Source: Escherichia coli 042 (GTDB lineage Bacteria; Pseudomonadota; Gammaproteobacteria; Enterobacterales; Enterobacteriaceae). From it: a DNA stretch of 64,000 nucleotides. The position numbers were made by a program, and so were the translations under genes. This document shows, piece by piece, positions 1 through 64,000 of the stretch; positions within the stretch are counted from its first letter, which is position 1; each line of letters opens with the position of its first letter. The notes below the pieces were generated by a model. The model saw only the letters and a list, made by a program, of their open reading frames with translations. It had not been told where the DNA came from and did no database searches. Location: the NCBI RefSeq assembly GCF_000027125.1, contig NC_017626.1; one strand, given 5' to 3'.

Positions 1-775
1 CCGGAATTCATCAATCCACGCTTCGTCAATACGCTGTTCGATGGTTTCTGTTCGCTGCTCGCTTACCTCGCTATAATTCTGTACCGGCACAGGATTGATG
101 ATTTTTTCCTGTGGCTCTTCCAGTTCGTCCGGAGTATACACGCCCAGGATGACGTCAGGACAATAAAGGCGAGCCCAGTATTTCAACGCCAGATAGGCGA
201 GCTGTTGTTTCGGGTTTGAGGTCCATAAAGGAGAATTACGCGTAATCACGCTGGAAAGAAACACCGGTTCTCCCCAGGTAATCTCACTTTCACCGCGAAG
301 AACTGCACCAACTCGAACTGATAGACCATACTCATCTTCACTGGTCCAACATGGGATCGTTTCTTTTTTCTCATAGATTCCGCCTCCTTTGGCCGTTTTC
401 TTAACGGTCTCCACTCGGGTGCGAGAGCATTTCTCCCAGTCTCCCTCGTACTTGTAATGGAAGCGGCCTACAATTGCACTTGAGCTAGAGATCACAGCGT
501 TAACCAGTTGTGCTTCATAACCCAGAACTCCGTTTACCAGGTGTGTTTTCTGAGCCACAGCGTAGGGGTTCATGCCCCATTGCATGGCTTGCATGATGAT
601 TGCCATGCAGTCGGCAGGATTTCCGCGAAGGTGATCGGGAACTGTGACGGTGGCCTGTGACATCAACCTGGCTACTGCCTGAAGTTGCGTCAACGCCTGA
701 ACGTTAAAAATAGTGTTACTGGCAGAAATGGTATTTGGTGTCTGCTCTGTCGTGATGATATTGGTATTTTGCATG
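1..775 (-). CDS. Phage single-strand annealing/recombination protein, N-terminal part only (gene continues past window start)
   Basis: Hand translation of minus strand from ATG at 775 (MQNTNIITTEQ...) stays open to position 1; GGAG RBS; starts 13 nt after recE stop, the position recT occupies in Rac. Sequence does not resemble Rac RecT as I recall it, so family is uncertain. Confidence 0.5.
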
Positions 776-788
776 GTCAGGTTCTCCA

Positions 789-3700
789 TTAAGCCAGATG
801 CAGTGCTTCAAGACGACGAAGATCAAAGTCGTTTAATTCGTCGGTATAACTTTCGGTAATCGGTGCTGGCCAGTTGTTTGTCTCCAGGGCTTCGTTTATC
901 TGGCGTAGCGTCCGGCGATATTCCTGTCGACCAAGTTCCAGGAGTTCCTGCGAGGCTTCCACGACAGCCACCCAGTGATAGCCAGCATCTTTGTTGACGA
1001 AGATCCAGAAAAATTTTTCCAGGTTTGCCACATCGCAATACATTGCGGCGCTGAGGTGATAATCACGCTCAATAATTTCACGGTGCAGGCGATCTTTAAG
1101 TCGTTCCTGCCGCACATAACCGAGGCTGACTGACTTCACGTCGGCGCAAATGCTTTCGTATGGCAGCCGGATTTCGATATCAGGACGGACCCTGATTTCC
1201 AGCCCGGTTTCTTCATCAAACCCGAAATAGCTGATTTCAGATTTGCGATCCGGGTGGTTGAGTAGCCTTGCCGCATCAGTATTGTTTTGCAGTGCCGCGT
1301 GAATATTTTTTGCCTGTTCATACATATCCGGACTGATAAACGTTTTCCCGGCGTTTTCTTCTTGCTGGCGTTTTTGCCAGTCCTCCAGTGTCACCAGTTC
1401 CGGGCGAATTTTCCGTGCGATTTCGGTTAATTGCTCTTTCGTGCCACTGATGTTGTAAGGCAAAGATTTAGCACGTTCTTTTTTTGCCAGTTCTGGGTCT
1501 ACAGTTTCAATTTGATCCAGAAGTTGCTCCCGTGCTCCACTGGTTTTCAACAGAGGAGGGAGGCTTGCGTTGTATTCTTTAATACAGGCTTTCATTGCTG
1601 ATGCTGTGTGTTTTTCCCCCTCAGGGATACGCCGAAATTCCACCGGAAGCGAACCGTAAAGGATGCCTGTTTCTTCGGCCCCAGCACTTACAGACAGTGG
1701 CTGTATAAGAGTGCTGTTGTAGCTTTCGATCCACTCTTTCATCTGCTCTGGTGTCATCAGTGCTGGCAGACTGGCATTGTGTTTTTTAATGATGGCGATC
1801 AGTTCGTTAGAAGTAGTAACCACATATTCAGGAACCGGTACCGGAATGGCATATTCATCAGCGAATTTATCCGTTTCCAGAACATAGCTGTGAATGATCC
1901 TCCCACGCAGCAGTGCATCACTTTCCTCATTCGGAATAGTTCCGGCAATGTGCCGCCCGTGGTAATACATCAGGCTGATACGGGCATCCTTCAGCATCGT
2001 GCTGCTTATTCCGTTGGCGGAGTGATAAACCTCGTTCGGGAGGTTTTCATAGCGGCCTGGCTCGAAATATGACGGCCACATGATTTCAGTTGCTACAGGA
2101 GCTGACGCTTCACCAGTTTGATCACTGCAATCACGATGCGGATCGCTGCCAGCATTCTCATTGTGCGGATGTTCAGCGCCTTCCATTTCCACCGGATCTT
2201 TTTCCTTAGCTTCAACCTGATTCTCTTCATCGAATGTTTCCTGGTATGTTGCGTCGCCCATCACCGCGCCACAGTCAGGGCAGTTACTGCCGCCGGTCTG
2301 ACCGCAGGCGGCGCAGACTTTTTCCGGTTCCTGTTGCGCTTCTGGTTCATTTTGTCGCGAATTTTGGCCGTTTTGTTCCGATTTTCGGTCGTTCTGTTCC
2401 GTTTTTGGCTGATGCTGGTACACAGAATCGCGGGTCTGGATCCCCTTAACCCATTTCGGATCATTCGGGTCGCTAATCCCTTCAACAAATTCTCCGCGAT
2501 AGGCAGCCAGTAATTTGTCTGCATCAACAGAATTTACCTGTGACTGAGCATCCAGCGGCTGCGTGTCCTGATGATGTTCAGTTGCATCCGGTTCCACTGT
2601 TTCAGCCGTTGCCTGTTCATCTGCCATTGCGCCAGATGGTTGCGGTTTTTCTTCATCATTCTGTTTTCCCTCCTCTGTTACACGCTGCGGCATCGGGGCA
2701 GAGGAGCGACCGCAGGCAATATCCACGATTTCCGGATCAGGGTTGGCATGATCGGTTTCAGTCAGTACTTTGTTCAGATATTCTGTGACGTGCGCGGGGA
2801 TGACCTCGATCCCAATTGGTGCTTCTTTCACGGACGCAACCACGATGGCGCGAGAATAATCCAGCCCGCCAGGCATGGTGATGAATTTGTCGCGGAAAAC
2901 AGAAAAGGGCGGTTTATTTTCAGCGATAATTTCCTCAATGCGTTTAGCGTGTGCCGGATGAAGGTTATAGATGTCCACGTCCATTGAACGGGCCAGTACG
3001 CCAGTGGCTACGTCGCGCGCCAGTGACGTAAGATCGTGGACGAAACCTTCGCCGCGATCGGTGAGGTTCCCGCCGCCAGCATTAGCACCGGAAGCCGTGC
3101 GAGTGATGCGTGAAACACGATTACCCTTCATCCACTCTTTTGTCAGCAGTCCTCGATCGGTGTAGTCAGCGTTCAGGTATACTTCGAAAAAAGCAGTTAA
3201 CAGTCCCAAGTCTGAATTACCAGGATTAGGGAAAACTTTGTCAGTGTCACGAACCAGTTTGTGGAGATCGCGAATTTCCAGCGGGTCGAGCAGGCTGGTT
3301 TTGTGGGAAACAGCCAGGGCAGTAACAGCCGGTAGTTCTTCAGCCCGTGCAATGTGTAATGCCTGGAGTTCGCCGCGTGAAACGTGCGTTACCGGTTTTT
3401 CGCTGCCGTGTTGAGCAAGCCAACGAATGGGCAGTTCCTGGCCAGAAATTGGGAGTAGCATATTCTCCTCAATCTCAGTCATGTCTTCGCCGTTGACGTT
3501 GGTATTGCCTTGATAGTGAGCGTTGTCTGGTGCTGCTCCCGGTTTTAGTTCCCATGTCATGGAGTCTTTGCTGAGTTGATAGCGTTCACTCCAGGTAAAA
3601 TCGATCTCACCTTCAGCGGGCAGGTCATTAACGACAGGAAAATTCGTGGCAACAGCTTTAAAATAGCTGCTCAGTTTTTTACCTGACTTAACGATCTGGT

Positions 3701-3812
3701 AGTCCAGAGTGGCACAGGTCGATTCAAAATCGTCACTTGCCCACAGGACGACGTCAGGTTCACCGGATGATTTTTTCGCTTTCCGTAACAGGAAGAGTGG
3801 TTTTGTGCTCAT
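789..3812 (-). CDS. recE: Exonuclease VIII (RecE-like), 1007 aa
   Basis: Long ORF; C-terminal region has RecE-type nuclease-domain character (e.g. [10 protein letters not shown]) as I recall it; synteny with racC/ydaE/kilR. Longer than K-12 RecE (866 aa). Confidence 0.8.
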
Positions 3813-3913
3813 TGTTTTTTAACCTCAACTCAGATTAAAATTCGTTTTGTTCAGTGAATGATCTTGCCGGATACACACTGTTCATAGCCTGCGCCATACG
3901 CAGGCTATTTCTT

Positions 3914-4189
3914 TCAGATTTCACCTTTTAATTTCATTGCAATCAGAGTTGCCAGAAATCCGGCTTTTTTTTCTGCGGGCAGATTCTTTCCGATATGCAC
4001 TAGGCTCATTTTTTTGACACCTTCGTGAAGTGTTTTAACGTTGCCTGATGGACCGTCGATATCAACTACAGTGAATGGGGTTTCTTTATTTTCTGTTTTA
4101 ATCACGTAGCCAATACGCTTTCCTTCCAGATTAACTTCGTGAACAATGTCATCAGTAGTTACAACAGTGGCTTCATAACTGGTAATCAT
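3914..4189 (-). CDS. racC: Rac prophage protein RacC (91 aa from internal Met MITSYEA)
   Basis: ORF translation matches RacC as recalled; position between recE and ydaE. Confidence 0.8.
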   Translation of the reverse strand: MITSYEATVVTTDDIVHEVNLEGKRIGYVIKTENKETPFTVVDIDGPSGNVKTLHEGVKKMSLVHIGKNLPAEKKAGFLATLIAMKLKGEI

Positions 4190-4263
4190 GTTTTTCTTCT
4201 TAATTAAGGTTGAGCGAATCCCTGCCATTGCTGGCATAAATTCAGTTTCGCATAGTCAGTTAA

Positions 4264-4434
4264 TTAAAGTTCGTGTGCCATCTGGTCTTTTTCGGCACAT
4301 ATTTCGCTACAATATTTTTTCATTTCCGTCGTTGGGATAACTCCACGCATGAAATGAAGTGGTCTTTTAATGCTTTTGCTTTCTTTAACTTCTTTATCGC
4401 AAAGGTGGTAAGCACATTTTATTTTCTTAGTCAT
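4264..4434 (-). CDS. ydaE: Small zinc-binding protein YdaE (56 aa)
   Basis: Not in ORF track (<60 aa); hand translation [16 protein letters not shown]...YCSEICAEKDQMAHEL, GGAG RBS, 56 aa as in K-12 ydaE. Confidence 0.75.
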   Translation of the reverse strand: MTKKIKCAYHLCDKEVKESKSIKRPLHFMRGVIPTTEMKKYCSEICAEKDQMAHEL

Positions 4435-4655
4435 CACCATGACTCCGCCTTTACAGGTAAACCATCACGACCGAGGAAGACTTTAATCATGCAGTCAGTA
4501 ATGCATGTTTTTGTGGTCAGGTTACGAATATAAAGCTTTCGCTTTTTAATATTGTTTGCCGAGGCAATATATGTCCGGCCGTTATGAAGAACATAATCAC
4601 CAGGAGTCACACACTGACGAGGTATTTCATCAGTTCCGAAGTGATGAGCAATCAT
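4434..4655 (-). CDS. kilR: Cell-division inhibitor KilR (73 aa)
   Basis: ORF translation [21 protein letters not shown]...; Rac synteny. Confidence 0.8.
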
Positions 4656-5085
4656 AATTATCTCCATTTTCACAAATGAACTTTGTTGATGCGGTGCCTG
4701 GTGCCTCCAGGTGACGTTAACCAGTTAACAATTAACGCCGGATAATCCACCCATAACACTGATGCTTTTAACTGTTCCGCGTGCGCTTAGCCGCATTCAC
4801 CGCATCACAAAATTCACTTTAAAAAGGGCGGACATCAGCCGAACTTCAAGAAAAAACTGATGCCGCCAAGACTACACACAGCAATGTCGTTATTTACAAC
4901 CGGAGGCGCACTCCCACCATTTAAATTTAACAGACAAGACCGACTCTTTATGGATATCGGAAATGCGCCTTCGTGTTGCGCCCAGTTTTATTTCACCACC
5001 TCCGGGCTTCGGTGGTCTCGGCTATACCCCTACAGCGAGAGCTTGTGTTAACATTTCAATACCCTTACAGTTGAGAGTTATTGAT

Positions 5086-5574
5086 ATGTTGGATGTATTT
5101 ACTCCATTGTTGAAACTTTTTGCTAACGAGCCACTCGAAAGACTTATGTATACGATTATCATTTTTGGTCTCACTCTCTGGCTGATACCGAAAGAGTTTA
5201 CTGTCGCATTCAATGCTTATACTGAAATACCTTGGCTCTTTCAGATTATCGTTTTTGCCTTTTCTTTCGTGGTCGCCATTTCCTTCTCAAGATTGCGAGC
5301 ACATATTCAAAAGCATTTTTCATTACTACCAGAGCAACGAGTATTGCTTCGTTTATCTGAGAAAGAAATCGCTGTATTTAAAGATTTCCTTAAAACAGGA
5401 AATCTTATTATCACTTCTCCTTGCCGTAACCCGGTTATGAAAAAATTAGAACGGAAGGGCATCATTCAACATCAGAGTGATAGCGCAAACTGTTCTTATT
5501 ATCTCGTCACCGAAAAATACTCCCATTTTATGAAGTTATTCTGGAACAGCAGGAGTAGACGTTTTAATCGTTAG
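5086..5574 (+). CDS. sieB: Superinfection exclusion protein B (162 aa)
   Basis: Translation MLDVFTPLLKLFANEPLE... with hydrophobic N-terminal segments; divergent from kilR. Confidence 0.85.
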   Translation: MLDVFTPLLKLFANEPLERLMYTIIIFGLTLWLIPKEFTVAFNAYTEIPWLFQIIVFAFSFVVAISFSRLRAHIQKHFSLLPEQRVLLRLSEKEIAVFKDFLKTGNLIITSPCRNPVMKKLERKGIIQHQSDSANCSYYLVTEKYSHFMKLFWNSRSRRFNR

Positions 5575-5726
5575 CTTACTGTGTGCTTCTCCAACCATCG
5601 GCGCGCACCAGTTTCGGTTTTAAATGTTTTGCTTTTTGTATACGTCATCGCGGTGAACGTACCGTCCTGGTTGGGAAACACGCCACACACTATGGATTCG
5701 TTGTTGCCGAGGTCGATTTTTTGCAT
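5571..5726 (-). CDS. ydaF: Rac prophage small protein YdaF (51 aa)
   Basis: Hand translation MQKIDLGNNESIVCGVFPNQDG...; GAGGG RBS; size matches ydaF. Confidence 0.7.
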   Translation of the reverse strand: MQKIDLGNNESIVCGVFPNQDGTFTAMTYTKSKTFKTETGARRWLEKHTVS

Positions 5727-5737
5727 TTTGGGAACCC

Positions 5738-5872
5738 TCACATCTTGTTGTTACGGATAGAGGCTTCTGCCTGCCAGAGATCCCAGTCGTTGCTGCGTAG
5801 AGCCTGTACAGCCTGGCTGTAAGTGATGCCGCAACAATCCATCAAATACTGAACTACTTCGTAATGCACCAT
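5738..5872 (-). CDS. ydaG: Rac prophage small protein YdaG (44 aa)
   Basis: Hand translation MVHYEVVQYLMDCCGITYSQAVQALRSNDWDLWQAEASIRNNKM; size and position match ydaG. Confidence 0.65.
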   Translation of the reverse strand: MVHYEVVQYLMDCCGITYSQAVQALRSNDWDLWQAEASIRNNKM

Positions 5873-6043
5873 CTTATCTCTCCCCTTAACGCCGGGTGGC
5901 GGAACTAACTGCTGCACTGCAAAATTTGAATCCCGCCGTCATGTTCATACGCCTCGGGCTGGCTACTTAACCCCTGACCACTGCCTGGTAACTCGAAGTA
6001 TTGCCCTGCGTTCTGTGGGGCGGGGTGGGTTGGTAGGTATATG

Positions 6044-6085
6044 ATGTACTTTGTGTTCATTGTTGTAAAGTACTTTAAGTACATT
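6044..6085. promoter_or_regulatory. Candidate left operator: inverted ATGTACT/AGTACAT repeats
   Basis: atgtact at 6044-6050 and agtacat at 6078-6084, plus aagtac direct repeat; same heptamer recurs twice between racR and ydaS. Confidence 0.35.
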
Positions 6086-6159
6086 TTGTGTGTAAAAAAA
6101 TGAGATGGGATAAAGTGAAGCACAAACCCGGAGGGGGACGCTACCGGATTTATGCTGGT

Positions 6160-6579
6160 TTAAGAGGCTTTTTGTTTTTTCTTTCGTGCTAACTCTTCGT
6201 AAATTGCATTGTACTTCTGTTTTTTCTCCTCAAGAGTTTTTAAAAGTTCATCTGTCTCACTGTCAGGGAGCTCGTCCAGAAGGTCAATGATGATTTTTTG
6301 TCTTGGATTTAACTCCTGATAGAAACGTACCTGTCCACTTTCTTCTGTATCCTCTCCCAAAAGATAGGTTGGTGTTGTTCCAATGAGTGTTGCTAATTCC
6401 CTTAATTTCTCTCGGCGAGGAATTGTTTCGCCATTAAACCATTTGCTAACCGCTTTTGGTGTTAATTTCATTCGACGGGCAATTTCTGCCTGCCTTCCAT
6501 GTTGTTCATAACCAGCGTTTTCACAGGCTAGCGCAAGCCTACTGGCGAACTCTTTACGCGCTTTATCTTCATGAACCAT
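6160..6579 (-). CDS. racR: Prophage repressor, HTH XRE family (RacR-like), 139 aa
   Basis: HTH motif (QAEIARRMKLTPKAVSKW); divergent from ydaS/ydaT as in Rac. Confidence 0.75.
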   Translation of the reverse strand: MVHEDKARKEFASRLALACENAGYEQHGRQAEIARRMKLTPKAVSKWFNGETIPRREKLRELATLIGTTPTYLLGEDTEESGQVRFYQELNPRQKIIIDLLDELPDSETDELLKTLEEKKQKYNAIYEELARKKKQKAS

Positions 6580-6603
6580 AAGTTCAATGATATTCGCTCT
6601 TGA

Positions 6604-6634
6604 ATGTACTGTCAGTTCTGTTATAGCATGTACT
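6604..6634. promoter_or_regulatory. Candidate right operator/divergent promoter region (ATGTACT x2)
   Basis: atgtact at 6604-6610 and 6628-6634 in the 80-bp racR-ydaS intergenic region. Confidence 0.35.
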
Positions 6635-6658
6635 CAAAGTTCACATTGTGAGGGTGAT

Positions 6659-6913
6659 ATGAACCAGAAAACACTTGAAGATGTAATCAAAACTGTTCGC
6701 GTTTCTGTTGTGGCCGACGTTTGTGGTGTCAGCCAAAGAGCAATCTACAAATGGATGGATAACGGAAAATTGCCTCGCACAGAATATACCGGCGAAACAA
6801 ATTACGCTGAAAAAATCGCTCATGCATCAAACGGATTATTTTCTGCCGATGCAATTTTAACTATTGGCAGAAATAAAACTACTACGAAAAAGCTGATGGG
6901 AGTTGATTCATGA
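6659..6913 (+). CDS. ydaS: Cro-like HTH protein YdaS
   Basis: Translation MNQKTLEDVIKTVRVSVVADVCGVSQRAIYKW; position right of repressor. Start uncertain. Confidence 0.7.
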   Translation: MNQKTLEDVIKTVRVSVVADVCGVSQRAIYKWMDNGKLPRTEYTGETNYAEKIAHASNGLFSADAILTIGRNKTTTKKLMGVDS

Positions 6914-7332
6914 AAATCAAGCATGAGCACATCGAATCAGTGTTGTTAGCCCTGGCTGCTGAAAAAGGGCAGGCATGGGTAGCCAATGCCATTACTGAAG
7001 AATATCTGCGCCAGGGGGGCGGCGAATTGCCTCTGGTTCCAGGCAAGGACTGGAACAATCAGCAGAATATCTATCACCGTTGGTTGAAAGGTGAAACGAA
7101 AACGCAAAGAGAAAAAATTCAGAAGCTGATCCCAGCAATTCTGGCAATCCTTCCGCGCGAGCTGCGTCACCGACTCTGCATCTTCGATACCTTGGAACGC
7201 CGTGCATTACTGGCGGCGCAGGAAGCGTTAAGTACGGCAATTGATGCGCATGATGATGCTGTCCAGGCCGTTTACCGGAAAGCGCATTTCAGCGGTGGCG
7301 GGTCTTCCGACGATTCTGTCATTGTTCATTAA
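6910..7332 (+). CDS. ydaT: YdaT (140 aa), toxic Rac protein repressed by RacR
   Basis: 140-aa ORF overlapping ydaS stop (ATGA); matches ydaT size and synteny. Confidence 0.8.
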   Translation: MKIKHEHIESVLLALAAEKGQAWVANAITEEYLRQGGGELPLVPGKDWNNQQNIYHRWLKGETKTQREKIQKLIPAILAILPRELRHRLCIFDTLERRALLAAQEALSTAIDAHDDAVQAVYRKAHFSGGGSSDDSVIVH

Positions 7333-7344
7333 GCAAAAGTTTTC

Positions 7345-8202
7345 ATGCTGTTTGTGCTTATTCTAAGCAACCGGACAGCATCATACGGGGCAATTATGGC
7401 CGCATTACCATACATGCAACTGTACATAGCTGATTACTTGGCTGACACCATGCATTTGTCAGCAGAGGAGCACGGTGCGTATTTGTTGCTGATGTTCAAT
7501 TACTGGCAAACAGGAAAGCCAATACCCAAAAACAGGCTGGCAAAAATTGCCCGTCTGACTAACGAGCGATGGGCTGATGTTGAACCATCCTTGCGGGAGT
7601 TTTTTTGCGATAACGGCGAGGAATGGGTGCATCTTCGGATTGAGGAAGATCTGGCATCAGTCAGGGAAAAATTAACCAAAAAATCAGCCGCAGGAAAAGC
7701 ATCTGTTCAGGCCAGAAGAAGCAGAAAGGAAGCAGATGTTCAAACAAAACAAGAGAGAAATTTAACAGGTGTTCAAACAGATGTTGAAGTGGTGTTTGAA
7801 CATGATGCCAACACAAAGGCAACTAATAAAGATACAGATAAAGATCTAAAAACAGATCCCCCCCTAAATCCCCCCCGGGGGAATCGAGGTGTCAAAAAGT
7901 TTGACCCTCTGGATATTGCTTTGCCGAACTGGATTTCTGTCTCGCTTTGGCGTGAGTGGGTTGAATTTCGCCAGGCATTGCGTAAACCGATTCGAACGGA
8001 GCAGGGCGCTAACGGGGCGATACGGGAGCTGGAAAAATTCCGCCAGCAGGGTTTTTCACCTGAGCAGGTGATTCGACACAGCATCGCCAATGAATACCAA
8101 GGCTTGTTCGCGCCAAAAGGTGTTCTACCTGAGACGTTACTCCGACAGGTTAACACCGTCTCGTTACCGGATAGTGCGATCCCGCCAGGCTTCAGGGGGT
8201 AA
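7345..8202 (+). CDS. ydaU: Replication initiation protein O-like (YdaU), 285 aa
   Basis: 285-aa ORF, same length as K-12 YdaU; precedes DnaC-like gene. Confidence 0.75.
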   Translation: MLFVLILSNRTASYGAIMAALPYMQLYIADYLADTMHLSAEEHGAYLLLMFNYWQTGKPIPKNRLAKIARLTNERWADVEPSLREFFCDNGEEWVHLRIEEDLASVREKLTKKSAAGKASVQARRSRKEADVQTKQERNLTGVQTDVEVVFEHDANTKATNKDTDKDLKTDPPLNPPRGNRGVKKFDPLDIALPNWISVSLWREWVEFRQALRKPIRTEQGANGAIRELEKFRQQGFSPEQVIRHSIANEYQGLFAPKGVLPETLLRQVNTVSLPDSAIPPGFRG

Positions 8203-8208
8203 CTGACC

Positions 8209-8955
8209 ATGAAAAATATTGCGGCAGGCGGCATTCTTGAACGTATCCGCAGACTGGCCCCGCCACATGTAACCGCCCCATTCAAAACGGTAGCGGAGTG
8301 GCGCGAGTGGCAACTTTCCGAAGGCCAGAAACGTTGTGAGGAGATCAACCGTCAGAATCGTCAGTTGCGGGTGGAAAAAATTCTGAATCGCTCTGGCATC
8401 CAGCCATTGCACCGCAAATGCTCGTTTGCGAATTACCAGGTGCAGAACGACGGTCAGCGATACGCGTTGAACCAGGCGAAATCTATCGCTGATGAACTGA
8501 TGACCGGGTGTACAAATTTTGCGTTCAGCGGAAAACCTGGTACCGGAAAAAACCATCTGGCGGCGGCTATCGGGAATCGCCTGCTGAAAGATGGCCAGAC
8601 AGTGATTGTGGTTACCGTGGCTGATGTCATGAGTGCTCTACACGCCAGCTATGACGACGGGCAATCAGGCGAAAAATTTTTGCGGGAACTGTGCCAAGTG
8701 GATCTGCTGGTTCTTGATGAAATTGGCATTCAGCGCGAGACAAAAAACGAGCAGGTGGTGCTGCACCAGATTGTTGATCGCCGGACAGCGTCGATGCGCA
8801 GCGTGGGGATGCTGACAAACCTGAACTATGAGGCCATGAAAACATTGCTCGGCGAGCGGATTATGGATCGCATGACCATGAACGGCGGGCGATGGGTGAA
8901 TTTTAACTGGGAGAGCTGGCGTCCGAATGTCGTCCAGCCAGGAATTGCGAAGTGA
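8209..8955 (+). CDS. ydaV: DnaC-like helicase loader (YdaV), 248 aa
   Basis: Walker [14 protein letters not shown], Walker B LLVLDEIG. Confidence 0.85.
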
Positions 8956-8977
8956 TTTTTACCGGGAGGAAATTTTA

Positions 8978-9739
8978 ATGGAAACCGTTTTTGATGCACT
9001 GAAAGCAATGGGAAAAGCCACGTCGGTAGAACTGGCTGCGCGACTTGATATCAGTCGTGAAGAAGTGCTGAACGAGCTGTGGGAACTTAAAAAGGCTGGC
9101 TTCGTTGATAAAAGCGTATACACCTGGCGTGTGGCTGATAACAACGTTCAGCAGGAACAGCCAGAGCAGGCAGAACTGCCGGAAGAAACCACCACGGCAA
9201 CAGTAGCGAAAATCTCAGAGTGCGATTTAACCGCGACGATTGAACAACGTGGCCCACAAACGGCGGATGAACTGGCTACGTTTTTCGGCACCACATCACG
9301 CAAAGTGGCTTCAACGCTGGCAATGGCAATCAGCAAAGGCCGTCTGATTCGCGTTAATCAGAACGGTAAATTTCGTTACTGCATGCCGGGCGATGATTTA
9401 CCAGCAGAGCCGAAAGCTGCATCGGTAACGGAAACTGATGGTAAAGCCTTTCCTCAACCAGCAGGTGTTGCGTTACCGGGACAGGAAGCTGCAACACAGG
9501 AAGATATTAAAACAGAAACTGTGGCGGACATTGTGCAGTCGTTGCCATCGTTTACCGAAACGCGAGCGGATGACCTCGTTCTGCCATCGCTGCATATGGC
9601 AAACCGCGAACTGCGTCGGGCGAAAAATCATGTCCAGAAGTGGGAACGTGTCTGCGCCGCGCTGCGGGAGCTGAACAAGCACCGGGATATTGTTCGACAG
9701 ATTACTGATTCTTCTCGCTGTGTTGCATCGGAAAAGTGA
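8978..9739 (+). CDS. Phage hypothetical protein (YdaW-like), 253 aa
   Basis: ORF with strong RBS GGGAGGA before ATG at 8978; function unknown. Confidence 0.55.
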
Positions 9740-9754
9740 TTGCCGGAGGCGCTT

Positions 9755-10171
9755 ATGGCAAAAGTATTTACACAAGAAGAGCGGGAAAAAATCAAGGGAC
9801 AGGTTGTTGAGCTAGTACGCCGGAGTGGGCGCGAGACGTTACGGCAACTGGAAGCCAAGACAGGTGCGACAAGATATCTGATGAGCGTTCTCGCCAGAGA
9901 GCTGGTTGCCAGTGGCGATGTATACAACTCTGGCTACGGGTTATTCCCGTCTGAACAGGCTCGTAAGGACTGGCAAAATGCCCGCAAAAAACTATCTAGG
10001 GCAAAGGTGAAGAAACCATCTGTGGTTGATCCGGACCTTATCTGGTCATTACCTGACGGAGAAATACGTCGTTATGACAGGCACCAAAACATAATTTGCT
10101 GTGAGTGCCGGAAGAGCGAAGTTATGCAGCGCATACTGGCATTTTATCAGAGAAATTTTCGTTATTTATAG
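9755..10171 (+). CDS. Phage hypothetical protein, 138 aa
   Basis: ORF with GGAGG RBS; C-terminal Cys pair (CCEC). Confidence 0.5.
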   Translation: MAKVFTQEEREKIKGQVVELVRRSGRETLRQLEAKTGATRYLMSVLARELVASGDVYNSGYGLFPSEQARKDWQNARKKLSRAKVKKPSVVDPDLIWSLPDGEIRRYDRHQNIICCECRKSEVMQRILAFYQRNFRYL

Positions 10172-10334
10172 ACGTTACTCGATTAAAGAGCATTAGTTCA
10201 GATGTGAATTGACATTTTCACGGCACAGGATTGAGCTAGCGTGGTTGTCTGCTTTGTGTCAAAAGCAGATATTACCAGATTTAGACATCTATTCCCGATA
10301 GCCCTGCTCTGATGCTACACTCTGTGCTATTTTC

Positions 10335-11021
10335 ATGACCCCAATAAAAATATTTATGACTATTGCTGATTTCAAACGGCCTAAATTGGAGCTCCCAAAC
10401 GGGGCAAACAAACTACTACTGCACTCTTGCTGTGCTCCATGTTCCGGTGAAGTGATGGAGGCGCTTCAGGCCTCGGGAATCGACTATACCATCTTTTTCT
10501 ACAACCCGAACATTCATCCTCAGAAAGAGTATTTAATTCGTAAGGATGAGAATATTCGCTTTGCTGAACAACACGGCGTGCCATTTATTGATGCTGATTA
10601 CGACACAGACAACTGGTTTGAACGTGCCAAAGGAATGGAATGGGAGCCCGAGAGGGGGATCCGTTGTACCATGTGTTTTGACATGCGTTTTGAGCGGACA
10701 GCGCTGTACGCTGCTGAAAATGGTTTCAGTGTGATCAGCAGTTCACTGGGCATTTCACGCTGGAAAAATATGCAGCAGGTTAACGACTGTGGGCGGCGAG
10801 CCGTCGCGCATTATCCGGGCATGGTGTACTGGGATTATAACTGGCGCAAGCAGGGCGGCTCGTCCCGCATGATTGAAATCAGCAAGCGCGAAAAATTCTA
10901 TCAGCAGGAATATTGTGGCTGTGTGTATTCTCTGCGCGATACCAATCTACACCGCAAATCTCAGGGACGCCCTCTTATCAAAATTGGTCAACTCCACTAC
11001 GGTAAAGAAGAGAAGGAGTGA
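10335..11021 (+). CDS. DUF208/QueH-like Fe-S protein (epoxyqueuosine reductase family)
   Basis: N-terminal [21 protein letters not shown] and C-terminal YCGCVYSL motifs typical of QueH. Start codon uncertain (10335 or 10356). Confidence 0.65.
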
Positions 11022-11201
11022 TTTTATGGAGCACCTTTCTTATTGATTTCATATTGGCGAGGTAGCGGGAGTTAAGTAAAATTGCTGCGGGTGCTTGAGG
11101 CTATCTGCCTCAGGCATGAACACCAAAAGGCAGATAGAGAAAAGCCCCAGTTAACATTACGCGTCCTGCAAGACGCTTAACATTAATCTGAGGCTCAATC
11201 T

Positions 11202-11414
11202 ATGCTGAACACATGTAGGTTAGCCTCTTACGTGCCGAAAGGCAAGGAGAAGCAGGCTATGAAGCAGCAAAAGGCGATGTTAATCGCCCTGATCGTCATC
11301 TGTTTAACCGTCATAGTGACGGCACTGGTAACGAGGAAAGACCTCTGCGAGGTACGAATCCGAACCGGGCAGACGGAGGTCGCTGTCTTCACAGCTTACG
11401 AACCTGAGGAGTAA
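11202..11414 (+). CDS. mok: mok-like overlapping reading frame (translational coupling to hok)
   Basis: 70-aa frame that contains the hok ORF in-frame, as in hok/mok loci. Confidence 0.5.
   Translation: MLNTCRLASYVPKGKEKQAMKQQKAMLIALIVICLTVIVTALVTRKDLCEVRIRTGQTEVAVFTAYEPEE
11259..11414 (+). CDS. hok: Hok/Gef family membrane toxin (51 aa)
   Basis: MKQQKAMLIALIVICLTVIVTALVTRKDLCEVRIRTGQTEVAVFTAYEPEE: Hok-family TM helix plus conserved C..E..R. Confidence 0.85.
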   Translation: MKQQKAMLIALIVICLTVIVTALVTRKDLCEVRIRTGQTEVAVFTAYEPEE

Positions 11415-11880
11415 GAGACCGGGCGAGGGAGAAATCCCTCGCCACCTCTGATGTATTATGCATCCTCAACGCACCCACACTTAACCAGTTTTGGCGAGTT
11501 TATTTTATCTGTAAATATTTTTATAAAAATAATGCCCACGCACAGCATAAAACAAAAAGTATTACAGATAAAAAAGGAGCGTAATGTGCAGATTTGTTGT
11601 TTTCCATATTTACTCACCTTAATATGATTGATCTTGATAGGATTGTTATTTCAGTGGTTTTCAAATGAGATATTATGGTGATCTGGTAGATTTGCATAAC
11701 ATTAAAATTTAATTTGTTTAACCGCTTTTAATAATAAGCGTTGTTTTTATCCCGGCAATCTGTTGTTTGGTTTTTATTCCATTAAGGTGGGGACTTTACA
11801 CTGGAGCCAGTTTATTTATACTTCATACGTCAGCCTGAACAACTGGCATCTGCTGCACTGCGCCATCGAGAGATTGAGAA

Positions 11881-12480
11881 ATGGCGCATATACAACTGGT
11901 CAAACAAACTTCTTCTGGTTTACTTCTCCCGGCGACGCCGGAGAGTTGCGATTTTCTGCATCAAATCAAAATAGGTGAGTGGATACACGCAGACTTTAAG
12001 CGTGTGCGTAACTACGCATTCCACAAGCGTTTTTTCAAACTCCTGCAACTGGGATTCGATTACTGGACTCCGGTCGGTGGGGCGATCACACCTCGCGAAC
12101 GAGAAATGGTGTTCGGCTTCGTTGATTACCTGTGTGAATCAGTAGGCAGGGAACATACGCCAGCTCTGAGTGATGCCGCGGAACAATATCTGAATACCGT
12201 TGCGACACGCAGAACCCGGGATATGGCATTGCTCAAATCATTTGACGCTTTCCGCGAGTGGGTAACCATTCAGGCCGGATTTTACACCGAGCATTTTTAT
12301 CCTGATGGTAGTCGTGGGCGTCGGGCGAAATCCATCGCGTTTGCGAATATGGACGAAACCGAGTTTCAGCAGGTTTATAAATCTGTACTGAATGTGCTGT
12401 GGAACTGGATTCTGTTCCGTAAATTTTCCTCTCCGGAACAAGTCGAAAATGTGGCCGCGCAGCTACTGGAGTTTGCGTAA
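11881..12480 (+). CDS. Phage nin-region protein of unknown function, 199 aa
   Basis: ORF immediately upstream of and abutting the YbcO-like gene. Confidence 0.55.
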   Translation: MAHIQLVKQTSSGLLLPATPESCDFLHQIKIGEWIHADFKRVRNYAFHKRFFKLLQLGFDYWTPVGGAITPREREMVFGFVDYLCESVGREHTPALSDAAEQYLNTVATRRTRDMALLKSFDAFREWVTIQAGFYTEHFYPDGSRGRRAKSIAFANMDETEFQQVYKSVLNVLWNWILFRKFSSPEQVENVAAQLLEFA

Positions 12481-12770
12481 TGGTGGATTTACGTAAAGCG
12501 GCGCGGGGCCAGATGTGCCAGGTCAGAATCCCTGGCTACTGCAATCACAATCCCGAAACTTCTGTGCTGGCGCATTACAGGTTGGCAGGGACGTGCGGAA
12601 CAGCGACAAAACCACACGATATGCAGGCAGCGATTGCCTGTAACTCATGCCACGATTTAATCGACGGGCGGGTAAAAACCAGCGATTACACCAAAGAAGA
12701 ATTACGCCTGATGCATGCAGAAGGTGTTTTTCGCACGCAAGAAATCTGGAGAAAGGAAGGTTATTTATGA
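12480..12770 (+). CDS. YbcO-like DUF1364 phage protein (putative nuclease), 96 aa
   Basis: Conserved Cys pattern (CQVRIPGYCN...CNSCHD) as in DLP12 YbcO. Confidence 0.7.
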   Translation: MVDLRKAARGQMCQVRIPGYCNHNPETSVLAHYRLAGTCGTATKPHDMQAAIACNSCHDLIDGRVKTSDYTKEELRLMHAEGVFRTQEIWRKEGYL

Positions 12771-13303
12771 TTTACCCAACAAATACAGGCAAAAGCGGGG
12801 AACACCTTCGTCTCACCACGCTGGAAAGTGTCTGGATTCAGGGAAAACTGCGCATGTGGGGGCGCTGGTCGTATATTGGCGGCGGTAAGACGGGGAATAT
12901 GTTTAACCAGTTGCTGGCGTCAAAAAAATTGACGAAAACAGCCATCAATGAAGCCCTGCGCAGAATGAAAAAAGCGGGAATAGAGAAAGCTGAGCTGGAA
13001 GCGTTTTTGCGAGAGATGATCAACGGCAAGCAAAAGAGCTGGCTGGCGCATTGTACTGATGCAGAGGCACTAAAAATTGATAGTGTTATAGGTGAAGTTC
13101 TGGCGGATCATCCAGGACTACTAAATGTCCTGAGTCAGCGTTATGTGGGGCGAGGGATGAGTAAGAGAAGGATGGCCGAGTTATTAAACGAACAGTACCC
13201 AGAGTGGGCGTTGATTACATGCCGACGTCGTGTTGATCAGTGGTTGCGTGTTGCTGAGTTCATTTTGTATTCACCTATGAGAGAAGCGTTCGATTATGCT
13301 TAA
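12767..13303 (+). CDS. Late-gene antiterminator Q-like protein, 178 aa
   Basis: Position (last gene before tRNAs and lysis cassette), overlap with upstream gene, RBS GAAAGGAAGG; family assignment from memory only. Confidence 0.55.
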   Translation: MIYPTNTGKSGEHLRLTTLESVWIQGKLRMWGRWSYIGGGKTGNMFNQLLASKKLTKTAINEALRRMKKAGIEKAELEAFLREMINGKQKSWLAHCTDAEALKIDSVIGEVLADHPGLLNVLSQRYVGRGMSKRRMAELLNEQYPEWALITCRRRVDQWLRVAEFILYSPMREAFDYA

Positions 13304-13399
13304 AAAATCATTGCAAAATGAGCCACAAACTGCTTCAATTTCGGTACGCTTCGCATAGCTGTATCGCGAGGCAAATTAAGCGCATGAACTTTAATACAA

Positions 13400-13426
13400 C
13401 CCGCCATTGAGCGGGTTTTGTTGTTT
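13400..13426 (+). terminator. Candidate tR'-type intrinsic terminator
   Basis: cccgc-cattga-gcggg stem-loop followed by ttttgttgttt. Confidence 0.4.
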
Positions 13427-13558
13427 CTGTGGCGTGATATCAGAAACGACATTTAATAATCGCCTTCAAAATAAATTTGTTTATACATTGTCATGTATAT
13501 TTTAAGTGAAAGTGAATTATTCACATAAAATAAAAACACATAAATAAATTTACATAAC

Positions 13559-13590
13559 TTGACGCAAAGTGTTGTTGCGATTGGAATATT
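13559..13590 (+). promoter_or_regulatory. Candidate sigma-70 promoter for the tRNA pair
   Basis: TTGACG then 17-nt spacer then TGGAAT; AT-rich UP-like tract upstream. Confidence 0.25.
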
Positions 13591-13665
13591 AAATCGTATC
13601 ATCGAAAACGGTTCTGAGGGGGAACTCTTCTTTGCTCGGTGATATCGCTCCCCTGAAGAACCAAT

Positions 13666-13741
<76 letters not shown>

Positions 13742-13744
13742 TAT

Positions 13745-13819
<75 letters not shown>

Positions 13820-14121
13820 GCATTTGAAACAAGCCTTATTGTATTGCGGCACTGGCGTATTTTTTTATTACGTGGGAGCAGGTTGTTTTGAAAAAGCATT
13901 CTGTTCTCTGGCTATGATTTGAGGCCGGGTGTAGCCTCAGTGCTGATTTTTTACGGCAGCAGAATGGTGCATTATCGGTGGAGATTTTGTATTTCCTGGC
14001 AGGGTCGGTGATGCATCATTCTGGTGTTGTAAAAGCACCGCAGAGGCGTTCCTCAGGGCGAGGGTGGTTTAAAGAGTCGGTTTAGCGGGAAACCACAGTA
14101 TCCATACGGCACGGAATACTT

Positions 14122-14148
14122 CGGGAGGCACCCGACGCCTCGGTTTTA
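14122..14148 (+). terminator. Terminator-like hairpin
   Basis: gaggc-acccgac-gcctc then ggtttta. Confidence 0.3.
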
Positions 14149-14182
14149 TAACAATTAAATAATTCATCCCTTAATTGACCAA

Positions 14183-14207
14183 CCGCCGTATCAGGCGGTT
14201 TTTTTTA
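14183..14207 (+). terminator. Intrinsic terminator
   Basis: ccgcc-gtatca-ggcgg followed by T9. Confidence 0.5.
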
Positions 14208-14595
14208 TTCCTTTCTCAGGACAAAAAAATACACGAGCATCCAGGAATACTCGTGGGACAACGTCCTTTGGATAGCAATTTGCGAGAGGGTGAAAAGTAG
14301 CGCGGTCGTCGGATTAAGACCGCGGGACAAAGTCCATGAAGAAGAATAAGTATCGGTCTCCTTCCGGAGACGAGTTGATATTACTAAGCTTTAAAAATGG
14401 TTTAAATCCTCAGATCAACCTTAATTTCAGATAAGGTTTATTTCATTTTCTCCGCGTCACATCCGACGCACATCACATCAGATAACACCACACAAAAGGC
14501 ATCTGCGGGTGTCTTTGACGGGGTGTTTTTTACGGGCCGCTGGTGGCCATTTTTTGTTTCCATTACACAGCGCCCGCATCTGCGAGGTGGGGGTT

Positions 14596-14811
14596 ATGAA
14601 ATCCATGGATAAGTTAACAACGGGTGTCGCCTATGGCACCTCCGCAGGCAGTGCTGGCTACTGGTTTTTACAGCTGCTCGATAAAGTCACGCCCTCACAG
14701 TGGGCAGCAATAGGTGTGCTGGGTAGCTTGGTATTTGGCCTGCTGACGTACCTGACAAACCTTTATTTCAAGATTAAAGAAGATAAGCGCAAGGCTGCGA
14801 GAGGTGAATAA
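14596..14811 (+). CDS. Pinholin, phage 21 S21-type, dual-start (MKSM), 71 aa
   Basis: [26 protein letters not shown]...; RBS GAGGTGGGGG; two start Mets three codons apart. Confidence 0.85.
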
Positions 14812-15308
14812 TGCCTCCATCATTACGAAAAGCCGTTGCTGCTGCTATTGGTGGCGGAGCAATTGCTATAGCATCAGTGTTAATCACTGGCCCAAGTGGT
14901 AACGATGGTCTGGAAGGTGTCAGCTACATACCATACAAAGATATTGTTGGTGTATGGACTGTATGTCACGGGCATACAGGAAAAGACATCATGCTCGGTA
15001 AAACGTATACCAAAGCAGAATGCAAAGCCCTCCTGAATAAAGACCTTGCCACGGTCGCCAGACAAATTAACCCGTACATAAAAGTTGATATACCGGAAAC
15101 AACGCGCGGCGCTCTTTACTCGTTCGTTTACAACGTGGGCGCTGGCAATTTCAGAACATCGACGCTTCTTCGCAAAATAAACCAGGGCGATATCAAAGGC
15201 GCATGTGATCAGCTACGTCGCTGGACATATGCTGGCGGTAAGCAATGGAAAGGTCTCATGACTCGTCGTGAGATTGAGCGTGAAATCTGTTTGTGGGGTC
15301 AGCAATGA
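14811..15308 (+). CDS. SAR endolysin (R21-type lysozyme), 165 aa
   Basis: N-terminal Gly/Ala-rich signal-anchor-release segment [18 protein letters not shown]; lysozyme body. Confidence 0.85.
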
Positions 15309-15769
15309 ACAGAGTAACCGCGATTATCTCCGCTCTGGTTATCTGCATCATCGTCTGCCTGTCATGGGCTGTTAATCATTACCGTGATAATGCCATTACC
15401 TACAAAGCGCAACGCGATAATGTGAAGGAAAAACTCAACCAGGCGACCGCAATCATTACTGACATGCAGATACGCCAGCGTGATGTTGCTGCACTCGATG
15501 CAAAATACCTGAAGGAGTTAGCTGATGCGAAAGCTGAAAATGATGCTCTGCGTGATGATGTTGCCGCTGGTCGTCGTCGGTTGCACATCAAAGCAGTCTG
15601 TCCGTCCGTGCGTGAAGCCACCATCGCCTCCAGCGTGGATAATGCAGTCTCCCCCAGACTGGCAGACACCGCTGAACGGGATTATTTCACCCTCCGGGAA
15701 CGACTGGTAATGATGCAGGCCCAACTTGAAGGTGCTCAGCAATACATAACCGAACAGTGTTTAAAGTAA
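15305..15769 (+). CDS. Spanin inner-membrane subunit Rz
   Basis: N-terminal TM, coiled-coil body, follows endolysin. Confidence 0.8.
15525..15710 (+). CDS. Spanin outer-membrane lipoprotein Rz1 (embedded in Rz, +1 frame)
   Basis: Lipobox LVVVGC, Pro-rich mature part, fully nested in Rz. Confidence 0.75.
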
Positions 15770-15906
15770 AATCTTAACTACAATATGATTCATTTTGATG
15801 ATTGTTTCATAAGGAACAGTGAAGTAAGATCTAAGATGAGTTAAATTTTATACAGTATAATCATAATGTTGCAGCAAGGTGGTTATAATTGAAAGAATAT
15901 TTAGAT

Positions 15907-17364
15907 ATGAATACATCTCATGTAAGAGTTGTTACTCATATGTGTGGGTTCCTGGTTTGGCTCTATAGTCTTTCAATGTTGCCACCAATGGTTGTAGCAT
16001 TGTTTTATAAAGAAAAAAGCCTGTTCGTTTTCTTTATAACTTTCGTTATATTTTTTTGCATTGGTGGCGGAGCGTGGTATACAACTAAGAAATCTGGTAT
16101 TCAATTACGTACCCGTGATGGGTTTATTATAATTGTAATGTTTTGGATTTTGTTTTCTGTTATTAGTGCATTCCCTTTATGGATTGACTCAGAACTTAAT
16201 TTAACGTTTATTGATGCTCTATTTGAAGGGGTTTCTGGAATAACAACAACAGGAGCAACTGTAATTGATGATGTTAGTTCATTACCTCGGGCATATTTGT
16301 ACTATCGGTCACAGTTAAATTTTATAGGTGGCTTAGGAGTTATTGTTCTGGCGGTTGCTGTATTGCCATTATTGGGTATTGGTGGTGCAAAGCTTTATCA
16401 GTCAGAAATGCCAGGGCCATTTAAGGATGACAAACTTACTCCCCGCCTGGCCGATACGTCACGGACACTTTGGATAACTTATTCTTTATTAGGTATTGCT
16501 TGTATTGTCTGTTATAGACTTGCAGGAATGCCTTTGTTTGATGCTATTTGTCACGGGATATCCACAGTTTCGCTTGGTGGTTTCTCAACTCATAGCGAGA
16601 GTATCGGATATTTTAATAACTATTTGGTTGAGCTGGTGGCTGGTTCTTTTTCCCTGCTATCGGCTTTCAACTTCACCCTTTGGTATATTGTTATTAGCAG
16701 GAAAACGTTAAAACCTTTAATCAGAGATATTGAACTTCGTTTCTTTCTGTTAATAGCCTTAGGGGTGATCATTGTTACCTCTTTCCAGGTCTGGCATATA
16801 GGTATGTATGACTTGCCTGGAAGTTTTATTCATTCGTTTTTTCTTGCCAGCTCCATGCTCACTGATAATGGTTTAGCTACGCAGGATTACGCAAACTGGC
16901 CCACGCACACGATAGTGTTTTTGCTGTTGTCAAGTTTCTTTGGGGGATGTATAGGTTCAACTTGTGGTGGAATTAAGTCACTTCGATTTCTTATACTTTT
17001 CAAACAAAGCAAACACGAGATAAACCAGCTTTCTCATCCCAGAGCGTTGTTGAGTGTAAATGTAGGAGGGAAGATAGTTACAGATCGTGTAATGAGGTCT
17101 GTATGGAGTTTCTTTTTTCTTTATACTCTCTTCACGGTGTTTTTTATACTGGTGTTAAATGGTATGGGATATGATTTTCTTACATCATTTGCAACAGTGG
17201 CTGCATGTATTAATAATATGGGATTAGGTTTTGGGGCTACTGCATCGTCATTCGGAGTGCTTAATGACATTGCAAAATATTTAATGTGCATAGCTATGAT
17301 TCTTGGTCGCCTTGAAATTTATCCTGTTATTATATTGTTTTCAGGTTTTTTTTGGCGCTCCTAA
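15907..17364 (+). CDS. trkG: Potassium uptake protein TrkG (485 aa)
   Basis: Polytopic membrane protein matching TrkG/TrkH; AT-rich relative to flanks. Confidence 0.85.
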   Translation: MNTSHVRVVTHMCGFLVWLYSLSMLPPMVVALFYKEKSLFVFFITFVIFFCIGGGAWYTTKKSGIQLRTRDGFIIIVMFWILFSVISAFPLWIDSELNLTFIDALFEGVSGITTTGATVIDDVSSLPRAYLYYRSQLNFIGGLGVIVLAVAVLPLLGIGGAKLYQSEMPGPFKDDKLTPRLADTSRTLWITYSLLGIACIVCYRLAGMPLFDAICHGISTVSLGGFSTHSESIGYFNNYLVELVAGSFSLLSAFNFTLWYIVISRKTLKPLIRDIELRFFLLIALGVIIVTSFQVWHIGMYDLPGSFIHSFFLASSMLTDNGLATQDYANWPTHTIVFLLLSSFFGGCIGSTCGGIKSLRFLILFKQSKHEINQLSHPRALLSVNVGGKIVTDRVMRSVWSFFFLYTLFTVFFILVLNGMGYDFLTSFATVAACINNMGLGFGATASSFGVLNDIAKYLMCIAMILGRLEIYPVIILFSGFFWRS

Positions 17365-17501
17365 TATATGGCTGATTTATAATTGTGAGTTTAATATTAT
17401 ATTGACTCACTCATTGATCCAATACCTAACTTTACCAGCAACACCTCCGCCCCCAGTAGCACTGGCTGCTGGGGTGCGTTTTATTCATAAAGCAAGGCTG
17501 T

Positions 17502-18293
17502 ATGAGCGAGAAATTGAAGATCGTCTATCGCCCTTTACAAGAACTGTCTCCGTATGCACACAACGCCAGGACACACAGCCCTGAGCAGGTGGCACAACTG
17601 GTAGAAAGCATTAAGCAATTCGGCTGGACTAATCCGGTGCTGATTGATGAAAAGGGCGAAATTATTGCTGGTCACGGTCGCGTTATGGCGGCTGAAGTGC
17701 TCAAAATGGATTCCATTCCGGTCATCGTTCTGTCTGGTTTGATGGATGATCAGAAAAAGGCGTACCGCCTGGCAGATAATCGCCTGCCGCTGAACGCTGG
17801 CTGGGATGAAGAACTGTTGCGGATGGAGCTGTCGGAGCTAATCAATGCTGATTTTGATATCTCCCTGACAGGATTCAGCCCGACAGAAATTGATGAACTG
17901 TTGACGGATGTTTTGCCAGGTACAGGAAATGAGGAGGAGCCGTACACGACGAAAATTGATACGCCTGTTTATGAGCCGTCGGGCGATAAACCGGACATCA
18001 GTGAGCTGTACGACGATACGAAAACTCAGGAGCTGATCAGCCGGATACGTTCGGCGTCCCTTGAGCCCGATATCGAAAAATTCCTCCTGTGCGCGGCAGA
18101 ACGCCACACGGTGTTTAATTTCAGCAGAATTGCGGACTATTACGCTCACGCCCCCGCTGAAATTCAGTGTTTTTTCGAGGAGTCGGCGCTGGTGATCATT
18201 GATTATCAGCAGGCTATTGAAAATGGATTTGTCCGGATGACGCAGCGCATGGTGGAGATCATGCATGGTGGTGAGGAGGAGGAATATGCGTGA
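17502..18293 (+). CDS. ParB-like nuclease domain protein, 263 aa
   Basis: N-terminal ParB/Srx-like motif (GHGR..A); acidic C-terminus. Confidence 0.65.
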   Translation: MSEKLKIVYRPLQELSPYAHNARTHSPEQVAQLVESIKQFGWTNPVLIDEKGEIIAGHGRVMAAEVLKMDSIPVIVLSGLMDDQKKAYRLADNRLPLNAGWDEELLRMELSELINADFDISLTGFSPTEIDELLTDVLPGTGNEEEPYTTKIDTPVYEPSGDKPDISELYDDTKTQELISRIRSASLEPDIEKFLLCAAERHTVFNFSRIADYYAHAPAEIQCFFEESALVIIDYQQAIENGFVRMTQRMVEIMHGGEEEEYA

Positions 18294-19218
18294 TGATTTT
18301 TGCGCCTTTATTCTGACTCACGGGCGACCGGACAAAGTTCTGACTTACCGGACGTTGCGTCGTGCTGGCTATACCGGGAAAATTTTTATCGTTGTTGATG
18401 ATGAAGATAAGACACGGCATCAGTACATGGCTGAATTTGGTGAACAGGTGCTGGTGTTTTCCAAAGCCGATATCGCCAGTCGTTTTGACGAAGCCGATAA
18501 TTTCGGTGACCGCCGCTCAATTTTTTACGCCCGTAATGCCTGTTTCGACCTGGCAAAACTGGTCGGGTGTAAATACTTCATTCAGCTCGATGATGATTAT
18601 CACGAGTTCCAGTTTCGGGTGGATCGCAACTATGACCAGGCCTATTTTCCGATAAGGAAACTGGATGCGATCCTTTCTGAAATGCTGGCGTACTACGAAT
18701 CAATACCTGCTCTTTCCATCGCTATGTCGCAGGGCGGGGATTTTCTTGGTGACAATGGCGGCCATGCTTCGTGGGTGAAACGCAAGGCAATGAACAGCTT
18801 TATCTGTTCGGTTGATCGACCGTTCTCATTCATGGGGCGCATTAACGAGGATGTGAATACGTACACGAATCTCGGTCGCTGTGGTGAATTGTTTATGACG
18901 ATCGGTGCTGTCCAGTTAGGGCAGAAACAGACGCAGAAAAACAGCGGCGGAATGACCGAGCTGTATCTGGATTCCGGAACCTACGTTAAAAGTTTTTACT
19001 CCGTCATGTATGCGCCGTCGTGCGTAAAAATCTCACTGATGGGTGCCAGCCATAAACGCATTCACCATCAGGTCACCTGGAACAACGCTGCAGTAAAAAT
19101 CCTTCACGAAAAATACAGGAAGAAGACACCCTGCATATCAATAGGGGTGACAAATGATTCCATATTCGAAAGTCGAGTCTCTGGCAGCGTGCCGGATGAC
19201 TGCACAACAAATCGCTGA
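18286..19218 (+). CDS. Hypothetical protein, 310 aa (possible nucleotide-sugar transferase-like fold)
   Basis: Strong RBS GAGGAGGAGG; motifs FILTHGRP, IVVDDED, FIQLDDDY suggest DXD-type transferase but unverified. Confidence 0.5.
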   Translation: MRDDFCAFILTHGRPDKVLTYRTLRRAGYTGKIFIVVDDEDKTRHQYMAEFGEQVLVFSKADIASRFDEADNFGDRRSIFYARNACFDLAKLVGCKYFIQLDDDYHEFQFRVDRNYDQAYFPIRKLDAILSEMLAYYESIPALSIAMSQGGDFLGDNGGHASWVKRKAMNSFICSVDRPFSFMGRINEDVNTYTNLGRCGELFMTIGAVQLGQKQTQKNSGGMTELYLDSGTYVKSFYSVMYAPSCVKISLMGASHKRIHHQVTWNNAAVKILHEKYRKKTPCISIGVTNDSIFESRVSGSVPDDCTTNR

Positions 19219-19405
19219 CGTTCTGGATGTTGATCTGAACCGACTGAAAGAAAATCGGGAAGCAATGACAGATTTTTATGCGGCCATCCGTAAGGGCAGA
19301 GCGAAAGGTGAAGCCGAGTTACGAGCGGCATTGTTTAAGCTTGCCAGAAAAGGGGATGCCTTTGCTCTGCGCGAACTACTCAGGGTGGATAAAAATCAGG
19401 ACTAA
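19154..19405 (+). CDS. Small HTH-like phage protein, 83 aa
   Basis: ORF overlapping end of upstream gene; start uncertain. Confidence 0.4.
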   Translation: MIPYSKVESLAACRMTAQQIADVLDVDLNRLKENREAMTDFYAAIRKGRAKGEAELRAALFKLARKGDAFALRELLRVDKNQD

Positions 19406-19408
19406 CTG

Positions 19409-20503
19409 ATGAGCAGACCGGACTGGGGGGCGTTGCAGCAGGAGTATATTGCTGAATACACCCGCTCCGGTATATCTCCGGTGGCATGGTGTGAAGCAAG
19501 GGGACTGAATTACGCAACAGCCCGTCGTTACATCAAAAAACCTCCGAAAAATGCGCAGACAGAAATGCGCAAAACTGCGCAAAAAAGTGCGCAGAAAAAA
19601 TCTGCGCAGACTGCACAAAAGCGGAACGAAAAATCTCAGGAAAAAAAGCCAGTATTCGATGCGGGCCTGAATGAGGGCGACGCGGAGGAATTTTCGTTCT
19701 GTCCCGATGAATTCGGCATTTCTGACCAGCAGGCTAAGTTTGCGATGCTTGTTGCTCAGGGGAAAAAGCCGACAGAGGCGTACCGACTAGCCGGTTATGA
19801 GGGGCAAGGTGCGACAGCTAACAGCAACGCCAGTCGTATGCTTAGAAATGCCAGGGTTTTTCGCGCTATCAGCTACTTCCGCAATCAGTACCAGAAACGC
19901 TATACCGCAGACCTGGATTTACTGGTGAGTCAGTTGATGGCCATTGTCCTGGCCGACCCCAATCAGCTTGCACAATTTCGCCGTGTTAACTGCCGTTATT
20001 GCTGGGGCGAGAATCATCTCTACCAGTGGCGCGATATAGCAGAATTCGACAAGGCAGCGGCGCAGGCTTCCAGAGATGGCAAACCCGAACCGGAATATGG
20101 AGGCCTCGGCTTTGTTGATAACGCCATACCCAATCCGGACTGCCCGAAGTGCTGCGGTGAGGGAACGGGACAGCTTTATATGGCTGATACCACTCTGCTT
20201 GATGGGGATGCGCGGCAATTATATGCAGGGGCAAAACTCGGAAAATTCGGCGTTGAGATCCTGCTGGAGGATAAGGCTGCCGCCCGGCGTGAATTGTTGC
20301 GTTTGCTTTCTGCTGGCGGGGCTTTATGTGCAGATAAGCGGCTACAGGAACTGGAAATTGAACGACGCAGAATGGAAAACCAGAAGCTGCGCAAAGAGAT
20401 CGAAACGGTGGAAGATAATGAACATCCCCAGCCTGTGGCGATCAATATTAATGTGGTTGATGCCAGAGTAAGGAGTGATGAAGATGATCTCTCCGACGCT
20501 TAA
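19409..20503 (+). CDS. Terminase small subunit (P27-type), 364 aa
   Basis: N-terminal HTH, position directly upstream of large terminase. Confidence 0.7.
   Translation: MSRPDWGALQQEYIAEYTRSGISPVAWCEARGLNYATARRYIKKPPKNAQTEMRKTAQKSAQKKSAQTAQKRNEKSQEKKPVFDAGLNEGDAEEFSFCPDEFGISDQQAKFAMLVAQGKKPTEAYRLAGYEGQGATANSNASRMLRNARVFRAISYFRNQYQKRYTADLDLLVSQLMAIVLADPNQLAQFRRVNCRYCWGENHLYQWRDIAEFDKAAAQASRDGKPEPEYGGLGFVDNAIPNPDCPKCCGEGTGQLYMADTTLLDGDARQLYAGAKLGKFGVEILLEDKAAARRELLRLLSAGGALCADKRLQELEIERRRMENQKLRKEIETVEDNEHPQPVAININVVDARVRSDEDDLSDA
19550..19620 (+). repeat. TGCGCA(G/A) direct-repeat array (5-6 copies, 9-15 bp spacing)
   Basis: tgcgca at 19552, 19566, 19576, 19588, 19603, degenerate 19612. Confidence 0.6.
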
Positions 20504-21785
20504 TGTGCCTCAGGCGCGATTTCTTTCAATGCCCCATAAATTTAAAGCCTATATTGCTGGTTTTGGCTCGGGCAAAACATGGGTTGGGTGTGGCGGCATA
20601 TGCAAGGGGATTTGGGAGCATCCAGGTATAAATCAGGGATATTTTGCGCCAACGTATCCCCAAATTCGCGATATTTTTTACCCTACAGTGGAAGAAGTTG
20701 CTGCTGACTGGGGATTGAACGTAAAAATTAATGAGGGAAATAAAGAGGTTCACTTTTATTACGGACGCCAGTATCGGGGAACCACTATCTGCAGATCGAT
20801 GGAGAAGCCACAAACGATCGTCGGTTTCAAAATTGGTAATGCGCTGGTGGATGAACTGGACATTTTGCCGAAGGAAAAAGCCAGAACGGCGTGGCGCAAG
20901 ATAATTGCGCGTATGCGTTATAAGATTGATGGACTTCGCAACGGTATTGACGTTACAACCACGCCGGAAGGATTCAAATTTGTCTACGAGCAGTTTGTTA
21001 AAGCCGTGCGTGAAAAAACAGAGCTGGCCTCACTGTATGGTCTGGTGCAGGCATCTACTTTCGATAATGAAAAGAACCTGCCAGCAGATTACATTCCTTC
21101 GCTTCTTGAATCATACCCACCAGAGCTGATTAAAGCCTATCTTCGAGGACAGTTTACTAACCTGACAAGTGGTACTGTTTACCATCAGTTTGACCGGAAA
21201 CTGAATAATTGCGAAGAAGTGGAGCAGCCAGGGGAGCCGATTTATATTGGGATGGATTTTAACGTTGGAAAGATGGCGGGGATCGTCCATGTGCTGCGTT
21301 TGGGGCTTCCATGTGCGGTAACTGAAATCATCAATGCCTACGATACGCCGGATATGATCCGCATCATTAAAGAACGCTTCTGGCTGTATGACGGGAATGA
21401 TTACCGGAAAGTGAGGGAGATTTATATTTATCCAGATGCTTCCGGAGATTCCAGAAAATCAAGTAACGCAAGTACGACGGATATAGCCCAGCTTAAGCAG
21501 GCTGGTTTTAACGTTGTGGTGAACAGCTCGAACCCGCCAGTAAAAGATCGCGTTAACTCAATGAATGCAATGTTCTGCAATGCCAATGGTGAGCGTCGCT
21601 ATAAAGTTAATGTGAAGCGTTGTCCGGTATATGCCGAATCTCTGGAGCAACAGGTCTGGGATGATAAGGGGGAGCCTGATAAAAAATCTGGCAATGATCA
21701 CCCGAATGATGCCGGAGGTTATTTCATCGTTAAGCAATTCCCTATTGTCAAACCGACCGGAAGAGTCACATCACTTCGGATTTAA
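20475..21785 (+). CDS. Terminase large subunit, 436 aa
   Basis: Walker A GFGSGKT near N-terminus; size and position. Confidence 0.85.
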   Translation: MMKMISPTLNVPQARFLSMPHKFKAYIAGFGSGKTWVGCGGICKGIWEHPGINQGYFAPTYPQIRDIFYPTVEEVAADWGLNVKINEGNKEVHFYYGRQYRGTTICRSMEKPQTIVGFKIGNALVDELDILPKEKARTAWRKIIARMRYKIDGLRNGIDVTTTPEGFKFVYEQFVKAVREKTELASLYGLVQASTFDNEKNLPADYIPSLLESYPPELIKAYLRGQFTNLTSGTVYHQFDRKLNNCEEVEQPGEPIYIGMDFNVGKMAGIVHVLRLGLPCAVTEIINAYDTPDMIRIIKERFWLYDGNDYRKVREIYIYPDASGDSRKSSNASTTDIAQLKQAGFNVVVNSSNPPVKDRVNSMNAMFCNANGERRYKVNVKRCPVYAESLEQQVWDDKGEPDKKSGNDHPNDAGGYFIVKQFPIVKPTGRVTSLRI

Positions 21786-21787
21786 TT

Positions 21788-23194
21788 ATGGCTGATATAT
21801 CAACACCCAACCTCGACTATAACGATATGCTGGAGGCGTGGGATATTAACGACGCATTGATGGGCGGTACGCTTGAAATGCGCAGGCAGGGGGAAAATTA
21901 TCTCCCCAAATGGCCTAATGAAGATGAAGACGCTTATAAAAAACGCCTGTCTGTGGCTACGCTACTTCCTGTGTATGAAGAAAGCATCAAACAAAATATT
22001 GGGCGCATATTTGCAGAGCCGACAGTATTGAGTGAGGAAACGCCGGAAAAAATCAGGGAATATGCAGAAAATATCGACATGGAGGGGAGCCGACTGGATG
22101 TGTGGGCGCAGCAATTTTTCAGTCTCGCATTTCAGTATGGTGTGGCACATGCGCTGGTGGACTATCCACGGACGGATATGAAAGAGATTCGGACAAAAGC
22201 CGATGAAAACGCGGCCGGTGGTCGCCCGTACGTTACGATGCTGAATCCACGCCAGGTTATTGGATGGAAATCGAAAGTTGAAAAAGGGAAAGTTGTTCTC
22301 ACTGATTTGCGTATAAAAGAGGTCATCATTATTGATGGTGATGATTTCGGGCAGAAGAAGGTGGAGCAGATCCGCCATATTATGCCCCGTCGAGTTGAAA
22401 TTTATCGACGCAGCGAAGGTACTAATGGCGAATCTGTCTGGACGCTTCATGAGTCATGGAATACCAGCCGTGATGATATTCCTCTGGTAACACTGTATAC
22501 GAAGAAAACAGGGTTTATGCGTGGTACACCGCCATTGCTTAATCTTGGCTTGCTGAATATCAAGCACTGGCAAAGCCAGAGCGAGCAGGACAATATTCTT
22601 CATGTTGCCCGCGTTCCATTGCTGGTGGCCTACGGGCTGGACAGGAATGAAGAACTGACGGTTGGTGCATCCACCGCTACGATTTTTGAGGACAGAACAA
22701 AAAATGGCCTCGAATATGTTGAACATAGTGGCGCAGCGATAGAATCTGGCGAAACATCACTTGAGAAGCTGGAAAATCAGATGCGTCATGCCGGCGCTAA
22801 ACTTCTGCGGGCTGAAAATACATCCACCAAATCTGTTGATCAGACTAATGAAGAGCGGATGCAGGAACACTCGCCGCTTTATACAATGGCGAACTCCCTC
22901 GAAGATGCCCTCGATAATATTCTCCAGATAATGGCGGAATGGAGCGGAGAGAGTTGCGGTGGCAATGTGGATGTGCGCACTGAACTGGATGTATCTGCCC
23001 AGGTGTTTGACTCATCCTCCGCGCTGGCTGTTCAGTCATTGCGTCAGGGCGGTGATATACGTCAGATTGATGCGGTTCGGGTGTTGCAGGCGTTGAAATT
23101 TATCGATCAGGATTCCCGTCCAGAGGAAGTGATCGATGAATTAAAAAATCAGAGTGTAATGCTGATGGAAATCAATGATGCAAACCGTGAATGA
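21788..23194 (+). CDS. Portal protein, 468 aa
   Basis: Follows terminase; size. Confidence 0.7.
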   Translation: MADISTPNLDYNDMLEAWDINDALMGGTLEMRRQGENYLPKWPNEDEDAYKKRLSVATLLPVYEESIKQNIGRIFAEPTVLSEETPEKIREYAENIDMEGSRLDVWAQQFFSLAFQYGVAHALVDYPRTDMKEIRTKADENAAGGRPYVTMLNPRQVIGWKSKVEKGKVVLTDLRIKEVIIIDGDDFGQKKVEQIRHIMPRRVEIYRRSEGTNGESVWTLHESWNTSRDDIPLVTLYTKKTGFMRGTPPLLNLGLLNIKHWQSQSEQDNILHVARVPLLVAYGLDRNEELTVGASTATIFEDRTKNGLEYVEHSGAAIESGETSLEKLENQMRHAGAKLLRAENTSTKSVDQTNEERMQEHSPLYTMANSLEDALDNILQIMAEWSGESCGGNVDVRTELDVSAQVFDSSSALAVQSLRQGGDIRQIDAVRVLQALKFIDQDSRPEEVIDELKNQSVMLMEINDANRE

Positions 23195-24290
23195 ACGGCT
23201 GCGTGATGAATCAATTGCTCATGCAGTCTGGATATCCCGCTATAGCACTGGTGTGGCTGCCAGAATAGTGAAAATACTGAATGACAGCGATGCGGAGCTT
23301 ACAGCTCGCCTGCTGGTAGCACTGGACAGCCTCGATCCTAGTAGTTTTACCGTTACGCGCCTGGAGTCACTTCTGGCGAGTGTCAGAGAGGTTAACCGCA
23401 CTGCTATTAACAGCATGTTTACCAGTCTCTCCGGAGAGCTGAACGAGCTGGCAATTTATGAGGTTGGTTATCAGTTAAGTCTGTTTGATTCTCTGCTACC
23501 TGATTTTGTTGCTGATGTTCACCCTCTGGTTGGTATCTCTTCTGATGCACTTTACGCCGCTGCAATGGCGCGACCATTCCAGGGACGACTGCTCAGTGAG
23601 TGGGCCTCAGATCTTGAGGCGGATCGGCTCAGACGCATAACAAATACGGTGCGTCAGGGTTTTTTGCTGGGGGATACCAATGAGCAGATCGCAAGAAAAA
23701 TTCGGGGACATGTCAGTAAGGGATTTCAGGATGGTGCATTGCAGATGAGCCGGGCTAATGCGGCCAGCATTGCAAAAACAGCGGTTGGACATCTTGCTGC
23801 TACTGCTCGTGAGAGTTTTGCACGCGCGAATAATGATTTGATTAAGGGTAAGCAATGGTTATCAACGCTTGATAATCGTACTACGCCACAATGTCGAATC
23901 AGGGATCGCCTCAAATATACGCTGGATAATAAACCTGTAGGTCACAGCGTGCCTTATTTGCAGGGGCCGGGAAAAATTCATTTCTGCTGCCGCTCAACGG
24001 AAACGTTCATTCTGAAATCAGCGAAGGAACTGGGTATTGATGTTCGTGATATTTCCCCGGCTGAGCGGGCCAGCATGGATGGCGTGGTGGCCGGAGATAC
24101 AACCTACAGGGAATGGTTTTTGCGTCAGCCTTACACCAGACAAAAACAGATTGTGGGGGAAACCCGGGCAAAGCTGATTCGGGATGGTGGTATGTCGCCA
24201 GATGAATTTTACACCGATAAAGGCGAATGGCTGACGCTGAAGCAACTCCGTGAGCGTGATGCACAGGTATTCAGAAAAGCAGGGATTTAA
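23175..24290 (+). CDS. Head morphogenesis protein (Mu F / SPP1 gp7-like), 371 aa
   Basis: Position after portal; family assignment from memory. Confidence 0.6.
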   Translation: MMQTVNERLRDESIAHAVWISRYSTGVAARIVKILNDSDAELTARLLVALDSLDPSSFTVTRLESLLASVREVNRTAINSMFTSLSGELNELAIYEVGYQLSLFDSLLPDFVADVHPLVGISSDALYAAAMARPFQGRLLSEWASDLEADRLRRITNTVRQGFLLGDTNEQIARKIRGHVSKGFQDGALQMSRANAASIAKTAVGHLAATARESFARANNDLIKGKQWLSTLDNRTTPQCRIRDRLKYTLDNKPVGHSVPYLQGPGKIHFCCRSTETFILKSAKELGIDVRDISPAERASMDGVVAGDTTYREWFLRQPYTRQKQIVGETRAKLIRDGGMSPDEFYTDKGEWLTLKQLRERDAQVFRKAGI

Positions 24291-24309
24291 ATAAATCATT
24301 TATTACAAC

Positions 24310-24336
24310 AGGCTACCTTCGGGTGGCCTTTTTTAT
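24310..24336 (+). terminator. Intrinsic terminator with UUCG tetraloop
   Basis: aggctacc-ttcg-ggtggcct followed by T7. Confidence 0.45.
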
Positions 24337-24394
24337 TGCTGCGATCCGGATGGTGAGCAGCGTAACTGTCGGAAGACTTAAACCAGGTACTAAT

Positions 24395-25159
24395 ATGAAA
24401 CTGAAAACGGTCGAGATTAACGGAAAACAATACGCAGAAATTGATACTGCTGGCCTGCCAGTTTATGTGCACGACGATGGTAAAGAAATCGGCTTCGATG
24501 CACCGCTGGCGACAAAAAAAATTACAGAACTTAATGGCGAGGCAAAAAATCATCGCCTGGCTAAAGAAGCTGCAGAGGAAAAACTGGCTAAGTTTGCCGC
24601 TATCGAAGACCCGAAGAAGGCGATCGAGGCACTGGAAATGCTGTCAAAAATCGACCAGAAAAAGCTGATCGATGCGGGACAGGTTGACCAGGTTAAGGCT
24701 GAAATTACGAAAAATTTTCAGCAGCAATTAGATGAAGAAAAGCAACGCTCTCAGATGCTGGAGAAGCAGCTTTACGATTCTATGATTGGCGGTAGTTTTG
24801 CGGGTTCAAAATATATTGCCGATAAAATTGCGATCCCGGCAGATTTATTACAAGCCCGCTTCGGACAGGCATTCAAAGTGGAAGAAGGGAAGATCGTTGC
24901 TTATGACGCTTCCGGCAACAAAATTTATTCCCGCGCGAAGCCAGGAGAACTGGCGCAGTTTGATGAGGCGCTGGAGTTCCTCGTCGAAAATTACCCTCAG
25001 AAAGACTACATCCTGAAAGCCAGTGGCAACAATGGCGGCGGTTCCCGTCCGACACAGCATGATATTGGTCAGAAAACGATGAAACGCTCTGCTTTTGATG
25101 CACTGGATGTTGCAGGTAAGCAAAACGCACTGAAAGACGGTATCACAATCGTTGATTAA
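24395..25159 (+). CDS. Scaffolding protein (putative), 254 aa
   Basis: Acidic, helix-rich, immediately upstream of major capsid gene. Confidence 0.55.
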   Translation: MKLKTVEINGKQYAEIDTAGLPVYVHDDGKEIGFDAPLATKKITELNGEAKNHRLAKEAAEEKLAKFAAIEDPKKAIEALEMLSKIDQKKLIDAGQVDQVKAEITKNFQQQLDEEKQRSQMLEKQLYDSMIGGSFAGSKYIADKIAIPADLLQARFGQAFKVEEGKIVAYDASGNKIYSRAKPGELAQFDEALEFLVENYPQKDYILKASGNNGGGSRPTQHDIGQKTMKRSAFDALDVAGKQNALKDGITIVD

Positions 25160-25257
25160 TACATTTGCCAGCTTCCGGATGGGAGTTGGTGTCAGGGCTG
25201 GATAGCTCACTACTCAATCCATTCACAATTACGCAAATTTTTAAGGAATATTTAATT

Positions 25258-26397
25258 ATGGCTGGAAATACCCTGACCGGGTTGATCCCGACTATTTACA
25301 CCGCCCTGGATGTTGTATCCCGTGAGCAGGTAGGTTTTATCCCTGCGGTAGCAAAAAACGCAAAAGCTGACGCCGCAGCAAAAGATCAGACGGTAACCGC
25401 GCCAGTTGCGCCTGAGGCGAAAACCGAAGATATCGTACCGGGGCCGTCAGCTCCGAATACCGGTGATCAAAATATTGGCACTGTTGATGTAAAAATTACT
25501 AAATCCAAAATGGCGCCGGTTAAATGGAATGGTGAAGAACAACTGGCTCTTGGCCCTTCAGGGACTTACAACACCATTCTGGCTGATCAGTTCAAGCAGG
25601 CTTTTCGCGCCCTTGCAAACGAGGTTGAGGCTGATCTTGGTGTGTTGTATTTCGGTGCTTCCCGCGCCGTGGGAACCGCAGGGACAACGCCGTTTGGTGT
25701 TAAAGATGATCTTTCTGATGCTGCTCTGGCTCGTCAGGTTCTGGAGGATAACGGCGCACCGACAACAGATCTGCAGATGGTGCTTGGTTCCACTGCCATT
25801 GCTAATTTGCGCGGAAAACAGTCTGTATTGTTTAAAGTGAATGAATCCGGCACTGAACAGCTACTGCGTGAGGGCGTGTTGGGGCGTCTGGAGGGATTCA
25901 ATATTCACAGTTCGGCAGGTGTAAAACGAGCGCCAAAGGTTGCTGCAACTGGTTATCTCGTGAATGGCGAGAAAAAAGAAGGCGATGTTCTTATTTCCAT
26001 TGATACTGGTTCGGGGAGTATTTCTGCAGGTCAGATTGTTACGTTCGCTGGCGATCCTAATCAGTATGTTGTGGCAGCAGCGACCAGCAATCTGATTACT
26101 CTTGCAGCACCGGGACTGCGTCAGGATCTGGCCGATGATACTGCAATCACAGTTGTTGGCTCCTTTACTGCAAATATGGCGTTTGATCGCAACGCGTTTC
26201 TGCTGGCATCCCGTACTCCGGCAATGCCGGAAGGTGGCGATAATGCTGATGATGTAATGAATGTTACGGACCCGATTTCAGGGATTACGTTCCAGATTGC
26301 ACTGTATCGTCAGTATCGCCAGGTGCGCTATGAAGTTGGACTGGCATGGGGTGTTTCGTCAGTGAAACCGGCACATGGTTGTCTGATTCTTGGTTAA
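25258..26397 (+). CDS. Major capsid protein (putative), 379 aa
   Basis: Position, size, RBS TAAGGAATA. Confidence 0.65.
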   Translation: MAGNTLTGLIPTIYTALDVVSREQVGFIPAVAKNAKADAAAKDQTVTAPVAPEAKTEDIVPGPSAPNTGDQNIGTVDVKITKSKMAPVKWNGEEQLALGPSGTYNTILADQFKQAFRALANEVEADLGVLYFGASRAVGTAGTTPFGVKDDLSDAALARQVLEDNGAPTTDLQMVLGSTAIANLRGKQSVLFKVNESGTEQLLREGVLGRLEGFNIHSSAGVKRAPKVAATGYLVNGEKKEGDVLISIDTGSGSISAGQIVTFAGDPNQYVVAAATSNLITLAAPGLRQDLADDTAITVVGSFTANMAFDRNAFLLASRTPAMPEGGDNADDVMNVTDPISGITFQIALYRQYRQVRYEVGLAWGVSSVKPAHGCLILG

Positions 26398-26439
26398 ACA
26401 TCCAAACGGGGCTTCGGCCCCATTTTTAATGGAGGGTAT

Positions 26440-26664
26440 ATGGCCGGATTAACTAAAGAGCAAAGAGCACAGCGTGAAGCCGCGCAAAAAAATGCAGTGG
26501 TGGAGCAAAATGTGGAGCAAATTCAGGAGCCACAAAAAACGCAAATTGAGTTAGTGGTTATGGTGACCGATTATCAGATGTTTCCCGGCGCACCAACTAT
26601 CGCTAATGTTCATCCTGATGAAGTTGACAACTGGAAGGCTCTGGGCTGGAAAACTCAGGAGTAA
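26440..26664 (+). CDS. Small head-associated protein, 74 aa
   Basis: ORF in head module. Confidence 0.4.
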   Translation: MAGLTKEQRAQREAAQKNAVVEQNVEQIQEPQKTQIELVVMVTDYQMFPGAPTIANVHPDEVDNWKALGWKTQE

Positions 26665-26667
26665 CAC

Positions 26668-27063
26668 ATGATCACTTACGTGACCTGTGATGACGTTGAT
26701 AATGCGTTTGGGAACGCCTGGACGAGTGAGAACGCTAAAAATAAAGCTGTTTTAATGGCTAATGCCTGGCTTAATGGCTTCGGCCTGAAAATTAACCCAT
26801 CCCGTATTCCGGAAGAGGTAAAACTTGCGGGAGCATATGCAGCCAGAATTGCCTCTGTCGGTAAGTTGTTTCAGCAGAAAAATGATTCTGGCGTTGTTAT
26901 CAGTAAAGCCGTGTCGGCTGACGGGGTCAGTGTATCGAAATCATTTGCTGAATTGCCAGCAAACAGCACTGCATTGCTTGAACCCGATTTACAGCTTGCG
27001 ATAGCACTGCTGAAACCGTACGGACTTAGTCGCTCACAAGTCAGGGTTGTGAGGGGGGGATGA
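26668..27063 (+). CDS. Head-tail connector/adaptor protein (putative)
   Basis: Abutting ORFs between capsid and tail tube genes. Confidence 0.5.
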   Translation: MITYVTCDDVDNAFGNAWTSENAKNKAVLMANAWLNGFGLKINPSRIPEEVKLAGAYAARIASVGKLFQQKNDSGVVISKAVSADGVSVSKSFAELPANSTALLEPDLQLAIALLKPYGLSRSQVRVVRGG

Positions 27064-27446
27064 TGGGGCTTCGTGAAGAGATTCAGTCAGAGGTTGCCGC
27101 TGCTTTTGATGAGGATTTAGCAGACGCCGTGAGTGATTTTTCTGGTTCTTACGTTGCGCACCGGAACTGGAATCCAGTGACGGAAACTGGCGGCGAATCC
27201 ACAGCAACCTATACCGGGCGAGGCGTGTTGACGCGTTATAAGCTGGGCAGAATTGATGGGATTAATATTTTGCATGGTGACCTTAAATTAACAGCTCTGG
27301 TATGCGAGGTTACGGATAAAACCGCTGTCGGCCATATTATTGAGATTTATGATCCTGTATCAAGGCAGTTGCAACGATACGAGGTAATTACAGCGAGTGT
27401 AGATCCTTCCGCATCAGTTTACTCAATCCAGTTAAGGAGAGCGTAA
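27060..27446 (+). CDS. Head-tail joining protein (putative)
   Basis: Gene order. Confidence 0.5.
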   Translation: MMGLREEIQSEVAAAFDEDLADAVSDFSGSYVAHRNWNPVTETGGESTATYTGRGVLTRYKLGRIDGINILHGDLKLTALVCEVTDKTAVGHIIEIYDPVSRQLQRYEVITASVDPSASVYSIQLRRA

Positions 27447-27827
27447 ATGGCAAAGGCATGGGATATCGAACCGTCAATATTTGCCGGGATGATTGAGGAA
27501 GATGTGGGGCTGAAAATTCGCTACATCGCTATTCAGATTCTTACTGCTATCGATATTGCTGCTCCGGTTGATACCGGGCGTTTCAGAAATAACAACATGG
27601 TGTCGTTACAGCATCCCGATTTTGGTATATCTGATAACGTGGATCCGAACGGTACGATTGCGGTTCAGCGTGGGATCGGGGTTATTTCGAAAGCTGCAAA
27701 TTACGGAATTATTTATATCCAGAATAACCTTCCTTATGCAGAGGCTCTTGAAAACGGTCATTCACAACAAGCGCCAACTGGCGTGTATGCCAACGCTTTT
27801 CATGGTGTTTTACAGGCTTACAAATGA
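27447..27827 (+). CDS. Head-tail joining / tail completion protein (putative)
   Basis: Gene order. Confidence 0.5.
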   Translation: MAKAWDIEPSIFAGMIEEDVGLKIRYIAIQILTAIDIAAPVDTGRFRNNNMVSLQHPDFGISDNVDPNGTIAVQRGIGVISKAANYGIIYIQNNLPYAEALENGHSQQAPTGVYANAFHGVLQAYK

Positions 27828-28216
27828 CGTTTACTGAAATCAGAAATACGGTCATTTCCAGAATGACGGCACAGACGGTTATTAATGGAAAAGACGTATT
27901 GTATCCGAACGGGCCAACGTTCGATCCTTCCGGTAAGTTAATCTGGGCGCGGTTAAGTAATATTCCCGGGCAGGCTGGAGTTAATGAAATTGGTGCGGGG
28001 CCGGTTGTTTATCGCACGGGGATAATCATTATTCAGTTATTTGTCCCCGCAGGTTCTGGTTCAAAACTCATTACTGAGACAGCCGATAAATTGCGGGAAC
28101 TGTTTGAGTTTCAGGATGACGACCGTCTCAGTTACCAGGCTGTTTCCTCAATAACCGTTGGCGAAAAGAATGGCTGGTTCCAGCTTAATCTTCAAATTCC
28201 ATATCGCGCGCTCTAG
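27824..28216 (+). CDS. Tail completion/terminator protein (putative)
   Basis: Gene order immediately before major tail protein. Confidence 0.5.
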   Translation: MTFTEIRNTVISRMTAQTVINGKDVLYPNGPTFDPSGKLIWARLSNIPGQAGVNEIGAGPVVYRTGIIIIQLFVPAGSGSKLITETADKLRELFEFQDDDRLSYQAVSSITVGEKNGWFQLNLQIPYRAL

Positions 28217-28242
28217 CGCAATTAATGACATAGGAGGCTCCT

Positions 28243-29205
28243 GTGAGTTCAGGTGCAAAGGTTATCTCGGCATTTATCCGGGAGACAGTTGCAGGCACCA
28301 CACCAGCAAGTGGTGACTGGAGTTTATTAAAACGCACAAGCTGGGGAGTAAAACCCACCCAGAATAAAGGCGAAAATAATGAGATTGGTGGCTCCCGGAT
28401 GGCTCAGGGGGCGACGCCTGGCACTGTGGATGTTGGCGGTGATGTTGGTACCAAATTTCGCTGGGGTCAACATGATGATTTTCTTGCATCCTGTTTCGGC
28501 GCGGAATGGTCAGGTGATTCTCTGACAATGGGGAATGAGCGAATAACATTTTCTCTGGCGACCTATGCGTCCGATGTCGGAATTGCCTCTGTTGTCAGAG
28601 GAGCGCAGGTTGGCTCATGGAAAATGCAGATCCCTAACGACGGCGATATTACGGCGACCGTAACCTTTGCCGGGCTGGACTGGGAATCAAAGGCCGATGA
28701 TACGAATTTTATCAAAGGCGAACCTGTGGATAGTGCAGGAAAGCTACGTTATTCGTTTAAGGAGGTTTCAGCAGTAAGCCTGAATGGTGTTGCCGGAGGT
28801 AACGGTTTTTGTATCGACAGTTTTGATATTCAGTTCGATAACAAACTCCAGACACAGCGTTGTATCGGGACTGGCTCGCCTTATGCAGGAGCAAATATTC
28901 CGACTACTTTTACACCGTCCGGTACGGTGACGCTTTCATGGTCTAAAGCCGCGTGGGAAATCTGGAGTAAAACACTGACTGGAGAAACAGTTCCGTTCAG
29001 CTTCACGCTTTCGAATGGAGAGGGGGCATACACTTTCAGTTTCCCGAAGGTTCAGATGTCAGGTGAATGGCCTGATGGGGGTAATACCGACATTATCCAG
29101 GTTCAATTGAGCATTACCGCAGCAGATGAAGCACCTACGATAACCAGAAAAAAAGCCTCCCCGGCTGCCGTGATCGCAAAAGCCAGTGCTGAGGCGATTA
29201 GTTGA
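28243..29205 (+). CDS. Major tail (tube) protein, 320 aa
   Basis: Position before G/GT chaperone; size. Confidence 0.65.
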   Translation: MSSGAKVISAFIRETVAGTTPASGDWSLLKRTSWGVKPTQNKGENNEIGGSRMAQGATPGTVDVGGDVGTKFRWGQHDDFLASCFGAEWSGDSLTMGNERITFSLATYASDVGIASVVRGAQVGSWKMQIPNDGDITATVTFAGLDWESKADDTNFIKGEPVDSAGKLRYSFKEVSAVSLNGVAGGNGFCIDSFDIQFDNKLQTQRCIGTGSPYAGANIPTTFTPSGTVTLSWSKAAWEIWSKTLTGETVPFSFTLSNGEGAYTFSFPKVQMSGEWPDGGNTDIIQVQLSITAADEAPTITRKKASPAAVIAKASAEAIS

Positions 29206-29253
29206 TTTTCCGTTATTCCCCCTGTGGTACTGCACTACAGGGGGGCGCATTGA

Positions 29254-29715
29254 ATGAGGTTATGGATGTTTATTCTTAATCAGAAAATTATCATCGGTGG
29301 TGAACGCTGGTTTACCCCAATGAAGGACTTAAAACCTGTAGACGGGTTAAAACTGTTGGTGGCAAGCAGCGATAACGATCAGTATCGCTCCCGTAATGCA
29401 TTAATCCGTCGCCACATTGAGAAAATGGATGCCAGTTTGCACGTCGGAACGAAGGAGTTTGATATTGCAAAGGTTTCCGAGGTGGATTCTGTTGATGATT
29501 TACTCATTGATAATGCTGCTCGTTATCTGCTGAAAGACTGGAAAGGGGTTGGTGAACTGGTTGATGGTGTTGAGGTTGCACTGGAATATACGCCAGAACG
29601 AGGGATCGCGCTGCTTAAGCAGAATCCGGAGTTGTACTGGCAGATCCTTGCAGAAGCAGCCAGCATCGCCCAGGGTAAAGAGCAGCAGAAGCAGGATACG
29701 ATAAAAAAGCCATAG
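29254..29715 (+). CDS. Tail assembly chaperone (G-like), 153 aa
   Basis: RBS AGGGGGG; ends just after slippery heptamer. Confidence 0.7.
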   Translation: MRLWMFILNQKIIIGGERWFTPMKDLKPVDGLKLLVASSDNDQYRSRNALIRRHIEKMDASLHVGTKEFDIAKVSEVDSVDDLLIDNAARYLLKDWKGVGELVDGVEVALEYTPERGIALLKQNPELYWQILAEAASIAQGKEQQKQDTIKKP

Positions 29716-42305: not shown

Positions 42306-42586
42306 TGAAAGATTTAACACTCAAATTTGCCGACAGGGCCGACTTTTCGGCCTTTATGGATAGCACTGGCTATTATGATGACGAGTCGATGCAGGATGAT
42401 ATTCTTATTGACGTGATAGGTAACGTGTACAAAGAAACCGGAGAACTGACTGAAGATGGCGAACCGGTATGTGTTAAGGAAGACGGATATTTTGTAAACG
42501 TGCGCATCATTAATGATTCGCAAATATCGTCATTATTCGATGAATACGTGGTTGCTGTTGAGCATCAACTTCGTGGCTGGATGTGA
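42305..42586 (+). CDS. Hypothetical acidic protein, 93 aa
   Basis: ORF between fibre genes. Confidence 0.45.
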   Translation: MKDLTLKFADRADFSAFMDSTGYYDDESMQDDILIDVIGNVYKETGELTEDGEPVCVKEDGYFVNVRIINDSQISSLFDEYVVAVEHQLRGWM

Positions 42587-42595
42587 GGAAGAAAA

Positions 42596-43636
42596 ATGGC
42601 TACATCGACAGTAATTCCTGATGACATCAAAACGCTAAAATCCGACGTTAGCAAATTAAAAAACGATCAAGGAAGCTACGCAACAAAATTATATGTAGAC
42701 AGCAAAGATGAAATCGTTGGTGACTGGTCTGCTTCATGGTATCAGCAGGTATTGCCAACTAGCGGAGCTATATTTGGGAGAAAACTCCGCTCAACTCACA
42801 GGACGGCAGGTGTTGAGGATGCGTATTGCGAACTATACCTCAAAAAATGGATAGACAGTCCAGGTAACGCAATGGCGCGCCTTAACCTGAACGATAACGG
42901 GACAAACATTTGCTGGGACTTTACCAACCTTTATGGCGGTACGATGATTTTTCCCGGTGACAGCGGATACCTCAAAATGGGTAACTGCCTTATGTCATAC
43001 AGCAAGCGTGGAAGTAACGCGCTTATTAAATTTGATTACACCGACACATTACAGATCAAATATGCCAATCATGGGTCAACCATGACATTAAACACACAGG
43101 GAACCGCTTATGCTGGTGTTACTGCTCAATTGTGGGGCAACACCAGCCGTCCTGTTGTTTATGAAGTCGGTGTTGATGGTGGCGCTTATATGTTCTATGC
43201 GCAGAAAAATACCGATAACACCTATATGTTAAGCGTTAATGGTGCATGTCATGCCACCGCATTTAACCAGCATTCCGACCGGGATCTGAAAGACAACATT
43301 CAGGTGATCGATAATGCAACCGACCGCATCCGTAAAATGAACGGCTATACATACACGCTTAAAGAAAACGGTATGCCCTATGCTGGTGTCATTGCACAGG
43401 AAGCTCTGGAAGCAATCCCAGAAGTTGTAGGTTCCGCAATGAAATATCAGGACGGTGCGAGCGGATCGGAAGGTGAAGAAGGTGAACGTTATTACACAGT
43501 AGATTATTCTGGTGTTACTGGCTTGCTTGTTCAGGTAGCCAGAGAGTCAGACGACAGAATAACAGCACTGGAAGAAGAAAACGCAGAATTAAGACAAAGA
43601 TTATCTGCAATTGAGGCGGCGCTTGCGTCTAAATAA
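42596..43636 (+). CDS. Tail fibre protein with C-terminal intramolecular-chaperone (S74-like) domain
   Basis: C-terminal chaperone-domain character followed by coiled-coil (TALEEENAELRQRL). Confidence 0.7.
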   Translation: MATSTVIPDDIKTLKSDVSKLKNDQGSYATKLYVDSKDEIVGDWSASWYQQVLPTSGAIFGRKLRSTHRTAGVEDAYCELYLKKWIDSPGNAMARLNLNDNGTNICWDFTNLYGGTMIFPGDSGYLKMGNCLMSYSKRGSNALIKFDYTDTLQIKYANHGSTMTLNTQGTAYAGVTAQLWGNTSRPVVYEVGVDGGAYMFYAQKNTDNTYMLSVNGACHATAFNQHSDRDLKDNIQVIDNATDRIRKMNGYTYTLKENGMPYAGVIAQEALEAIPEVVGSAMKYQDGASGSEGEEGERYYTVDYSGVTGLLVQVARESDDRITALEEENAELRQRLSAIEAALASK

Positions 43637-43642
43637 TATTAA

Positions 43643-43665
43643 GGGGCCGAGCGCCCCGTTTTATT
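43643..43665 (+). terminator. Intrinsic terminator after tail fibre gene
   Basis: ggggc-cgagc-gcccc then gttttatt. Confidence 0.5.
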
Positions 43666-43678
43666 GGGTAGGATGAAA

Positions 43679-43972
43679 ATGGATATAACACCTTTCCTTC
43701 ATGCGCTTTGTGCTGTGGCTGCGCAGCTACTGATTGGTCTTTTTACCGGGAACTGGGCTTACGGGGCGATAGCCGGTTGTACGTTCTTCATTGCGCGTGA
43801 ACACACCCAGGCAGAATATCGCTGGATCGAAATGTTCGGGCATGGCAAGCGAATGAATATGCCGTGGTGGGGCGGTTTTGATCCGCGTGCATGGGATGTG
43901 GCAAGCCTGATGGATTTTGCTGTGCCGGTGGTGGCGTGTCTGCTGGTCTGGCTGTTGGTTAATCGTGGGTGA
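43679..43972 (+). CDS. Small membrane protein of unknown function (97 aa), terminal moron
   Basis: RBS AGGA; two to three predicted TM segments. Confidence 0.5.
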   Translation: MDITPFLHALCAVAAQLLIGLFTGNWAYGAIAGCTFFIAREHTQAEYRWIEMFGHGKRMNMPWWGGFDPRAWDVASLMDFAVPVVACLLVWLLVNRG

Positions 43973-44323
43973 AAAAAGGTGAGCTGTATATGCAACGGAG
44001 GAAGAAACCCCGTTGCTGGAAGCCTGGAAAAAGTATCGGATGCTGCTGAACCGTGTTGATACATCAACTGCACCTGATATTGAGTGGCCTACGAACCCTG
44101 TCAGGGAGTAATCATTGGGATTATGCCGCAGAAACGTTGTATGCAATAACGTTCTGCGGTTGGCTGATGCACTTTCGAGAGTGCATGTATTGAATTATTT
44201 CCAGCTATTATCGATTTTACGTATTTTTTGCATGAGAGAATTTGTACCTCCTCCCAACAACGACCTTCCATGACTTTCCGGACTTCTGTGGGCCAGCGGA
44301 CGATGCTGCCCTCGGATGTTGTG

Positions 44324-45181
44324 CTAATTGGGTGATGACAAATCCTGTGTATGGGTGTTTCCCTTTGTGCGTGCGTTGATGCTGGTAACGGTGAACGTCA
44401 TGATGAACACAACCGCGAATAAGACGACAATCGTCGGAGCTGGTGCACTGTCGATAAAAAAGGACAACCAGACACCAGTCATTGACACTATTACCGATAT
44501 GCCAATCGCCAGTAGGAGCGCAATATGAAAGCGTTGTGTCAGGAGTACCGCAATGGCGCCAGGCGCAATGAGCAGAGAAATGGAGAGAATGATACCTACC
44601 GCTTTCAGCGTCGCCACAATGGTCAGAGAGACCATGCACAGCAGCCCATAATGCAGACATCTCGTATGCAAACCGCTTACCTGCGCCTGTTGATAATCAA
44701 AGCTGAACAGCAAAAAATCCCGCCATTTTACGCTAATAACAAGTGTAACCAACCCGGCAATAATCACCGTCTGGATTATATCGCCGATGGTTACCCCGAG
44801 CATGTCGCCGAAAAGAATATGGTCAAGATGTACGTCTGGTTTGACTGCAATATACAAGATCAGACCTGCGGCAAACATGCCAGAAAAAACAATCCCCATC
44901 ACTGTATCTTGCTTGATTCGGCTGTTGTCTTTCAGGTATCCCGTCGCCACCGCGCAGAATACTCCGGCGACGAATGCCCCTGTAGCCAGAGGTAACCCCA
45001 GAATCCAGGCAAGCACGATGCCAGGAAAAACCGCATGACTCATCGCGTCACCCATCAGTGCCCAACCTTTCAGGACCAGAAAGACCGACAGCAGCGCACA
45101 GGGTATGGAAACTACCAGTGAAATCAGCAGTGCGTGACTCATAAAGGTGAACTGCAGTGGCTCCAGTAATAATGCCATCAT
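44324..45181 (-). CDS. sitD: Mn/Fe ABC transporter permease SitD
   Basis: Polytopic permease; operon order sitABCD. Confidence 0.9.
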   Translation of the reverse strand: MMALLLEPLQFTFMSHALLISLVVSIPCALLSVFLVLKGWALMGDAMSHAVFPGIVLAWILGLPLATGAFVAGVFCAVATGYLKDNSRIKQDTVMGIVFSGMFAAGLILYIAVKPDVHLDHILFGDMLGVTIGDIIQTVIIAGLVTLVISVKWRDFLLFSFDYQQAQVSGLHTRCLHYGLLCMVSLTIVATLKAVGIILSISLLIAPGAIAVLLTQRFHIALLLAIGISVIVSMTGVWLSFFIDSAPAPTIVVLFAVVFIMTFTVTSINARTKGNTHTQDLSSPN

Positions 45182-46035
45182 GAGCGATCCTCCAGCGCTT
45201 TATGCGCACGCCGACGATTTGCCAAAAGCCCATGGGTGGGCGCAAATACAAATGCTAAAAGAAACAGCAGTGTCTGCGCCACCACGATGATTCCACCTGT
45301 CGCGCCGTCCAGAAAGTAACTGACCCACGCGCCGAGGAAACTGGTTACACTGCCAATAGTTACAGCAATTATGAGCAGGCGGGGAAAATGATCGGTTAAC
45401 AACCATGCTGTTGCACCGGGAGTCACCACCAGACAGATCACCAGAAAGGCACCAACCGTTTGCAGCGCCGCAACGGTCGAAACCGACAGCAGGGTGAAGA
45501 AGAGGATTTTTAATCTGCCCGGATGCAATCCAATAGCACGAGCGTGATTCTCGTCGAAAAAGGTCACCATAAGATCTTTCCATTTGAAAAAAAGCACGAT
45601 GATCGAGAGAATGCCAATGATAGTGAGTTGCAGGATATCCGCCGGATCGATTGCCAGAATATTGCCCAGGACGATGGTCTGAATGTTCACGGATGTCGGG
45701 TTCAATGACACCATAAACAGCCCCAGGCCAAAAAAGGAGGAGAAGATCAGGCCGATGATGGCATCTTCTTTTAAGCGAGTGCGTTGGTTAAGAAACAGCA
45801 TGCTGCCCGCTGCCAGTCCGCCGGAAAAGAAGGCTCCCAGAGAAAACGGAAGCCCCAGCATATATGCCCCCGCAACACCCGGGACAATAGAGTGCGACAG
45901 CGCATCGCCAATCAGCGACCAGCCTTTTAGCATCAGATAGCATGACAGGAAAGCGCAGAGACCGCCGACCATCGCCGAGACCCACATCGCATTGAGCATA
46001 TATTCATAGCTGAAGGGTTCCAGTAGCACGTTCAT
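45178..46035 (-). CDS. sitC: Mn/Fe ABC transporter permease SitC
   Basis: Polytopic permease paralogous to SitD. Confidence 0.9.
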
Positions 46036-46859
46036 CTTGCTTCCCCCTGCACCGCTGACGGTCGATGTGCCACAAAAGGGTGTTCATCGTCAGTAATAAT
46101 GCTTTCTTCCGAGCCGTTAAGTGTGACATGGCGCAGTACGCCGCTAAAAGCCAGCTCCAGGTTCTCGGCTGTAAAAGTGGTGTCTGTCGGCCCGCTTGCC
46201 AGGACGGTGCCTTTGACCATGACCGTATAATCGCAAAATGTCGTGACTGAGCCGAGATTGTGCGTTGAGACAAGCATCGTCTTGCCTTCCGCGCGTAACT
46301 CCCTCAACAGGCTGATGATTTTCGCTTCGGTTTTCACATCAACGCCGGTAAAAGGTTCATCCAGCAGGATCACATCACCCTGCTGTGCAATCGCTCTCGC
46401 CAGAAAGACGCGTTTCTTTTGTCCACCGGAAAGCTCGCCGATTTGTCGATGGCGAAAATCCACCATATCGACACGTTCCAGCGCATCGGTGACAATCTGA
46501 CGATCCCTCTTTTTGGCTATACGCAACATACCCATGTGCCCATAGCGGCCCATCATCACCACATCTTCCACTAGTACAGGAAATGACCAGTCAACCTCTT
46601 CTGACTGAGGGACGTAGGCAACCAGGTTTTTCTGTAGCGCCTGTCGCGTGGGAATACCCAGAACAGATATCTTTCCGCTGGTCAGACGGACAAATCCCAT
46701 AATCGCTTTAAACAACGTCGATTTTCCGGAACCGTTTACCCCAACCAGAGCGGCAATAGATCCACTTGGTACTGTGAAGGATGCATCGCGCAGTGCTGTG
46801 TGCCCGTTACGCCAGGTGACAGTAACATCATTAACGACAATGCCCGCAGATTGCATCAT
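46032..46859 (-). CDS. sitB: Mn/Fe ABC transporter ATP-binding protein SitB
   Basis: Walker [13 protein letters not shown] signature LSGGQKKR, Walker B ILLDEP. Confidence 0.9.
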
Positions 46860-47773
46860 TATTTCTCCCTTTTCCCGGCTTTAATTCCCTGTACCAGCGT
46901 ACTGGTAGTAACCTTCAGAAGGTCGATATACGTAGGTACCGGGCCGTTTTCTGTGCTCAGGGAATCGACATAGAGTACACCGCCGTAGTGCGCGCCGGTT
47001 TCACGCGCAACCTGACGCGCTGGTTTATCGGAAATCGTACTCTCGCTAAAGACTGCCGGGATATGATTTTTCTTCACCATATCAACAACCTTACGTACCT
47101 GCTGCGGCGTGCCTTGTTGATCGGCATTAATCGGCCACAGATAAAGCTCTTTTAGCCCCAAATCGCGTGCGAGATAAGAAAAAGCCCCTTCACTGGTGAC
47201 CATCCATCGCTGATTCTCAGGGAGTTCAGCAATCTGCTTACGCAGGGGGGCAAGGGTTTGGGTAATCTTGGCTTTATAAGTATCGGCATTACGTTGGTAG
47301 GTTTGTGCATTTGCCGGATCGTATTTTATCAACGCATCACGAATATTATCGACATAAATCAGAGCATTATCTGGCGACATCCAGGCATGGGGGTTAGGTT
47401 TGCCCTCATAGGGTCCTTCGGTGATCCCTACTGGCGTCACACCCGAAGAGACAATTACTTCTGGAACCCCATTGAGATGTTGGTAAAAGCGTTGGAACCA
47501 CAATTCCAGATTCATACCATTGGCGAGAATCAGTTGTGCCCCCTGCGCACGTTTAATATCTCCAGGGGTAGGCTGATACTCATGAATTTCTGCACCAGGC
47601 TTGGTTATGGATGAGACTTCTGCAGCATCTCCAGCCACGTTTTTGGCCATATCCGCGATGATGGTAAATGTTGTAATGACCTTGAATTTTTCAGTTGCAC
47701 TTGCCTGAAATGCGATCGAGCAGGTGAGGGCGAGGCACCCCAAGAGCATGGTTACTTTTTTTATTGAGTGCAT
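46859..47773 (-). CDS. sitA: Periplasmic metal-binding protein SitA
   Basis: Signal peptide; cluster-9 substrate-binding protein family. Confidence 0.9.
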
Positions 47774-47805
47774 AATTTAGTACCTATAGTGAGCAAAATT
47801 AGAAA

Positions 47806-47827
47806 AAACATAGCAACAGCTATGTTT
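47806..47827. promoter_or_regulatory. MntR box (perfect palindrome AAACATAGC-AACA-GCTATGTTT)
   Basis: Palindrome 33-54 bp upstream of sitA start; matches E. coli MntR operator consensus. Confidence 0.75.
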
Positions 47828-47845
47828 TATAGCATAAGCCATGCA

Positions 47846-47866
47846 AAATGAAAATGATTATCATTA
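47846..47866. promoter_or_regulatory. Fur box-like site
   Basis: aatgaaaatgattatcattag resembles GATAATGATAATCATTATC. Confidence 0.6.
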
Positions 47867-48325
47867 GCGGTTGTGGGCCCAACACAGGGATTAGGTTGTT
47901 TCCTGCTGGCGATGTGGTATTGAGGAAAAAATTAGGGCAGCTATTAGGCTTTGAAATGACTTTATGAGGAGAATTGTTGATGGCAAAAATGGGGCAAAGC
48001 GCTGCAAAAGGGGCAAAAAAGGGGCAAAAAAAGAGTGGGTTATCGTAGCTTATTGTTGTCGCTGATGATGTTTAACACATTGAAAAATAAGTAAAATACT
48101 TATGAGTCAGAGAGTTGTGATTTTTGCCCTTACTTGTTCAGATTGTATTGTTCTTTCTTACTAATTTCTTGATTTTGCGACATTTAAAAGCGACTCAATT
48201 CGTTATATGGCATCAGAAGAGTATGCGTCATGCCGGAAAGCCCAGCATAAGAAATCTGATATAAAAACTGTGGCGTGTATGGTACGGATTAGAGGGGAAA
48301 ATGTCAGCACATTTGCGAAATGAAT

Positions 48326-48351
48326 CAAAAAGCCCGCAGCAATGTGCGGGC
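48326..48351 (-). terminator. uspF intrinsic terminator
   Basis: gcccgca-loop-tgcgggc with T5 on minus strand. Confidence 0.6.
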
Positions 48352-48358
48352 GTTAGTG

Positions 48359-48874
<516 letters not shown>

Positions 48875-48901
48875 TTAGATCAAAGGAGGAAGAATAAGCA
48901 G

Positions 48902-48926
48902 AAAAAGCCCGCCATAACAGCGGGCA
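48902..48926 (-). terminator. ompN intrinsic terminator
   Basis: gcccgc-tgttat-ggcggg then T5 on minus strand. Confidence 0.55.
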
Positions 48927-48933
48927 GGAGGAT

Positions 48934-50067
48934 TTAGAACTGATAAACCAGACCTAAAGCGACAATATCATCGGTAGAGATGCCGTTGGCAGCGTAGAAG
49001 CTGTCATCTTCATCCAACAGGTTGATTTTATAGTCAACATAGGTGGACATGTTTTTATTGAAATAGTAAGTCGCGCCAACATCGGCGTATTTAACCAGAT
49101 CTTTATCATCAACACCTGCCGGGTTGTCTGCACCACCGGCAGCGTGCAGGTCACGGCCTTTAGACATCAGGAAAGAGACTGCCGGACGCAGACCAAAATC
49201 AAACTGGTACTGTGCAGTAACTTCAAAGTTCTGGGTTTTGTTTGCAACAGCATAATCGCTGTCGCCAAACGGGGTCATATTACGCGTTTCTGAATACATG
49301 GTTGCCAGGTAAATATTGTTAGCATCGTATTTTAGCCCAGCAGTCCACGCGTCTGCTTTATCACCACCCGCCGCAGTATGGTTAACCTGGTCATTGGTGC
49401 GGTCAGAAGAGGTGTATGCCGCACCAGCGCTAAAGCCCATGCCTAAATCATATGTTGTGGAAAGACCCCAGCCGTCACCGTTTTCATGGCGAACATCACG
49501 TCCGTTGTTGGTGCCTTCCTGACCATTACTGGCACCTTCGTTGTTACCTTGATACTGCACCGCGAAGTTCAGACCATTTACCAGACCGAAGAAATCAGTA
49601 TTACGATAAGTCGCGACGCCATTGGCACGACCAGTCATAAAGTTGTCTGCATTGGTATAAGAGTCACCGCCAAATTCAGGCAGCATATCGGTCCAGCCTT
49701 CGATGTCGTACATTACGCCATAATTACGTCCGTAATCGAAAGAACCGTAATCTGCAAATTTCAATCCGGCAAATGCCAGACGGGTCCATGACTGGTTTTT
49801 TGAGGATTCAGTGTTGTTTGCCTGAATATTGTATTCCCATTGACCGTAGCCAGTGAGTTGATCGTTAATTTGCGTTTCGCCTTTAAAACCCAGACGCGCA
49901 TAGCTCTGGTCGCCATCTTTCGCTGAATTATCAGAAAAATAATGCAGGCCATCAACTTTGCCATACAGATCTAATTTGTTGCCGTCTTTATTATAAACTT
50001 CGGCTGCATGTGCAGCACCTGCGGCGAGCAGGGCAGGAATTAAAAGTGCCAGTACTTTGCTTTTCAT
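48934..50067 (-). CDS. ompN: Outer membrane porin OmpN
   Basis: Signal peptide; OmpC-family porin ending in F. Confidence 0.9.
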
Positions 50068-50294
50068 TGAATAAATCCTTTAGTTATTTTATTTGCCTTT
50101 TATCCCCATTTCGGGGAGTGAAAACATCCTAAAGGAGATGTTCAGTTAGCCGATAAATATCATTTGTTACGCCTTAAGTAAAACCTTAATCAAATAATTC
50201 TTCTGAAATGATAATAAGTCTGGTGAATGTATTGGAGATAATACATACAAAATAAAAATTATACTTTTAATTTGCTATACGTTATTCTGCGCGG

Positions 50295-50403
50295 GTTATA
50301 TGCCTTTATTGTCACAGATTTTATTTTCTGTTGGGCCATTGCATTGCCACTGATTTTCCAACATATAAAAAGACAAGCCCGAACAGTCGTTCGGGCTTTT
50401 TTT
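50295..50403 (+). ncRNA. micC: MicC small regulatory RNA
   Basis: Sequence GTTATATGCCTTTATTGTCACAG... ending in gcccgaac...gttcgggc + T-run; between ompN and ydbK. Confidence 0.85.
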
Positions 50404-50432
50404 TAGAATTGGATAATTCTTATCCAGAGCAT

Positions 50433-53400
50433 TTAATCGGTGTTGCTTTTTTCCGCTTTTCCGGCCATTTGTGCCAGGAAGTCATAGCGTTTTTGCAAAT
50501 CAGCTGCAGCATCTTTCCATAACTGTTCTGCCACTTCTGGCTGCTGCGAATTCAGACGACGGAAACGTTGCTCATGCAGTAACGTTTCTTCCAGTGCTTC
50601 TGACGGCGGGCGTGAATCCAGTGCCAGCGGCAGTTTGCCTTCATCGGCTCGACGTGGATCGAAGCGATATAGCGGCCAGAAGCCGGTGGCAGTGAGTTGG
50701 CGCATCTGGTCGTGACTGAGTGCCAGATCGTAACCATGCTCTTCACACGGGCTATAAGCGATGATCAGCGATGGTCCCGGATACGCTTCTGCTTCCTGAA
50801 TCGCTTTCACTGTCTGGTTCAGCTGTGCACCAAGAGAAATTTGCGCCACATAAACATGACCGTACATCATCATACTGACGCCAAGATCTTTACGCGCTTT
50901 ACGTTTGCCATGCTCGCCAAACTTAGTTACTGCACCCAGCGGTGTCGCTTTCGACGCCTGACCACCGGTGTTGGAATAGCATTGCGTATCCAGCACCAGA
51001 ATGTTGACGTTTTCCGTCAAACTCAATACATGATCCAGACCGCCAAAGCCGATATCGTAAGCCCAGCCGTCGCCACCAATCAGCCAGATTGATTTTTCCA
51101 CCAGTGCATCTGCGTCACGTAGCAGTTCATGTGCTTCGGCAACATCTTTGAGTTGCTGGCGTAAAGCTGCAACCTGTTCACGACGAACCTCTGGCGTGGC
51201 GTCTGATTTCAACGCAGTCAGTAATTCCGCCGGGATTTTATCGGCAAATTGATCCAGCAGACGCAGCACGCGGACACGGTGTTGATCGACCGTCAGGCGG
51301 AAACCAAGGCCAAATTCGGCGTTATCTTCAAACAGCGAGTTCGCCCATGCCGGTCCACGACCGTTGGCATCGGTAGTATACGGTGTAGAGGGCAGGTTAC
51401 CGCCATAAATTGAAGAACATCCGGTGGCGTTAGCGATCAACATTCGGTCGCCATAGAGCTGAGTCAGCAATTTAATATACGGCGTCTCGCCACAACCGGA
51501 GCAAGCACCTGAATATTCAAACAGCGGTGTAATCAGCTGCGATGTACGAATATCAATACGTTCCAGTTTGCTACGGTCGATTTCTGGGAGGTTGAGGAAG
51601 AAATCGTAATTGATTTTCTCTTCTTCGACATGTTCCAGGCGCGACATCATATTGATGGCTTTGATCTCTGGATTCTGACGGTCTTTCGCCGGGCAAACTT
51701 CGACGCACAGGTTACAGCCGGTGCAATCTTCCGGTGCCACCTGCAAGACATATTTCTGCCCGCGCATATCACGCGATTTCACATCCAGCGAATGCAGGCT
51801 GGCAGGGGCGTTTTCCATCGCTTCAGGCGGTACCACTTTTGCGCGAATAGCGGAGTGTGGGCAAGCAGCGACGCAGTGGTTACATTGGGTACAGAGTTCC
51901 TCTTTCCAGATGGGGATCTCTTCGGCGATATTGCGTTTTTCCCAGCGCGTAGTGCCCATCGGCCAGGTGCCGTCTGGCGGCAGCGCCGAAACGGGGAGGG
52001 CATCACCAAGCCCGGCGAGCATCGCCGCGGTTACGGTTTTCACGAAATCAGGGGCGGCATCGGAAACCACTGGCGGTCGATTGGCGCTGTGCGGATTTAC
52101 TGGTTGCAGCGGAACTTCTTCTACGGATTCACGTGCCAGCGCCAGAGCCTGCCAGTTGCGTTCCACCAGATCCTGACCTTTGCTACTGTAACTTTTGGCA
52201 ATCGCACCCTGCAATTCTGCGAGGGCGCTATCGCCAGGCAGAATTTGCGTAAGATGGAAAAAAGCCATCTGCATGACGGTATTAATACGGGCTGCCAGGC
52301 CACATTCGCGGGCGATTTTCGCCGCGTTAATCACATAGAAGCGCGCTTTTTTCTGGTTTAACACGGCCTGAACTTCCTGCGGCAAGCGCGACCATACTTC
52401 ATCTGCGCTGTACGGCGTGTTGAGCAGGAAAATGCCGCCAGGTTTTAAACGTTCAGCCATCTGATATTTATCGATAAACTGCAACTGGTGGCAGCCAACA
52501 AAATCAGCCTGGGAAATGAGATAAGCGGAACGAATCGGCTGCTCACTCACGCGAAGGTGAGAAACCGTCAGGCCGCCCGCCTTTTTGGAGTCGTAAACAA
52601 AATAGCCCTGTGCGTACCACGGCGTGGAATTACCGATAATCTTGATATTGTTTTTGGTCGCGGAAACGCTGCCATCACTACCAAGGCCATAAAACAAGGC
52701 TTCAAGTTTCGCCGAGTTTGGCAGGGTGTTTTCCGGCAACGGTAGTGACAGATTGGTCACATCATCATAAATACCAACCGTAAAGCGCGCTTTCGGTTTA
52801 GCCGCGTTGAGCTCGGCAAATACCGCCAGTACACAGTCCGGGCCAAATTCTTTGGATGAAAGACCATAGCGCCCACCAATGACACGGGGCAGGGTTTCGC
52901 GCTCGCCATTATTAAAGGCTTCTGCCAGTGCAGTCATCACATCCAGATAGAGCGGTTCTGCCTGGGCACCGGGTTCTTTGGTTCTGTCCAGTACCGCCAC
53001 GCTGCGTACGGATCCCGGTAGAGCTTGTAGCAAGTGTTTGGCGGAGAAGGGACGGTACAGGCGAACTTTCAGCACGCCGACTTTTTCGCCACGGGTTAGC
53101 AATTCATCAACCACTTCTTCACAGGTGCCAATGGCAGAGCCCATCAGGATAATCACCCGTTCCGCTTGCGGATGCCCGTAATACTCAAACGGCTGATACT
53201 GACGACCTGTCGCGGCAGCGAAATCATTCATCGCCTGTTCAACATGGTCGTAAACTGCGTTGTACCACGGGTTGGTGGCTTCACGTGACTGGAAGTAGGT
53301 GTCCGGGTTAGCCGAGGTACCGCGAATCACCGGATGCTCCGGATTCAGCGCGCGGGCGCGATGAGCATCAATTTCGGCCTGCGGCATCAGTTCCAGAATC

Positions 53401-53957
53401 GTGTCATCGGCCAGCGGGACAATTTTATTGATTTCGTGGGACGTGCGGAAACCATCAAAGAAATGAATAAATGGAACGCGGCTTTTCAGCGTCGCGATGT
53501 GCGAAATGAGAGCAAAGTCTTGCGCTTCCTGGACGTTAGCCGCACACAACATCGCGCAACCCGTCTGGCGCACCGCCATAACGTCGGAATGATCGCCAAA
53601 AATAGAGAGTGCATGTGTGGCAACGGTACGTGCCGCTACATGCAGGACAAATGGCGTCAGTTCGCCTGCCAGTTTGTACAGCGTCGGGATCATCAGCAAC
53701 AAACCCTGCGATGACGTAAACGATGTTGAAAGGGCACCCGTCTGCAAAGCGCCATGCACGGTAGCGATAGCCCCCGCTTCCGACTGCATTTCAACCACGC
53801 GTGGTGTGTCTCCCCAAACGTTCTTCAAGCCGTTTCCGGCCCATGCATCAGCCTGTTCTGCCATCGTGGAACTGGGGGTAATAGGGTAGATGGCGATAAC
53901 TTCACTGGTGCGAAACGCCACCGAAGCAACCGCGCCATTACCGTCAATAGTAATCAT
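50433..53957 (-). CDS. ydbK: Pyruvate:flavodoxin oxidoreductase YdbK (1174 aa)
   Basis: Size; two 4Fe-4S ferredoxin motifs (CTQCNHCVAACP, CTGCNLCVEVCP). Confidence 0.95.
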   Translation of the reverse strand: MITIDGNGAVASVAFRTSEVIAIYPITPSSTMAEQADAWAGNGLKNVWGDTPRVVEMQSEAGAIATVHGALQTGALSTSFTSSQGLLLMIPTLYKLAGELTPFVLHVAARTVATHALSIFGDHSDVMAVRQTGCAMLCAANVQEAQDFALISHIATLKSRVPFIHFFDGFRTSHEINKIVPLADDTILELMPQAEIDAHRARALNPEHPVIRGTSANPDTYFQSREATNPWYNAVYDHVEQAMNDFAAATGRQYQPFEYYGHPQAERVIILMGSAIGTCEEVVDELLTRGEKVGVLKVRLYRPFSAKHLLQALPGSVRSVAVLDRTKEPGAQAEPLYLDVMTALAEAFNNGERETLPRVIGGRYGLSSKEFGPDCVLAVFAELNAAKPKARFTVGIYDDVTNLSLPLPENTLPNSAKLEALFYGLGSDGSVSATKNNIKIIGNSTPWYAQGYFVYDSKKAGGLTVSHLRVSEQPIRSAYLISQADFVGCHQLQFIDKYQMAERLKPGGIFLLNTPYSADEVWSRLPQEVQAVLNQKKARFYVINAAKIARECGLAARINTVMQMAFFHLTQILPGDSALAELQGAIAKSYSSKGQDLVERNWQALALARESVEEVPLQPVNPHSANRPPVVSDAAPDFVKTVTAAMLAGLGDALPVSALPPDGTWPMGTTRWEKRNIAEEIPIWKEELCTQCNHCVAACPHSAIRAKVVPPEAMENAPASLHSLDVKSRDMRGQKYVLQVAPEDCTGCNLCVEVCPAKDRQNPEIKAINMMSRLEHVEEEKINYDFFLNLPEIDRSKLERIDIRTSQLITPLFEYSGACSGCGETPYIKLLTQLYGDRMLIANATGCSSIYGGNLPSTPYTTDANGRGPAWANSLFEDNAEFGLGFRLTVDQHRVRVLRLLDQFADKIPAELLTALKSDATPEVRREQVAALRQQLKDVAEAHELLRDADALVEKSIWLIGGDGWAYDIGFGGLDHVLSLTENVNILVLDTQCYSNTGGQASKATPLGAVTKFGEHGKRKARKDLGVSMMMYGHVYVAQISLGAQLNQTVKAIQEAEAYPGPSLIIAYSPCEEHGYDLALSHDQMRQLTATGFWPLYRFDPRRADEGKLPLALDSRPPSEALEETLLHEQRFRRLNSQQPEVAEQLWKDAAADLQKRYDFLAQMAGKAEKSNTD

Positions 53958-54230
53958 ATGACACCCTTACATTGCGCAAATGAGGGGCGCACGAAATTGC
54001 TGCGCGCCCAGTAGTTATCTTTCAATTTTAGCAAATGGCTTTCTTCTGCATTTTCGCTTTTGTGTCCCCCACATCAGCGTAATGAATGTTTTGATCAAAC
54101 AGAGGGCAAAAAAATAGCCATAAAAAAGTAAAAATGCGGGGCAACGCGCAGGACAGCTCTCGACGTCGCCCTCTGTGCTGCCTATTATTTATGGCGGTGT
54201 CGTTTGGCTTGAAGATCAGAGGAAGAAAAG

Positions 54231-54497
54231 ATGCGAGCAGCGTTTTGGGTAGGGTGTGCCGCTTTATTGTTGTCGGCGTGTAGTAGTGAACCTGTTCAGC
54301 AGGCGACTGCGGCGCACGTAGCGCCAGGTTTAAAAGCGTCGATGTCCAGTAGTGGAGAAGCAAATTGTGCAATGATCGGCGGTTCGCTTTCTGTTGCCCG
54401 TCAACTGGATGGTACGGCGATTGGGATGTGTGCATTACCCAACGGCAAACGCTGTAGTGAACAGTCACTTGCCGCCGGGAGCTGTGGCAGCTATTAA
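54231..54497 (+). CDS. ydbJ: DUF333 lipoprotein YdbJ (88 aa)
   Basis: Lipobox LLSAC; size. Confidence 0.8.
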   Translation: MRAAFWVGCAALLLSACSSEPVQQATAAHVAPGLKASMSSSGEANCAMIGGSLSVARQLDGTAIGMCALPNGKRCSEQSLAAGSCGSY

Positions 54498-54916
54498 TTC
54501 ATTAAATCCGCCAGCTTATAAGTTAATGTCTGTTTCGCGGTCGCCAGCGTTAACTGGTTCGCGGTCAGATCCACTTGTGCACCTTCTTTCAGCATTTCGC
54601 TAATGGTGTTATCGAGTTCATTAAGCTGCGGGTTAGCGCACATCATACGGGTCATTGCCAGCCCTTTGGCTGTTAGTTCACCATTAGACAGTTTGCCTTC
54701 ACCGCTAAAGCGGTTACACATGCTGCCGGAAATCATCATCTTTTCACCAAAGCTGATTTCTGGCGGATTTTTATCGCTGGTCACGGGCTTACCGTTTACG
54801 CTTTCCAGCACAAAGCGATGACGCTGTAGCTGTTCTGGGGTTACAGCAATTTTGTCATTACTTACACATCCCGCCATCAGCAGGCTTAGCGCAACAAACG
54901 CGGCTACTTTCTTCAT
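54494..54916 (-). CDS. hslJ: Heat-shock lipoprotein HslJ
   Basis: Lipobox LMAGC; synteny. Confidence 0.85.
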   Translation of the reverse strand: MKKVAAFVALSLLMAGCVSNDKIAVTPEQLQRHRFVLESVNGKPVTSDKNPPEISFGEKMMISGSMCNRFSGEGKLSNGELTAKGLAMTRMMCANPQLNELDNTISEMLKEGAQVDLTANQLTLATAKQTLTYKLADLMN

Positions 54917-55026
54917 TGTGGTTCTCAATTACAGTTTCTGACTCAGGACTATTTTAAGAATAGAGGATGAAAGGTCATTGGGGATTATCTGAATCAGCTC
55001 CCCTGGAATGCAGGGGAGCGGCAAGA

Positions 55027-56016
55027 TTAAACCAGTTCGTTCGGGCAGGTTTCGCCTTTTTCCAGATTGCTTAAGTTTTGCAGCGTAGTCTGAGAAATAC
55101 TGGTCAGTGCTTCTGCTGTCAGGAATGCCTGGTGCCCGGTAAACAGCACGTTGTGGCAGGCAGACAGACGACGGAATACGTCATCCTGGATCACGTCGTT
55201 GGATTTGTCTTCAAAGAACAGATCGCGTTCGTTCTCATACACGTCCATACCCAACGAACCAATTTTCTGATTTTTCAGCGCTTCAATTGCCGCCTGAGAA
55301 TCAATCAATGCACCGCGACTGGTATTGACGATCATCACGCCATTTTTCATCTGATCGAAGGCGGCTTCGTTCAACAGATGGTAGTTTTCCGGTGTCAGCG
55401 GGCAGTGCAGAGAGATAACGTCTGATTCAGAGAACAGGGTTGGCAGATCGACATACTCCACACCGAGTTCCAGTGCCGCCGCACTTGGATACGGATCGAA
55501 CGCCAGCAGACGCATACCAAAACCTTTCAGAATGCGCAGCATCGCCACACCGATTTTACCGGTACCGATAACGCCTGCCGTTTTGCCATACATAGTAAAG
55601 CCGGTCAGACCTTCCAGAGAGAAGTTGGCGTCACGAGTACGCTGATACGCGCGATGAATACGGCGGTTCAGCGTCATCATCATACCGATGGCGTGTTCAG
55701 CAACGGCTTCTGGATCATAGGCTGGAACACGGACTACTTTCAGCCCCAGTTCTTTTGCCGCGTCAAGGTCGACGTTATTAAAACCGGCACAGCGCAGGGC
55801 GATATATTTAACGCCGTGCTTTTTCAGCTCTTCCAGCACCGGGCGGCTGCCGTCATCGTTTACGAAAATACATACCGCTTCGCAGCCATTGGCGGTTTTA
55901 GCGGTTTTTTCCGTCAGCAGAAAGTCAAAAAATTCCAGCTCAAAGCCAAAGGACTCGTTCACCTGTTGCAGGTACTTCTTGTCGTACTGTTTTGTGCTAT
56001 AAACGGCGAGTTTCAT
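55027..56016 (-). CDS. ldhA: Fermentative D-lactate dehydrogenase
   Basis: 329 aa; NAD-binding GVIGTGKIG; 2-hydroxyacid dehydrogenase family. Confidence 0.95.
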   Translation of the reverse strand: MKLAVYSTKQYDKKYLQQVNESFGFELEFFDFLLTEKTAKTANGCEAVCIFVNDDGSRPVLEELKKHGVKYIALRCAGFNNVDLDAAKELGLKVVRVPAYDPEAVAEHAIGMMMTLNRRIHRAYQRTRDANFSLEGLTGFTMYGKTAGVIGTGKIGVAMLRILKGFGMRLLAFDPYPSAAALELGVEYVDLPTLFSESDVISLHCPLTPENYHLLNEAAFDQMKNGVMIVNTSRGALIDSQAAIEALKNQKIGSLGMDVYENERDLFFEDKSNDVIQDDVFRRLSACHNVLFTGHQAFLTAEALTSISQTTLQNLSNLEKGETCPNELV

Positions 56017-56223
56017 AAGACTTTCTCCAGTGATGTTGAATCACATTTAAGCTACTAAAAATATTTTACAAAATTTCAAATATAATTGAAAGCTATGGCG
56101 ATATTGAAAAATTCATCAACAACTATGCTTAGTGTAGGCGCAACCTTCAACTGAACGGTTAAACATGCCACAATACCCGTATTGAATGCTTAATTTTTCG
56201 CTAAATCAGGATATTAACTACCC

Positions 56224-58863
56224 ATGCTGGGTAAATATAAAGCCGTTCTCGCGCTGTTATTACTGATTATTCTTGTGCCGTTGACGCTGCTGATGACGCT
56301 CGGCTTGTGGGTTCCCACGCTGGCGGGCATCTGGCTACCGCTCGGGACACGTATTGCATTAGATGAAAGCCCACGCATTACGCGTAAAGGTTTAATCATT
56401 CCCGATCTCCGTTATCTGGTGGGAGATTGTCAGCTTGCGCATATCACCAACGCCAGCCTTTCACATCCCAGCCGCTGGTTATTGAACGTCGGCACGGTAG
56501 AATTTGATTCTGCTTGTCTGGCGAAATTGCCGCAGACGGAGCAATCGCCAGCTGCTCCAAAAACCCTCGCGCAGTGGCAGTCCATGCTGCCTAACACCTG
56601 GATCAATATCGATAAACTGATTTTTTCTCCCTGGCAGGAATGGCAGGGAAAACTCTCTCTCGCATTAACCTCTGATATTCAGCAACTGCGTTATCAGGGC
56701 GAAAAAGTTAAATTTCAAGGCCAGCTGAAAGGGCAACAACTTACAGTCAGCGAACTGGATGTCGTCGCGTTTGAAAATCAGCCGCCGGTTAAACTGGTGG
56801 GGGAATTTACTATGCCGCTCGTGCCGGATGGACTTCCTGTAAGTGGGCATGCTACTGCGACGTTAAACTTGCCGCAGGAACCGTCACTGGTGGATGCAGA
56901 GCTGGACTGGCAGGAAAATAGCGGGCAATTGATTGTGCTGGCACGGGATAACGGCGATCCGTTGCTCGATTTGCCGTGGCAAATTACTCGTCAACAATTG
57001 ACCCTAAGCGATGGTCGCTGGAGCTGGCCGTATGCAGGTTTTCCTTTGAGTGGCCGACTGGGTGTCAAAGTCGACAACTGGCAGGCAGGGCTCGAGAACG
57101 CTCTGGTCAGCGGACGACTTAGTGTGCTGACCCAGGGGCAAGCGGGTAAAGGCAACGCGGTGCTAAATTTTGGCCCAGGAAAATTAAGCATGGATAACAG
57201 CCAGCTGCCTATGCAACTGACCGGTGAAGCGAAACAGGCGGACCTCATTTTATATGCCCGTTTACCTGCGCAGCTAAGTGGAAGTCTGACTGACCCAACG
57301 CTGGCCTTTGAGCCAGGCGCGTTATTACGTTCGAAGGGAAGAGTCATCGATTCGCTGGACATCGATGAAATCCGCTGGCCTTTAGCGGGTGTAAAAGTCA
57401 CCCAACGTGGTGTTGACGGACGTTTGCAGGCCATTTTGCAGGCGCATGAAAATGAACTGGGCGATTTCGTGCTGCATATGGATGGGCTGGCGAATGATTT
57501 TCTCCCTGACGCTGGCCGCTGGCAGTGGCGCTACTGGGGAAAAGGCAGTTTTACACCGATGAATGCCACCTGGGATGTTGCAGGAAAAGGTGAGTGGCAT
57601 GACAGCACGATTACGCTGACCGATCTCTCCACCGGTTTCGACCAGTTACAATACGGTACGATGACGGTAGAAAAGCCGCGATTAATTCTCGACAAGCCCG
57701 TCGTCTGGGTACGTGACGCACAGCATCCCTCCTTTAGCGGCGCGCTGTCACTGGACGCCGGGCAAACGCTGTTCACTGGCGGCAGTGTGTTACCGCCATC
57801 AACCTTAAAATTTAGCGTCGATGGACGCGATCCGACGTATTTCCTATATAAAGGCGATTTACATGCTGGTGAGATTGGCCCGGTTCGGGTAAATGGTCGC
57901 TGGGACGGTATTCGTCTGCGCGGTAACGCCTGGTGGCCTAAACAATCACTGACCGTATTCCAGCCGCTGGTGCCACCCGACTGGAAGATGAACTTACGCG
58001 ATGGCGAACTGTATGCTCAGGTCGCATTTTCTGCTGCGCCTGAACAAGGATTCCGCGCGGGAGGGCACGGTGTGTTGAAAGGCGGTAGTGCCTGGATGCC
58101 AGATAATCAGGTTAACGGTGTCGATTTTGTCCTGCCTTTCCGTTTTGCCGATGGAGCCTGGCATCTGGGGACTCGCGGCCCCGTTACGTTGCGAATTGCC
58201 GAAGTGATTAATCTGGTGACAGCGAAAAATATTACGGCTGATTTGCAAGGGCGCTATCCGTGGACAGAAGAAGAACCATTGTTGTTGACTGATGTTAGCG
58301 TCGATGTGTTAGGCGGTAACGTGCTGATGAAACAATTACGTATGCCGCAACATGACCCGGCGCTGTTGCGGCTGAATAATCTCTCATCCAGCGAACTGGT
58401 TAGCGCCGTCAATCCGAAACAATTCGCCATGTCCGGGGCATTTAGTGGTGCATTGCCGTTATGGCTAAACAACGAAAAATGGATAGTGAAAGATGGTTGG
58501 CTGGCAAATAGCGGGCCAATGACCTTGCGGCTGGATAAAGACACCGCAGATGCGGTGGTAAAAGACAATATGACTGCGGGTTCAGCAATTAACTGGTTGC
58601 GCTATATGGAAATTAGCCGTTCATCGACAAAAATTAATTTAGATAATCTCGGTTTATTAACCATGCAGGCCAACATTACAGGTACCAGTCGCGTTGATGG
58701 TAAAAGCGGTACGGTAAACCTTAATTACCATCACGAAGAGAATATTTTTACGCTGTGGCGCAGTTTACGCTTTGGCGATAATCTCCAGGCATGGTTGGAG
58801 CAGAACGCGCGTCTGCCGGGAAATGACTGTCCGCAAGGAAAAGAGTGTGAGGAAAAACAATGA
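56224..58863 (+). CDS. ydbH: AsmA-family protein YdbH (879 aa)
   Basis: Size, N-terminal TM, synteny with ynbE/ydbL. Confidence 0.85.
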   Translation: MLGKYKAVLALLLLIILVPLTLLMTLGLWVPTLAGIWLPLGTRIALDESPRITRKGLIIPDLRYLVGDCQLAHITNASLSHPSRWLLNVGTVEFDSACLAKLPQTEQSPAAPKTLAQWQSMLPNTWINIDKLIFSPWQEWQGKLSLALTSDIQQLRYQGEKVKFQGQLKGQQLTVSELDVVAFENQPPVKLVGEFTMPLVPDGLPVSGHATATLNLPQEPSLVDAELDWQENSGQLIVLARDNGDPLLDLPWQITRQQLTLSDGRWSWPYAGFPLSGRLGVKVDNWQAGLENALVSGRLSVLTQGQAGKGNAVLNFGPGKLSMDNSQLPMQLTGEAKQADLILYARLPAQLSGSLTDPTLAFEPGALLRSKGRVIDSLDIDEIRWPLAGVKVTQRGVDGRLQAILQAHENELGDFVLHMDGLANDFLPDAGRWQWRYWGKGSFTPMNATWDVAGKGEWHDSTITLTDLSTGFDQLQYGTMTVEKPRLILDKPVVWVRDAQHPSFSGALSLDAGQTLFTGGSVLPPSTLKFSVDGRDPTYFLYKGDLHAGEIGPVRVNGRWDGIRLRGNAWWPKQSLTVFQPLVPPDWKMNLRDGELYAQVAFSAAPEQGFRAGGHGVLKGGSAWMPDNQVNGVDFVLPFRFADGAWHLGTRGPVTLRIAEVINLVTAKNITADLQGRYPWTEEEPLLLTDVSVDVLGGNVLMKQLRMPQHDPALLRLNNLSSSELVSAVNPKQFAMSGAFSGALPLWLNNEKWIVKDGWLANSGPMTLRLDKDTADAVVKDNMTAGSAINWLRYMEISRSSTKINLDNLGLLTMQANITGTSRVDGKSGTVNLNYHHEENIFTLWRSLRFGDNLQAWLEQNARLPGNDCPQGKECEEKQ

Positions 58864-59045
58864 AAATTTTACTGGCTGCGTTGACGTCATCTTTTATGCT
58901 GGTTGGCTGTACGCCTCGCATTGAAGTCGCTGCACCTAAGGAACCGATCACTATCAATATGAACGTTAAAATTGAGCATGAGATCATCATCAAGGCAGAC
59001 AAAGATGTCGAAGAGCTGCTTGAGACTCGTAGCGATCTTTTCTGA
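58860..59045 (+). CDS. ynbE: Lipoprotein YnbE (61 aa)
   Basis: Lipobox LVGC; overlaps ydbH stop. Confidence 0.8.
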   Translation: MKILLAALTSSFMLVGCTPRIEVAAPKEPITINMNVKIEHEIIIKADKDVEELLETRSDLF

Positions 59046-59049
59046 GGCG

Positions 59050-59379
59050 ATGATGAAGAAAACATTACTTCTTTGTGCGTTTCTTGTTGGGCTGGTAAGC
59101 AGCAATGTAATGGCATTGACTCTGGATGAAGCCAGAACTCAGGGGCGGGTAGGGGAAACATTTTATGGTTATCTGGTTGCGCTGAAAACAGATGCTGAAA
59201 CAGAGAAATTAGTAAACGACATTAATGCCGAACGTAAAGCGAGTTACCAACAACTGGCAAAGCAAAATAATGTCTCGGTAGATGATATCGCGAAACTCGC
59301 CGGGCAAAAGCTCGTAGCTCGGGCTAAACCGGGGGAATATGTACAAGGGATAAACGGTAAATGGGTGCGAAAATTTTAA
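59050..59379 (+). CDS. ydbL: Periplasmic protein YdbL
   Basis: Signal peptide; third gene of ydbH-ynbE-ydbL. Confidence 0.8.
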   Translation: MMKKTLLLCAFLVGLVSSNVMALTLDEARTQGRVGETFYGYLVALKTDAETEKLVNDINAERKASYQQLAKQNNVSVDDIAKLAGQKLVARAKPGEYVQGINGKWVRKF

Positions 59380-59513
59380 TAGCAAAACCGCAATATCGGG
59401 ATAACGCTACAGGAGAAGGCGATTATTCTATTTTCCGGAAACAAGGTGAATATTCAAAAATTCCTGTCAAATTGCCTTTCGCCCTGAAAAATGCATAGTC
59501 AAATATCTGTTTT

Positions 59514-59552
59514 AACTAATTCGCGTTGCTGTACATGCAACGCGAATTAGTT
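59514..59552. terminator. 39-bp palindrome (bidirectional terminator-like)
   Basis: aactaattcgcgttgc-tgtacat-gcaacgcgaattagtt. Confidence 0.45.
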
Positions 59553-59784
59553 AGCGGAATTTACGTCGATACTCGCCTGGCGTCATCCCAAAGCGTTGAT
59601 TAAATACCGTTGAAAAATGACTCTGGTCGGAAAATCCCCAATGAAAGCCAATGCCTGCCAGTTTTTCATCATCTGCGGCATGGCGAATCGCATCTGCACA
59701 AAAATCGAGACGACGGTTACGGATATATTGCGCGACTACCAAACCTTTATCGGCAAACTTTATCAGCGCGTAGCGCCTGCTGCT
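59551..59784 (-). pseudogene. feaR: feaR 3' remnant (AraC-family C-terminal HTH only)
   Basis: Frame encodes ...GFHWGFSDQSHFSTVFNQRFGMTPGEYRRKFR; stop at 59785-59787 truncates it to about 77 codons. Confidence 0.6.
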
Positions 59785-59787
59785 TTA

Positions 59788-59910
59788 GCGTTCGTTAGTG
59801 AAAAAGGTGAAACCTCGGTCGGTGAACTGCCTGCGCCGGGAAGCCTGTATTTTCAACGTTTTGGCGGCTTGAATATTGAACAGGACGCGTTATGCCAATT
59901 TATCAGATAG
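59788..59910 (+). pseudogene. paaX: Probable paaX 3' remnant
   Basis: Open frame running into and overlapping the paaY start; identity inferred from synteny only. Confidence 0.35.
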
Positions 59911-60482
59911 ACGGTCTGACTCCGGTTGTGCCAGAAGAGAGTTTTGTTCATCCGACAGCGGTATTGATCGGCGATGTTATTCTCGGCAAGGGTGTTTACG
60001 TTGGGCCAAATGCCAGCCTGCGTGGCGATTTTGGTCGTATCGTGGTGAAAGATGGCGCGAACATTCAGGATAATTGCGTTATGCACGGTTTTCCCGAGCA
60101 GGATACTGTCGTGGAAGAAGATGGACATATTGGTCATAGCGCTATCCTTCACGGCTGCATTATCCGCCGCAATGCATTAGTGGGAATGAACGCGGTAGTG
60201 ATAGACGGTGCGGTGATTGGCGAGAACAGCATTGTTGGCGCATCCGCATTTGTGAAAGCCAAAGCAGAAATGCCAGCTAATTACCTGATTGTCGGCAGCC
60301 CGGCGAAAGCGATTCGTGAACTCAGTGAGCAGGAGTTGGCATGGAAAAAGCAGGGTGCGCATGAGTACCAGGTGCTGGTGACACGCTGTAAGCAGACGTT
60401 ACATCAAGTCGAGCCATTGCGGGAAGTTGAACCTGGCAGGCAGCGCCTGGTATTTGATGAGAATCTGCGACCGAAACAGTAA
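59892..60482 (+). CDS. paaY: Hexapeptide-repeat thioesterase PaaY (196 aa)
   Basis: Left-handed beta-helix hexapeptide repeats; size. Confidence 0.85.
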
Positions 60483-60525
60483 CGTCCTGATGCTGGACGT
60501 TCTAATTTTTAGCATGTGATACACA

Positions 60526-60558
60526 AACCGCAACGCTGATACAGGTTGCGGTTTTTTA
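60526..60558 (+). terminator. paaY intrinsic terminator
   Basis: accgcaac-loop-gttgcggt followed by T6. Confidence 0.6.
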
Positions 60559-60712
60559 TTGCCGGATGCGGTACTTGACGCGTTTTGTTTTGGTGTCTTT
60601 CAGGGCAATAGAGCAACTCATCCAGTAATCTTGTTTACGCCTTCGCATTATTTATCTCTTTTCGTTTCTATACTGATTTTTCTTAATCCGTTTTATTACA
60701 GGGCAGGGTGCG

Positions 60713-61573
60713 ATGAGCAACAACACATTTACTCTCGGTACAAAATCCGTTAACCGTCTTGGTTATGGCGCGATGCAACTGGCAGGCCCTGGGGTTTTTG
60801 GCCCCCCAAGAGATCGCCACGTTGCTATAACCGTGCTGCGTGAGGCGCTGGCATTGGGTGTCAATCACATTGATACCAGCGACTTTTATGGTCCGCACGT
60901 CACCAATCAGATTATCCGCGAAGCGCTTTATCCTTACTCTGACGATCTGACAATTGTCACTAAAATTGGTGCGCGGCGTGGAGAGGACGCATCCTGGTTG
61001 CCCGCATTTTCTCCGGCAGAGCTGCAAAAAGCGGTACACGATAATCTACGTAATCTCGGCCTGGACGTACTGGATGTGGTTAACCTGCGCGTCATGATGG
61101 GGGATGGTCATGGCCCGGCGGAAGGATCGATTGAAGCCAGCCTGACCGTGCTGGCAGAGATGCAACAACAAGGCCTGGTAAAACATATTGGCCTGAGCAA
61201 CGTCACACCGACGCAGGTCGCAGAGGCGCGTAAGATTACCGAAATCGTCTGTGTGCAGAACGAATACAACATTGCTCATCGTGCTGATGACGCAATGATT
61301 GATGATTTGGCCCGCGATGGCATTGCTTACGTGCCGTTCTTCCCGCTTGGGGGCTTTACGCCGCTGCAATCCTCCACACTTTCGGATGTAGCAGCGAGCC
61401 TGGGCGCAACACCAATGCAGGTGGCGCTGGCGTGGCTGTTACAGCGTTCACCGAATATTTTGCTGATCCCAGGGACGTCTTCTGTTGCGCATTTACGGGA
61501 GAATATGGCTGCTGAAAAATTGCATCTTTCTGAGGAAGTGTTGTCTACGTTGGATGGTATTTCGCGAGAATAA
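60713..61573 (+). CDS. ydbC: Aldo-keto reductase YdbC (286 aa)
   Basis: AKR-family sequence; size. Confidence 0.85.
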   Translation: MSNNTFTLGTKSVNRLGYGAMQLAGPGVFGPPRDRHVAITVLREALALGVNHIDTSDFYGPHVTNQIIREALYPYSDDLTIVTKIGARRGEDASWLPAFSPAELQKAVHDNLRNLGLDVLDVVNLRVMMGDGHGPAEGSIEASLTVLAEMQQQGLVKHIGLSNVTPTQVAEARKITEIVCVQNEYNIAHRADDAMIDDLARDGIAYVPFFPLGGFTPLQSSTLSDVAASLGATPMQVALAWLLQRSPNILLIPGTSSVAHLRENMAAEKLHLSEEVLSTLDGISRE

Positions 61574-61630
61574 CGAATATACAAAAGGGAAAGATGCATT
61601 TCCCTTTTGTTTCTTTTTTAATGGCATGGA

Positions 61631-63937
61631 GTGCATATGTTTAAGCCCAGGATTTGCAGCTGGATAGGTTTACTTCCCCTGTTTATGCTGAGTCTTCCAG
61701 TACAGGCGGAACTTCGATGTGTTGCAAATGCAGTTGATATTGAACCATTTTTTTCTGCGGCTACCGCTGAAGATAAACAACAAGTTGAACAAGCTATCAA
61801 CAGTAGCGTGAATCTTGTCCCCTTCGGTTTATCTGCATCGGACTGGAAAGTGCATCGTGGCGATTTAGTGGTTGACGGTAATATAGAGAGTAATCAAAAA
61901 TTGATTGTTCTTGGCAATTTGACAGTCAAAGGTAATATTTCCACTTTCTCTCTTTCTAATCCATGGATTATTCTCGGTAACGTGACGGCAACGAATATAG
62001 TTACGGATTCACCACTGTTAATTACCGGTTCGATAAATGCAAGTGGACTGGTATTTATCGACTCATATTACGATAATCCGTCTACGATTAAGGGGAGTAT
62101 TAATGCGCGTGGGATATTTATCAATGACATAATTGCACCTGTTGTTGTGTCTTCGACAAATAGTGAATTCATGGTCCGTGCGGGAGACAAAAATGACACT
62201 GAAAATGTCAAAAAAGCGCTGACGATAATAAATCCTGATGCATATTATTGGGGCCTAATAAATGATGAAGATGCTCTGAAAGAAATTTTTAAGCGAAGCA
62301 ATATTCGCATAGCAGGGAATGTCTGTAATCAGATGAAAAAAGAAGCGCTGTTTCGCCCTAAGCCTTCACCTGAATTAGTGCAGGAATTGCAAATGCTGGA
62401 TGAAGGCAAAGTTGCTGCATTTGAAGGGCGAGACATTGCGACATTTGATCTTGCCATAATGCGAACTCTCCCAAGGCTTAAAGGAATTTCAGCTAACCTA
62501 CGCAAACAACTTATTAATAGCAATGATGAACAAACGATTGAAAGTATGGCGAGATATATGCCTGACAATGAGATTCTGGAGTTGACCGATCAGCAATTGG
62601 GTTACCAGCCTGTGGTTCTGGGGTTGCTCAACCGTGAACCGCTCTCTGTCGAAATAATGACGCGAATTAGCCATCTACCTGATGGTGCCGGTCCGTTGAA
62701 TCTTGCGCTACGTGAAAATCTCCCTCTGGATATCGTCATGACTCTGGCGAAAAGAGATTGGGTCATTGAGGGGCTTTATAAAGATGCATGGTTATTGCCC
62801 GAATCCATTATAGATGGCTATATCCGCAGTGATGATCCCACAATTCGTCAGGTCGGTGCTGGAGGACAACTCACCTACAATCAGGCAATGCAGTTGGCGA
62901 AAGATTCATCAAAAAATGTTGTCACAAACTTAGCGTTCAAGCTGGCAGAGATGAAACACCATGGTCAATTGTTGCGGATGACACCACAAGAGAGTGACAA
63001 AATAGCAGTATATTTATACCAAAAATTCGAGAATGACGATGATCTAATAGGTACGTTATTTTTAGCGTTGCCAGATAACTTACAGTTTAATTTTGTTAAA
63101 AGGATGGAGAAAAAATCCCCTGCCTACTTTTGCTGTCGGGATATGCAGATAATTCACTCTGACGCTGCTTTACAACGGTTATTGACACGTTTCAACGATC
63201 CTGAGGGGTGGAGTAATTTGGCGAAAAATCAGTATCTGAGCACGTCGATGAAACAAAAAATTTGGCAACGTGCTTTATCGCATCGGAAAAATAATCCGAA
63301 AGCAGATTCTGCAGCATATGAAACCAGCGCTGATATGATTTTGTCTGAGCTGATTAGCCACGGTGAAGTTGATGACCAGATGCTATTAAATGCCACCTCT
63401 CTGATACGTTCGGAAGGCTGGGACTTTTTAGAGAGTGCATTAGTTAGTTGGGATAATTTACCCGCTGTTGTCCTCAAGGAATTACAGCAAAATATGCCAC
63501 GCAATGATATTTGGGCGAAGTTTTTTCTGAGGCAGGAAAACAGCTCTCGTGCGCAGGTTAACGAAGCGTTACGTGTTTATTATGCACTTGACCCCGATGC
63601 ATTAGCACAACTGGATAAACTGGCAAAACAACCGGATCGTATATGGTGGAGTACACTGGCGAAAAGCAATCTCACATTTTTCAAGTTCGGCGCACTTAAC
63701 AACCACCACACACCGCCTGCAGTACTGGCGGCAGAAATTGATCCCGAGTGGTGGATTGTGGCGATGAATAATCCCCGTTTTCCAGTTGATATATTAAAGG
63801 CGAGGCTGAAACGTGATCCTTTGCTGGCGTTAGAGCTTGTTAACCCTGAACTGGATTTAGTTCGGCAGCTGGCGCTTAACGGTAAGACGCGCGCAATACG
63901 GGAACAAGCGATGAGAAAACTTGATGAGTTGTATTGA
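61631..63937 (+). CDS. ydbD: Protein YdbD (768 aa)
   Basis: Signal peptide; size and synteny after ydbC. Confidence 0.8.
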   Translation: MHMFKPRICSWIGLLPLFMLSLPVQAELRCVANAVDIEPFFSAATAEDKQQVEQAINSSVNLVPFGLSASDWKVHRGDLVVDGNIESNQKLIVLGNLTVKGNISTFSLSNPWIILGNVTATNIVTDSPLLITGSINASGLVFIDSYYDNPSTIKGSINARGIFINDIIAPVVVSSTNSEFMVRAGDKNDTENVKKALTIINPDAYYWGLINDEDALKEIFKRSNIRIAGNVCNQMKKEALFRPKPSPELVQELQMLDEGKVAAFEGRDIATFDLAIMRTLPRLKGISANLRKQLINSNDEQTIESMARYMPDNEILELTDQQLGYQPVVLGLLNREPLSVEIMTRISHLPDGAGPLNLALRENLPLDIVMTLAKRDWVIEGLYKDAWLLPESIIDGYIRSDDPTIRQVGAGGQLTYNQAMQLAKDSSKNVVTNLAFKLAEMKHHGQLLRMTPQESDKIAVYLYQKFENDDDLIGTLFLALPDNLQFNFVKRMEKKSPAYFCCRDMQIIHSDAALQRLLTRFNDPEGWSNLAKNQYLSTSMKQKIWQRALSHRKNNPKADSAAYETSADMILSELISHGEVDDQMLLNATSLIRSEGWDFLESALVSWDNLPAVVLKELQQNMPRNDIWAKFFLRQENSSRAQVNEALRVYYALDPDALAQLDKLAKQPDRIWWSTLAKSNLTFFKFGALNNHHTPPAVLAAEIDPEWWIVAMNNPRFPVDILKARLKRDPLLALELVNPELDLVRQLALNGKTRAIREQAMRKLDELY

Positions 63938-64000
63938 ATAACAGCGTAATAATTTTTAACCACTTGATTTATTGGGGATAATCATTCCTGACGGTGAGTC

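Follow-up and report, generated by a model that had tools for sequence, protein, structure and literature searches.

The DNA analysed here (the window) is a 64,000-nt stretch of Escherichia coli 042. It carries a prophage of the Rac-site lambdoid type, and the interval under study, a gap at 13820-14595, sits in the late region of that prophage. The gene order is DUF1367, DUF1364, DUF1133 (Q-like), tRNA-Thr(UGU), tRNA-Gly(UCC), the gap, the S21-type holin gene (essD), rrrD, Rz, and trkG. The Q-like antiterminator gene (12767-13303, plus strand) is listed in RefSeq as a DUF1133 family protein and matched PHROG phrog_753 'anti-termination protein Q-like' with an E-value of 4e-78. The genes for tRNA-Thr(UGU) (13666-13741) and tRNA-Gly(UCC) (13745-13819), both on the plus strand, were identified by ARAGORN and by Rfam (73.8 and 65.6 bits, respectively), and they are 98.7% identical to the host thrU/glyT. 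The holin ATG is at 14596.

A first-pass annotation of this DNA had stated that the gap has no ORF of 60 aa or more. This was borne out, the longest complete ORF being 41 aa. When the gap was shuffled 1000 times with dinucleotide composition preserved, the mean longest ORF was 85 aa; 11.7% of the shuffles had no ORF of at least 60 aa and 0.2% were equally ORF-poor. A coding role was rejected on three grounds, namely this ORF depletion relative to 99.8% of the shuffles, the 1-nt indels found in related loci, and the lack of conservation of the hypothetical ORFs that some records annotate. Such indels occur in domain 1 of the RNA described below (loci L008, L036, and L054) and in the small frame that had been noted as the only one present. 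That frame does exist, but it has 32 codons (14336-14434) rather than about 18, and 5 of 32 variants interrupt it with 1-nt indels.

The gap is rich in predicted RNA structure. A consensus terminator scan of 13200-14800 returned 7 terminator-like sites, against 1.5 ± 1.5 in shuffled sequences. The RNA folding z-scores were -4.5 for 13820-14209 (plus strand), -3.8 for 14221-14372 (minus strand), and -3.7 for 14440-14600 (plus strand), and no shuffle equalled the native value in any of these. The four hairpins marked earlier were all recovered, at 14125-14141 (followed by GGUUUU), 14181-14200 (followed by U8), 14301-14324, and 14356-14371. An Rfam scan of 12000-16000, together with a more permissive scan of the gap, detected the tRNAs, a sub-threshold STnc100 match, and weak look-alikes of miRNA precursors, which reflect a long hairpin, and nothing else.

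The transcription signals upstream of the gap were then located. A terminator-like hairpin with a U-rich tail lies on the plus strand at 13398-13424 (hairpin 13398-13417), 95 nt after the Q-like gene. It was found by the terminator scan, is 85% identical to the PR' leader hairpin of Sp5 (L006, 1870-1896), and is a candidate for the end of a short PR' transcript; the 45-nt element that precedes it (~13325-13372) is also conserved in L142-type loci. The promoter scan placed a sigma-70-like tRNA-operon promoter, TTGCGA-16-TATCAT, at 13575-13602 on the plus strand, with an AT-rich tract upstream. Divergent tRNA-array variants carry equivalent promoter-like sites at the same place (TTGAAA-16-TAATAT and TTGCAA-17-TATTAT), and in a Stx2 phage a tRNA-specific transcription start/promoter has been mapped by dRNA-seq (PMC7547250).

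The gap RNA was considered as the short PR'-tR' transcript, and this was rejected: transcription leaving the Q-like gene would meet its first terminator at 13398-13417, and the gap lies 0.5-1.3 kb downstream of that gene. The proposal of a late-promoter-proximal RNA fails likewise, given that the 13398-13417 terminator is closer to the Q-like gene and that the tRNAs have their own promoter-like site at 13575-13602. StxS/lambda 6S RNA, which is non-coding and terminated, arises as a by-product of a late operon under antitermination control and may also serve as an sRNA (PMC7547250). The gap RNA resembles it in being a terminated, non-coding, late-operon RNA; however, StxS/lambda 6S RNA starts at PR' directly after Q, a place equivalent to ~13310-13424 here, whereas the gap RNA lies beyond a separate tRNA promoter.

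At the other end of the gap, the leader of the S21-type holin gene (module C, 14440-14595, plus strand; folding z -3.7) contains a terminator-like hairpin (14535-14548) followed by U6, and a ribosome-binding site. Module C is common to phiP27, cdtI, mEp460, and Ayreon, in which it is annotated as 'terminator', and it is retained with or without the minus-strand module described below. The match of the gap to IpeX and the K-12 DLP12 region upstream of essD was limited to 22 nt around the ribosome-binding site of the holin.

A probable structured RNA downstream of the phage tRNAs

Directly after tRNA-Gly lies a conserved three-domain RNA on the plus strand (module A, 13848-14206), which ends in a strong terminator. 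Its structure was assessed with an alignment (A4) of 27 diverged sequences running from the end of tRNA-Gly to the terminator, a distance of 371-396 nt across the variants. In the consensus fold, 12 helices comprise 82 pairs, and 97.9% of the cells are paired, compared with 39-50% when the partners were slid by 1-3 columns. Compensatory changes, in which both sides differ, were seen at 19 pairs and in 97 cells, a level reached by 0 of 500 shuffles, although the independent events behind them are few because the changes come from few allele groups. At many positions G.U is the commonest pair; such pairs would become C.A mismatches on the opposite strand and exist only on the plus strand. The folding of the module A region agrees in direction (-94.4 kcal/mol, z = -4.6, on the plus strand versus -71.9 kcal/mol, z = -2.9, on the minus strand). 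The relatives were fetched by exact-match anchors taken from the element itself, so that conservation at 13980-14004 and 14120-14136 looks higher than it really is. The idea that the gap holds a short structured RNA or an sRNA is thus retained in part: the RNA is non-coding and structured, and the sRNA reading is reasonable in view of its STnc100/PasD relatives, but at ~360-390 nt it is not short.

Domain 0 (D0, 13848-13944) begins 28 nt past the CCA end of the tRNA and consists of a GGCACUG/CAGUGCU closing helix around two hairpins. Its four helices (helices 1-4 of A4) comprise 18 pairs, of which 7 are changed on both sides, with 91-100% of the cells paired, and the domain was also recovered by the single-sequence minimum-energy fold. 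The hairpin at 13919-13940 was considered as a terminator of the tRNA operon; it is not kept as such, being broken for instance in phage 683R6, and fits better as part of D0. Domain 1 (D1, 13948-14035) is a G.U-rich hairpin of ~35 bp with an apical GGAGA/UUUCC stem and a UGGCAGGG bulge. Of its 30 pairs, 99% paired across the alignment, 14 vary on one side yet stay paired, mostly through G.U wobble, and 5 change on both sides.

Domain 2 (D2, 14043-14141) is an STnc100-like multibranch fold with a GAGGCG/CGCCUC closing helix, three inner hairpins, and the invariant hairpin UCGGG-AGGCA-CCCGA at 14121-14135. A local hairpin at 14125-14141 competes with the long-range helix 14043-14048/14136-14141. 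The C14047/G14137 pair covaries to U/A in 11-13 sequences, which favours the long-range closing helix over the local hairpin. The element at 14122-14148, which had been read as the first of two tandem terminator-like hairpins, is therefore part of D2, and the two hairpins are not equivalent. The linker that follows (14142-14180) is AU-rich and variable in sequence, with the lowest identity across the variants (0.58-0.67); the related sRNA PasD has its predicted binding motif in the corresponding linker (supplement of PMC8550237). The intrinsic terminator of module A, AACCGCC-loop-GGCGGUU followed by U8 at 14181-14206, was the strongest of the hairpins in the terminator scan, and its stem and U-tract are present in all variants.

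A tRNA trailer with a regulatory role has a precedent in 3'ETS-leuZ, the ~50-nt trailer of the core-genome glyW-cysT-leuZ tRNA operon, which acts as an sRNA sponge. Like module A, 3'ETS-leuZ lies between the last tRNA and the intrinsic terminator of the operon; release by tRNA processing would be expected for both, and the U-tail is of the kind bound by Hfq. The two differ in that the module A trailer is ~390 nt long, highly structured, and phage-borne, whereas 3'ETS-leuZ is short and belongs to the core genome. The position of module A fits this type: no promoter was found within 13820-13950 by scan or by eye, and no conserved terminator was seen between tRNA-Gly and D1 (the 13921-13938 hairpin belongs to D0) or further on as far as 14181. 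On the simplest reading of the sequence, promoter, tRNAs, D0-D2, and terminator would form one transcript.

Domain 2 and the STnc100 family

The relationship of D2 to known RNA families was assessed with covariance models, the kind of search that the first-pass annotation had suggested. The Rfam STnc100 model (RF02076) aligned over its full length to 14016-14208, but with 17.5 bits (E = 0.23) it did not reach the gathering cut-off of 47. The other variant groups scored 20-38 bits, also in full-length alignment, and EcOnc27 of Sp5 scored 207.7 bits. We then built a model (R1) from 32 D2 sequences of the gap family only. It matched STnc100 over the full length in Sp4 (E = 1.2e-7), EPEC PP5 (3.4e-7), and Sp5 (1.1e-4), E-values that are to be taken as rough. 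The Sp3/PasD type was not found in the R1 search; it has been related to STnc100 by structure (2026 preprint, 10.64898/2026.05.13.724894).

The consensus fold and its covariation indicate that D2 has the core architecture of STnc100: a long-range closing helix, inner hairpins, and a hairpin of the CYGGG-AGGCA-CCCRG type abutting the 3' strand of the closing helix. The element also has a 3' intrinsic terminator (14181-14206) and lies in the prophage late region upstream of the lysis genes, with the Q-like gene upstream and the holin at 14596. Given the full-length matches of R1 and of the Rfam model, D2 with its terminator is a divergent member of the STnc100 family; that is, judged from sequence and predicted fold, D2 is distantly homologous to STnc100.

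STnc100 (EcOnc27/sRNA103 of the Stx2 phages) and PasD are Hfq-bound sRNAs that have been confirmed by Northern blotting and occupy the same prophage position (PMC4104026, PMC7873438, PMC8550237). As with module A, they are plus-strand elements of the late operon, with the tRNAs or a moron on one side and the lysis genes on the other. STnc100 and D2 share the multibranch core, in which the last inner hairpin, CYGGG-AGGCA-CCCRG, is followed by the 3' strand of the closing helix, and in STnc100 as in module A an AU-rich linker then leads to the intrinsic terminator. In Sakai Sp4, the STnc100 copy is also directly behind a tRNA array, and in Sp5, stx2AB lies between the tRNAs and the STnc100 copy. 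An earlier remark that this is where Stx-converting phages carry their toxin genes was thus apt; stx or other morons hold the same position in other phages.

There are also clear differences. The gap RNA has no BLAST-level similarity to STnc100 except for a 13-nt motif: a BLAST comparison of the gap with Sakai Sp3, Sp4, and Sp5 and with the EPEC PasA, PasC, and PasD loci returned only the 13-27-nt GGGAGGCACCCG motif. The gap fold is preceded by D0 and the 35-bp D1, neither of which was seen in canonical STnc100 copies (D1 is absent in Sp4, for example), and no separate promoter or terminator was seen between the gap fold and the tRNAs.

STnc100-like folds also occur outside the late region. 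In the same window, one lies directly 3' of a DicF-like RNA (4641-4824, minus strand, 42.6 bits). In K-12 Qin, another fills the dicF-dicB spacer (34.4 bits) and has no terminator after it, and the pairing of DicF with an STnc100-like fold is found in L131 as well. Moreover, some relatives (the L142 and L131 groups) have D2 without tRNAs or D1. In light of these loci and of the terminator-less STnc100-like folds in mRNAs after dicF, a cis role fits as well as a trans role.

It is accordingly worth weighing whether the structure on the plus strand acts chiefly in cis, in processing or as a stabiliser, rather than in trans as an sRNA. When an upstream stable RNA is excised (the tRNAs here, DicF in the early-left operon), the remaining transcript has a new 5' end, and D1, a plausible RNase III substrate, together with the STnc100 fold would define or protect that end or insulate parts of the transcript. 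The recurrence of the fold right after DicF in the window, K-12 Qin, and L131, the near-perfect ~35-bp duplex of D1, and the start of D0 only 28 nt past the tRNA CCA end all speak for this. However, a strong terminator always stands behind the fold in the late-operon copies, so that in a lysogen there would be no mRNA behind the fold for it to protect; the relatives accumulate as separate sRNAs that bind Hfq and have partners in RIL-seq (PMC8550237); and D1 is missing from canonical STnc100 loci such as Sp4. We regard a mainly cis-acting element as unlikely, if worth keeping in mind. A wider form of the idea is more doubtful still: that the STnc100 core is a reusable cis module, placed after excised stable RNAs (late tRNAs, early-left DicF) and governing the rest of the transcript, with the 390-nt RNA as the most elaborate, tRNA-linked cassette, moving between prophages as a unit. 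Such control may act through processing, 5'-end protection, or coupling to termination/antitermination.

The location of copies downstream of early-left and of late promoters, like that of nut and put sites, and the lack of a recognised N homologue in the annotated early region of the prophage raise a further question, namely whether the fold is a put/nut-type RNA antiterminator that carries polymerase through downstream terminators into the lysis genes. We give this little credence. The HK022 putL/putR region (27500-38000) gave a best R1 match of 7.4 bits (E = 0.74, filters off), which is not significant, and no Rfam STnc100 match. In addition, put consists of two stem-loops and measures 70 nt (PMC9378689), as opposed to a ~100-nt multibranch fold; a conserved strong terminator follows the fold immediately, and related sRNAs end there in vivo (PMC4104026); and the prophage already has a Q-like antiterminator gene.

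A converging module on the minus strand

The part of the gap between the module A terminator and the holin leader was examined in an alignment (A3) of 32 variants of 14208-14450. The covariation points to a candidate sRNA on the minus strand (module B), ~150 nt long with five hairpins, which would run from ~14371 to 14223. The terminator scan located its terminator at 14255-14232, followed by U7 and ending at 14223, and this hairpin and its U-run are kept in both 3'-half alleles. The fold has 26 pairs, 99% paired in A3 against 32-49% in slid controls, and changes on both sides occur in 47 cells, a count that none of 500 shuffles attained; most of them are differences between two allele groups, which makes the independent events few. 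The commonest U.G pairs are on the minus strand, and the folding z-score of the region is -3.8 on the minus strand versus -1.9 on the plus strand. The hairpins at 14290-14375 hence belong to module B and not to the plus-strand transcript.

An unpaired C/U-rich stretch of module B, CGAUACUUAUUCUUCUUCAU, is the complement of the "atgaagaagaataag" of the small frame mentioned above (the "atgaagaag" frame). Upstream of the putative start, a weak promoter-like site on the minus strand, TTTAAA-17-TAATAT at 14378-14406 (TAGTAT in most variants), was recognised by eye and by its conservation in A3. It agrees with 8 of 12 consensus positions and falls below the scan threshold. From this site, the module B RNA would start near 14371 and have a length of ~150 nt.

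In Sakai prophages, convergent pairs of Hfq-bound sRNAs have been described at the moron site, downstream of PR' (Tree et al., PMC4104026); such pairs are dyads of unclear purpose, present in at least 8 Sakai prophages (review, PMC7873438). In the dyads (AsxR/EcOnc27, AgvB/EcOnc06, EcOnc05/08, and PasA or PasC by the holin), two RNA genes located between PR' and the holin converge on terminators that are separated by ~20 nt. This layout recurs in the gap: the terminator on the plus strand ends at 14206 and the one on the minus strand, whose site comes 18 nt later in the scan, at 14223, with covariation backing both RNAs. The minus-strand partner of a dyad, like module B, has a terminator hairpin and an unpaired region able to pair with targets. 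Module B is nevertheless distinct from the known partners. AsxR and AgvB are 51-60 nt long, compared with ~150 nt and five hairpins for module B, and their ~42-nt conserved 3' region (RF02703 and RF02702; AGUAUCUCAUGC..GCCCGAACCCAYUCGGGC) differs from the module B sequence on inspection. Rfam gave no match of module B to AsxR/AgvB at E-values up to 10, whereas Sp5 scores 88 bits. A blastn comparison (word size 7) with the PasA/PasC loci L157 and L158 gave similarity at chance level only, so that position alone is shared. The convergent arrangement is already known from Shiga-toxin phages and from EHEC and EPEC prophages, and the gap is a variant of the dyad/STnc100 kind.

With both strands considered, we asked whether the gap is only a set of tandem terminators with a spacer, that is, a tR'-equivalent region with a short by-product RNA or a decayed moron remnant. 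Several terminator-like hairpins do stand in series ahead of the holin, and other phages carry stx or other morons at this place. Yet the structure-preserving substitutions extend over 360 nt, well beyond the terminators, and would be lacking in a spacer or pseudogene; the depletion of ORFs exceeds that of 99.8% of the shuffles; one of the terminators is on the opposite strand; and the Q-like gene already has a terminator at closer range, at 13398-13417. Taken together, these points make a mere spacer very improbable. The gap probably encodes two converging non-coding RNAs, a ~390-nt tRNA trailer and a ~150-nt RNA on the opposite strand. As sequence elements, this pair of conserved non-coding RNA modules is real; their expression and function are what we infer. 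We further consider it somewhat likelier than even that the gap is a cargo-free "moron site" of the Rac-type lambdoid late region, holding a convergent pair of non-coding RNA genes.

Distribution and proposed mechanism

The interval is present in 424 of 5426 complete E. coli genomes (~8%), nearly whole in 210 of them, and the annotation of the genomes that carry it leaves the interval empty or places spurious small ORFs there. The window is 100% identical to K56-43-un and 99.9% identical to APEC O1. In the O157:H7 and K-12-type genomes that were compared, those of strains with published Hfq-CLIP, RIL-seq, or Term-seq data, only the tRNAs match. A scan of species-representative genomes with the 17-mer TTCGGGAGGCACCCGAC returned 15 hits in GC-rich, unrelated taxa, against ~35 expected by chance in 298 Gb, and is therefore mute on host range.

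About 150 related prophage loci, obtained by three exact-word scans of IMG/VR, were compared. Among the D1-anchored loci with enough flank, the upstream part lies ~160 nt after tRNA-Gly(UCC) in all but L072. That tRNA-Gly(UCC) is the end of a variable array (Thr-Gly, Arg-Gly, Met-Lys-Thr-Gly, and others), and in the D1-anchored loci the arrays with module A stand behind different antiterminators and before different holins. In ~35% of the variants (about a third of the module A loci), including the second copy in phage SerU-LTIIb, 14210-14440 is missing while both flanks are kept. The comparison shows that module A is linked to tRNA arrays and that module B is modular in its presence or absence.

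Based on these observations, we propose the following mechanism. The tRNA operon would be transcribed from its own promoter at ~13575-13602, through both tRNAs and into the ~390-nt trailer, ending at 14181-14206. In the lysogen, transcription from the promoter would be stopped ahead of the lysis genes by the 14181-14206 terminator, with that at 14535-14555 as a second barrier, and RNA polymerase modified by the Q-like protein would presumably read through the 14181-14206 terminator. Once the tRNAs have been excised, the whole trailer, or a 3' piece processed from it, may persist as an Hfq-type sRNA or a sponge; this fate, with its processing and Hfq binding, is modelled on STnc100/EcOnc27, PasD, and 3'ETS-leuZ. 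The module B RNA, running from a putative start at ~14371 to its terminator at 14255-14223, would be antisense to the leader of the late mRNA. Its C/U-rich stretch could pair in trans with the purine-rich start regions of putative targets; pairing in cis, with late transcripts that have read through, is a further possibility and could help to silence the holin.

These findings extend the STnc100/PasD family well past the reach of the Rfam model and tie it physically to phage tRNA operons. To the sRNA dyads of prophage late regions, which are poorly understood, they add a new candidate partner on the minus strand, and they expose an annotation gap in ~8% of the complete genomes of E. coli. In K-12, the STnc100-like fold in the dicF-dicB spacer offers an experimentally easy system in which to study the function of the fold.

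The region between the Q-like gene and the tRNAs

Downstream of the Q-like gene, which encodes a DUF1133 antiterminator, positions 13310-13424 hold a 45-nt element (CTGCTTCAATTTCGGTACGCTTCGCATAGCTGTATCGCGAGGC) and a terminator. Both are also kept in unrelated loci (the L142 group of comparison loci), and the interval is a candidate for the late promoter PR', pause site and short transcript of a DUF1133-type Q. Between the promoter of the tRNAs and the tRNA-Thr gene, the leader (13603-13665) can form a predicted long-range helix, GGUUCUGAGGGG / CCCCUGAAGAACC, the ends of which co-vary in another tRNA-array type (GGTTCC...GGAACC).

tRNA arrays and other prophage cargo

The prophage tRNA-Thr(UGU) and tRNA-Gly(UCC) genes (13666-13819) share 98.7% identity with thrU and glyT of the host. 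Their match to the thrU-tyrU-glyT cluster of the host falls into two segments, as though tyrU had been lost. In the comparison loci L007-L091, the arrays preceding module A, the predicted three-domain RNA that trails tRNA-Gly, were found to be variable (Thr-Gly, Arg-Gly, Met-Lys-Thr-Gly, Met-Lys-Lys-Gly, Met-Arg-Lys-Gly and Met-Phe-Thr-Gly), and tRNA-Gly(UCC) was the last tRNA of every array. Most of the tRNAs in these arrays use a modified U34 in reading. Other genes of the prophage include queH (epoxyqueuosine reductase) and two toxin genes, one of the hok/gef type and one of the doc family (9422-11373), with nin-like genes immediately downstream. As a moron, trkG (15889-17364) follows Rz.

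D2 in more distant loci

The fold of D2, the STnc100-like domain of module A, is the same in a more distant group of loci (L131, L137, L139, L144, L151 and L155). The hairpin ahead of D2 in this group is different and longer, with a 20-bp stem (ACUGCAUUCAGAUGGCGUAC) and an insert of approximately 70 nt, and extra hairpins are also present ahead of the fold. No tRNA was detected near the D2 fold in L131.

STnc100-like folds adjoining DicF

The early-left operon of the Rac-site prophage contains a DicF-like RNA (4826-4880, minus strand), which scores 41.1 bits with RF00039 (cut-off 48). Directly adjoining it on its downstream side is a second STnc100-like fold (4641-4824, minus strand), which scores 42.6 bits with RF02076 (cut-off 47; E=1e-7). 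The two together occupy 4641-4880, and a DUF1391 gene lies downstream of both. In the Qin prophage of E. coli K-12, the spacer between dicF and dicB matches STnc100 along the whole length of the model (34.4 bits, E=8e-6; locus L177 1133-1342, NC_000913.3 1649432-1649641), and the match includes CACCUGGAGGCACCAGGCAC. The fold in this spacer has no terminator after it; the STnc100 fold is therefore also found within an mRNA leader in K-12.

Follow-up and report, generated by a model that had tools for sequence, protein, structure and literature searches.

The lysis genes of phage 21 form a characterised system to which the locus considered here can be compared. In the curated phage 21 genome used as reference (OL657228.1), the lysis cassette lies at 39866-41036, and the annotated order of elements is Q, pR'/QBE, a terminator, tRNAs, S71/S68, the signal-arrest-release (SAR) endolysin, the i-spanin and the o-spanin. 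S21 possesses a releasable, weakly hydrophobic TMD1 and a TMD2 that carries a G40/S44/G48 face. The mechanism involving S68, S71 and the SAR endolysin of phage 21 has been described (PMC9239132), and the same source gives the catalytic triad motif of SAR endolysins as E-X8-D-X5-T. Full-size prophages of the Rac family have been described as well. KingRac, a 46.8-kb Rac-like prophage at ttcA, is weakly induced by mitomycin C, forms virions and lysogenised E. coli K-12 in the mouse gut (PMC6731689), and Rac-like prophages of O157:H7 have been reported to be transmissible (PMC4632033).

The DNA analysed here, referred to as the window, is a stretch of 64,000 nt from E. coli 042 (NC_017626.1), and all coordinates are given relative to it. 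The window begins inside a prophage, with int, xis, attL and the ttcA side lying beyond its left edge. Gene families were assigned from Pfam and PHROG profiles, tRNAs were identified with ARAGORN and Rfam, the comparison with K-12 was done by blastn, and population counts were made among 5,426 complete E. coli genomes. The prophage carries a four-gene lysis cassette. Very probably this is its native module for late lysis, and the prophage is a full-length lambdoid member of the Rac family at the ttcA/uspF-ompN locus.

The original prediction was of a phage-21-type cassette consisting of a dual-start pinholin, a SAR endolysin and nested Rz and Rz1 genes, and Pfam and identity data bear this out at the exact coordinates. 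The first gene, S (14596-14811, plus strand), matches the family 'Bacteriophage P21 holin S' (PF04971) with an E-value of 2e-35 and 121 bits against a cutoff of 26. Its MKSM dual-start motif (14596-14607) supplies Met1 and an extra Lys2, then Met4, so that the antiholin is 71 aa long from the start at 14596 and the pinholin 68 aa from Met4 at 14605; a purine-rich, GAGG-rich ribosome site (GAGGTGGGGG) is located 5' of the gene. S is identical to EssD of the K-12 prophage DLP12 over 71/71 residues and to S21 at 61/71 (86%). In a Kyte-Doolittle profile TMD2 (residues 33-60) alone exceeds 1.0, TMD1 being weakly hydrophobic and rich in Gly, Ala and Ser, and G40, S44 and G48 are all kept in TMD2. 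The family match, the dual start and the two TMDs indicate that S is a member of the phage 21 pinholin family (class II holins).

The product of R (14811-15308, plus strand) is a GH24 lysozyme of 165 aa (PF00959, E = 1.3e-45) which is identical at 164/165 residues to R21 (PDB 3HDE) and likewise at 164/165 to RrrD of DLP12 (4ZPU), with residues 1-97 matching R21 throughout. The triad is complete (E35-X8-D44-X5-T50), and the Ala/Gly-rich N-terminal SAR stretch has A, G, S or T at 13/20 positions in residues 8-27. These features identify R as a SAR endolysin of the R21 type, and from its identity to R21 it would be tethered to the membrane and released on depolarisation. Rz (15305-15769, plus strand) encodes the inner-membrane spanin subunit, a protein of 154 aa (PF03245, E = 2.4e-49; PHROG 13 covers 1-154/154) with an N-terminal TMD at residues 1-27 and with Cys99 and Cys152, which we take to be at the positions they have in lambda Rz. 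Rz is identical to its phage 21 counterpart at 130/153 residues and to that of DLP12 at 125/153, the latter having a different centre and 3' end. Rz1 (15525-15710, plus strand; PF06085, E = 4e-18), which encodes the outer-membrane lipoprotein subunit of 61 aa, is fully embedded in Rz, offset by 220 nt and read in the +1 frame, and its product has a VVGC lipobox with Cys20, a further Cys29, and 9 Pro among 41 mature residues. These properties point to a two-component embedded spanin. S and R overlap by TAATG and R and Rz by ATGA. The Pfam E-values of the lysis genes are far past chance level, and the PHROG assignments agree with the lysis roles of S, R, Rz and Rz1. All four genes are full length with their key residues kept, which is in line with the predicted intactness of the cassette, and on this evidence its lysis competence is well supported. 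Within the central part of Rz, a patch of 100 bp (15378-15477) reaches only ~70-78% identity with each of K-12 Rac, phage 21 and DLP12, compared with 94-100% on either side, and reads as a small gene-conversion-like mosaic.

Phage 21 has the same four genes in the same order, with the same overlaps, the MKSM dual start, the SAR endolysin and the embedded Rz1 (identical to that of the window at 53/60 residues), and DNA identity from the start of S to the end of Rz is 89.9%. The two differ in that the nucleotides of S are only 63-76% identical and the C-terminus of Rz is different. Outside the cassette there is no phage 21 homology: Q, the promoter, the tRNAs and the downstream genes differ, with bor following the cassette in phage 21 and trkG following it in the window. 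The DLP12 cassette (essD-rrrD-rzpD-rzoD) is 92-100% identical to the window over the nucleotides of S and R, but unlike the window DLP12 has a Q82-type gene, quuD, with nmpC upstream and borD downstream.

Upstream of S in the window is a gene for a Q-like late antiterminator (12767-13303, plus strand) containing DUF1133 and belonging to the phage-21 Q family, for which PF06576 covers residues 1-175/176 (E = 7e-103, 341.8 bits) and which PHROG 753 describes as 'anti-termination protein Q-like'. The protein is only distantly related to Q21 itself, with 44 identical residues and a weak match to the Q21 structures 6P18/6JNX (E ~2e-4). Directly after the Q stop codon, a candidate late promoter pR' can be read from the sequence as TTGCAA-17 nt-TTCAAT (13311-13339, plus strand). 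The spacer of this candidate contains a QBE-like AATGAGCC that agrees with the phage 21 QBEd at 7/8 positions, a single 7-8-mer match and as such weak; the phage 21 QBE (ATTGAGCA/AATGAGCA) is likewise placed between the -35 and -10 elements. A simple consensus promoter scan of the region did not call the element at 13311-13339, and its designation as pR' with a QBE is a putative one. The first terminator-like hairpin with a U-run after Q, a candidate tR', is at 13398-13427 (plus strand). It is followed on the same strand by genes for tRNA-Thr (TGT; 13666-13741) and tRNA-Gly (TCC; 13745-13819), both called by ARAGORN and scoring 73.8 and 65.6 bits, respectively, with the Rfam tRNA model, and then by a non-coding spacer (13919-14558, plus strand) that has four more terminator-like hairpins (13919, 14125, 14181 and 14535), the last of which lies ~48 nt 5' of the S start. 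Terminator-like sites in 13200-16000 number 8, versus 2.7 +/- 1.5 in shuffled sequences. An Rfam search of 11000-18000 (E<0.1) returned only the two tRNAs and sok, with no known RNA element in the spacer between Q and S.

Immediately 3' of the cassette is the cargo gene trkG (15907-17364, plus strand; PF02386, E = 1.8e-143; GC 0.38), which encodes a K+ transporter and occupies the same place in K-12 Rac, where rzpR-trkG-ynaK is 96.7% collinear with the window. The scan for terminator-like sites gave none in the interval from Rz to trkG. The Rz-trkG junction is found in 1,488 of the 5,426 complete genomes, and this linkage is held in about that number whatever holin module precedes it. The genes that follow trkG are a ParB-like one, one for a TAGT glycosyltransferase and then the complete complement for packaging, head, connector, tail and fibres. 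The ParB/Srx-like gene (PHROG 620) and the gene after it, a homologue of TET-associated glycosyltransferases (PF20691, E = 6.5e-35; PHROG 842, 'beta-glucosyl-HMC-alpha-glucosyltransferase', E = 2.6e-103), occupy 17502-19218 between trkG and the terminase genes and might work together in DNA modification, although a TET/JBP gene was not seen. The ynaK gene of K-12 corresponds to an N-terminal stump of the ParB-like gene.

Because the cassette is nearly identical to the characterised phage 21 system, a similar sequence of events can be proposed for it. Following induction, the DUF1133 Q-like antiterminator would modify RNA polymerase at the promoter just 3' of its own gene, which would allow read-through of about five terminator-like hairpins and the two tRNA genes into S-R-Rz/Rz1, then trkG and then the packaging genes. 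The two starts of S would yield two products, of which the 68-aa pinholin would accumulate in the inner membrane and the 71-aa form, with its extra Lys, would delay triggering. R would be exported by means of its N-terminal signal-arrest-release domain and held in the membrane in a tethered, inactive state. At the trigger time the pinholin is predicted to form nanometre-scale holes that depolarise the membrane, upon which R would be released, refold and degrade the peptidoglycan, and a periplasm-spanning Rz-Rz1 complex would then disrupt the outer membrane. Both expression and timing of the cassette are read here by analogy to phage 21. Several observations count against the proposed late-lysis model, namely that S differs from S21 at 10/71 residues (though it is identical to EssD of DLP12), that the middle of Rz shows only ~72% identity to each of the comparators, that Q is remote from Q21, and that the proposed pR' was not picked up by the promoter scan.

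The organization of the surrounding prophage is that of Rac. The blastn comparison with K-12 Rac yielded collinear blocks in the same order at 95-99% identity (95-97% when taken as four blocks), and genes of the Rac backbone are matched in order (kilR, sieB, ydaT-U-V-W, Rz/Rz1, trkG, ynaK, ydaY, ynaA and lomR). The right flank is uspF/ompN, and 47981-50174, which includes the attR region, is 98.9% identical to K-12; attL, int, xis and the ttcA end are found in APEC O1, which carries an identical cassette. From these matches the window prophage can be assigned to the Rac family, with the same backbone as K-12 Rac and, judging by its right flank, probably at the same locus. The predicted Rac-type early region is largely upheld, in that 2521-6035 and 6904-9427 are 96% identical to K-12, the exceptions being two tracts for which K-12 Rac has other alleles, one comprising the repressor and cro, the other recT plus the C-terminal part of recE. 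The immunity region (6036-6903) has no similarity to that of K-12 or APEC O1, so the RacR/YdaS region is not among the features shared with K-12; it encodes a different HTH repressor (139 aa; 6160-6579, minus strand) and a cro-like gene. Since the two immunity regions are unrelated, the window prophage is expected to be heteroimmune to K-12 Rac. At the left edge (1-2093), recT, which runs off the window, and the C-terminal nuclease part of the 1007-aa recE are of a non-K-12-Rac allele while the recE N-terminus is Rac-like, which looks like a swap of a matched exonuclease/annealase pair.

The contrast that the original prediction drew with K-12 also holds, as the annotated genes at the lysis position of K-12 Rac are only the rzpR pseudogene and rzoR. 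Comparison by blastn and a base-by-base reading of the junction show that K-12 Rac lacks the interval 9428-15326. Position 9427 of the window, in ydaW, is joined in K-12 to 15327, in Rz codon 8, as GCATCGGTA followed by TCTCCGC, with a 2-bp TA microhomology. The missing 5.9 kb holds the ydaW C-terminus, DUF977, a QueH-like gene, hok/sok, DUF1367, YbcO, Q, the tRNAs, S, R and Rz codons 1-7, and deletion of this segment explains why K-12 is left with an rzpR pseudogene and a lone rzoR. Two of the genes in this interval may be mentioned in their own right: a homologue of the epoxyqueuosine reductase QueH (10335-11021; PF02677, E = 1.9e-65), situated in the early-late region of the prophage, and a hok/sok-type toxin-antitoxin locus (11089-11414) with a sok match in Rfam of 119.6 bits and a 70-aa ORF that has a Hok-like end. 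Two further deletions are seen in K-12 Rac, one of which (17756-29363) fuses ynaK to ydaY and removes the genes from terminase through tail tube, and the other of which (31122-39507) fuses the tape-measure stump ynaA to lomR. The collinear blocks and their junctions indicate that K-12 Rac is a deletion derivative of the layout seen in the window. The junction of the 5.9-kb deletion occurs in 338 of the 5,426 complete genomes, and contiguous S-R-Rz-trkG in 693.

Among sequenced genomes a close relative is the Rac-like prophage of APEC O1 (NC_008563.1, ~1467-1514 kb), which is 100% identical over Q-tRNA-S-R-Rz-trkG and 99.7% identical through the head genes. The near-identity is restricted to 11881-38818; APEC O1 differs in its immunity region, the recET end, the end and state of the tail fibre, and its cargo. 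Five genomes, APEC O1 among them, are 100% identical over a segment of 4.5 kb (13000-17500), but none of the complete genomes follows the window over its whole length. In the identical genomes PGAP already labels the cassette genes essD, rrrD, lysis protein and trkG. In place of the sitABCD operon of the window, APEC O1 has cdt-IV, a hydrolase and an omptin. The terminase small subunit gene of APEC O1 (L001 27012-28106) is a PGAP pseudogene with an internal stop; the window equivalent (19409-20503) is open and encodes 364 aa. The phage vB_EcoS-683R6 (ON470595) was considered as a living phage with the cassette and trkG and was rejected, as its record is a 'partial genome' that carries the host genes dbpA and ttcA and so represents a prophage region.

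It is possible, though we regard it as somewhat improbable, that the cassette is an intact module in a defective prophage, its genes functional or domesticated while the lytic cycle is not completed. Domestication of lysis genes has been proposed for DLP12. Consistent with such a state, int, xis and attL are absent from the window, beyond whose left edge they would lie, and the trkG and sitABCD cargo enlarges the genome by ~5 kb. The repressor (6160-6579) consists of an HTH domain only; as it lacks an S24 peptidase domain for self-cleavage, induction by the classical RecA route would not be expected. In the close relative APEC O1 the terminase small subunit is flagged as a pseudogene and a tail-fibre gene is fragmented. 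The phage-database records that match the head module best are nine ON470 vB_EcoS entries together with Salmonella phage SPF_0923; none of them is confirmed as a propagated phage, and the one inspected was vB_EcoS-683R6. Against a defective prophage, the morphogenesis ORFs of the window are all open, the 364-aa terminase small subunit included, the replication genes ydaU and ydaV are intact, and the right end matches the attR region of K-12 Rac. The intact head and tail modules of the original prediction are likewise found, the packaging, head, connector, tail and fibre ORFs being full length and covering their PHROG profiles. KingRac, which by its published description is a full-size Rac-like prophage at ttcA, was induced, formed virions and lysogenised K-12 (PMC6731689), and the transmissibility reported for the Rac-like prophages of O157:H7 (PMC4632033) argues in the same direction. 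Given the full-length head and tail ORFs and the inducible KingRac, it is plausible that the window prophage is itself inducible.

Alternatively, the cassette could be a recent graft: in this lineage, recombination would have brought an S-R(-Rz) segment of the phage-21/DLP12 type into a Rac backbone whose original lysis module was a different one, or which had lacked one. The original prediction likewise spoke of a cassette grafted onto a Rac-type early region. Homology with non-Rac lambdoid phages begins abruptly at ~14579-14595 and ends in or at the end of Rz; that with phage 21 is confined to the cassette, S start through Rz end, and most other lambdoid phages match 14579-15694 only. Homology limited in this way implies that the cassette is a mosaic module, and S and R have the high nucleotide identity to K-12 DLP12 given above. 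In E. coli ET846 the DUF1367-YbcO-Q block is the same, with 87% identity as far as 13429, and so is the Rz-trkG-terminase block, with 97.9% identity from exactly 15305, the boundary of R and Rz; the genes between Q and Rz are those for a lambda-family holin and for another glycoside hydrolase as endolysin, with no tRNAs. The upstream homology stops right after the candidate tR' hairpin (13398-13427). Different genes at the same flanks indicate that the tRNA-S-R segment (13430-15304) can be swapped among Rac-family prophages, and this part of the grafting claim stands. The remainder is not supported, since Rz/Rz1 at its 3' end and the flank towards trkG are the Rac allele: the 3' end, together with the Rz-trkG spacer, has 96-100% identity to K-12 Rac and only 54-72% to phage 21/DLP12, the Rz 3' end is 98-100% identical to K-12 rzpR, and Rz1 is 57/61 identical to RzoR, with the distinctive C-terminus SGNDW common to both. 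K-12 is moreover a deletion derivative, and the window arrangement is the commonest intact one (693 of 5,426 genomes, versus at most ~457 with any other state) and occurs in diverse strains at 94-100% identity. K-12 keeps nothing 5' of Rz codon 8, so the type of S-R that its ancestor had is not readable, and the proposal that the 21-type S-R was necessarily ancestral to K-12 Rac has been softened in view of those members of the Rac family in which a lambda-family holin module is flanked by this same Q and Rz. Recent grafting is on balance unlikely. Exchange of modules such as S-R is what lambdoid phages normally show, and even if a graft did occur it would therefore mark nothing unusual. That trkG, which adjoins a cassette whose predicted trigger is loss of membrane potential, with no intervening terminator-like site, might when expressed from the late operon alter membrane energisation and tune pinholin trigger timing, rather than be mere lysogen cargo, seems to us highly improbable.

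We therefore retain the reading of the cassette as a late-lysis module native to a full-length prophage of the Rac family. It is a textbook pinholin/SAR-endolysin/spanin module which is known, widespread and already annotated in public genomes; being present in hundreds of sequenced E. coli genomes it is ordinary, and there is little discovery value in the cassette itself. The S-R pair is, judging from the ET846 comparison, one of at least two interchangeable modules at the lysis position of the Rac family, with the window having the commonest version, and the holin-endolysin pair can be seen as an exchangeable unit inside one prophage family. The prophage also contains a sitABCD iron/manganese transporter operon (44324-47773, minus strand), with the tail-fibre genes on one side and the attR region (~48133-48183) on the other. 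For K-12, the losses that made a 'fossil' of Rac are now clear as three clean deletions, the first of which took the whole late-control and lysis region. For the biology of the strain, a Rac-like prophage that is probably lysis-competent could mobilise its cargo, trkG and sitABCD.

What the first reader, a model, noticed from the sequence alone, without database searches (positions are those of the whole stretch)
15907..17364. trkG potassium transporter as AT-rich cargo between lysis and packaging genes
trkG is markedly more AT-rich than the flanking phage genes and is preceded by an AT-rich leader, consistent with horizontally acquired cargo expressed from the prophage.
Basis: partly seen in the sequence, partly recalled or inferred. 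Interest (0 to 1): 0.25.

Follow-up and report, generated by a model that had tools for sequence, protein, structure and literature searches.

The report
Known trkG cargo gene in Rac prophage

Summary
The ORF at 15907-17364 (+) is a full-length TrkH-family transporter, and RefSeq calls the identical gene trkG. It has 37.9% GC and 32.1% GC3, the lowest of 35 genes measured in the window. Its 137-nt leader has 25.5% GC. The 1,664-nt block 15770-17433 is the most AT-rich stretch of that length in the 64 kb (36.4%; the next lowest that does not overlap it is 40.1%). It lies between holin/endolysin/Rz and ParB-TAGT-terminase.

Three results support the cargo reading:
- A related prophage with the same ParB-TAGT-terminase backbone carries LT-II enterotoxin genes in this slot.
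- The block is 97-100% identical in 45 prophage loci, whose flanks are 91-96% identical or replaced.
- Homologues elsewhere are not in phages, and the Enterobacter one has host-like GC.

Published work already covers the low GC, the Rac location, a constitutive promoter, partial H-NS repression and Na+-dependent K+ uptake. The finding is therefore already known and of low interest.

One small new point: the true start is probably TTG 15889, giving 491 aa. That start has a strong Shine-Dalgarno site and is conserved in homologues, including one where the annotated ATG is CTG.

The parts
14596..14811 (+). Holin (essD-like), first gene of the lysis cassette upstream of the cargo
   Evidence: Pfam Phage_holin_2_1, E 4.9e-35. 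Annotated essD in APEC O1.
14811..15308 (+). Endolysin (rrrD-like lysozyme)
   Evidence: Pfam Phage_lysozyme, E 1.3e-45. RefSeq annotation.
15305..15769 (+). Rz i-spanin, with a 61-aa ORF nested in another frame at 15525-15710 (position of Rz1); last backbone gene before the cargo
   Evidence: Pfam Phage_lysis, E 2.6e-49. Homology to other prophages' Rz runs to about the stop codon and is then lost. The nested ORF is listed; Rz1/RzoD lipoproteins are annotated under this stretch in other genomes.
15770..15906 (+). AT-rich leader of trkG (GC 0.255), left end of the cargo block; holds two perfect TATAAT hexamers (15856-15861 and 15884-15889)
   Evidence: Sequence. GC rank 0.17%. 97-100% identical in all 45 IMG/VR loci. 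The promoter scan is not above chance. Promoter activity is known only from K-12 literature.
15876..15891 (+). Shine-Dalgarno AAGGTGG (15876-15882), 6 nt, then TTG (15889-15891): probable true start codon, giving 491 aa
   Evidence: Anti-SD duplex -8.2 kcal/mol, against -0.9 for ATG 15907. The same pattern is seen in the E. fergusonii and Citrobacter homologues, and in Citrobacter the 'ATG' is CTG. 491-aa homologues start at this alignment column. ON470595.1 annotates the 491-aa form.
15907..17364 (+). trkG coding sequence as annotated in RefSeq (485 aa); TrkH-family K+ transporter membrane subunit
   Evidence: GC 0.379, GC3 0.321. D327 (485-aa numbering; D333 in the 491-aa form) and the pore-loop glycines are present.
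17365..17433 (+). 3' tail of the cargo block (AT-rich; small hairpin GTGAGT...ACTCAC)
   Evidence: Travels with trkG in the IMG/VR loci whose DNA reaches it, at 97-100% identity. No homology to the Ceylon31 backbone. Fold.
17448..17478 (+). Strong GC-rich hairpin followed by a short T-run, just upstream of ParB; terminator-like, and part of the backbone
   Evidence: -25.2 kcal/mol, z -3.8. Hit in the terminator scan. Conserved with Ceylon31, where the upstream cargo is different.
17502..18293 (+). ParB/Srx N-terminal domain protein (full-length ynaK), first backbone gene after the cargo
   Evidence: Pfam ParB_N, E 2.3e-06. RefSeq annotation.
18286..19218 (+). TAGT-family (TET-associated glycosyltransferase-like) protein
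   Evidence: Pfam PF20691, E 6.5e-35. No NCBIfam match.
19409..21785 (+). Terminase small (19409-20503) and large (20484-21785) subunits: the packaging genes
   Evidence: Pfam Terminase_2, Terminase_6N and Terminase_6C.

Best explanation
The block 15770-17433 is a passenger-gene ('moron') cassette in the late region of a full-length Rac-type lambdoid prophage. It carries trkG, the phage-borne paralogue of the host K+ transporter gene trkH.

Shown here: it is an intact TrkH-family gene; it is the most AT-rich stretch of the window; it sits in a slot that a related prophage uses for LT-II toxin genes; and it is a discrete unit, more conserved than its mosaic flanks.

From published K-12 work on a 97.6%-identical copy: it is transcribed in the lysogen from its own constitutive sigma-70 promoter; H-NS/StpA lower that transcription but do not silence it; and the product works with host TrkA as a Na+-dependent, lower-activity K+ uptake system that also lets in Na+ and can back up TrkH.

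Inferred: the gene came from a lower-GC donor that has not been identified. Because it lies on the same strand downstream of the Q-like antiterminator, with no predicted terminator between Rz and trkG, it should also be read through from the late transcript on induction.
For: Identity.

Composition.

Slot used by other cargo: Ceylon31 has LT-II A/B between the lysis genes and the same ParB-TAGT-terminase module. PMC3252337 independently places LT-IIc operons between a phage lysozyme gene and a parB-like gene.

Discrete cassette: leader, gene and 69-nt tail are 97-100% identical in 45 IMG/VR loci. In those loci the lysis flank is 91-96% identical or only 40% covered, and the ParB flank is 93-96% identical or replaced. 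In complete E. coli genomes trkG is 98.6-99.9% identical, while the adjacent ParB segment is about 93% identical.

Non-phage relatives: E. fergusonii (79% aa) sits in a chromosomal islet, Enterobacter cloacae (70%) in a core context with GC 0.567 equal to its flanks, and Serratia (66%) in a P4-like island.

Function and expression: PMC9898762 and PMC5811629. The TrkG-specific D327 and the pore glycines are conserved. The ORF is intact in 1,538 of 5,426 complete genomes.
Against: - No strictly empty site (Rz directly abutting ParB) was found; only a site with different cargo.
- The consensus promoter scan of the region is not above chance (6 found, 6.8 expected), so the promoter rests on K-12 literature.
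- The only convincing terminator-like hairpin belongs to the backbone and not to the cassette.
- No donor was identified. The nearest non-E. coli full-length protein is only 79% identical.
- Expression, H-NS binding and transport were not and could not be tested for this strain.
Confidence: 0.93

Rival explanations
1. The low GC is only a side effect of encoding a very hydrophobic membrane protein (codons rich in T for Phe, Ile and Leu), not a sign of foreign origin.
For: The coding strand is strongly T-rich (AT skew -0.17 to -0.28 across the gene). GC at codon position 2 (0.397) is within the range of the neighbouring genes (0.35-0.47).
Against: Synonymous third positions are the most deviant: GC3 is 0.321, against 0.41-0.57 in the flanking genes (p = 9e-13). 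The Enterobacter member of the same clade (70% aa identity) has GC 0.567 and GC3 0.72. Host trkH is reported at 53% GC (PMC9898762). The non-coding leader is also extreme.
Confidence: 0.03
2. trkG is an ancestral, integral gene of Rac-type phages, not acquired cargo.
For: In complete E. coli genomes the counts of trkG (1,550) and of the adjacent ParB segment (1,574) are nearly equal. Every phage record with this ParB-terS segment also has trkG.
Against: The same backbone carries LT-II instead in Ceylon31. The cassette is more conserved than both flanks and is joined to different lysis and downstream modules. Its composition is an outlier. Relatives in other genera are chromosomal or on other elements.
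Confidence: 0.04
3. trkG serves the phage during lytic growth: it is expressed from the late operon to restore K+ or tune membrane potential and so lysis timing, and is not (only) a lysogen-benefit gene.
For: It has the same orientation as the late genes and lies directly after Rz. No terminator-like site is predicted between Rz and trkG. trkG-carrying Rac-type genomes are deposited as phage records.
Against: There is no direct evidence. The published data show constitutive expression in the lysogen and a host-level K+ phenotype. K-12 keeps trkG in a defective prophage that cannot grow lytically, which argues for host-level selection.
Confidence: 0.08

Closest known systems
trkG of the cryptic Rac prophage of E. 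coli K-12 (Schloesser et al. 1991; Tanudjaja et al. 2023, PMC9898762)
   Same: It is the same gene: 98.8% DNA identity over the CDS, and one 97.6%-identical piece covering Rz 3' end, leader, trkG and ynaK 5' end. It has the same low GC (38%) and the same left neighbour.
   Different: Here the prophage is full length. ParB (ynaK) is complete and is followed by TAGT, terminase, head and tail genes. In K-12 the match stops inside ynaK (window 17755) and joins ydaY. This is the undeleted arrangement.
TrkH (host core K+ transporter; Vibrio parahaemolyticus TrkH structures 3pjz, 4j9u)
   Same: Same family and the same length of alignment (E 6e-121, residues 13-491). The pore-loop glycines are conserved. 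According to the literature it uses the same TrkA partner.
   Different: TrkG has Asp at position 327, where Vibrio TrkH has Gly. That Asp is invariant in the TrkG clade, and PMC9898762 links it to Na+ dependence. The gene is phage-borne, AT-rich and H-NS-repressed, whereas trkH is core, 53% GC and not H-NS-regulated.
LT-II enterotoxin operons in lambdoid/Rac-like prophages (Jobling & Holmes 2012, PMC3252337)
   Same: They use the same slot, after the lysis genes and before a parB-like gene and terminase. DNA homology with this window starts at about 17434.
   Different: The cargo is a toxin operon plus several small ORFs, and the lysis cassette in Ceylon31 is of a different type (GH108 endolysin).
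Morons of lambdoid phages (Hendrix/Juhala concept; lambda bor and lom, stx next to the lysis genes)
   Same: It is an extra gene of deviant composition inserted between late-region backbone genes and expressed in the lysogen. A Lom/Ail-like gene is present in this same prophage (39266-39865).
   Different: A cassette-owned terminator was not demonstrated, and no empty site was found.

Membership tests
TrkH/TrkG family (Pfam PF02386; Trk/Ktr/HKT superfamily) | Full-length match to the TrkH profile and to solved TrkH | tested here: met
   PF02386 E 1.8e-143, profile positions 3-500 of 502. 3pjz/4j9u E 6e-121 over residues 13-491.
TrkH/TrkG family (Pfam PF02386; Trk/Ktr/HKT superfamily) | Conserved glycine in each of the four pore loops. 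Loop assignment is from my knowledge of the Vibrio TrkH structure, Cao et al. 2011. | tested here: met
   TTTG, LGGF, DNG and NNMG align with TTTG, IGGF, TAG and NNLG of Vibrio TrkH. All are invariant among nine TrkG-clade proteins.
TrkG clade (as opposed to TrkH) | Asp327, five residues after the third pore-loop glycine (PMC9898762) | tested here: met
   GLATQD in the window protein. This is invariant column D333 of the 491-aa numbering. Vibrio TrkH has Gly there.
TrkG clade (as opposed to TrkH) | TrkA-dependent, Na+-stimulated K+ uptake | not testable with these tools
   Known only from K-12 experiments.
Phage moron / cargo cassette | Lies between genes that are backbone neighbours in related phages (empty or alternative site exists) | tested here: inconclusive
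   An alternative-cargo site was found (LT-II in Ceylon31; PMC3252337). No strictly empty Rz-ParB junction was found.
Phage moron / cargo cassette | Nucleotide composition different from the surrounding phage genes | tested here: met
   Lowest GC, GC3 and host-referenced codon adaptation of 35 genes. Most AT-rich 1.66-kb stretch of the window.
Phage moron / cargo cassette | Own promoter and terminator | tested here: inconclusive
   There are two perfect TATAAT hexamers in the leader, but the promoter scan is not above chance. The promoter is shown only in K-12 by SELEX and a luciferase reporter. The strong hairpin 17448-17478 is backbone sequence.
Phage moron / cargo cassette | Expressed in the lysogen | not testable with these tools
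   Literature for K-12: transcript level similar to trkH.
H-NS xenogeneic-silencing target | AT-rich relative to the host genome | tested here: met
   GC 0.364 for the block, against 0.483 for the window and a mean gene GC of 0.49 for nine host genes.
H-NS xenogeneic-silencing target | H-NS binding and derepression in an hns mutant | not testable with these tools
   Reported for K-12 by qRT-PCR, in agreement with earlier ChIP-chip data.

The most novel reading that the evidence does not exclude
Besides its known role in the lysogen, trkG is read through from the Q-antiterminated late transcript. It then acts for the phage during lytic growth, by restoring K+ or shifting membrane potential and so holin-triggered lysis timing. 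That would explain why this cassette is kept more conserved than its flanks, directly after the lysis genes, in inducible Rac-type phages.
Probability: 0.08. Interest if true: 0.45.

Novelty: already known. Interest (0 to 1): 0.1.

Why it matters
It matters little as a discovery. trkG in Rac is a textbook case of a horizontally acquired, AT-rich, H-NS-damped gene that the host has adopted. The window has some value because it shows the undeleted arrangement (lysis, trkG, ParB-TAGT-terminase) that K-12 has lost. It also shows that the slot is a cargo site shared with LT-II toxin genes. Finally, it suggests a six-codon correction of the annotated start.

Tried and rejected
- I first assumed the whole window was APEC O1 and mapped its annotation by one offset. 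This failed (recE would not translate). BLAST showed the window is a mosaic relative, 99.7% identical only over 11881-37898, and no exact source is in the complete-genome set. I then used piecewise offsets and kept only ORFs that were intact.
- I looked for a strictly empty Rz-ParB junction and found none. I found only the LT-II-bearing site.
- I looked for a donor. There is a gap between 99% (E. coli) and 79% (E. fergusonii) full-length identity among 5.8 billion proteins. The IMG/VR scan with TrkG-clade patterns returned only this same lineage, at 96% identity or more. The donor remains unknown.
- The consensus promoter scan gave nothing above chance.
- Schloesser 1991 (PMC207911) and Jobling 2016 (PMC4957749) are not held in the library, so they are cited only through papers that cite them.
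- The literature search for trkG described as a moron gave nothing specific.
- The 'membrane-protein composition' explanation was rejected on GC3 and on the high-GC Enterobacter homologue.

Full report
**What is there.** The ORF list gives one long ORF, 15889-17364 (+), of 491 aa from a TTG. The product matches Pfam TrkH over its whole length (E 1.8e-143). It also matches the solved Vibrio TrkH structures 3pjz/4j9u (E 6e-121, residues 13-491). The four pore-loop glycines are present. So is Asp327, which PMC9898762 links to the Na+ dependence of TrkG; it is invariant in nine TrkG-clade proteins, while Vibrio TrkH has Gly there. The window as a whole is not APEC O1. It is a mosaic relative, 99.7% identical over 11881-37898 and more divergent or different elsewhere, and no exact source is in the complete-genome collection.

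**Context.** The prophage is a full-length Rac-type lambdoid. In APEC O1 it sits next to ttcA and carries intR, xisR, recET, kilR and sieB. Upstream of trkG are a Q-like DUF1133 gene, two tRNAs, the holin, the endolysin and Rz. Downstream are a ParB-N protein (full-length ynaK), a TAGT-family glycosyltransferase, terS, terL, the portal gene and the head and tail genes. All of these are on the + strand. 'Between lysis and packaging genes' is therefore correct. K-12 keeps the same left side, but its match stops inside ynaK and joins ydaY, which is the known Rac deletion.

**Composition.**
- trkG has GC 0.379, with 0.420/0.397/0.321 by codon position. The 5-kb flanks have 0.465 and 0.485, and neighbouring genes have GC3 of 0.41-0.57.
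- Among 35 intact genes (25 phage, 9 host, trkG), trkG is lowest for GC, GC3 and host-referenced codon adaptation. Its share of eight rare codons is 9.3%, against a mean of 5.6% in phage genes and 2.7% in host genes.
- The leader 15770-15906 has GC 0.255, in the lowest 0.17% of 137-nt windows.
- The block 15770-17433 (GC 0.364) is essentially the minimum of all windows of its length. The lowest non-overlapping window is 0.401.
- Chi-square against the flanks gives p = 9e-12 for all positions and p = 9e-13 for third positions.
- Hydrophobic-protein bias contributes, since the coding strand is T-rich. It cannot explain GC3, and the Enterobacter homologue has GC 0.567 and GC3 0.72.

**Cargo or backbone.**
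- Left boundary: homology to other prophages' Rz runs to about the Rz stop codon and is then lost.
- Right boundary: E. coli Ceylon31 has the same ParB-TAGT-terminase module, with DNA homology starting at about window 17434. Between its lysis genes and ParB it carries LT-II enterotoxin A and B genes plus small ORFs. Jobling and Holmes independently placed LT-IIc operons between a phage lysozyme gene and a parB-like gene (PMC3252337).
- In 45 IMG/VR prophage loci, the leader, the gene and the 69-nt tail are 97-100% identical wherever the locus extends that far. The lysis flank is 91-96% identical or only 40% covered. The ParB flank is 93-96% identical or replaced after about 80 nt.
- In 5,426 complete E. 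coli genomes, trkG is present in 1,550 at 98.6-99.9% identity in the listed rows. The adjacent ParB segment is present in 1,574, mostly at about 93%.
- The cassette is therefore a discrete unit, better conserved than the mosaic backbone around it.
- No strictly empty site was found.

**Relatives.**
- The nearest full-length proteins outside E. coli are 79% identical (E. fergusonii) and 78% identical (Citrobacter). Pectobacterium, Pantoea, Erwinia, Enterobacter, Buttiauxella, Serratia and Xenorhabdus follow at 76-61%.
- Their contexts are not phage. E. fergusonii has the gene in a chromosomal islet beside porin genes. In Enterobacter cloacae it lies in a core neighbourhood (radical-SAM, Cu-oxidase, acyltransferase, DNA topoisomerase IV and two-component-system genes), with GC equal to its flanks. 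In Serratia it is in a P4-like island, with GC 0.451 against 0.56 on the left.
- DNA homology with the E. fergusonii copy spans window 15884-17368 only. It therefore shares the coding region but not the leader.
- The donor of the E. coli copy remains unidentified.

**Expression and mechanism.** These could not be tested here, so I rely on K-12 work on a copy that is 97.6% identical across the leader and the gene. Genomic SELEX found a constitutive sigma-70 promoter for trkG in Rac, and the authors concluded that the gene entered with its promoter (PMC5811629). The trkG transcript is present in wild type, rises in hns and hns stpA mutants, and does not respond to NaCl. TrkG needs Na+ for K+ uptake, also takes up Na+, has lower activity than TrkH and can substitute for it (PMC9898762). 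In the sequence, the leader has two perfect TATAAT hexamers, but the consensus promoter scan is not above chance. No terminator-like site lies between Rz and trkG, so read-through from the late operon on induction is a reasonable inference. The strong hairpin at 17448-17478 (-25.2 kcal/mol, z -3.8) is conserved with Ceylon31 and so belongs to the backbone.

**A small new point: the start codon.** The TTG at 15889 is preceded by AAGGTGG at a 6-nt spacing.

| Genome | Upstream TTG: anti-SD duplex (kcal/mol) | Annotated start: anti-SD duplex (kcal/mol) |
|---|---|---|
| Window | -8.2 (TTG 15889) | -0.9 (ATG 15907) |
| E. fergusonii | -10.7 | -2.4 (ATG) |
| Citrobacter | -8.8 | +0.4 (CTG, not ATG) |

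The 491-aa homologues begin at this same alignment column, and phage record ON470595.1 annotates the 491-aa form. A stop codon lies directly before the TTG. TrkG is therefore probably 491 aa.

**Verdict.** Interest is low. The most novel reading that is still open is a role for trkG in lytic growth through late-operon expression. I rate that unlikely.

Noticed in passing
window 15876-15891: The annotated ATG start of trkG (15907) has almost no Shine-Dalgarno site (-0.9 kcal/mol). An in-frame TTG six codons upstream has AAGGTGG at 6 nt (-8.2 kcal/mol). The TTG and its SD are conserved in the E. fergusonii and Citrobacter homologues, and in Citrobacter the ATG is CTG. RefSeq (485 aa) and phage record ON470595.1 (491 aa) disagree on the start.
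   Followed up: yes
window 17502-19218: A ParB/Srx N-terminal-domain protein is followed, with overlapping reading frames, by a TAGT-family (TET-associated glycosyltransferase, PF20691; RefSeq elsewhere calls it 'GREB1-related') protein. The pair lies directly upstream of the terminase genes. I did not notice a TET/JBP gene nearby. Its function in the phage is unknown; it may be a DNA-modification or packaging accessory.
   Followed up: partly
L002 (E. coli Ceylon31) 636-4598: A related prophage with the same ParB-TAGT-terminase backbone carries toxin genes in the Q-to-ParB region. A scabin-related ADP-ribosyltransferase and a subtilase-type AB5 binding subunit lie before the lysis genes. LT-II A/B lie after them, in the slot that trkG occupies here.
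   Followed up: partly
window 17448-17478: There is a strong hairpin (-25.2 kcal/mol, z -3.8) with a short T-run 24 nt before the ParB start. It is kept both where the upstream cargo differs (Ceylon31) and where the downstream ParB gene is replaced (e.g. L015). It therefore marks a recurrent recombination boundary or a backbone terminator.
   Followed up: partly
window 15770-17433 versus its flanks, in loci L014-L058 and in complete E. coli genomes: The trkG cassette is markedly better conserved (about 98.6-99.4%) than the phage DNA on either side (91-96%). It is joined to at least two kinds of lysis cassette and two kinds of downstream region. 15 of 1,561 trkG places are on records labelled plasmid.
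   Followed up: partly
window 44324-47773 (-) and 39266-39865 (+): At the tail-fibre end of the prophage there is a four-gene Mn/Fe ABC transporter (sitABCD-like; the ATPase matches NF011630, E 7e-178) and a Lom/Ail-like outer-membrane protein gene. At the corresponding end APEC O1 instead carries cdtABC type IV, an alpha/beta hydrolase and an omptin, plus a frameshifted metal-transporter permease.
   Followed up: partly
window 11089-11264, 13666-13816 and 50292-50412: Rfam finds a sok antitoxin RNA, with a Hok/Gef gene annotated next to it in APEC O1. It also finds two tRNA genes (Thr and Gly in the APEC O1 annotation) between the Q-like gene and the holin, and MicC next to host ompN. By homology to APEC O1, the early region also holds a QueH (epoxyqueuosine reductase) gene and a Doc-family toxin.
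   Followed up: no
window 19409-20503: RefSeq marks the corresponding APEC O1 small-terminase gene as a pseudogene ('internal stop'). In the window, the same coordinates are an uninterrupted 364-aa ORF with a Terminase_2 match.
   Followed up: no

Follow-up and report, generated by a model that had tools for sequence, protein, structure and literature searches.

In the current view of sugar hypermodification in phages, a hydroxymethyl handle is made first, by a TET/JBP-type or a thymidylate-synthase-like enzyme, and a glycosyltransferase (GT) acts afterwards. One family of such enzymes is TAGT, which includes the phage GTs associated with TET/JBP (5mYOX) enzymes and, among eukaryotes, GREB1 and the base-J glucosyltransferase of kinetoplastids. 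The 5mYOX-associated members are phage-encoded and often lie near ParB and terminase genes, and TAGT relatives carry second GTs and sugar-tailoring domains. DNA glycans ranging from mono- to trisaccharides have been reported for phage GTs (bioRxiv 10.1101/2023.12.21.572611).

ParB proteins, in turn, were earlier proposed to direct DNA-modifying enzymes during packaging (PMC8256090), and the key prediction is that of Iyer et al. (2013, NAR 41:7635), as it is cited in PMC8256090. For instance, ParB176 activates the thymine dioxygenase 5mYOX176 on dsDNA (PMC13229309). ParB heads are also found fused to DNA methyltransferases (Kaljevic et al. 2025, PMC12704722).

The window analysed here, a stretch of 64,000 nucleotides from Escherichia coli 042 (contig NC_017626.1), contains an intact Rac-like prophage in which a TAGT-type enzyme and a ParB-headed protein are encoded side by side, ahead of the terminase genes. 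As argued below, the two may form a late-made, two-component glycosyltransferase of the phage's own, in which the partner would guide the addition of sugar to phage DNA.

The two genes and their surroundings

Two co-oriented ORFs upstream of the terminase had been picked out in a first-pass annotation of this DNA, and both were located as described. The partner ORF (17502-18293, + strand) encodes 263 aa and the transferase gene (18286-19218, + strand) 310 aa, with 8 nt shared between them. The transferase ORF already opens at 18265, which would yield a 317-aa form. The start at 18286 is backed by the Shine-Dalgarno sequence GAGGAGGAGGAA (18273..18284, + strand, read from the sequence), by the 8-nt overlap with the upstream stop and by homologues that begin with MRDDF, and the RefSeq coordinates are those of this same form. 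The location of the Shine-Dalgarno sequence within the end of the partner gene implies that translation of the transferase would be coupled to that of the partner.

Both ORFs are real genes and not chance reading frames, because they are matched in protein clusters, in a representative library and in E. coli genomes. When protein clusters were searched by word index, at least 8000 were scored for the transferase, all of them significant, and at least about 8000 were matched by the tail module of the partner (see below); the representative library gave 1329 transferase matches at E <= 0.001. Of 5426 complete E. coli genomes, 1605 contain the 2.1-kb stretch that holds the cassette, and in 865 of these its coverage is at least 80%.

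Two remnants of this region, ynaK and a ydaY pseudogene, had been proposed for K-12. The former stands, as ynaK is the truncated first third of the partner gene, corresponding to its first 87 codons. The latter does not: ydaY is without a pseudogene annotation and belongs to a different module, its position in the intact prophage being 29356-29715, after the tail-tube gene. It was a deletion in K-12 that put ydaY beside ynaK.

On the upstream side, GC content falls to 0.32-0.40 across trkG, and scanning by consensus only placed a terminator-like hairpin, with a 10-bp stem followed by a T-run, in the interval between trkG and the cassette (17451..17474, + strand). It probably serves the low-GC trkG insertion as its terminator, and transcripts made late under antitermination would need to read through it.

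On the downstream side, the 3′ end of the transferase gene is overlapped by 65 nt by an 83-aa ORF (19154..19405, + strand), whose product is helix-turn-helix-like and shows kinship with a portion of certain small terminase subunits (PHROG 309, 8.3e-23). Either a frameshift or coupling had been suggested at this junction, and only the second is borne out. The E. coli transferase has an unconserved C-terminal run-on (residues 282-310 and the stop; 19129..19218, + strand), and it is this 29-residue extension that produces the 65-nt overlap. Homologous transferases stop near residue 281, and the last 30 residues of the E. coli protein are modelled with a pLDDT of 49-67. In relatives, the transferase stop overlaps the start of the small ORF by 4 nt, and the transferase, the 83-aa ORF and the small terminase are joined by stop/start overlaps of 4 nt or 1 nt. 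A frameshift or read-through across the three genes was rejected on these grounds.

The 83-aa family occupies position +1 in 8 dereplicated loci and, in 7 of the 8, the protein begins M[IL]P[YF]xK[VI]ESLAAC, a conserved N-terminus that is lost with the RefSeq start at 19196. Judged from these sequences, the ORF is a real gene whose translation is coupled to that of the transferase before it and of the small terminase after it. It shares its frame with the small terminase gene in the window; this relation is not conserved in relatives and is read as a coincidence. The small terminase subunit itself is an intact ORF of 364 aa (19409..20503, + strand; PHROG 51 at 1.7e-76), followed by the large subunit (20484..21785, + strand, in RefSeq coordinates; PHROG 10250 and PHROG 2).

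A TAGT-type transferase and its obligate partner

The transferase is predicted to be a soluble GT-A enzyme of the TAGT/GREB1-related type, with a conserved core at residues 1-281. Pfam TAGT (PF20691) matches residues 15-229 of the 317-aa form (i-E 1.4e-34), recent RefSeq annotations name the product 'GREB1-related protein', and 47 of the 50 AFDB50 entries listed as structural neighbours are TAGT-domain proteins. A DXD-type nucleotide-sugar transferase had been suspected from the motifs FILTHGRP (residues 8-15), IVVDDED (35-41) and FIQLDDDY (98-105). All three motifs are confirmed, with key residues at least 90% conserved, and the suspicion is supported by the TAGT match, the conserved DDD and a confident GT-A (single Rossmann-like) model; both the fold and the DXD site, for which a structure prediction had been proposed as a check, are found in the model. 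The DXD codons are GAT GAT GAT (18589..18597, + strand) for D102-D103-D104, following the model strand at 97-102. Each of these residues is at least 90% conserved among 98 representatives that are 39-55% identical to the query transferase, as are I9, R14, D41 and Y105, and the three aspartates are invariant in the alignments A2 and A4.

The transferase family is basic (median pI 8.7), and no transmembrane segment is found in the sequence. There is no NCBIfam model for the transferase, a search of PDB sequences with its profile gave only a chance match (E 0.8), and PADLOC returned nothing for it or for the 83-aa protein. In relatives, the enzyme may carry a second TAGT domain, be joined to a class I SAM methyltransferase or to a sulfotransferase of the carbohydrate type, or be fused to a P-loop domain that matches no assignable family. 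These fusions recall the mono- to trisaccharide DNA glycans reported for phage GTs (bioRxiv 10.1101/2023.12.21.572611). The transferase shares its Pfam family, its GT-A fold and its DXD motif with the described TAGT enzymes and, like the 5mYOX-associated members, it is encoded in a phage near ParB-type and terminase genes. Unlike them, the cassette, whose activity is predicted from sequence, lacks a TET/JBP enzyme, a C5-methyltransferase and a hydroxymethylase, and it comes with an obligate partner whose tail module is undescribed.

The partner combines a ParB/Srx head with this tail and matches PHROG 620 at 1.5e-88 and Pfam ParB_N at 5.8e-6. Its acidic C-terminal end, remarked on earlier, is confirmed (...GGEEEEYA), and the whole protein is acidic as well (pI 4.47, net charge -26). 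By contrast, the name 'nuclease' given to it is not upheld, as the ParB domain bears this name in Pfam for historical reasons only and nothing indicates nuclease activity. The N-terminus has the ParB/Srx fold, and residues 1-135 (17502..17906, + strand) correspond to a putative nucleotide-binding head of this type, in which N21 and G57 never vary and R60, D92 and N93 hardly do. Box II is GHGR where GERR, from the pattern GERRxRA, would be canonical; the arginine patch and the catalytic Glu of that pattern serve CTP binding and hydrolysis. His (in relatives, Asn) stands in place of the Glu and Gly in place of the first Arg, with the last Arg, R60, at least 90% conserved. Nucleotide binding by such a head is plausible.

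The same N-terminal fold is present in the CTP-dependent DNA clamps ParB, Noc and KorB, and the pocket positions N21, R60, D92 and N93 are conserved in the partner. Nevertheless, the partner differs from the clamps in its GHGR box, in being very acidic and in lacking a helix-turn-helix, a ParA partner or motif and a recognisable dimerisation domain. Its similarity to ParB, Noc and KorB does not extend beyond the head, and the NCBIfam model parB_part reaches 36 bits against a cutoff of 58.45. Neither the partner nor any of the 37 family members has the ParA-binding motif [LFI]G[KR]G[LFI], and there is no parA gene in the prophage. A partition function was rejected for lack of this motif, of parA and of a DNA-binding domain. 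The head (residues 3-144) is closest to ParB heads fused to DNA methyltransferases (phrog_498, 2.8e-50), and in PADLOC the only match of the partner is to the N-terminal, ParB-like part of a model for type II methyltransferases (MTase_II, 5.7e-37). In contrast to those fusions, there is no methyltransferase domain in the partner, whose head is joined to the tail and accompanied by a separate glycosyltransferase.

The tail starts with a linker motif, Y148-T-T-K-I-D-T-P-V-Y157-E-P (consensus YTxKIxxPxYEP; 17943..17978, + strand). Across 37 sequences, neither Y148 nor Y157 varies and the conservation of P155 is at least 90%; with stand-alone tail proteins added, the two tyrosines and the proline remain invariant. 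The motif begins in a segment modelled as disordered (residues 138-153, pLDDT <50) and is followed by a helical domain (about residues 160-240; 17979..18221, + strand) with invariant R201, H202, Y214, Q222, E226 and D234. No Pfam family covers this domain, and no structural match to it was found. It is this tail of about 110 aa, motif and helical bundle together, and not the ParB head, that is the constant element of the partner. The tail is also found alone adjoining a transferase, without a ParB head, and such stand-alone pairs are located among replication and recombination genes, away from terminases.

The transferase and its partner are an obligate pair. The partner gene lies upstream and on the same strand in 166 of 166 related loci, 157 of which were scored as adjacent or overlapping, and the two genes overlap in nearly all; this constant adjacency agrees with the functional pair that had been proposed ahead of the terminase. 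Among 48 dereplicated loci, the transferase is present in 47 and the partner in 46 (45 at position -1), no other gene is common to them, and clustering of all their neighbours gave no conserved third gene. A class I SAM methyltransferase is found in 5 of the 48 loci and radical SAM proteins in 3, as minority accessories. In one examined locus, two genes for N6_N4 DNA methyltransferases, with no ParB head recorded for them, precede the pair at a distance of a few genes, on the side where the terminase is also found. The pair precedes at least four unrelated large-terminase families, and its hosts include Proteobacteria, Firmicutes, Actinobacteria, Bacteroidetes and one haloarchaeon. It is also carried by phages or viruses of Lactobacillus, Nocardia, Porphyromonas and Haloarcula, as well as by phage c5 (complete, 31.8 kb), which looks non-temperate. 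One contig carries the tandem [tail][GT][tail][GT]; thus, each enzyme has its own partner there.

In several respects, the partner is reminiscent of ParB176 (PMC13229309). As modelled, it has a similar arrangement of head, short helical segment, disordered linker and C-terminal domain, with no DNA-binding domain, and in both cases the gene adjoins that of a DNA-modifying-type enzyme in a phage, in cognate pairing. The two are set apart by the enzyme, which is here a glycosyltransferase and not a dioxygenase. Moreover, ParB176 needed both of its domains, whereas in the present family a tail without a head can fill the role of partner. No dioxygenase lies next to the partner in the prophage or in the 48 loci, and the transferase is its neighbour in every related locus.

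The acceptor of the sugar and competing explanations

The explanation that we favour, tentatively, is a glycosyltransferase of two components, made late and for the phage's own use, with sugar added to phage DNA under the guidance of the partner. The catalytic subunit would be the soluble, mildly basic TAGT enzyme, whose DDD motif, with a divalent metal, would move a sugar from a nucleotide-sugar donor. The tail of about 110 residues in the acidic partner would be the transferase-specific module, and the ParB/Srx head an added nucleotide-binding switch. Once phage DNA has been replicated, the partner would load the transferase onto it or switch on the enzyme there, shortly ahead of packaging or in the course of it, and the sugar adducts on the packaged genome may then weaken the attack by restriction and other nucleases when the next host is entered. 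We infer the loading or activating role from the analogy with ParB176, by which a phage thymine dioxygenase is switched on specifically on dsDNA; DNA as the acceptor and protection as the benefit are inferred as well. A DNA-modification unit, as first proposed, is in line with published predictions and experiments on ParB-linked base-modifying enzymes (PMC8256090, PMC13229309).

For the explanation as a whole speak the family and fold of the enzyme, the strict pairing, the position ahead of unrelated terminases with its overlapping genes, and the glycan-tailoring fusions. On the side of DNA were counted the nearness of the head to methyltransferase-fused ParB heads, the ParB176-like architecture of the partner, the earlier proposal of a guiding role for ParB proteins (PMC8256090), the stand-alone pairs among replication and recombination genes and the basic character of the transferase family. 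On the other side were counted the net charge of -26 of the partner and its lack of a DNA-binding domain, together with the reports that ParB-dependent dioxygenases are tied to kinases and aminoacyl transferases, not to GTs (O'Toole et al., PMC13229309), and that GREB1, a eukaryotic member of the TAGT family, glycosylates protein (PMC7968844).

The source of the acceptor also counts against this explanation, and it is a real difficulty, overlooked in the first-pass annotation, for the roles in DNA modification, anti-restriction or packaging that had been suggested. No TET/JBP enzyme, thymidylate-synthase-like hydroxymethylase or other source of hydroxymethyl groups is annotated in the prophage or in the rest of the window, no dCMP hydroxymethylase is present in the prophage, and the complete genome of phage c5 likewise has no gene annotated as providing such an acceptor. 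No hydroxymethylase or TET/JBP gene recurs near the pair among the 48 dereplicated loci. TET_JBP is absent from the 20 commonest Pfam families listed for 105 neighbour proteins, a list that would leave room for a single match. Because no TET/JBP enzyme or hydroxymethylase accompanies the pair, the usual acceptor of the TAGT family, a 5-hydroxymethyl-pyrimidine, is without an evident source and, as none of those enzymes is present, phage-made 5hmC or 5hmU is ruled out as acceptor. To our knowledge, there is no phage precedent for the direct glycosylation of unmodified DNA bases. In the view of Pyle et al., GT contigs without 5mYOX or ThyS are less likely to be involved in DNA hypermodification.

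A more radical proposal, which we regard as possible and somewhat doubtful, is that of a glycosyltransferase with two subunits that needs no further component and uses an acceptor other than a hydroxymethyl-pyrimidine. It would act either on unmodified DNA, under the control of a ParB-type switch, or on the Tyr/Thr motif of the partner itself. We know of no phage in which a sugar is described as being put directly on unmodified DNA.

Among the rivals, protein glycosylation is the main one, and it is unlikely in our judgement. The transferase would O-glycosylate the Tyr/Thr motif of its own partner (Y148, T149, Y157), or a packaging or virion protein, and the tail module would be a substrate or carrier instead of an activator. 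The absence of a hydroxymethyl-pyrimidine source would then no longer be a problem. The sole constant companion of the enzyme is a tail with an invariant Y..P.Y motif starting in a disordered segment, which could equally be a docking peptide, and the one-to-one pairing is kept even in the tandem duplication. GREB1, which also belongs to PF20691, reportedly adds O-GlcNAc to ER-alpha (PMC7968844), and the fusions to a sulfotransferase, a methyltransferase or a second GT would suit the tailoring of any glycan. Nevertheless, DNA is suggested as the target by the head of the partner and by the context of the family, the stand-alone pairs lie among replication genes and not structural genes, and the literature found reports no glycoprotein for any phage with the pair.

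An offensive or defensive tool aimed at a foreign or small target is improbable. The target would be the hmC DNA of superinfecting T-even phages, or a nucleotide signal or cofactor of host defence; Pyle et al. have raised the possibility that prophage GTs hypermodify invading genomes, the ParB fold binds various NTPs (PMC12704722), and distant members of the transferase family occur in T4-like Aeromonas phages. Read-through from trkG might also give some expression in the lysogen, although a terminator-like hairpin stands between trkG and the cassette. The transferase does match PHROG 842, labelled 'beta-glucosyl-HMC-alpha-glucosyltransferase', but neither T2, T4 nor T6 is among the 45 tblastn matches in 50,697 phage records, which indicates that the label reflects annotation transfer. 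Kinship with the T-even glucosyltransferases was rejected on this basis: the PHROG label is all that the transferase shares with the T2/T6 enzyme, and it should not be applied to this gene. In addition, PADLOC has no model for the transferase, and phage c5 and the archaeal virus carry the pair in late or replication modules, which points to a benefit for the phage itself.

Finally, two unrelated functions sharing an insertion spot, namely a ParB-like partition, nuclease or packaging-site protein and a surface-altering GT, would fit the lysis-terminase interval as a known accessory insertion site (trkG lies there) and the prophage GTs, such as TarP, that modify surface polymers, but this reading, already disfavoured, is very improbable given the strict adjacency with stop/start overlap in nearly all loci across phyla and domains, the tail-only partner that stays with the transferase even away from terminases, and the lack of a transmembrane segment, a flippase or a bactoprenol partner in the prophage, of parA, of a parS-binding domain and of a ParA-binding motif (0 of 37 members). 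A GT for surface polysaccharide, of the kind involved in lysogenic conversion, was likewise rejected, with no membrane segments and no partner genes.

Significance for phage glycosylation

The cassette is common, being found in roughly 16-30% of complete E. coli genomes, and the prophage that hosts it looks inducible. Several misleading labels can be corrected, namely 'partitioning protein', 'nuclease' and 'beta-glucosyl-HMC-alpha-glucosyltransferase', as can the start of the 83-aa gene. The cassette combines an enzyme of the same transferase family as the described phage systems with a dedicated small partner that is always present, and the enzyme that would make the handle is never seen. If DNA is what is modified, the acceptor would be a different one, and the pair would add an independent example, the second, of an enzyme of DNA modification being steered by a ParB-type protein. 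If protein is the target, this would be a new kind of phage glycosylation system. Should the two-subunit enzyme prove self-sufficient on an acceptor other than a hydroxymethyl-pyrimidine, the tail of about 110 residues would represent a new family of domains, one that sets the mode of action of a large branch of TAGT enzymes.

Gene models and prophage setting

Both genes of the cassette are clearly real, since they have many homologues and occur widely in E. coli. In a word-index search, the transferase matches at least 8000 protein clusters, all of them significantly, and it has 1329 matches at E ≤ 0.001 in a representative library. Of the 5426 complete E. coli genomes searched, 1605 carry cassette DNA, 865 of them at a coverage of 80% or more. 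The ORF scan places the 263-aa partner gene at 17502-18293, where the first-pass annotation had put it, and the 310-aa frame described there also stands, with its ATG at 18286 inside an ORF that opens at 18265. This start is preceded by a strong Shine-Dalgarno sequence (GAGGAGGAGGAA, 18273-18284), gives an 8-nt overlap with the partner gene stop, and agrees with the N-termini of homologues and with the RefSeq model.

The element that hosts the cassette is an intact Rac-like lambdoid prophage, and the window outside it is host chromosome. The APEC O1 sequence (NC_008563.1) is identical to positions 17400-19500, and the window ORFs correspond to the RefSeq feature coordinates when that record is compared with the ORF scan. 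The left part of the prophage carries recET, kilR, sieB, the repressor region and the replication genes. In the middle are a nin-like region with tRNA-Thr and tRNA-Gly genes (13666-13819, upstream of the lysis cassette), the lysis genes and trkG (15907-17364), a low-GC insertion (0.32-0.40 versus about 0.50 around it) that is followed by a terminator-like hairpin at 17451-17474. The cassette, an 83-aa ORF, the small and large terminases, portal, head and tail genes and cdtABC complete the right part. The early region also holds Hok/Gef and Doc-family toxin genes (10344-11373), and an unusual cargo gene for epoxyqueuosine reductase QueH (9422-10087) lies in the early or nin-like region; the prophage has no other queuosine or 7-deazaguanine gene, and no link between QueH and the cassette was found. 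At the right end, 3′ of the tail-fibre genes, cdtABC encodes a type IV cytolethal distending toxin (44117-45822, cdtA starting at 44117 and the end calculated from RefSeq record coordinates), and genes for an alpha/beta hydrolase and an omptin protease come after it.

The transferase and its obligate partner

It is firmly established that the 310-aa protein belongs to the TAGT family (TET-Associated Glycosyltransferase, PF20691; 1.4e-34). It also matches PHROG 842 (2.6e-103) and is named "GREB1-related protein" in recent RefSeq records. The earlier transferase-like reading is thus borne out by the Pfam match and a conserved DDD motif; the motifs on which it relied are present and are the conserved ones, with I9, R14, D41, D102-D104 and Y105 at least 90% conserved among 98 representatives that are 39-55% identical to the query. 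The AlphaFold2 check proposed there returned a confident model (pLDDT 90.9, 98 homologues), whose structural neighbours in AFDB50 are, among the matches listed, labelled TAGT almost without exception. In this model, the DDD motif (codons 18589-18597) comes right after strand 97-102, where a DXD site would be expected. No membrane segment is present in the protein, whose family is mildly basic (median pI 8.7). The PHROG label "beta-glucosyl-HMC-alpha-glucosyltransferase" was rejected, since a tblastn search of 50,697 phage records gave 45 hits, none of them in a T-even phage.

In sequence, the partner head lies much nearer to the ParB heads that phages carry as fusions with DNA methyltransferases (phrog_498 at 2.8e-50, PADLOC MTase_II at 5.7e-37) than to those of partition ParBs. 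The 263-aa protein has neither a helix-turn-helix domain nor a ParA-binding motif, and there is no parA gene in the prophage. Box II reads GHGR, not GERR; N21 and G57 never vary, and R60, D92 and N93 hardly do. Judged from these residues, nucleotide binding by the head is plausible and its hydrolysis chemistry is probably altered. Beyond the head, the model has a disordered stretch (residues 138-153), and an invariant YTxKIxxPxYEP motif (Y148 and Y157 both invariant) is followed by a helical domain at about 160-240, in which R201, H202, Y214, Q222, E226 and D234 do not vary. This domain has no structural match and is covered by no Pfam family. Over its full length the partner is strongly acidic, at pI 4.47 with a net charge of -26, and the median pI of its family is 4.52.

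The pair is obligate. Loci with transferase relatives, 166 in all and down to 52% identity, were fetched from annotated phages, E. coli genomes and IMG/VR contigs, and in every one a partner-family gene precedes the transferase in the same orientation; in 157 loci the two were scored as adjacent or overlapping. Dereplication at 85% identity left 48 loci, which have only two gene families in common, namely the transferase (47) and the partner (46, 45 of them at position -1); every other family occurs in 12 loci at most. Terminase genes, small and large, follow the pair, and they come from at least four unrelated families (PHROG 2, 15, 38 and the phage-c5 type). This gene order is also annotated in the Lactobacillus phages phi jlb1 and c5, Nocardia phage NTR1, a Porphyromonas phage (transferase only 28% identical) and haloarchaeal virus HHTV-2. 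Firmly established are a unit of two components, a GT-A catalytic subunit with its dedicated partner, and the translational coupling of this unit to packaging genes.

The constant element of the partner is its tail and not the ParB head. At several loci, the gene 5′ of the transferase codes for the motif and helical domain alone (134-153 aa). For instance, tail-only partners occur on a metagenomic phage contig in a tandem duplication [tail][GT][tail][GT] (L133, 7015-10596), directly 3′ of which lies a radical-SAM-like gene. In Vibrio jumbo phages such as pv27 (191 kb; L168, 3459-4888), a tail-only partner precedes the transferase, a helicase follows it, and the pair sits far from packaging genes. 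A profile of the tail recovers at least about 8000 clusters, and the best 120 of these have only two architectures: ParB fusions of 240-270 aa, and stand-alone proteins that match no Pfam family and are mostly 126-153 aa long, with a few reaching 189 aa. All three stand-alone tail genes that were looked up are immediately upstream of a TAGT gene, one with an intervening methyltransferase gene, and all three lie in replication/recombination regions, not beside a terminase.

The 83-aa gene and the K-12 remnant

The 83-aa ORF (19154-19405) is a genuine gene: in eight dereplicated loci, position +1 is taken by members of a conserved family, seven of them with the N-terminus M[IL]P[YF]xK[VI]ESLAAC, and the protein is similar to a portion of some small terminase subunits (PHROG 309, 8.3e-23). 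In relatives, the transferase stop overlaps the start of this gene by 4 nt and the stop of this gene overlaps the small-terminase start, so read-through is unnecessary. Nor is the frameshift suggested in the first-pass annotation needed, as the overlap is a run-on of 29 extra, unconserved residues, of low model confidence, at the C-terminus of the E. coli transferase. The RefSeq CDS (19196-19405, 69 aa) omits 14 N-terminal residues that relatives conserve (M[IL]P[YF]xK[VI]ESLAACRM); these residues, and a Shine-Dalgarno sequence (AGGGGTG) 5′ of the ATG at 19154, make the 83-aa form the likely product. RefSeq lists the APEC O1 small terminase gene among pseudogenes, citing an "internal stop". 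In the window, 364 codons are open without interruption at 19409-20503. This ORF shares its frame with the 83-aa ORF, and just TAA and one codon lie between the two, an arrangement that may have confused protein-model-based annotation.

K-12 had been thought to keep remnants of the cassette in ynaK and ydaY, which holds for ynaK and fails for ydaY. The K-12 deletion begins after codon 87 of the partner gene and extends to ydaY, which in the intact prophage lies 3′ of the tail-tube gene (29356-29715). In MG1655, ynaK covers just the first third of the ParB head (ynaK-ydaY region, L176, 4378-4981); its overexpression raised the MICs of six antibiotics in one genome-wide screen (PMC12924614). The partner gene of E. 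coli JNEC-KY178 (L001, 20103-20894) is given by RefSeq as "incomplete, missing C-terminus" (20103-20360), and the ORF scan finds an intact 263-aa ORF there. Use of the truncated YnaK as a reference model may cause intact partner genes to be flagged as partial.

Possible function and novelty

Neither the prophage nor the complete 31.8-kb genome of phage c5 has an annotated TET/JBP dioxygenase, C5-methyltransferase or hydroxymethylase, and none recurs near the pair, either as a gene family shared by the 48 loci or among the 20 commonest Pfam families listed for 105 neighbour proteins. Additions do occur in places. One class I SAM methyltransferase family (Methyltransf_23-like; L145, 7244-8008; proteins P0128, P0131, P0165 and P0167), with members 35-45% identical to each other, is encoded between partner and transferase or fused to a terminus, C or N. 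A different class I methyltransferase lies upstream of the partner in an enterobacterial prophage. In a minority, a second TAGT domain, a carbohydrate-type sulfotransferase or a P-loop domain is fused to the transferase, and the fusion proteins that were checked keep the partner upstream and the terminase downstream. Radical SAM genes adjoin the pair in three loci; L170 (80-3270) has the order radical SAM, ParB partner, P-loop-GT fusion, and L178 (5001-8230) adds a Glyco_transf_9 fragment to a radical SAM gene near the pair. The accessory additions look like glycan tailoring; the radical SAM genes could also represent acceptor chemistry, which L170 and L178, as possibly richer versions of the pathway, could reveal.

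Tentatively, the likeliest function is glycosylation of the phage genome by the transferase late, after replication, with the partner loading or activating the enzyme. This reading is favoured on the basis of published work on three points. A close parallel comes from phage ParB homologues that lack a DNA-binding domain and share with the 263-aa partner the layout of head, linker and C-terminal domain: they switch on a cognate thymine dioxygenase, specifically when the DNA is double-stranded (PMC13229309). An earlier proposal, as cited in PMC8256090, has ParB proteins directing DNA-modifying enzymes during packaging, and phage glycosyltransferases, of the TAGT type and others, add mono- to trisaccharides to 5hmC (bioRxiv 10.1101/2023.12.21.572611). 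The reading is kept below an even chance because the acceptor used by the family has no source here, because the partner is highly acidic, with no domain for binding DNA, because Pyle et al. regard glycosyltransferase loci without 5mYOX or ThyS as less likely to be DNA-modifying, and because GREB1, a eukaryotic member of the family, is reported to glycosylate protein (PMC7968844). The main competing explanation, in which the sugar goes to a protein, either the partner at its invariant Tyr/Thr motif or some other one, is unlikely, and action of the cassette on foreign DNA or small molecules is more doubtful still. Set beside a partner at all 166 loci, two unrelated genes at a common insertion site are highly improbable.

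The gene family and the general ParB, glycosyltransferase and terminase neighbourhood are already known from computational and recent experimental work. What appears to be new, relative to the searchable literature, is a large TAGT branch in strict pairing with a small domain unnamed in any database, in which the ParB head is optional and the pair works without any hydroxymethyl-pyrimidine pathway. Since it resides in a common E. coli prophage, the cassette is a very tractable lead.

Follow-up and report, generated by a model that had tools for sequence, protein, structure and literature searches.

A TGCGCA hexamer array inside the small terminase gene of an Escherichia coli Rac-type prophage is probably the terminase-recognition part of its pac site

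The closest described counterpart of the locus discussed here is the pac site of phage P1, a 161-bp element within pacA that carries seven TGATCA/G hexamers with Dam sites, and synonymous mutation of hexamers has been used to reduce the packaging of P1 DNA (PMC10028697). In the annotated P1 record TGATCA is found at nucleotides 194, 201, 213 and 228 of pacA, with further hexamers at 336 and 347, an IHF site at 256-268 and cleavage mapped to 278-284; the hexamers span nucleotides 194-352, just past the part of the gene that encodes a helix-turn-helix (HTH) domain, and their reading frames are mixed. The element is made of two groups, HEX4 and HEX3, around the IHF site and the cleavage points, and it is read by the PacA/PacB pacase. 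In P22, a headful temperate enterobacterial phage, the site also lies within the small-terminase gene (gene 3), and in SPP1 and SF6 it lies in or beside terS, where the small terminase (TerS) makes contact at multiple points (PMC9611059). Recognition of pac by the small terminases of P22, Sf6, SPP1 and SF6 has been hard to demonstrate, and its mechanism is termed unclear (PMC9611059). In the literature we found no description of a TGCGCA array and no link between TGCGCA and packaging.

An array of this hexamer is present in the window, by which we mean the whole 64-kb stretch of DNA that was analysed, and its carrier is an E. coli Rac-type prophage (Table 1). According to the original prediction, five to six copies of TGCGCA at a spacing of 9-15 bp lie within a small terminase gene, and this is confirmed. 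Exact search finds five copies (19552-19557, 19566-19571, 19576-19581, 19588-19593 and 19603-19608), TGCACA at 19612-19617 is a sixth copy with one mismatch to TGCGCA, and both PHROG and Pfam identify the gene as a terminase. The base 3' of copies 1 to 6 is G, A, A, G, G and A, respectively, and the sequence of 19550-19620 is aaTGCGCAgacagaaaTGCGCAaaacTGCGCAaaaaagTGCGCAgaaaaaatcTGCGCAgacTGCACAaaag. The prediction further noted that pac sites in several phages consist of short phased repeats. Those of the array are short, but with start-to-start spacings of 14, 10, 12, 15 and 9 bp here (range 9-15 bp) and a family mean of 11.4 bp they are not strictly phased.

The overall frequency of TGCGCA in the window is ordinary (30 copies against 31.4 +/- 5.9 in shuffled sequences), whereas its clustering is extraordinary. 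By a Poisson estimate, five or more copies would fall in a given 57-bp segment with a probability of about 1e-10, or about 7e-6 when all 64 kb are considered. In the other 100-bp bins of the 64-kb window the count never exceeds three, even if copies with one mismatch are included, and the next exact TGCGCA beyond the array is at 20388, 780 bp off.

Table 1. Positions of the hexamer array and of the genes and protein regions that surround it in the window
Feature	Position	Strand	Description
Hexamer array	19552..19617	.	Five exact TGCGCA and one degenerate TGCACA, with A-rich spacers
Small terminase (TerS) gene, 364 aa	19409..20503	+	phrog_51, 1.7e-76; Pfam Terminase_2; AF2 model
N-terminal 44-residue three-helix HTH (MSRPDWGALQQEYIAEYTRSGISPVAWCEARGLNYATARRYIKK)	19409..19540	+	AF2; PacA-like; proposed hexamer reader
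Lys/Ala/Gln-rich linker, ~aa 45-95	19541..19693	+	Array inside its first half; flexible by prediction
Large terminase (TerL) gene	20475..21785	+	Overlaps the end of terS; Terminase_6N 5e-33, Terminase_6C 1e-10; phrog_2, phrog_10250
Portal gene	21788..23194	+	phrog_145, 2.5e-165; head-packaging module context

The 66-bp array occupies nucleotides 144-209 of the 1095-nt terS and begins 11 nt past the end of the 44-residue HTH. Its translation in the terS frame is ...KNAQTEMRKTAQKSAQKKSAQTAQK..., and the prediction regarded the repeats as encoding a peptide tract. This is true of copies 1, 3, 4 and 5, which are read as xxT-GCG-CAr (x-Ala-Gln), but not of copy 2, which lies in another reading frame and is read as aTG-CGC-Aaa (Met-Arg-Lys). 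Since copy 2 is out of frame with the other four, the array is not simply an AQK peptide repeat.

TerS has an N-terminal HTH followed by the linker and by a second HTH (aa 99-146) that is weakly similar to that of SF6 G1P; then come a core, into which a CxxC...CxxC segment is inserted, and a coiled C-terminal tail. Pfam Terminase_2 (PF03592) matches aa 122-321 with an i-E value of 2.2e-07, the match being split by the insertion. In the AlphaFold model, which was built on 17 relatives, residues 1-45 have pLDDT values of 81-90, with helices at 6-20, 24-30 and 35-38; pLDDT is below 50 for linker residues 54-93, and the second HTH is modelled confidently. The best Foldseek match of this second HTH is the SF6 G1P DNA-binding domain (2cmp), with a TM score to the target of 0.74 and a probability of 0.93, at a weak E value of 1.3. 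Searched by sequence, TerS and TerL had no significant match among solved structures, and in NCBIfam the only match of TerS was a sub-threshold one of aa 11-55 to the IS66 TnpA HTH. Upstream of terS are trkG and genes for a ParB-like nuclease and a glycosyltransferase-like protein; downstream, terL and the portal gene are followed by a MuF-like head gene. TerL is the presumed nuclease and motor, which would cut near the array and package rightwards.

The first domain leads to P1. Residues 6-79 of TerS match phrog_1711, the PacA family, with E 6.5e-05 in the PHROG search, and a profile of the TerS family aligns with aa 3-40 of P1 PacA in hhalign (probability 81.5%, E 1.1e-05), a short and modest match of 38 columns. 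The N-terminus of P1 PacA also aligns, in BLAST, with L213, another locus of our collection. By these alignments, the HTH in the window is a remote homologue of the P1 PacA N-terminus. In both phages the repeats are found inside the small-terminase gene, shortly after the homologous N-terminal HTH. In both they are multiple 6-bp palindromes of the form TGnnCA with irregular spacing (7-15 bp), and in both the copies are in mixed frames and fall in a poorly conserved part of the protein. By these comparisons, placement, kind of repeat and a homologous adjoining domain are all shared between the array and the mapped P1 pac.

The differences are as clear as the likenesses. The hexamer of the window is TGCGCA, and that of P1 is TGATCA; no GATC is present in 19535-19630, and because of this lack control of timing by Dam methylation is not possible at the window array. 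Instead of the 4 + 3 copies of P1, there is a single cluster of 5-6 copies, and a second hexamer cluster was sought in the window and is absent. A consensus scan for IHF sites found 14 WATCARNNNNTTR matches in the window, none of them within 19000-21000. Beyond the HTH the terminases themselves are different, as the window has a phrog_51/Terminase_2 TerS body and a Terminase_6 TerL, both unrelated to PacA (phrog_1711) and PacB. The second cluster, the IHF site and GATC are important for cleavage in P1, and their lack in the window counts against reading the array as part of a pac site.

Some of these features are found among the relatives. The second cluster is absent from 21 of 25 window-like TerS genes; 48 of 70 Klebsiella-like terS genes have 2-4 extra copies 165-215 bp downstream, which is a P1-like bipartite layout. 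Repeats that bear GATC are present in Stx phages (GATCAT) and in L213 (TGATCA). Taking likenesses and differences together, we consider it most likely that the window array is a P1-type pac recognition array in a TGCGCA variant with no Dam sites, no IHF site and a single cluster.

Is the array there because of the DNA or because of the peptide? The linker encodes a low-confidence, probably disordered region rich in Lys, Ala and Gln, and close relatives in E. coli differ by whole units (4-6 copies), as well as by single changes, so that one could imagine a low-complexity linker lengthened by replication slippage, with the array as a side effect that has no function in cis. Gain and loss of whole units is what slippage would give. 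To look at this we gathered 68 unique loci whose proteins resemble TerS over its first 44 residues, making no use of the DNA motif in the selection. Their 256 array copies are distributed over the three frames as 204, 48 and 4 and occur in 23 peptide contexts. Ala-Gln dipeptides of the linker are spelled nnT-GCG-CAR in 199 of 208 cases (96%), against 40 of 147 (27%) elsewhere in the genes (p = 2.5e-45); the loci are not phylogenetically independent, which affects these counts, but their direction is unambiguous. The codon picture for Ala-Gln is the same in a larger, mixed set of loci. The terS genes of Klebsiella phages, with products about 40% identical to TerS of the window, have six TGCGCA in the corresponding place and use all three frames for them (TAQ, TAQ, PAQ, LRT, TAQ, CAE). 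While the linker peptide varies widely among relatives, the hexamer is constant: the family array has 4-7 copies at a mean spacing of 11.4 bp with the consensus AAAcTGCGCArAA, and in most relatives it starts 5-14 nt after codon 44. Even at the sixth position, where the window has TGCACA, most close E. coli relatives have TGCGCA.

It follows from the different frames and the fixed synonymous sites that the hexamer, and not the peptide, is conserved. By this comparison, the array is selected as DNA rather than as peptide. A slippage product would be expected neither to hold its hexamer invariant across genera while the peptide changes nor to switch its motif together with a residue of the neighbouring HTH (see below), and we regard slippage without function as very improbable. 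A further observation, which we count as support for a DNA-level role, comes from the defective prophage Rac-SA53. Its terS is truncated, since a deletion fused another gene to it and removed the HTH, and only two of the five array positions are still exact TGCGCA, which would be consistent with decay of the array once its reader is lost.

The original prediction had proposed to compare the array in related prophages, and in that comparison the hexamer is not only kept across frames but also varies together with the adjacent HTH. The third helix A-R-R-Y/H-I-K-K is accompanied by TGCGCA in 53 of 54 unique loci collected by protein similarity (the gene of the remaining locus is disrupted), and A-K-R-Y/H-I-K-V/I is accompanied by TGCGAA or TTCGCA in 14 of 14, so that residue 39 is Arg with TGCGCA and Lys with TGCGAA; these counts are inflated by shared ancestry, and the Arg and Lys classes may correspond to few independent events. 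In 77 unique domain sequences, the TGCGCA and TGCGAA classes have no residue in common at column 39, and at no other column is this so; the two most similar domains of opposite class differ at 3 of 44 residues. AKRY in a distant metagenomic domain (L214) is found with seven copies of TGCGAA, AKDY in L212 with TCCGAA or TTCGGA, and ARTR in the Stx phage Min27 with four copies of (C/T)GATCAT at a 12-bp period; ARRY in L018, whose domain is a close relative of that of Min27, is again found with TGCGCA.

There are exceptions. The helix of P1 and L213 is ARRY, as in the window, yet their repeat is TGATCA, which in L213 occurs together with TGCGCA. Because of these cases residue 39 cannot be the only determinant of specificity and the code is incomplete; other positions must contribute. 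With this reservation, the co-variation of HTH and repeat is what recognition of the hexamer by the HTH would predict, and it would not be predicted by a role of the array in structure only or in the peptide only.

This bears on another explanation, in which the self-complementary TGCGCA acts through secondary structure, either as hairpins in the mRNA that affect translation or stability, or as antisense terminators made of a hairpin and a T-run. Indeed, the RNA of 19535-19630 folds with -31.7 kcal/mol against -16.9 +/- 2.7 for shuffled sequences (z = -5.5), and of seven terminator-like sites in 18900-20700, four consist of array copies read on the minus strand. However, any palindromic repeat folds in this way, and for such a purpose any self-complementary sequence would do, while more than 100 diverse arrays have retained exactly this hexamer. 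TGCGAA arrays hold many single copies that are not palindromic, 7-bp spacings leave no space for a loop, and the connection with residue 39 would be left unexplained. In our opinion a structural role is about as improbable as functionless slippage. The idea that TGCGCA is a target of restriction or methylation was rejected by argument, as it explains neither the clustering nor the link to the HTH.

We also scanned viral contigs blindly for TGCGCA-N3-10-TGCGCA-N3-10-TGCGCA, with no regard to the protein, and obtained at least 120 loci. Among the loci listed, the array follows immediately on a homologue of the TerS N-terminal HTH in 72, and two more are truncated TerS genes, so that 74 of the 120 belong to the TerS family. 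Most of the 46 listed loci outside the family consist of GC-rich DNA or encode collagen-like GAQ or pentapeptide repeats. One of the loci outside the family (L123) encodes an unrelated HTH followed by three TGCGCA, and it has no PHROG match.

In about 16 of the 72 listed loci the match to the window TerS is confined to the first ~75 residues, and the rest of TerS and TerL differ. A PHROG search of the C-terminal bodies places the HTH and its array on at least four of them: phrog_51 (the window and Klebsiella), phrog_370 (Stx phage Min27 and others), phrog_32222 (Providencia PSTCR3) and phrog_1711 (P1 PacA). In these gene comparisons HTH and array travel together as a module.

Given such mobility, one may ask whether the repeats serve chiefly for recombination, as a joint where the HTH module meets the TerS body, and promote the shuffling of domains between prophages. 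Apart from the joining of HTH and array to at least four unrelated bodies, the megablast similarity of an E. coli relative (H98) that stops at query position 154, at the array, would agree with this. But repeats of six bases are too short for efficient homologous exchange, and a joint needs neither several copies nor conservation independent of frame nor co-variation with the HTH. Shuffling is better viewed as an effect of the array than as what it is for, and the frame and codon data disfavour the recombination joint as they disfavour slippage; we see scarcely any likelihood that it is the main role.

The original prediction of a cis-acting pac element inside terS is supported by the further analysis; constraint at the level of DNA, the coupling to the HTH, and the homology and common layout with P1 PacA all support it. 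We estimate the probability at roughly 0.7 that the array is the TerS-recognition part of the pac site of this prophage, placed in the coding sequence of the flexible linker of TerS; the estimate is derived from sequence comparisons. It is best called by this name rather than a cut site. The N-terminal PacA-like HTH of each TerS subunit would bind one hexamer, a stoichiometry that we only infer, and with 5-6 sites about 9-15 bp apart in A-rich, bendable DNA several HTHs of one TerS oligomer could engage a single stretch, in concatemeric DNA or in the DNA of the prophage in situ. The complex of TerS and array would then recruit TerL, a first cut would be made nearby, and headful packaging would proceed rightwards through terL, the portal gene and the head genes, where both direction and mode are our suggestion.

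As to the mode, TerL of the window shares 43-44% identity with its counterparts in Jerseyvirus phages of a Kenyan collection. The Jerseyvirus group was typed as P1-like headful by PhageTerm and PFGE, with phage K47 as the tested representative (PMC10783031). A pac/headful mechanism is, by this resemblance, plausible for the prophage in the window.

Other possible evidence on packaging was considered and set aside. Phage Gally (strain LF82) has a pac that was mapped by coverage inside termS; the phage is P22-like and has a TerS of 140 residues, which we took, by description, as another family. A 933W-like Stx phage was classed by PhageTerm as 'Mu-like' because of host DNA at its ends, which would fit packaging in situ and is unusable as evidence. 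The ends of contigs or loci near the array were dropped as possible packaged ends, as the lengths reflect data storage and the trimming of proviruses.

Binding of the hexamers by the HTH may also serve another end than packaging. TerS could use the array as an operator to regulate its own terS/terL, or be tethered by it for another step. Co-variation and the coupling within the module point to recognition and say nothing of its purpose, the array lies within the transcribed terS-terL unit, and the second, SF6-like domain of TerS could take over the recognition of pac. Against this, the homologous arrangement in P1 is a mapped pac with cuts between the hexamer clusters, no promoter-like site is found in 18900-20700, and 5-7 sites 140 nt inside a coding region would be an unusual design for repression. 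An operator or tether as the proper function thus seems unlikely to us, while an operator role could coexist with one in packaging. That the second HTH could be the real reader of pac is an observation that counts against the packaging role of the array as well.

It is instructive to set the array, read as a site for TerS recognition in packaging, beside the other known systems. SPP1 and SF6 come close in the protein, as the TerS core of the window is Terminase_2 and its second HTH weakly resembles the SF6 G1P domain. In the SPP1/SF6 type of pac (pacL, pacC and pacR, read by G1P), however, the SPP1 sites are longer, non-identical boxes that flank the cut, whereas the repeats of the window are identical hexamers, and the TerS of the window has an extra PacA-like HTH ahead of its G1P-like domain. 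P22 shares the position of the site, but there it is one asymmetric site of 22 bp instead of an array of identical palindromic hexamers, the TerS is unrelated, and a co-linear module of HTH and site is not known. Packaging in phage lambda is of the cos type, with a fixed nick site and bending that IHF assists; several short sites near terS, the R-sites of cosB, are bound by the N-terminal HTH of gpNu1 and are located upstream of the gene. The logic is similar to that proposed for the window, but the lambda sites are outside the gene and their sequence is unrelated.

If the array is indeed the recognition part of pac, the start of packaging, and hence the origin and direction of lateral transduction, would be predictable for the type of prophage whose terS is carried by 895 of 5426 complete E. 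coli genomes (~16%), and the prediction would extend to Stx-converting phages. The terS of E. coli FDAARGOS_1058 is 100% identical to that of the window. The design of the P1 pac, treated so far as a peculiarity of P1, would then extend to a broad set of lambdoid phages, including Dam-free versions. In our opinion a 44-residue HTH that stands beside its own short repeated target, with both changing together, would also offer a tractable system for studying how small terminases read pac.

The family of HTH plus hexamers is wider than the window and its close relatives, was previously unremarked and includes Stx phages. One may go a step further and regard the PacA-type HTH with its self-encoded hexamer array as a portable, self-addressed cassette of packaging specificity with a partly readable code, grafted on at least four unrelated TerS bodies; we offer this tentatively and would give it slightly less than an even chance. 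The code, read from the sequences, would be partly readable in the pairing of Arg or Lys at residue 39 with C or A at base 5 and of Asp at residue 40 with TCCGAA. If such a cassette exists, orthogonal packaging specificities would decide on cross-packaging among co-resident prophages and satellites, and on where lateral transduction starts. Its carriers would include P1, Rac-type prophages, Stx phages of the 933W/Min27 type and phages of Klebsiella, Yersinia, Providencia and Aeromonas.

Downstream of the main array, at a distance of 165-215 bp, the terS genes of the Klebsiella type carry TGCGCA another two to three times. This second group runs in mixed frames inside the region that codes for the SF6-like HTH (VAQAIAQ...VRT), and together with the main array it resembles the HEX4/HEX3 layout of P1. 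It is absent from terS of the window type, unlike terS of the Klebsiella type. A scan of the whole window for the IHF consensus WATCARNNNNTTR gave no match near terS; there are 14 matches in total versus 5.9 +/- 2.4 in shuffles, none of which reached 14, and all of them lie at 23.8-64 kb.

In Min27 and other Stx phages of the 933W type, terS has the same N-terminal HTH as the window TerS, followed by four (C/T)GATCAT repeats. Their period in Min27 is 12 bp and the peptide they encode is IDHEIDHKTDHEIDHD. Like the pac hexamers of P1, each of these repeats includes a GATC site for Dam. The repeats are a candidate pac site of the Stx-converting phages.

The metagenome contig L213 encodes a TerS with the helix NTARRYLKV, and its array mixes seven to eight copies of AGTGATCA, which is the P1 hexamer, with three copies of CTGCGCA. 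The two are interleaved, therefore one array holds two motif types, and a simple code of one helix for one hexamer does not fit this arrangement.

A separate instance of the HTH-plus-TGCGCA design could be the 173-aa ORF of the IMG/VR contig L123. It is an unrelated HTH protein of small size (..ESGSYRATAKKFGVSDNTVKK..); TGCGCA occurs three times behind it, in two frames and with the peptide ENAQIAQKCAEKK, and the ORF has no PHROG match. As for Rac-SA53, a Rac prophage with the LT-IIa toxin, its terS is annotated as two genes fused by deletion. The HTH is missing there, and mutation has left TTCGCA, TGCGCT and TGCCCA at three of the five sites in the array.

Features discussed in the text, with their positions
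Feature	Position	Strand	Remarks
Genes ahead of the packaging genes	15889-19218		trkG-like potassium transporter; ParB-like nuclease (phrog_620); match to glucosyltransferase family (phrog_842)
83-residue ORF	19154-19405	+	ends 3 nt before terS
Cys-pair insertion in TerS	19991-20152 (TerS aa 195-248)		two Cys pairs, CRYC...CPKC
Second TGCGCA group	terS nt 360-403		L002-L005 (Klebsiella phages); also many IMG/VR loci
Rac-SA53 terS (L001, KU052037)	locus 1412-2440		
Min27 terS repeats (L126, NC_010237)	locus about 2630-2690		
L213 terS repeats (SRR32022529_86223)	terS nt about 130-400		

The 83-residue ORF that precedes terS in the window looks like an HTH protein. It matches internal positions 145-218 of 319 in phrog_309, a different small-terminase family (E 8e-23), and the Klebsiella phage loci have no counterpart of it. 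It may act as an accessory DNA-binding factor, or be what is left of an older terS. The trkG-like, ParB-like and phrog_842 genes are cargo sited just before terS, and the first two seem reminiscent of the E. coli K-12 Rac prophage.

Within the window TerS itself, the Terminase_2 core is split by an inserted segment whose two Cys pairs are invariant; this segment is kept in each of the 17 aligned relatives and looks like a zinc ribbon.

Follow-up and report, generated by a model that had tools for sequence, protein, structure and literature searches.

The classical moron is a unit of promoter, gene and terminator, exemplified by lom and bor of phage lambda and by gp15 of HK97. Together with Imm of T4 and SieA of P22, gp15 of HK97 also represents the small inner-membrane exclusion proteins, which are dispensable for virion assembly. 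Other exclusion genes lie right beside the gene of the receptor-binding protein and travel with it, for example llp of T5 and cor of phi80, N15 and T1, whose lipoprotein products act on FhuA from the periplasmic or outer-membrane side and block it. Between tailspike and att, P22, Sf6 and CUS-3 have room for conversion genes (gtrABC, oac and neuO), and in T7 and T4 the fibre genes are followed by holin genes (17.5 and t, respectively).

Here, we describe p97, a gene of 97 codons that follows the tail fibre genes in a prophage of Escherichia coli 042, and compare it with these systems. The DNA analysed, hereafter the window, is a stretch of 64,000 nucleotides from contig NC_017626.1. p97 is carried by 1899 of 5426 complete E. 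coli genomes (35%), with a median of two copies per carrying genome and up to seven, and it is also found in phage 21 and many natural lambda-like phages, yet no characterised relative could be detected. Its conservation is unusually high for a phage accessory gene, and in otherwise unrelated phages it consistently closes the receptor-binding module. Our preferred reading, which we put forward tentatively, is that p97 encodes an accessory, host-directed inner-membrane protein that excludes superinfecting phages at the genome-entry or inner-membrane step.

The p97 frame and the fibre genes before it

The p97 frame lies on the plus strand at 43679..43972, from ATG 43679 to TGA 43972, and an AGGA ribosome-binding site can be read from the sequence at 43671..43674, 5 nt before the ATG. 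In the ORF listing the frame is open as far as TTG 43664; because the homologues in the alignment all start with M-D-(I/L)-(S/T)-P, the start was set at ATG 43679, which gives 97 codons. A collection of 5.8 billion proteins contains 575 homologues of p97, and an exhaustive search gave 349 clusters at 50% identity. Conservation at the protein level, with invariant residues, reaches Alpha-, Beta- and Gammaproteobacteria, and identity is about 60% from E. coli to Comamonas and Aeromonas. The 80 E. coli prophage loci compared carry 53 distinct alleles, which differ from the allele in the window mainly synonymously (dN/dS mostly about 0.05-0.3). The ribosome-binding site, the homologues and the dN/dS values bear out the 97-aa ORF proposed in the initial annotation, and p97 is evidently a genuine gene under purifying selection.

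The recombination joints found at both edges of the ORF (see below) would also be expected of a chance or decaying frame that is kept only as DNA, as a recombination linker between cassettes. However, the excess of synonymous over non-synonymous changes among the alleles, the conservation of the protein with its invariant residues from Alpha- to Gammaproteobacteria and the confident AlphaFold model all speak against this; dN/dS rules it out, and we regard it as effectively refuted. Two antisense ORFs on the minus strand (43727-44146 and 43759-44073) were also rejected, since the substitution pattern fits the plus frame instead.

Three genes on the plus strand lead up to p97. The first (39924..42305) encodes a side tail fibre of 793 aa with a phage_tail_N domain, Ala-rich repeats and a phrog_1419/5939 C-terminal domain. 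Long tandem repeats rich in Ala, Ser, Thr and Lys lie at 40219-40900 within this gene and are the source of numerous spurious ORFs that overlap one another on the two strands; the RefSeq annotation of strain UPEC132 shows the gene broken into a pseudogene and fragments. The second (42305..42586) encodes p93, a small acidic alpha/beta protein of 93 aa (phrog_1361, related to phrog_18574), which is a frequent upstream companion of p97. The third (42596..43636) encodes a distal tail fibre of 346 aa (phrog_4563) that ends in a Peptidase_S74 intramolecular chaperone (PF13884, E = 4.8e-14). With the stop codon of this fibre gene at 43636 and the ATG of p97 at 43679, p97 does follow the last fibre gene, as had been proposed.

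The initial annotation also placed a hairpin terminator between these two genes. A GC-rich hairpin, GGGGC-CGAGC-GCCCC followed by GTTTTATT, is present at 43643..43657 on the plus strand, but its stem has only 5 bp and its local fold is no better than that of shuffled sequence (z = -1.0). The upstream genes differ among the 80 E. coli loci. In 35 of them, the 346-aa fibre gene and a hairpin-bearing spacer of about 42 nt precede p97; in 37, the preceding gene codes for a shorter S74 fibre (227-234 aa) and stops at a distance of 9-25 nt, mostly 10; and in seven, p93 ends 12-18 nt before p97, as in phage 21. Because the spacer of about 42 nt occurs only with the 346-aa fibre upstream, the hairpin is assigned to the cassette of that fibre, and with its T-run it is best viewed as a weak terminator-like element at the 3' end of this upstream cassette. 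A consensus scan, which an atypical promoter might escape, found no sigma-70-like promoter in the 42-nt spacer before p97, and the two weak promoter-like sites within 42500-44400 are no more than shuffled sequence gives.

The sit operon and the right end of the prophage

The stop codon of p97 and sitD are separated by 351 bp, in agreement with the roughly 350 bp of non-coding DNA described before, but this interval is not simply non-coding since it holds the stub of a Tfa gene. The stub (43992..44111, plus strand; a RefSeq pseudogene) consists of the last 36 codons of a Tfa (Caudo_TAP) gene and the stop. Its positions 43992-44108 encode the last 36 residues of Caudo_TAP and match PF02413 with E = 2.4e-16 at profile positions 95-130 of 131, so that what is left is a C-terminal remnant. 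Phage 21 keeps only part of it, with homology extending to 44048. Because the Tfa stub remains right after p97, the arrangement suggests that an older stf-tfa pair gave way to a block in which the stf C-terminal domain is followed by p93, the fibre gene and p97. Between the stub and the end of sitD, two inverted repeats lie within 44126-44186, namely CCGCAGAA...TTCTGCGG and ATGCACTTTC/GAGAGTGCAT. Both repeats (44126-44159 and 44167-44186) fall below the terminator criteria of the scan; they may serve as terminators for the converging late and sit transcripts.

The sitDCBA operon for an iron/manganese transporter, as annotated by RefSeq, occupies 44324..47773 on the minus strand, between p97 and the right attachment site. 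In phage 21, p97 is likewise followed directly by sitDCBA, in the same order and inside the phage genome. Apart from a deletion in phage 21, the window and phage 21 are 95-97% identical over 43670-47969, with 97.5% identity across 44304-47969. Furthermore, sitABCD has been reported on 70% of natural lambda phages (PMC6969025). From this comparison, the sitDCBA operon of the window belongs to the prophage, as cargo. Just past sitA, a segment of 214 bp (47775-47988) shows 85% identity to sit-carrying plasmids.

The interval 47774..48134 is the rest of the prophage before its right junction. In E. coli genomes with ttcA next to uspF, similarity to the window begins no earlier than about 48134 (partial matches from query position 361), and the host genes uspF, ompN and nifJ/ydbK lie beyond this point. 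The initial annotation had taken p97 as the prophage end, which does not hold: about 4.2 kb of further prophage DNA, including sitABCD, follow p97, and host DNA begins at about 48134. Many automated IMG/VR prophage predictions (L010, L015, L020, L022 and others) end exactly 3 nt after the p97 stop codon, which indicates that prophage callers take p97 as the last viral gene and lose the sit operon. For annotation, p97 thus marks the end of the fibre module and not that of the prophage, sitABCD should be counted as phage-owned, and automated callers often stop too early, at p97.

The prophage as a whole is Rac-like. Besides RecE, SieB, Lom and a TrkH/TrkG-type gene, it has a complete lysis cassette at 14509-15769 that consists of a P21-type holin, a SAR-lysozyme and Rz. 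Directly after Rz, the gene for a TrkH/TrkG-type potassium transporter (15889-17364) forms a second cargo gene, in the late region. A superinfection exclusion protein of the SieB family is encoded at 4963-5574 (Pfam E = 8e-31), so the prophage already has at least one dedicated exclusion gene.

p97 in other phages, plasmids and chromosomes

p97 is normally the last cistron of a block of receptor-binding (tail fibre or tailspike) genes, and most of its relatives lie 10-18 nt behind the preceding late gene or overlap it. In the P22-like phage JEP4, p97 starts in overlap with the stop codon of the tailspike gene and stands alone between that gene and att/int. The myovirus phiHAP-1 has it after tfa and before the sheath gene, and a Comamonas prophage has it after gpJ. 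An SSU5-like phage-plasmid carries a four-gene block identical in make-up to that of the window, and in the virulent jumbo Aeromonas phage ACP1 an intact p97 is flanked by two fibre-like genes. For distant metagenomic members, the contigs were too short to give gene context, and an IMG/VR scan seeded with a Comamonas sequence returned mostly E. coli prophages again.

The gene also moves on its own. Homology between the window and phage 21 resumes at 43670, just ahead of the ribosome-binding site, homology to the SSU5-like plasmid ends at 43920, and homology to JEP4 is limited to 43679-43921, that is, to p97 alone. These breaks exactly at the edges of the gene argue that p97 is a single-gene mobile unit and a frequent recombination joint. 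In the virulent T1-like Escherichia phage HC6 (L130), a truncated, unannotated p97 stub (3465-3620) follows an S74 tailspike gene that is still a full-length ORF although p97 has decayed. The stub is evidence that fibre cassettes probably carry p97 between temperate and virulent phages, and that decay can follow.

Some copies lie outside fibre modules. In five Aeromonas genomes, representing four named species and a second A. rivipollensis strain, a standalone p97 occupies one chromosomal locus (L004, L096, L097, L099 and L102; about 6001-6309) between a pirin gene and a gene for a RIO1-type kinase, and no phage genes were found near it. In A. rivipollensis, where the neighbours were annotated with Pfam, two lipid A acyltransferase genes follow the RIO1-type kinase gene; this may reflect a link to LPS or a coincidence. 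In Leclercia, Silvania and Halomonas, p97 lies in islands, in one case beside an AAA_15/AbiEii-like ATPase, and on a P1-like plasmid it is found among accessory genes near hot and phd-doc, far from fibre genes. Thus, p97 looks like an accessory protein able to benefit a cell alone, and the standalone copies together with the decay in virulent HC6 argue that it is no component of the virion or of its assembly.

The same distribution bears on a possible role of p97 as partner of the fibres, in which it would be a membrane anchor that, maybe together with p93, tethers or matures the side fibre on the cytoplasmic side of the membrane. The order of fibre C-terminal domain (phrog_5939/1419), p93-like protein (phrog_18574/1361) and p97 is kept in Escherichia and in the Pantoea and Comamonas prophages (with phrog_18574 in the latter two), the block seems to have replaced an stf-tfa pair of which only the tfa stub is left, and the p97 loop is predicted to face the cytoplasm, where fibres fold. 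However, neither p93 nor any fibre gene accompanies p97 on the Aeromonas chromosome, on the P1-like plasmid or in Leclercia and Halomonas; elsewhere the receptor-binding protein encoded before it is an unrelated one, for instance a tailspike or a Tfa-type fibre. S74 fibres bring their own chaperone, HC6 has a full-length S74 spike ORF in spite of its decayed p97, and we know of no membrane step in fibre assembly. We consider a fibre partner improbable.

The predicted membrane protein and its likeness to described systems

Residues 1-96 of p97 align with positions 1-96 of the 97 in the phrog_1443 profile (E = 5.8e-59), and each of the 69 diverse relatives examined matches this profile too; the only other PHROG matched by p97 and these relatives is phrog_34165, a fragment family of PHROG 1443. 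p97 is thus an ordinary member of a common phage family without a characterised member. Because PHROG 1443 is annotated as "unknown function", membership tells nothing about what p97 does. One UniRef entry names the family protein 'Ybl63', and the phage 21 record and genome announcement list p97 only as a "putative membrane protein".

Searches for described relatives agree with the earlier view that the protein is undescribed and place it only in the PHROG catalogue. No Pfam or NCBIfam family scored above threshold for p97, including the Pfam exclusion families of Imm/SieB type, and no Pfam family did so for the 69 relatives, among which, as in p97 itself, GtrA and acyltransferase domains are absent. 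Four family members have a sub-threshold match to the N-terminal transmembrane region of PhoR, which we attribute to composition. PADLOC defence models gave no match at E <= 1, a profile search of PDB sequences gave nothing below E = 0.96, and Foldseek of the p97 model against BFVD gave nothing with E < 1. A literature search by accession, family name, 'Ybl63' and peptide motifs found no paper on the family.

The AlphaFold model, built on an alignment of 37 sequences, has three helices (residues 4-23, 26-53 and 74-96; mean pLDDT 92), and the hydropathy profile agrees in showing three hydrophobic helices, so that the transmembrane helices predicted in the initial annotation are found by both methods. 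In 69 relatives with 30-55% identity to p97, R40, E41 and W72 are invariant, and H8, Q44, A45, E46 and P83 are nearly so; closer relatives show hardly any variation along the stretch AREHTQAEYRWI...G.GKRxNMPWWGGFD.R.W...D as a whole. The conserved polar motif (H8, R40-E41, Q44-A45-E46, W72, D79, P83) lies within or adjoining a loop of 36 residues. Lys and Arg together average about 6 on the side of the N-terminus and this loop and about 0.6 on the side of the TM1-TM2 turn and the C-tail of about 3 residues, a charge bias that predicts an N-in, C-out orientation. In the topology predicted solely by the positive-inside rule, the N-terminus would be inside and the loop with the cluster of H8, R40-E41, Q44-E46 and D79 would lie at the cytoplasmic face. 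Almost nothing of the protein would then be left in the periplasm, and if the predicted topology is right, p97 must act inside the inner membrane or from the cytoplasmic side of it. The near absence of predicted periplasmic exposure argues against receptor masking of the Cor or Llp type. Neither a lipobox nor a basic n-region was found in p97, in which Cys11 lacks both conservation and the surroundings of a lipobox; a lipoprotein or receptor mask was rejected for want of both a lipobox and a periplasmic domain.

A small protein with three predicted transmembrane helices, co-transcribed or translationally coupled with late structural genes to judge by gene arrangement, could also act late in the lytic cycle, either as a holin- or antiholin-like regulator of lysis timing or by limiting the loss of progeny on the debris of infected cells. 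The intact copy in the virulent jumbo phage ACP1 and the holin genes that follow the fibre genes in T7 and T4 are in line with this. However, p97 lies outside the complete P21-type lysis cassette elsewhere in the prophage, and it does not end in a charged tail as class I holins do; their orientation, N-out, C-in, is also opposite to that predicted for p97. Conservation as strong as that of p97 is atypical of holins, and the standalone chromosomal copies in Aeromonas are stably kept. The holin reading was rejected because of the separate lysis cassette and the wrong topology and tail, and a late lytic function in general seems unlikely to us, to the same degree as a fibre partner.

Somewhat more probable, but still doubtful, is an action on glycans or LPS, in which p97, at the cytoplasmic face of the inner membrane, would be a small enzyme or would inhibit a conserved lipid-carrier-dependent step of O-antigen, capsule or lipid A synthesis, would alter the receptor of the neighbouring fibre or spike, and so would be a functional equivalent of gtrABC or oac. 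The position of p97 between tailspike and att/int in JEP4 fits this idea, as do its often glycan-directed neighbours (S74 fibres and a pectate-lyase-like or colanic-acid-type spike), the invariant H/R/E/Q/E/D cluster at the membrane interface, and the two lipid A acyltransferase genes and the RIO1-type kinase gene beside the chromosomal copy in Aeromonas. However, these genes in Aeromonas do not share an operon with p97, towards which they are transcribed convergently, and the protein shows homology neither to GtrA nor to acyltransferases nor to any other family of enzymes. Nearly identical p97 alleles stand behind three different fibre types in E. coli, which argues that p97 does not co-vary with receptor specificity, and p97 occurs in phages that plate on K-12, which lacks O-antigen.

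We return to superinfection exclusion, which we rank first, ahead of the glycan or LPS function and then, on a level with each other, the late lytic function and the p93 fibre-module partner. As an accessory, host-directed protein, p97 would be dispensable for building virions. Its target would be a host component that Proteobacteria have in common, reached inside the inner membrane or from the cytoplasmic side, and its action would shield the infected or lysogenic cell from other phages. Exclusion would take place at the genome-entry or inner-membrane step and not by masking a receptor in the outer membrane. The high conservation across Alpha-, Beta- and Gammaproteobacteria argues for a conserved host target or, alternatively, for intrinsic catalysis. 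In favour of exclusion are the predicted membrane fold with its polar motif, the place behind receptor-binding genes in unrelated types of phage and the standalone copies; the small inner-membrane exclusion proteins and the exclusion genes linked to receptor-binding genes named at the outset are established precedents. Some points weigh against exclusion. Because p97 is tightly coupled to late genes, it is predicted to be expressed late in lytic growth rather than in the lysogen, an uncommon pattern among exclusion genes of prophages; the coupling and the lack of a detected promoter count against an exclusion gene expressed in lysogens. No PADLOC defence model or Pfam exclusion family matches p97, the prophage already encodes SieB, and the very high conservation and the invariant His/Arg/Glu/Asp cluster could just as well be those of a small envelope-biosynthesis enzyme or inhibitor.

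In a bolder proposal, to which we give a lower probability than to exclusion itself, PHROG 1443 would be a new class of small inner-membrane effector, perhaps a miniature enzyme or specific inhibitor, that uses its invariant, cytoplasm-facing His/Arg/Glu/Asp site to reprogram a conserved envelope or genome-entry step. If true, about one third of E. coli genomes would carry a broad, previously unrecognised mechanism of exclusion or conversion, one that travels with receptor-binding-protein cassettes among siphoviruses, podoviruses, myoviruses, jumbo phages and phage-plasmids of Proteobacteria. Control of exclusion or of the envelope by p97 would bear on host-range engineering, on phage therapy against E. 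coli lysogens and on how tail-fibre cassette swaps are interpreted, and the family is a reasonable experimental target.

Among the described systems, T4 Imm, P22 SieA and HK97 gp15 share with p97 the size class and the predicted membrane location, and the standalone copies suggest that p97 is dispensable for virion assembly too. It differs from them in that no sequence or profile similarity was found, in its far stronger conservation and invariant polar cluster, and in its place inside a late fibre block, where no promoter of its own was detected. Like llp of T5 and the cor genes, p97 adjoins receptor-binding protein genes, but it does not co-vary with fibre type, and its product differs from Llp and Cor by the missing lipobox, the absence of homology and the minimal predicted exposure to the periplasm. 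The tailspike-att slot filled by gtrABC, oac or neuO corresponds to the slot in JEP4 in which p97 is the only gene, but p97 is a single protein of 97 aa of no known enzyme type and has no homology to GtrA, GtrB or acetyltransferases.

The comparison with the classical moron, the term used in the initial annotation, holds in part. Without a detected promoter, and in most relatives with gaps of 10-18 nt or overlaps to the preceding late gene, p97 is not a classical moron; it is not terminal in the prophage, is packed onto a late gene, and the hairpin upstream of it is part of the neighbouring fibre cassette. What it shares with the classical moron is the behaviour of a mobile single gene after the fibre genes: p97 moves singly, with homology breaking at its borders, is variably present, lies at the end of the late operon, and has been inserted as a discrete unit, as its edges in JEP4 (43679-43921), phage 21 (from 43670) and the SSU5-like element (to 43920) indicate.
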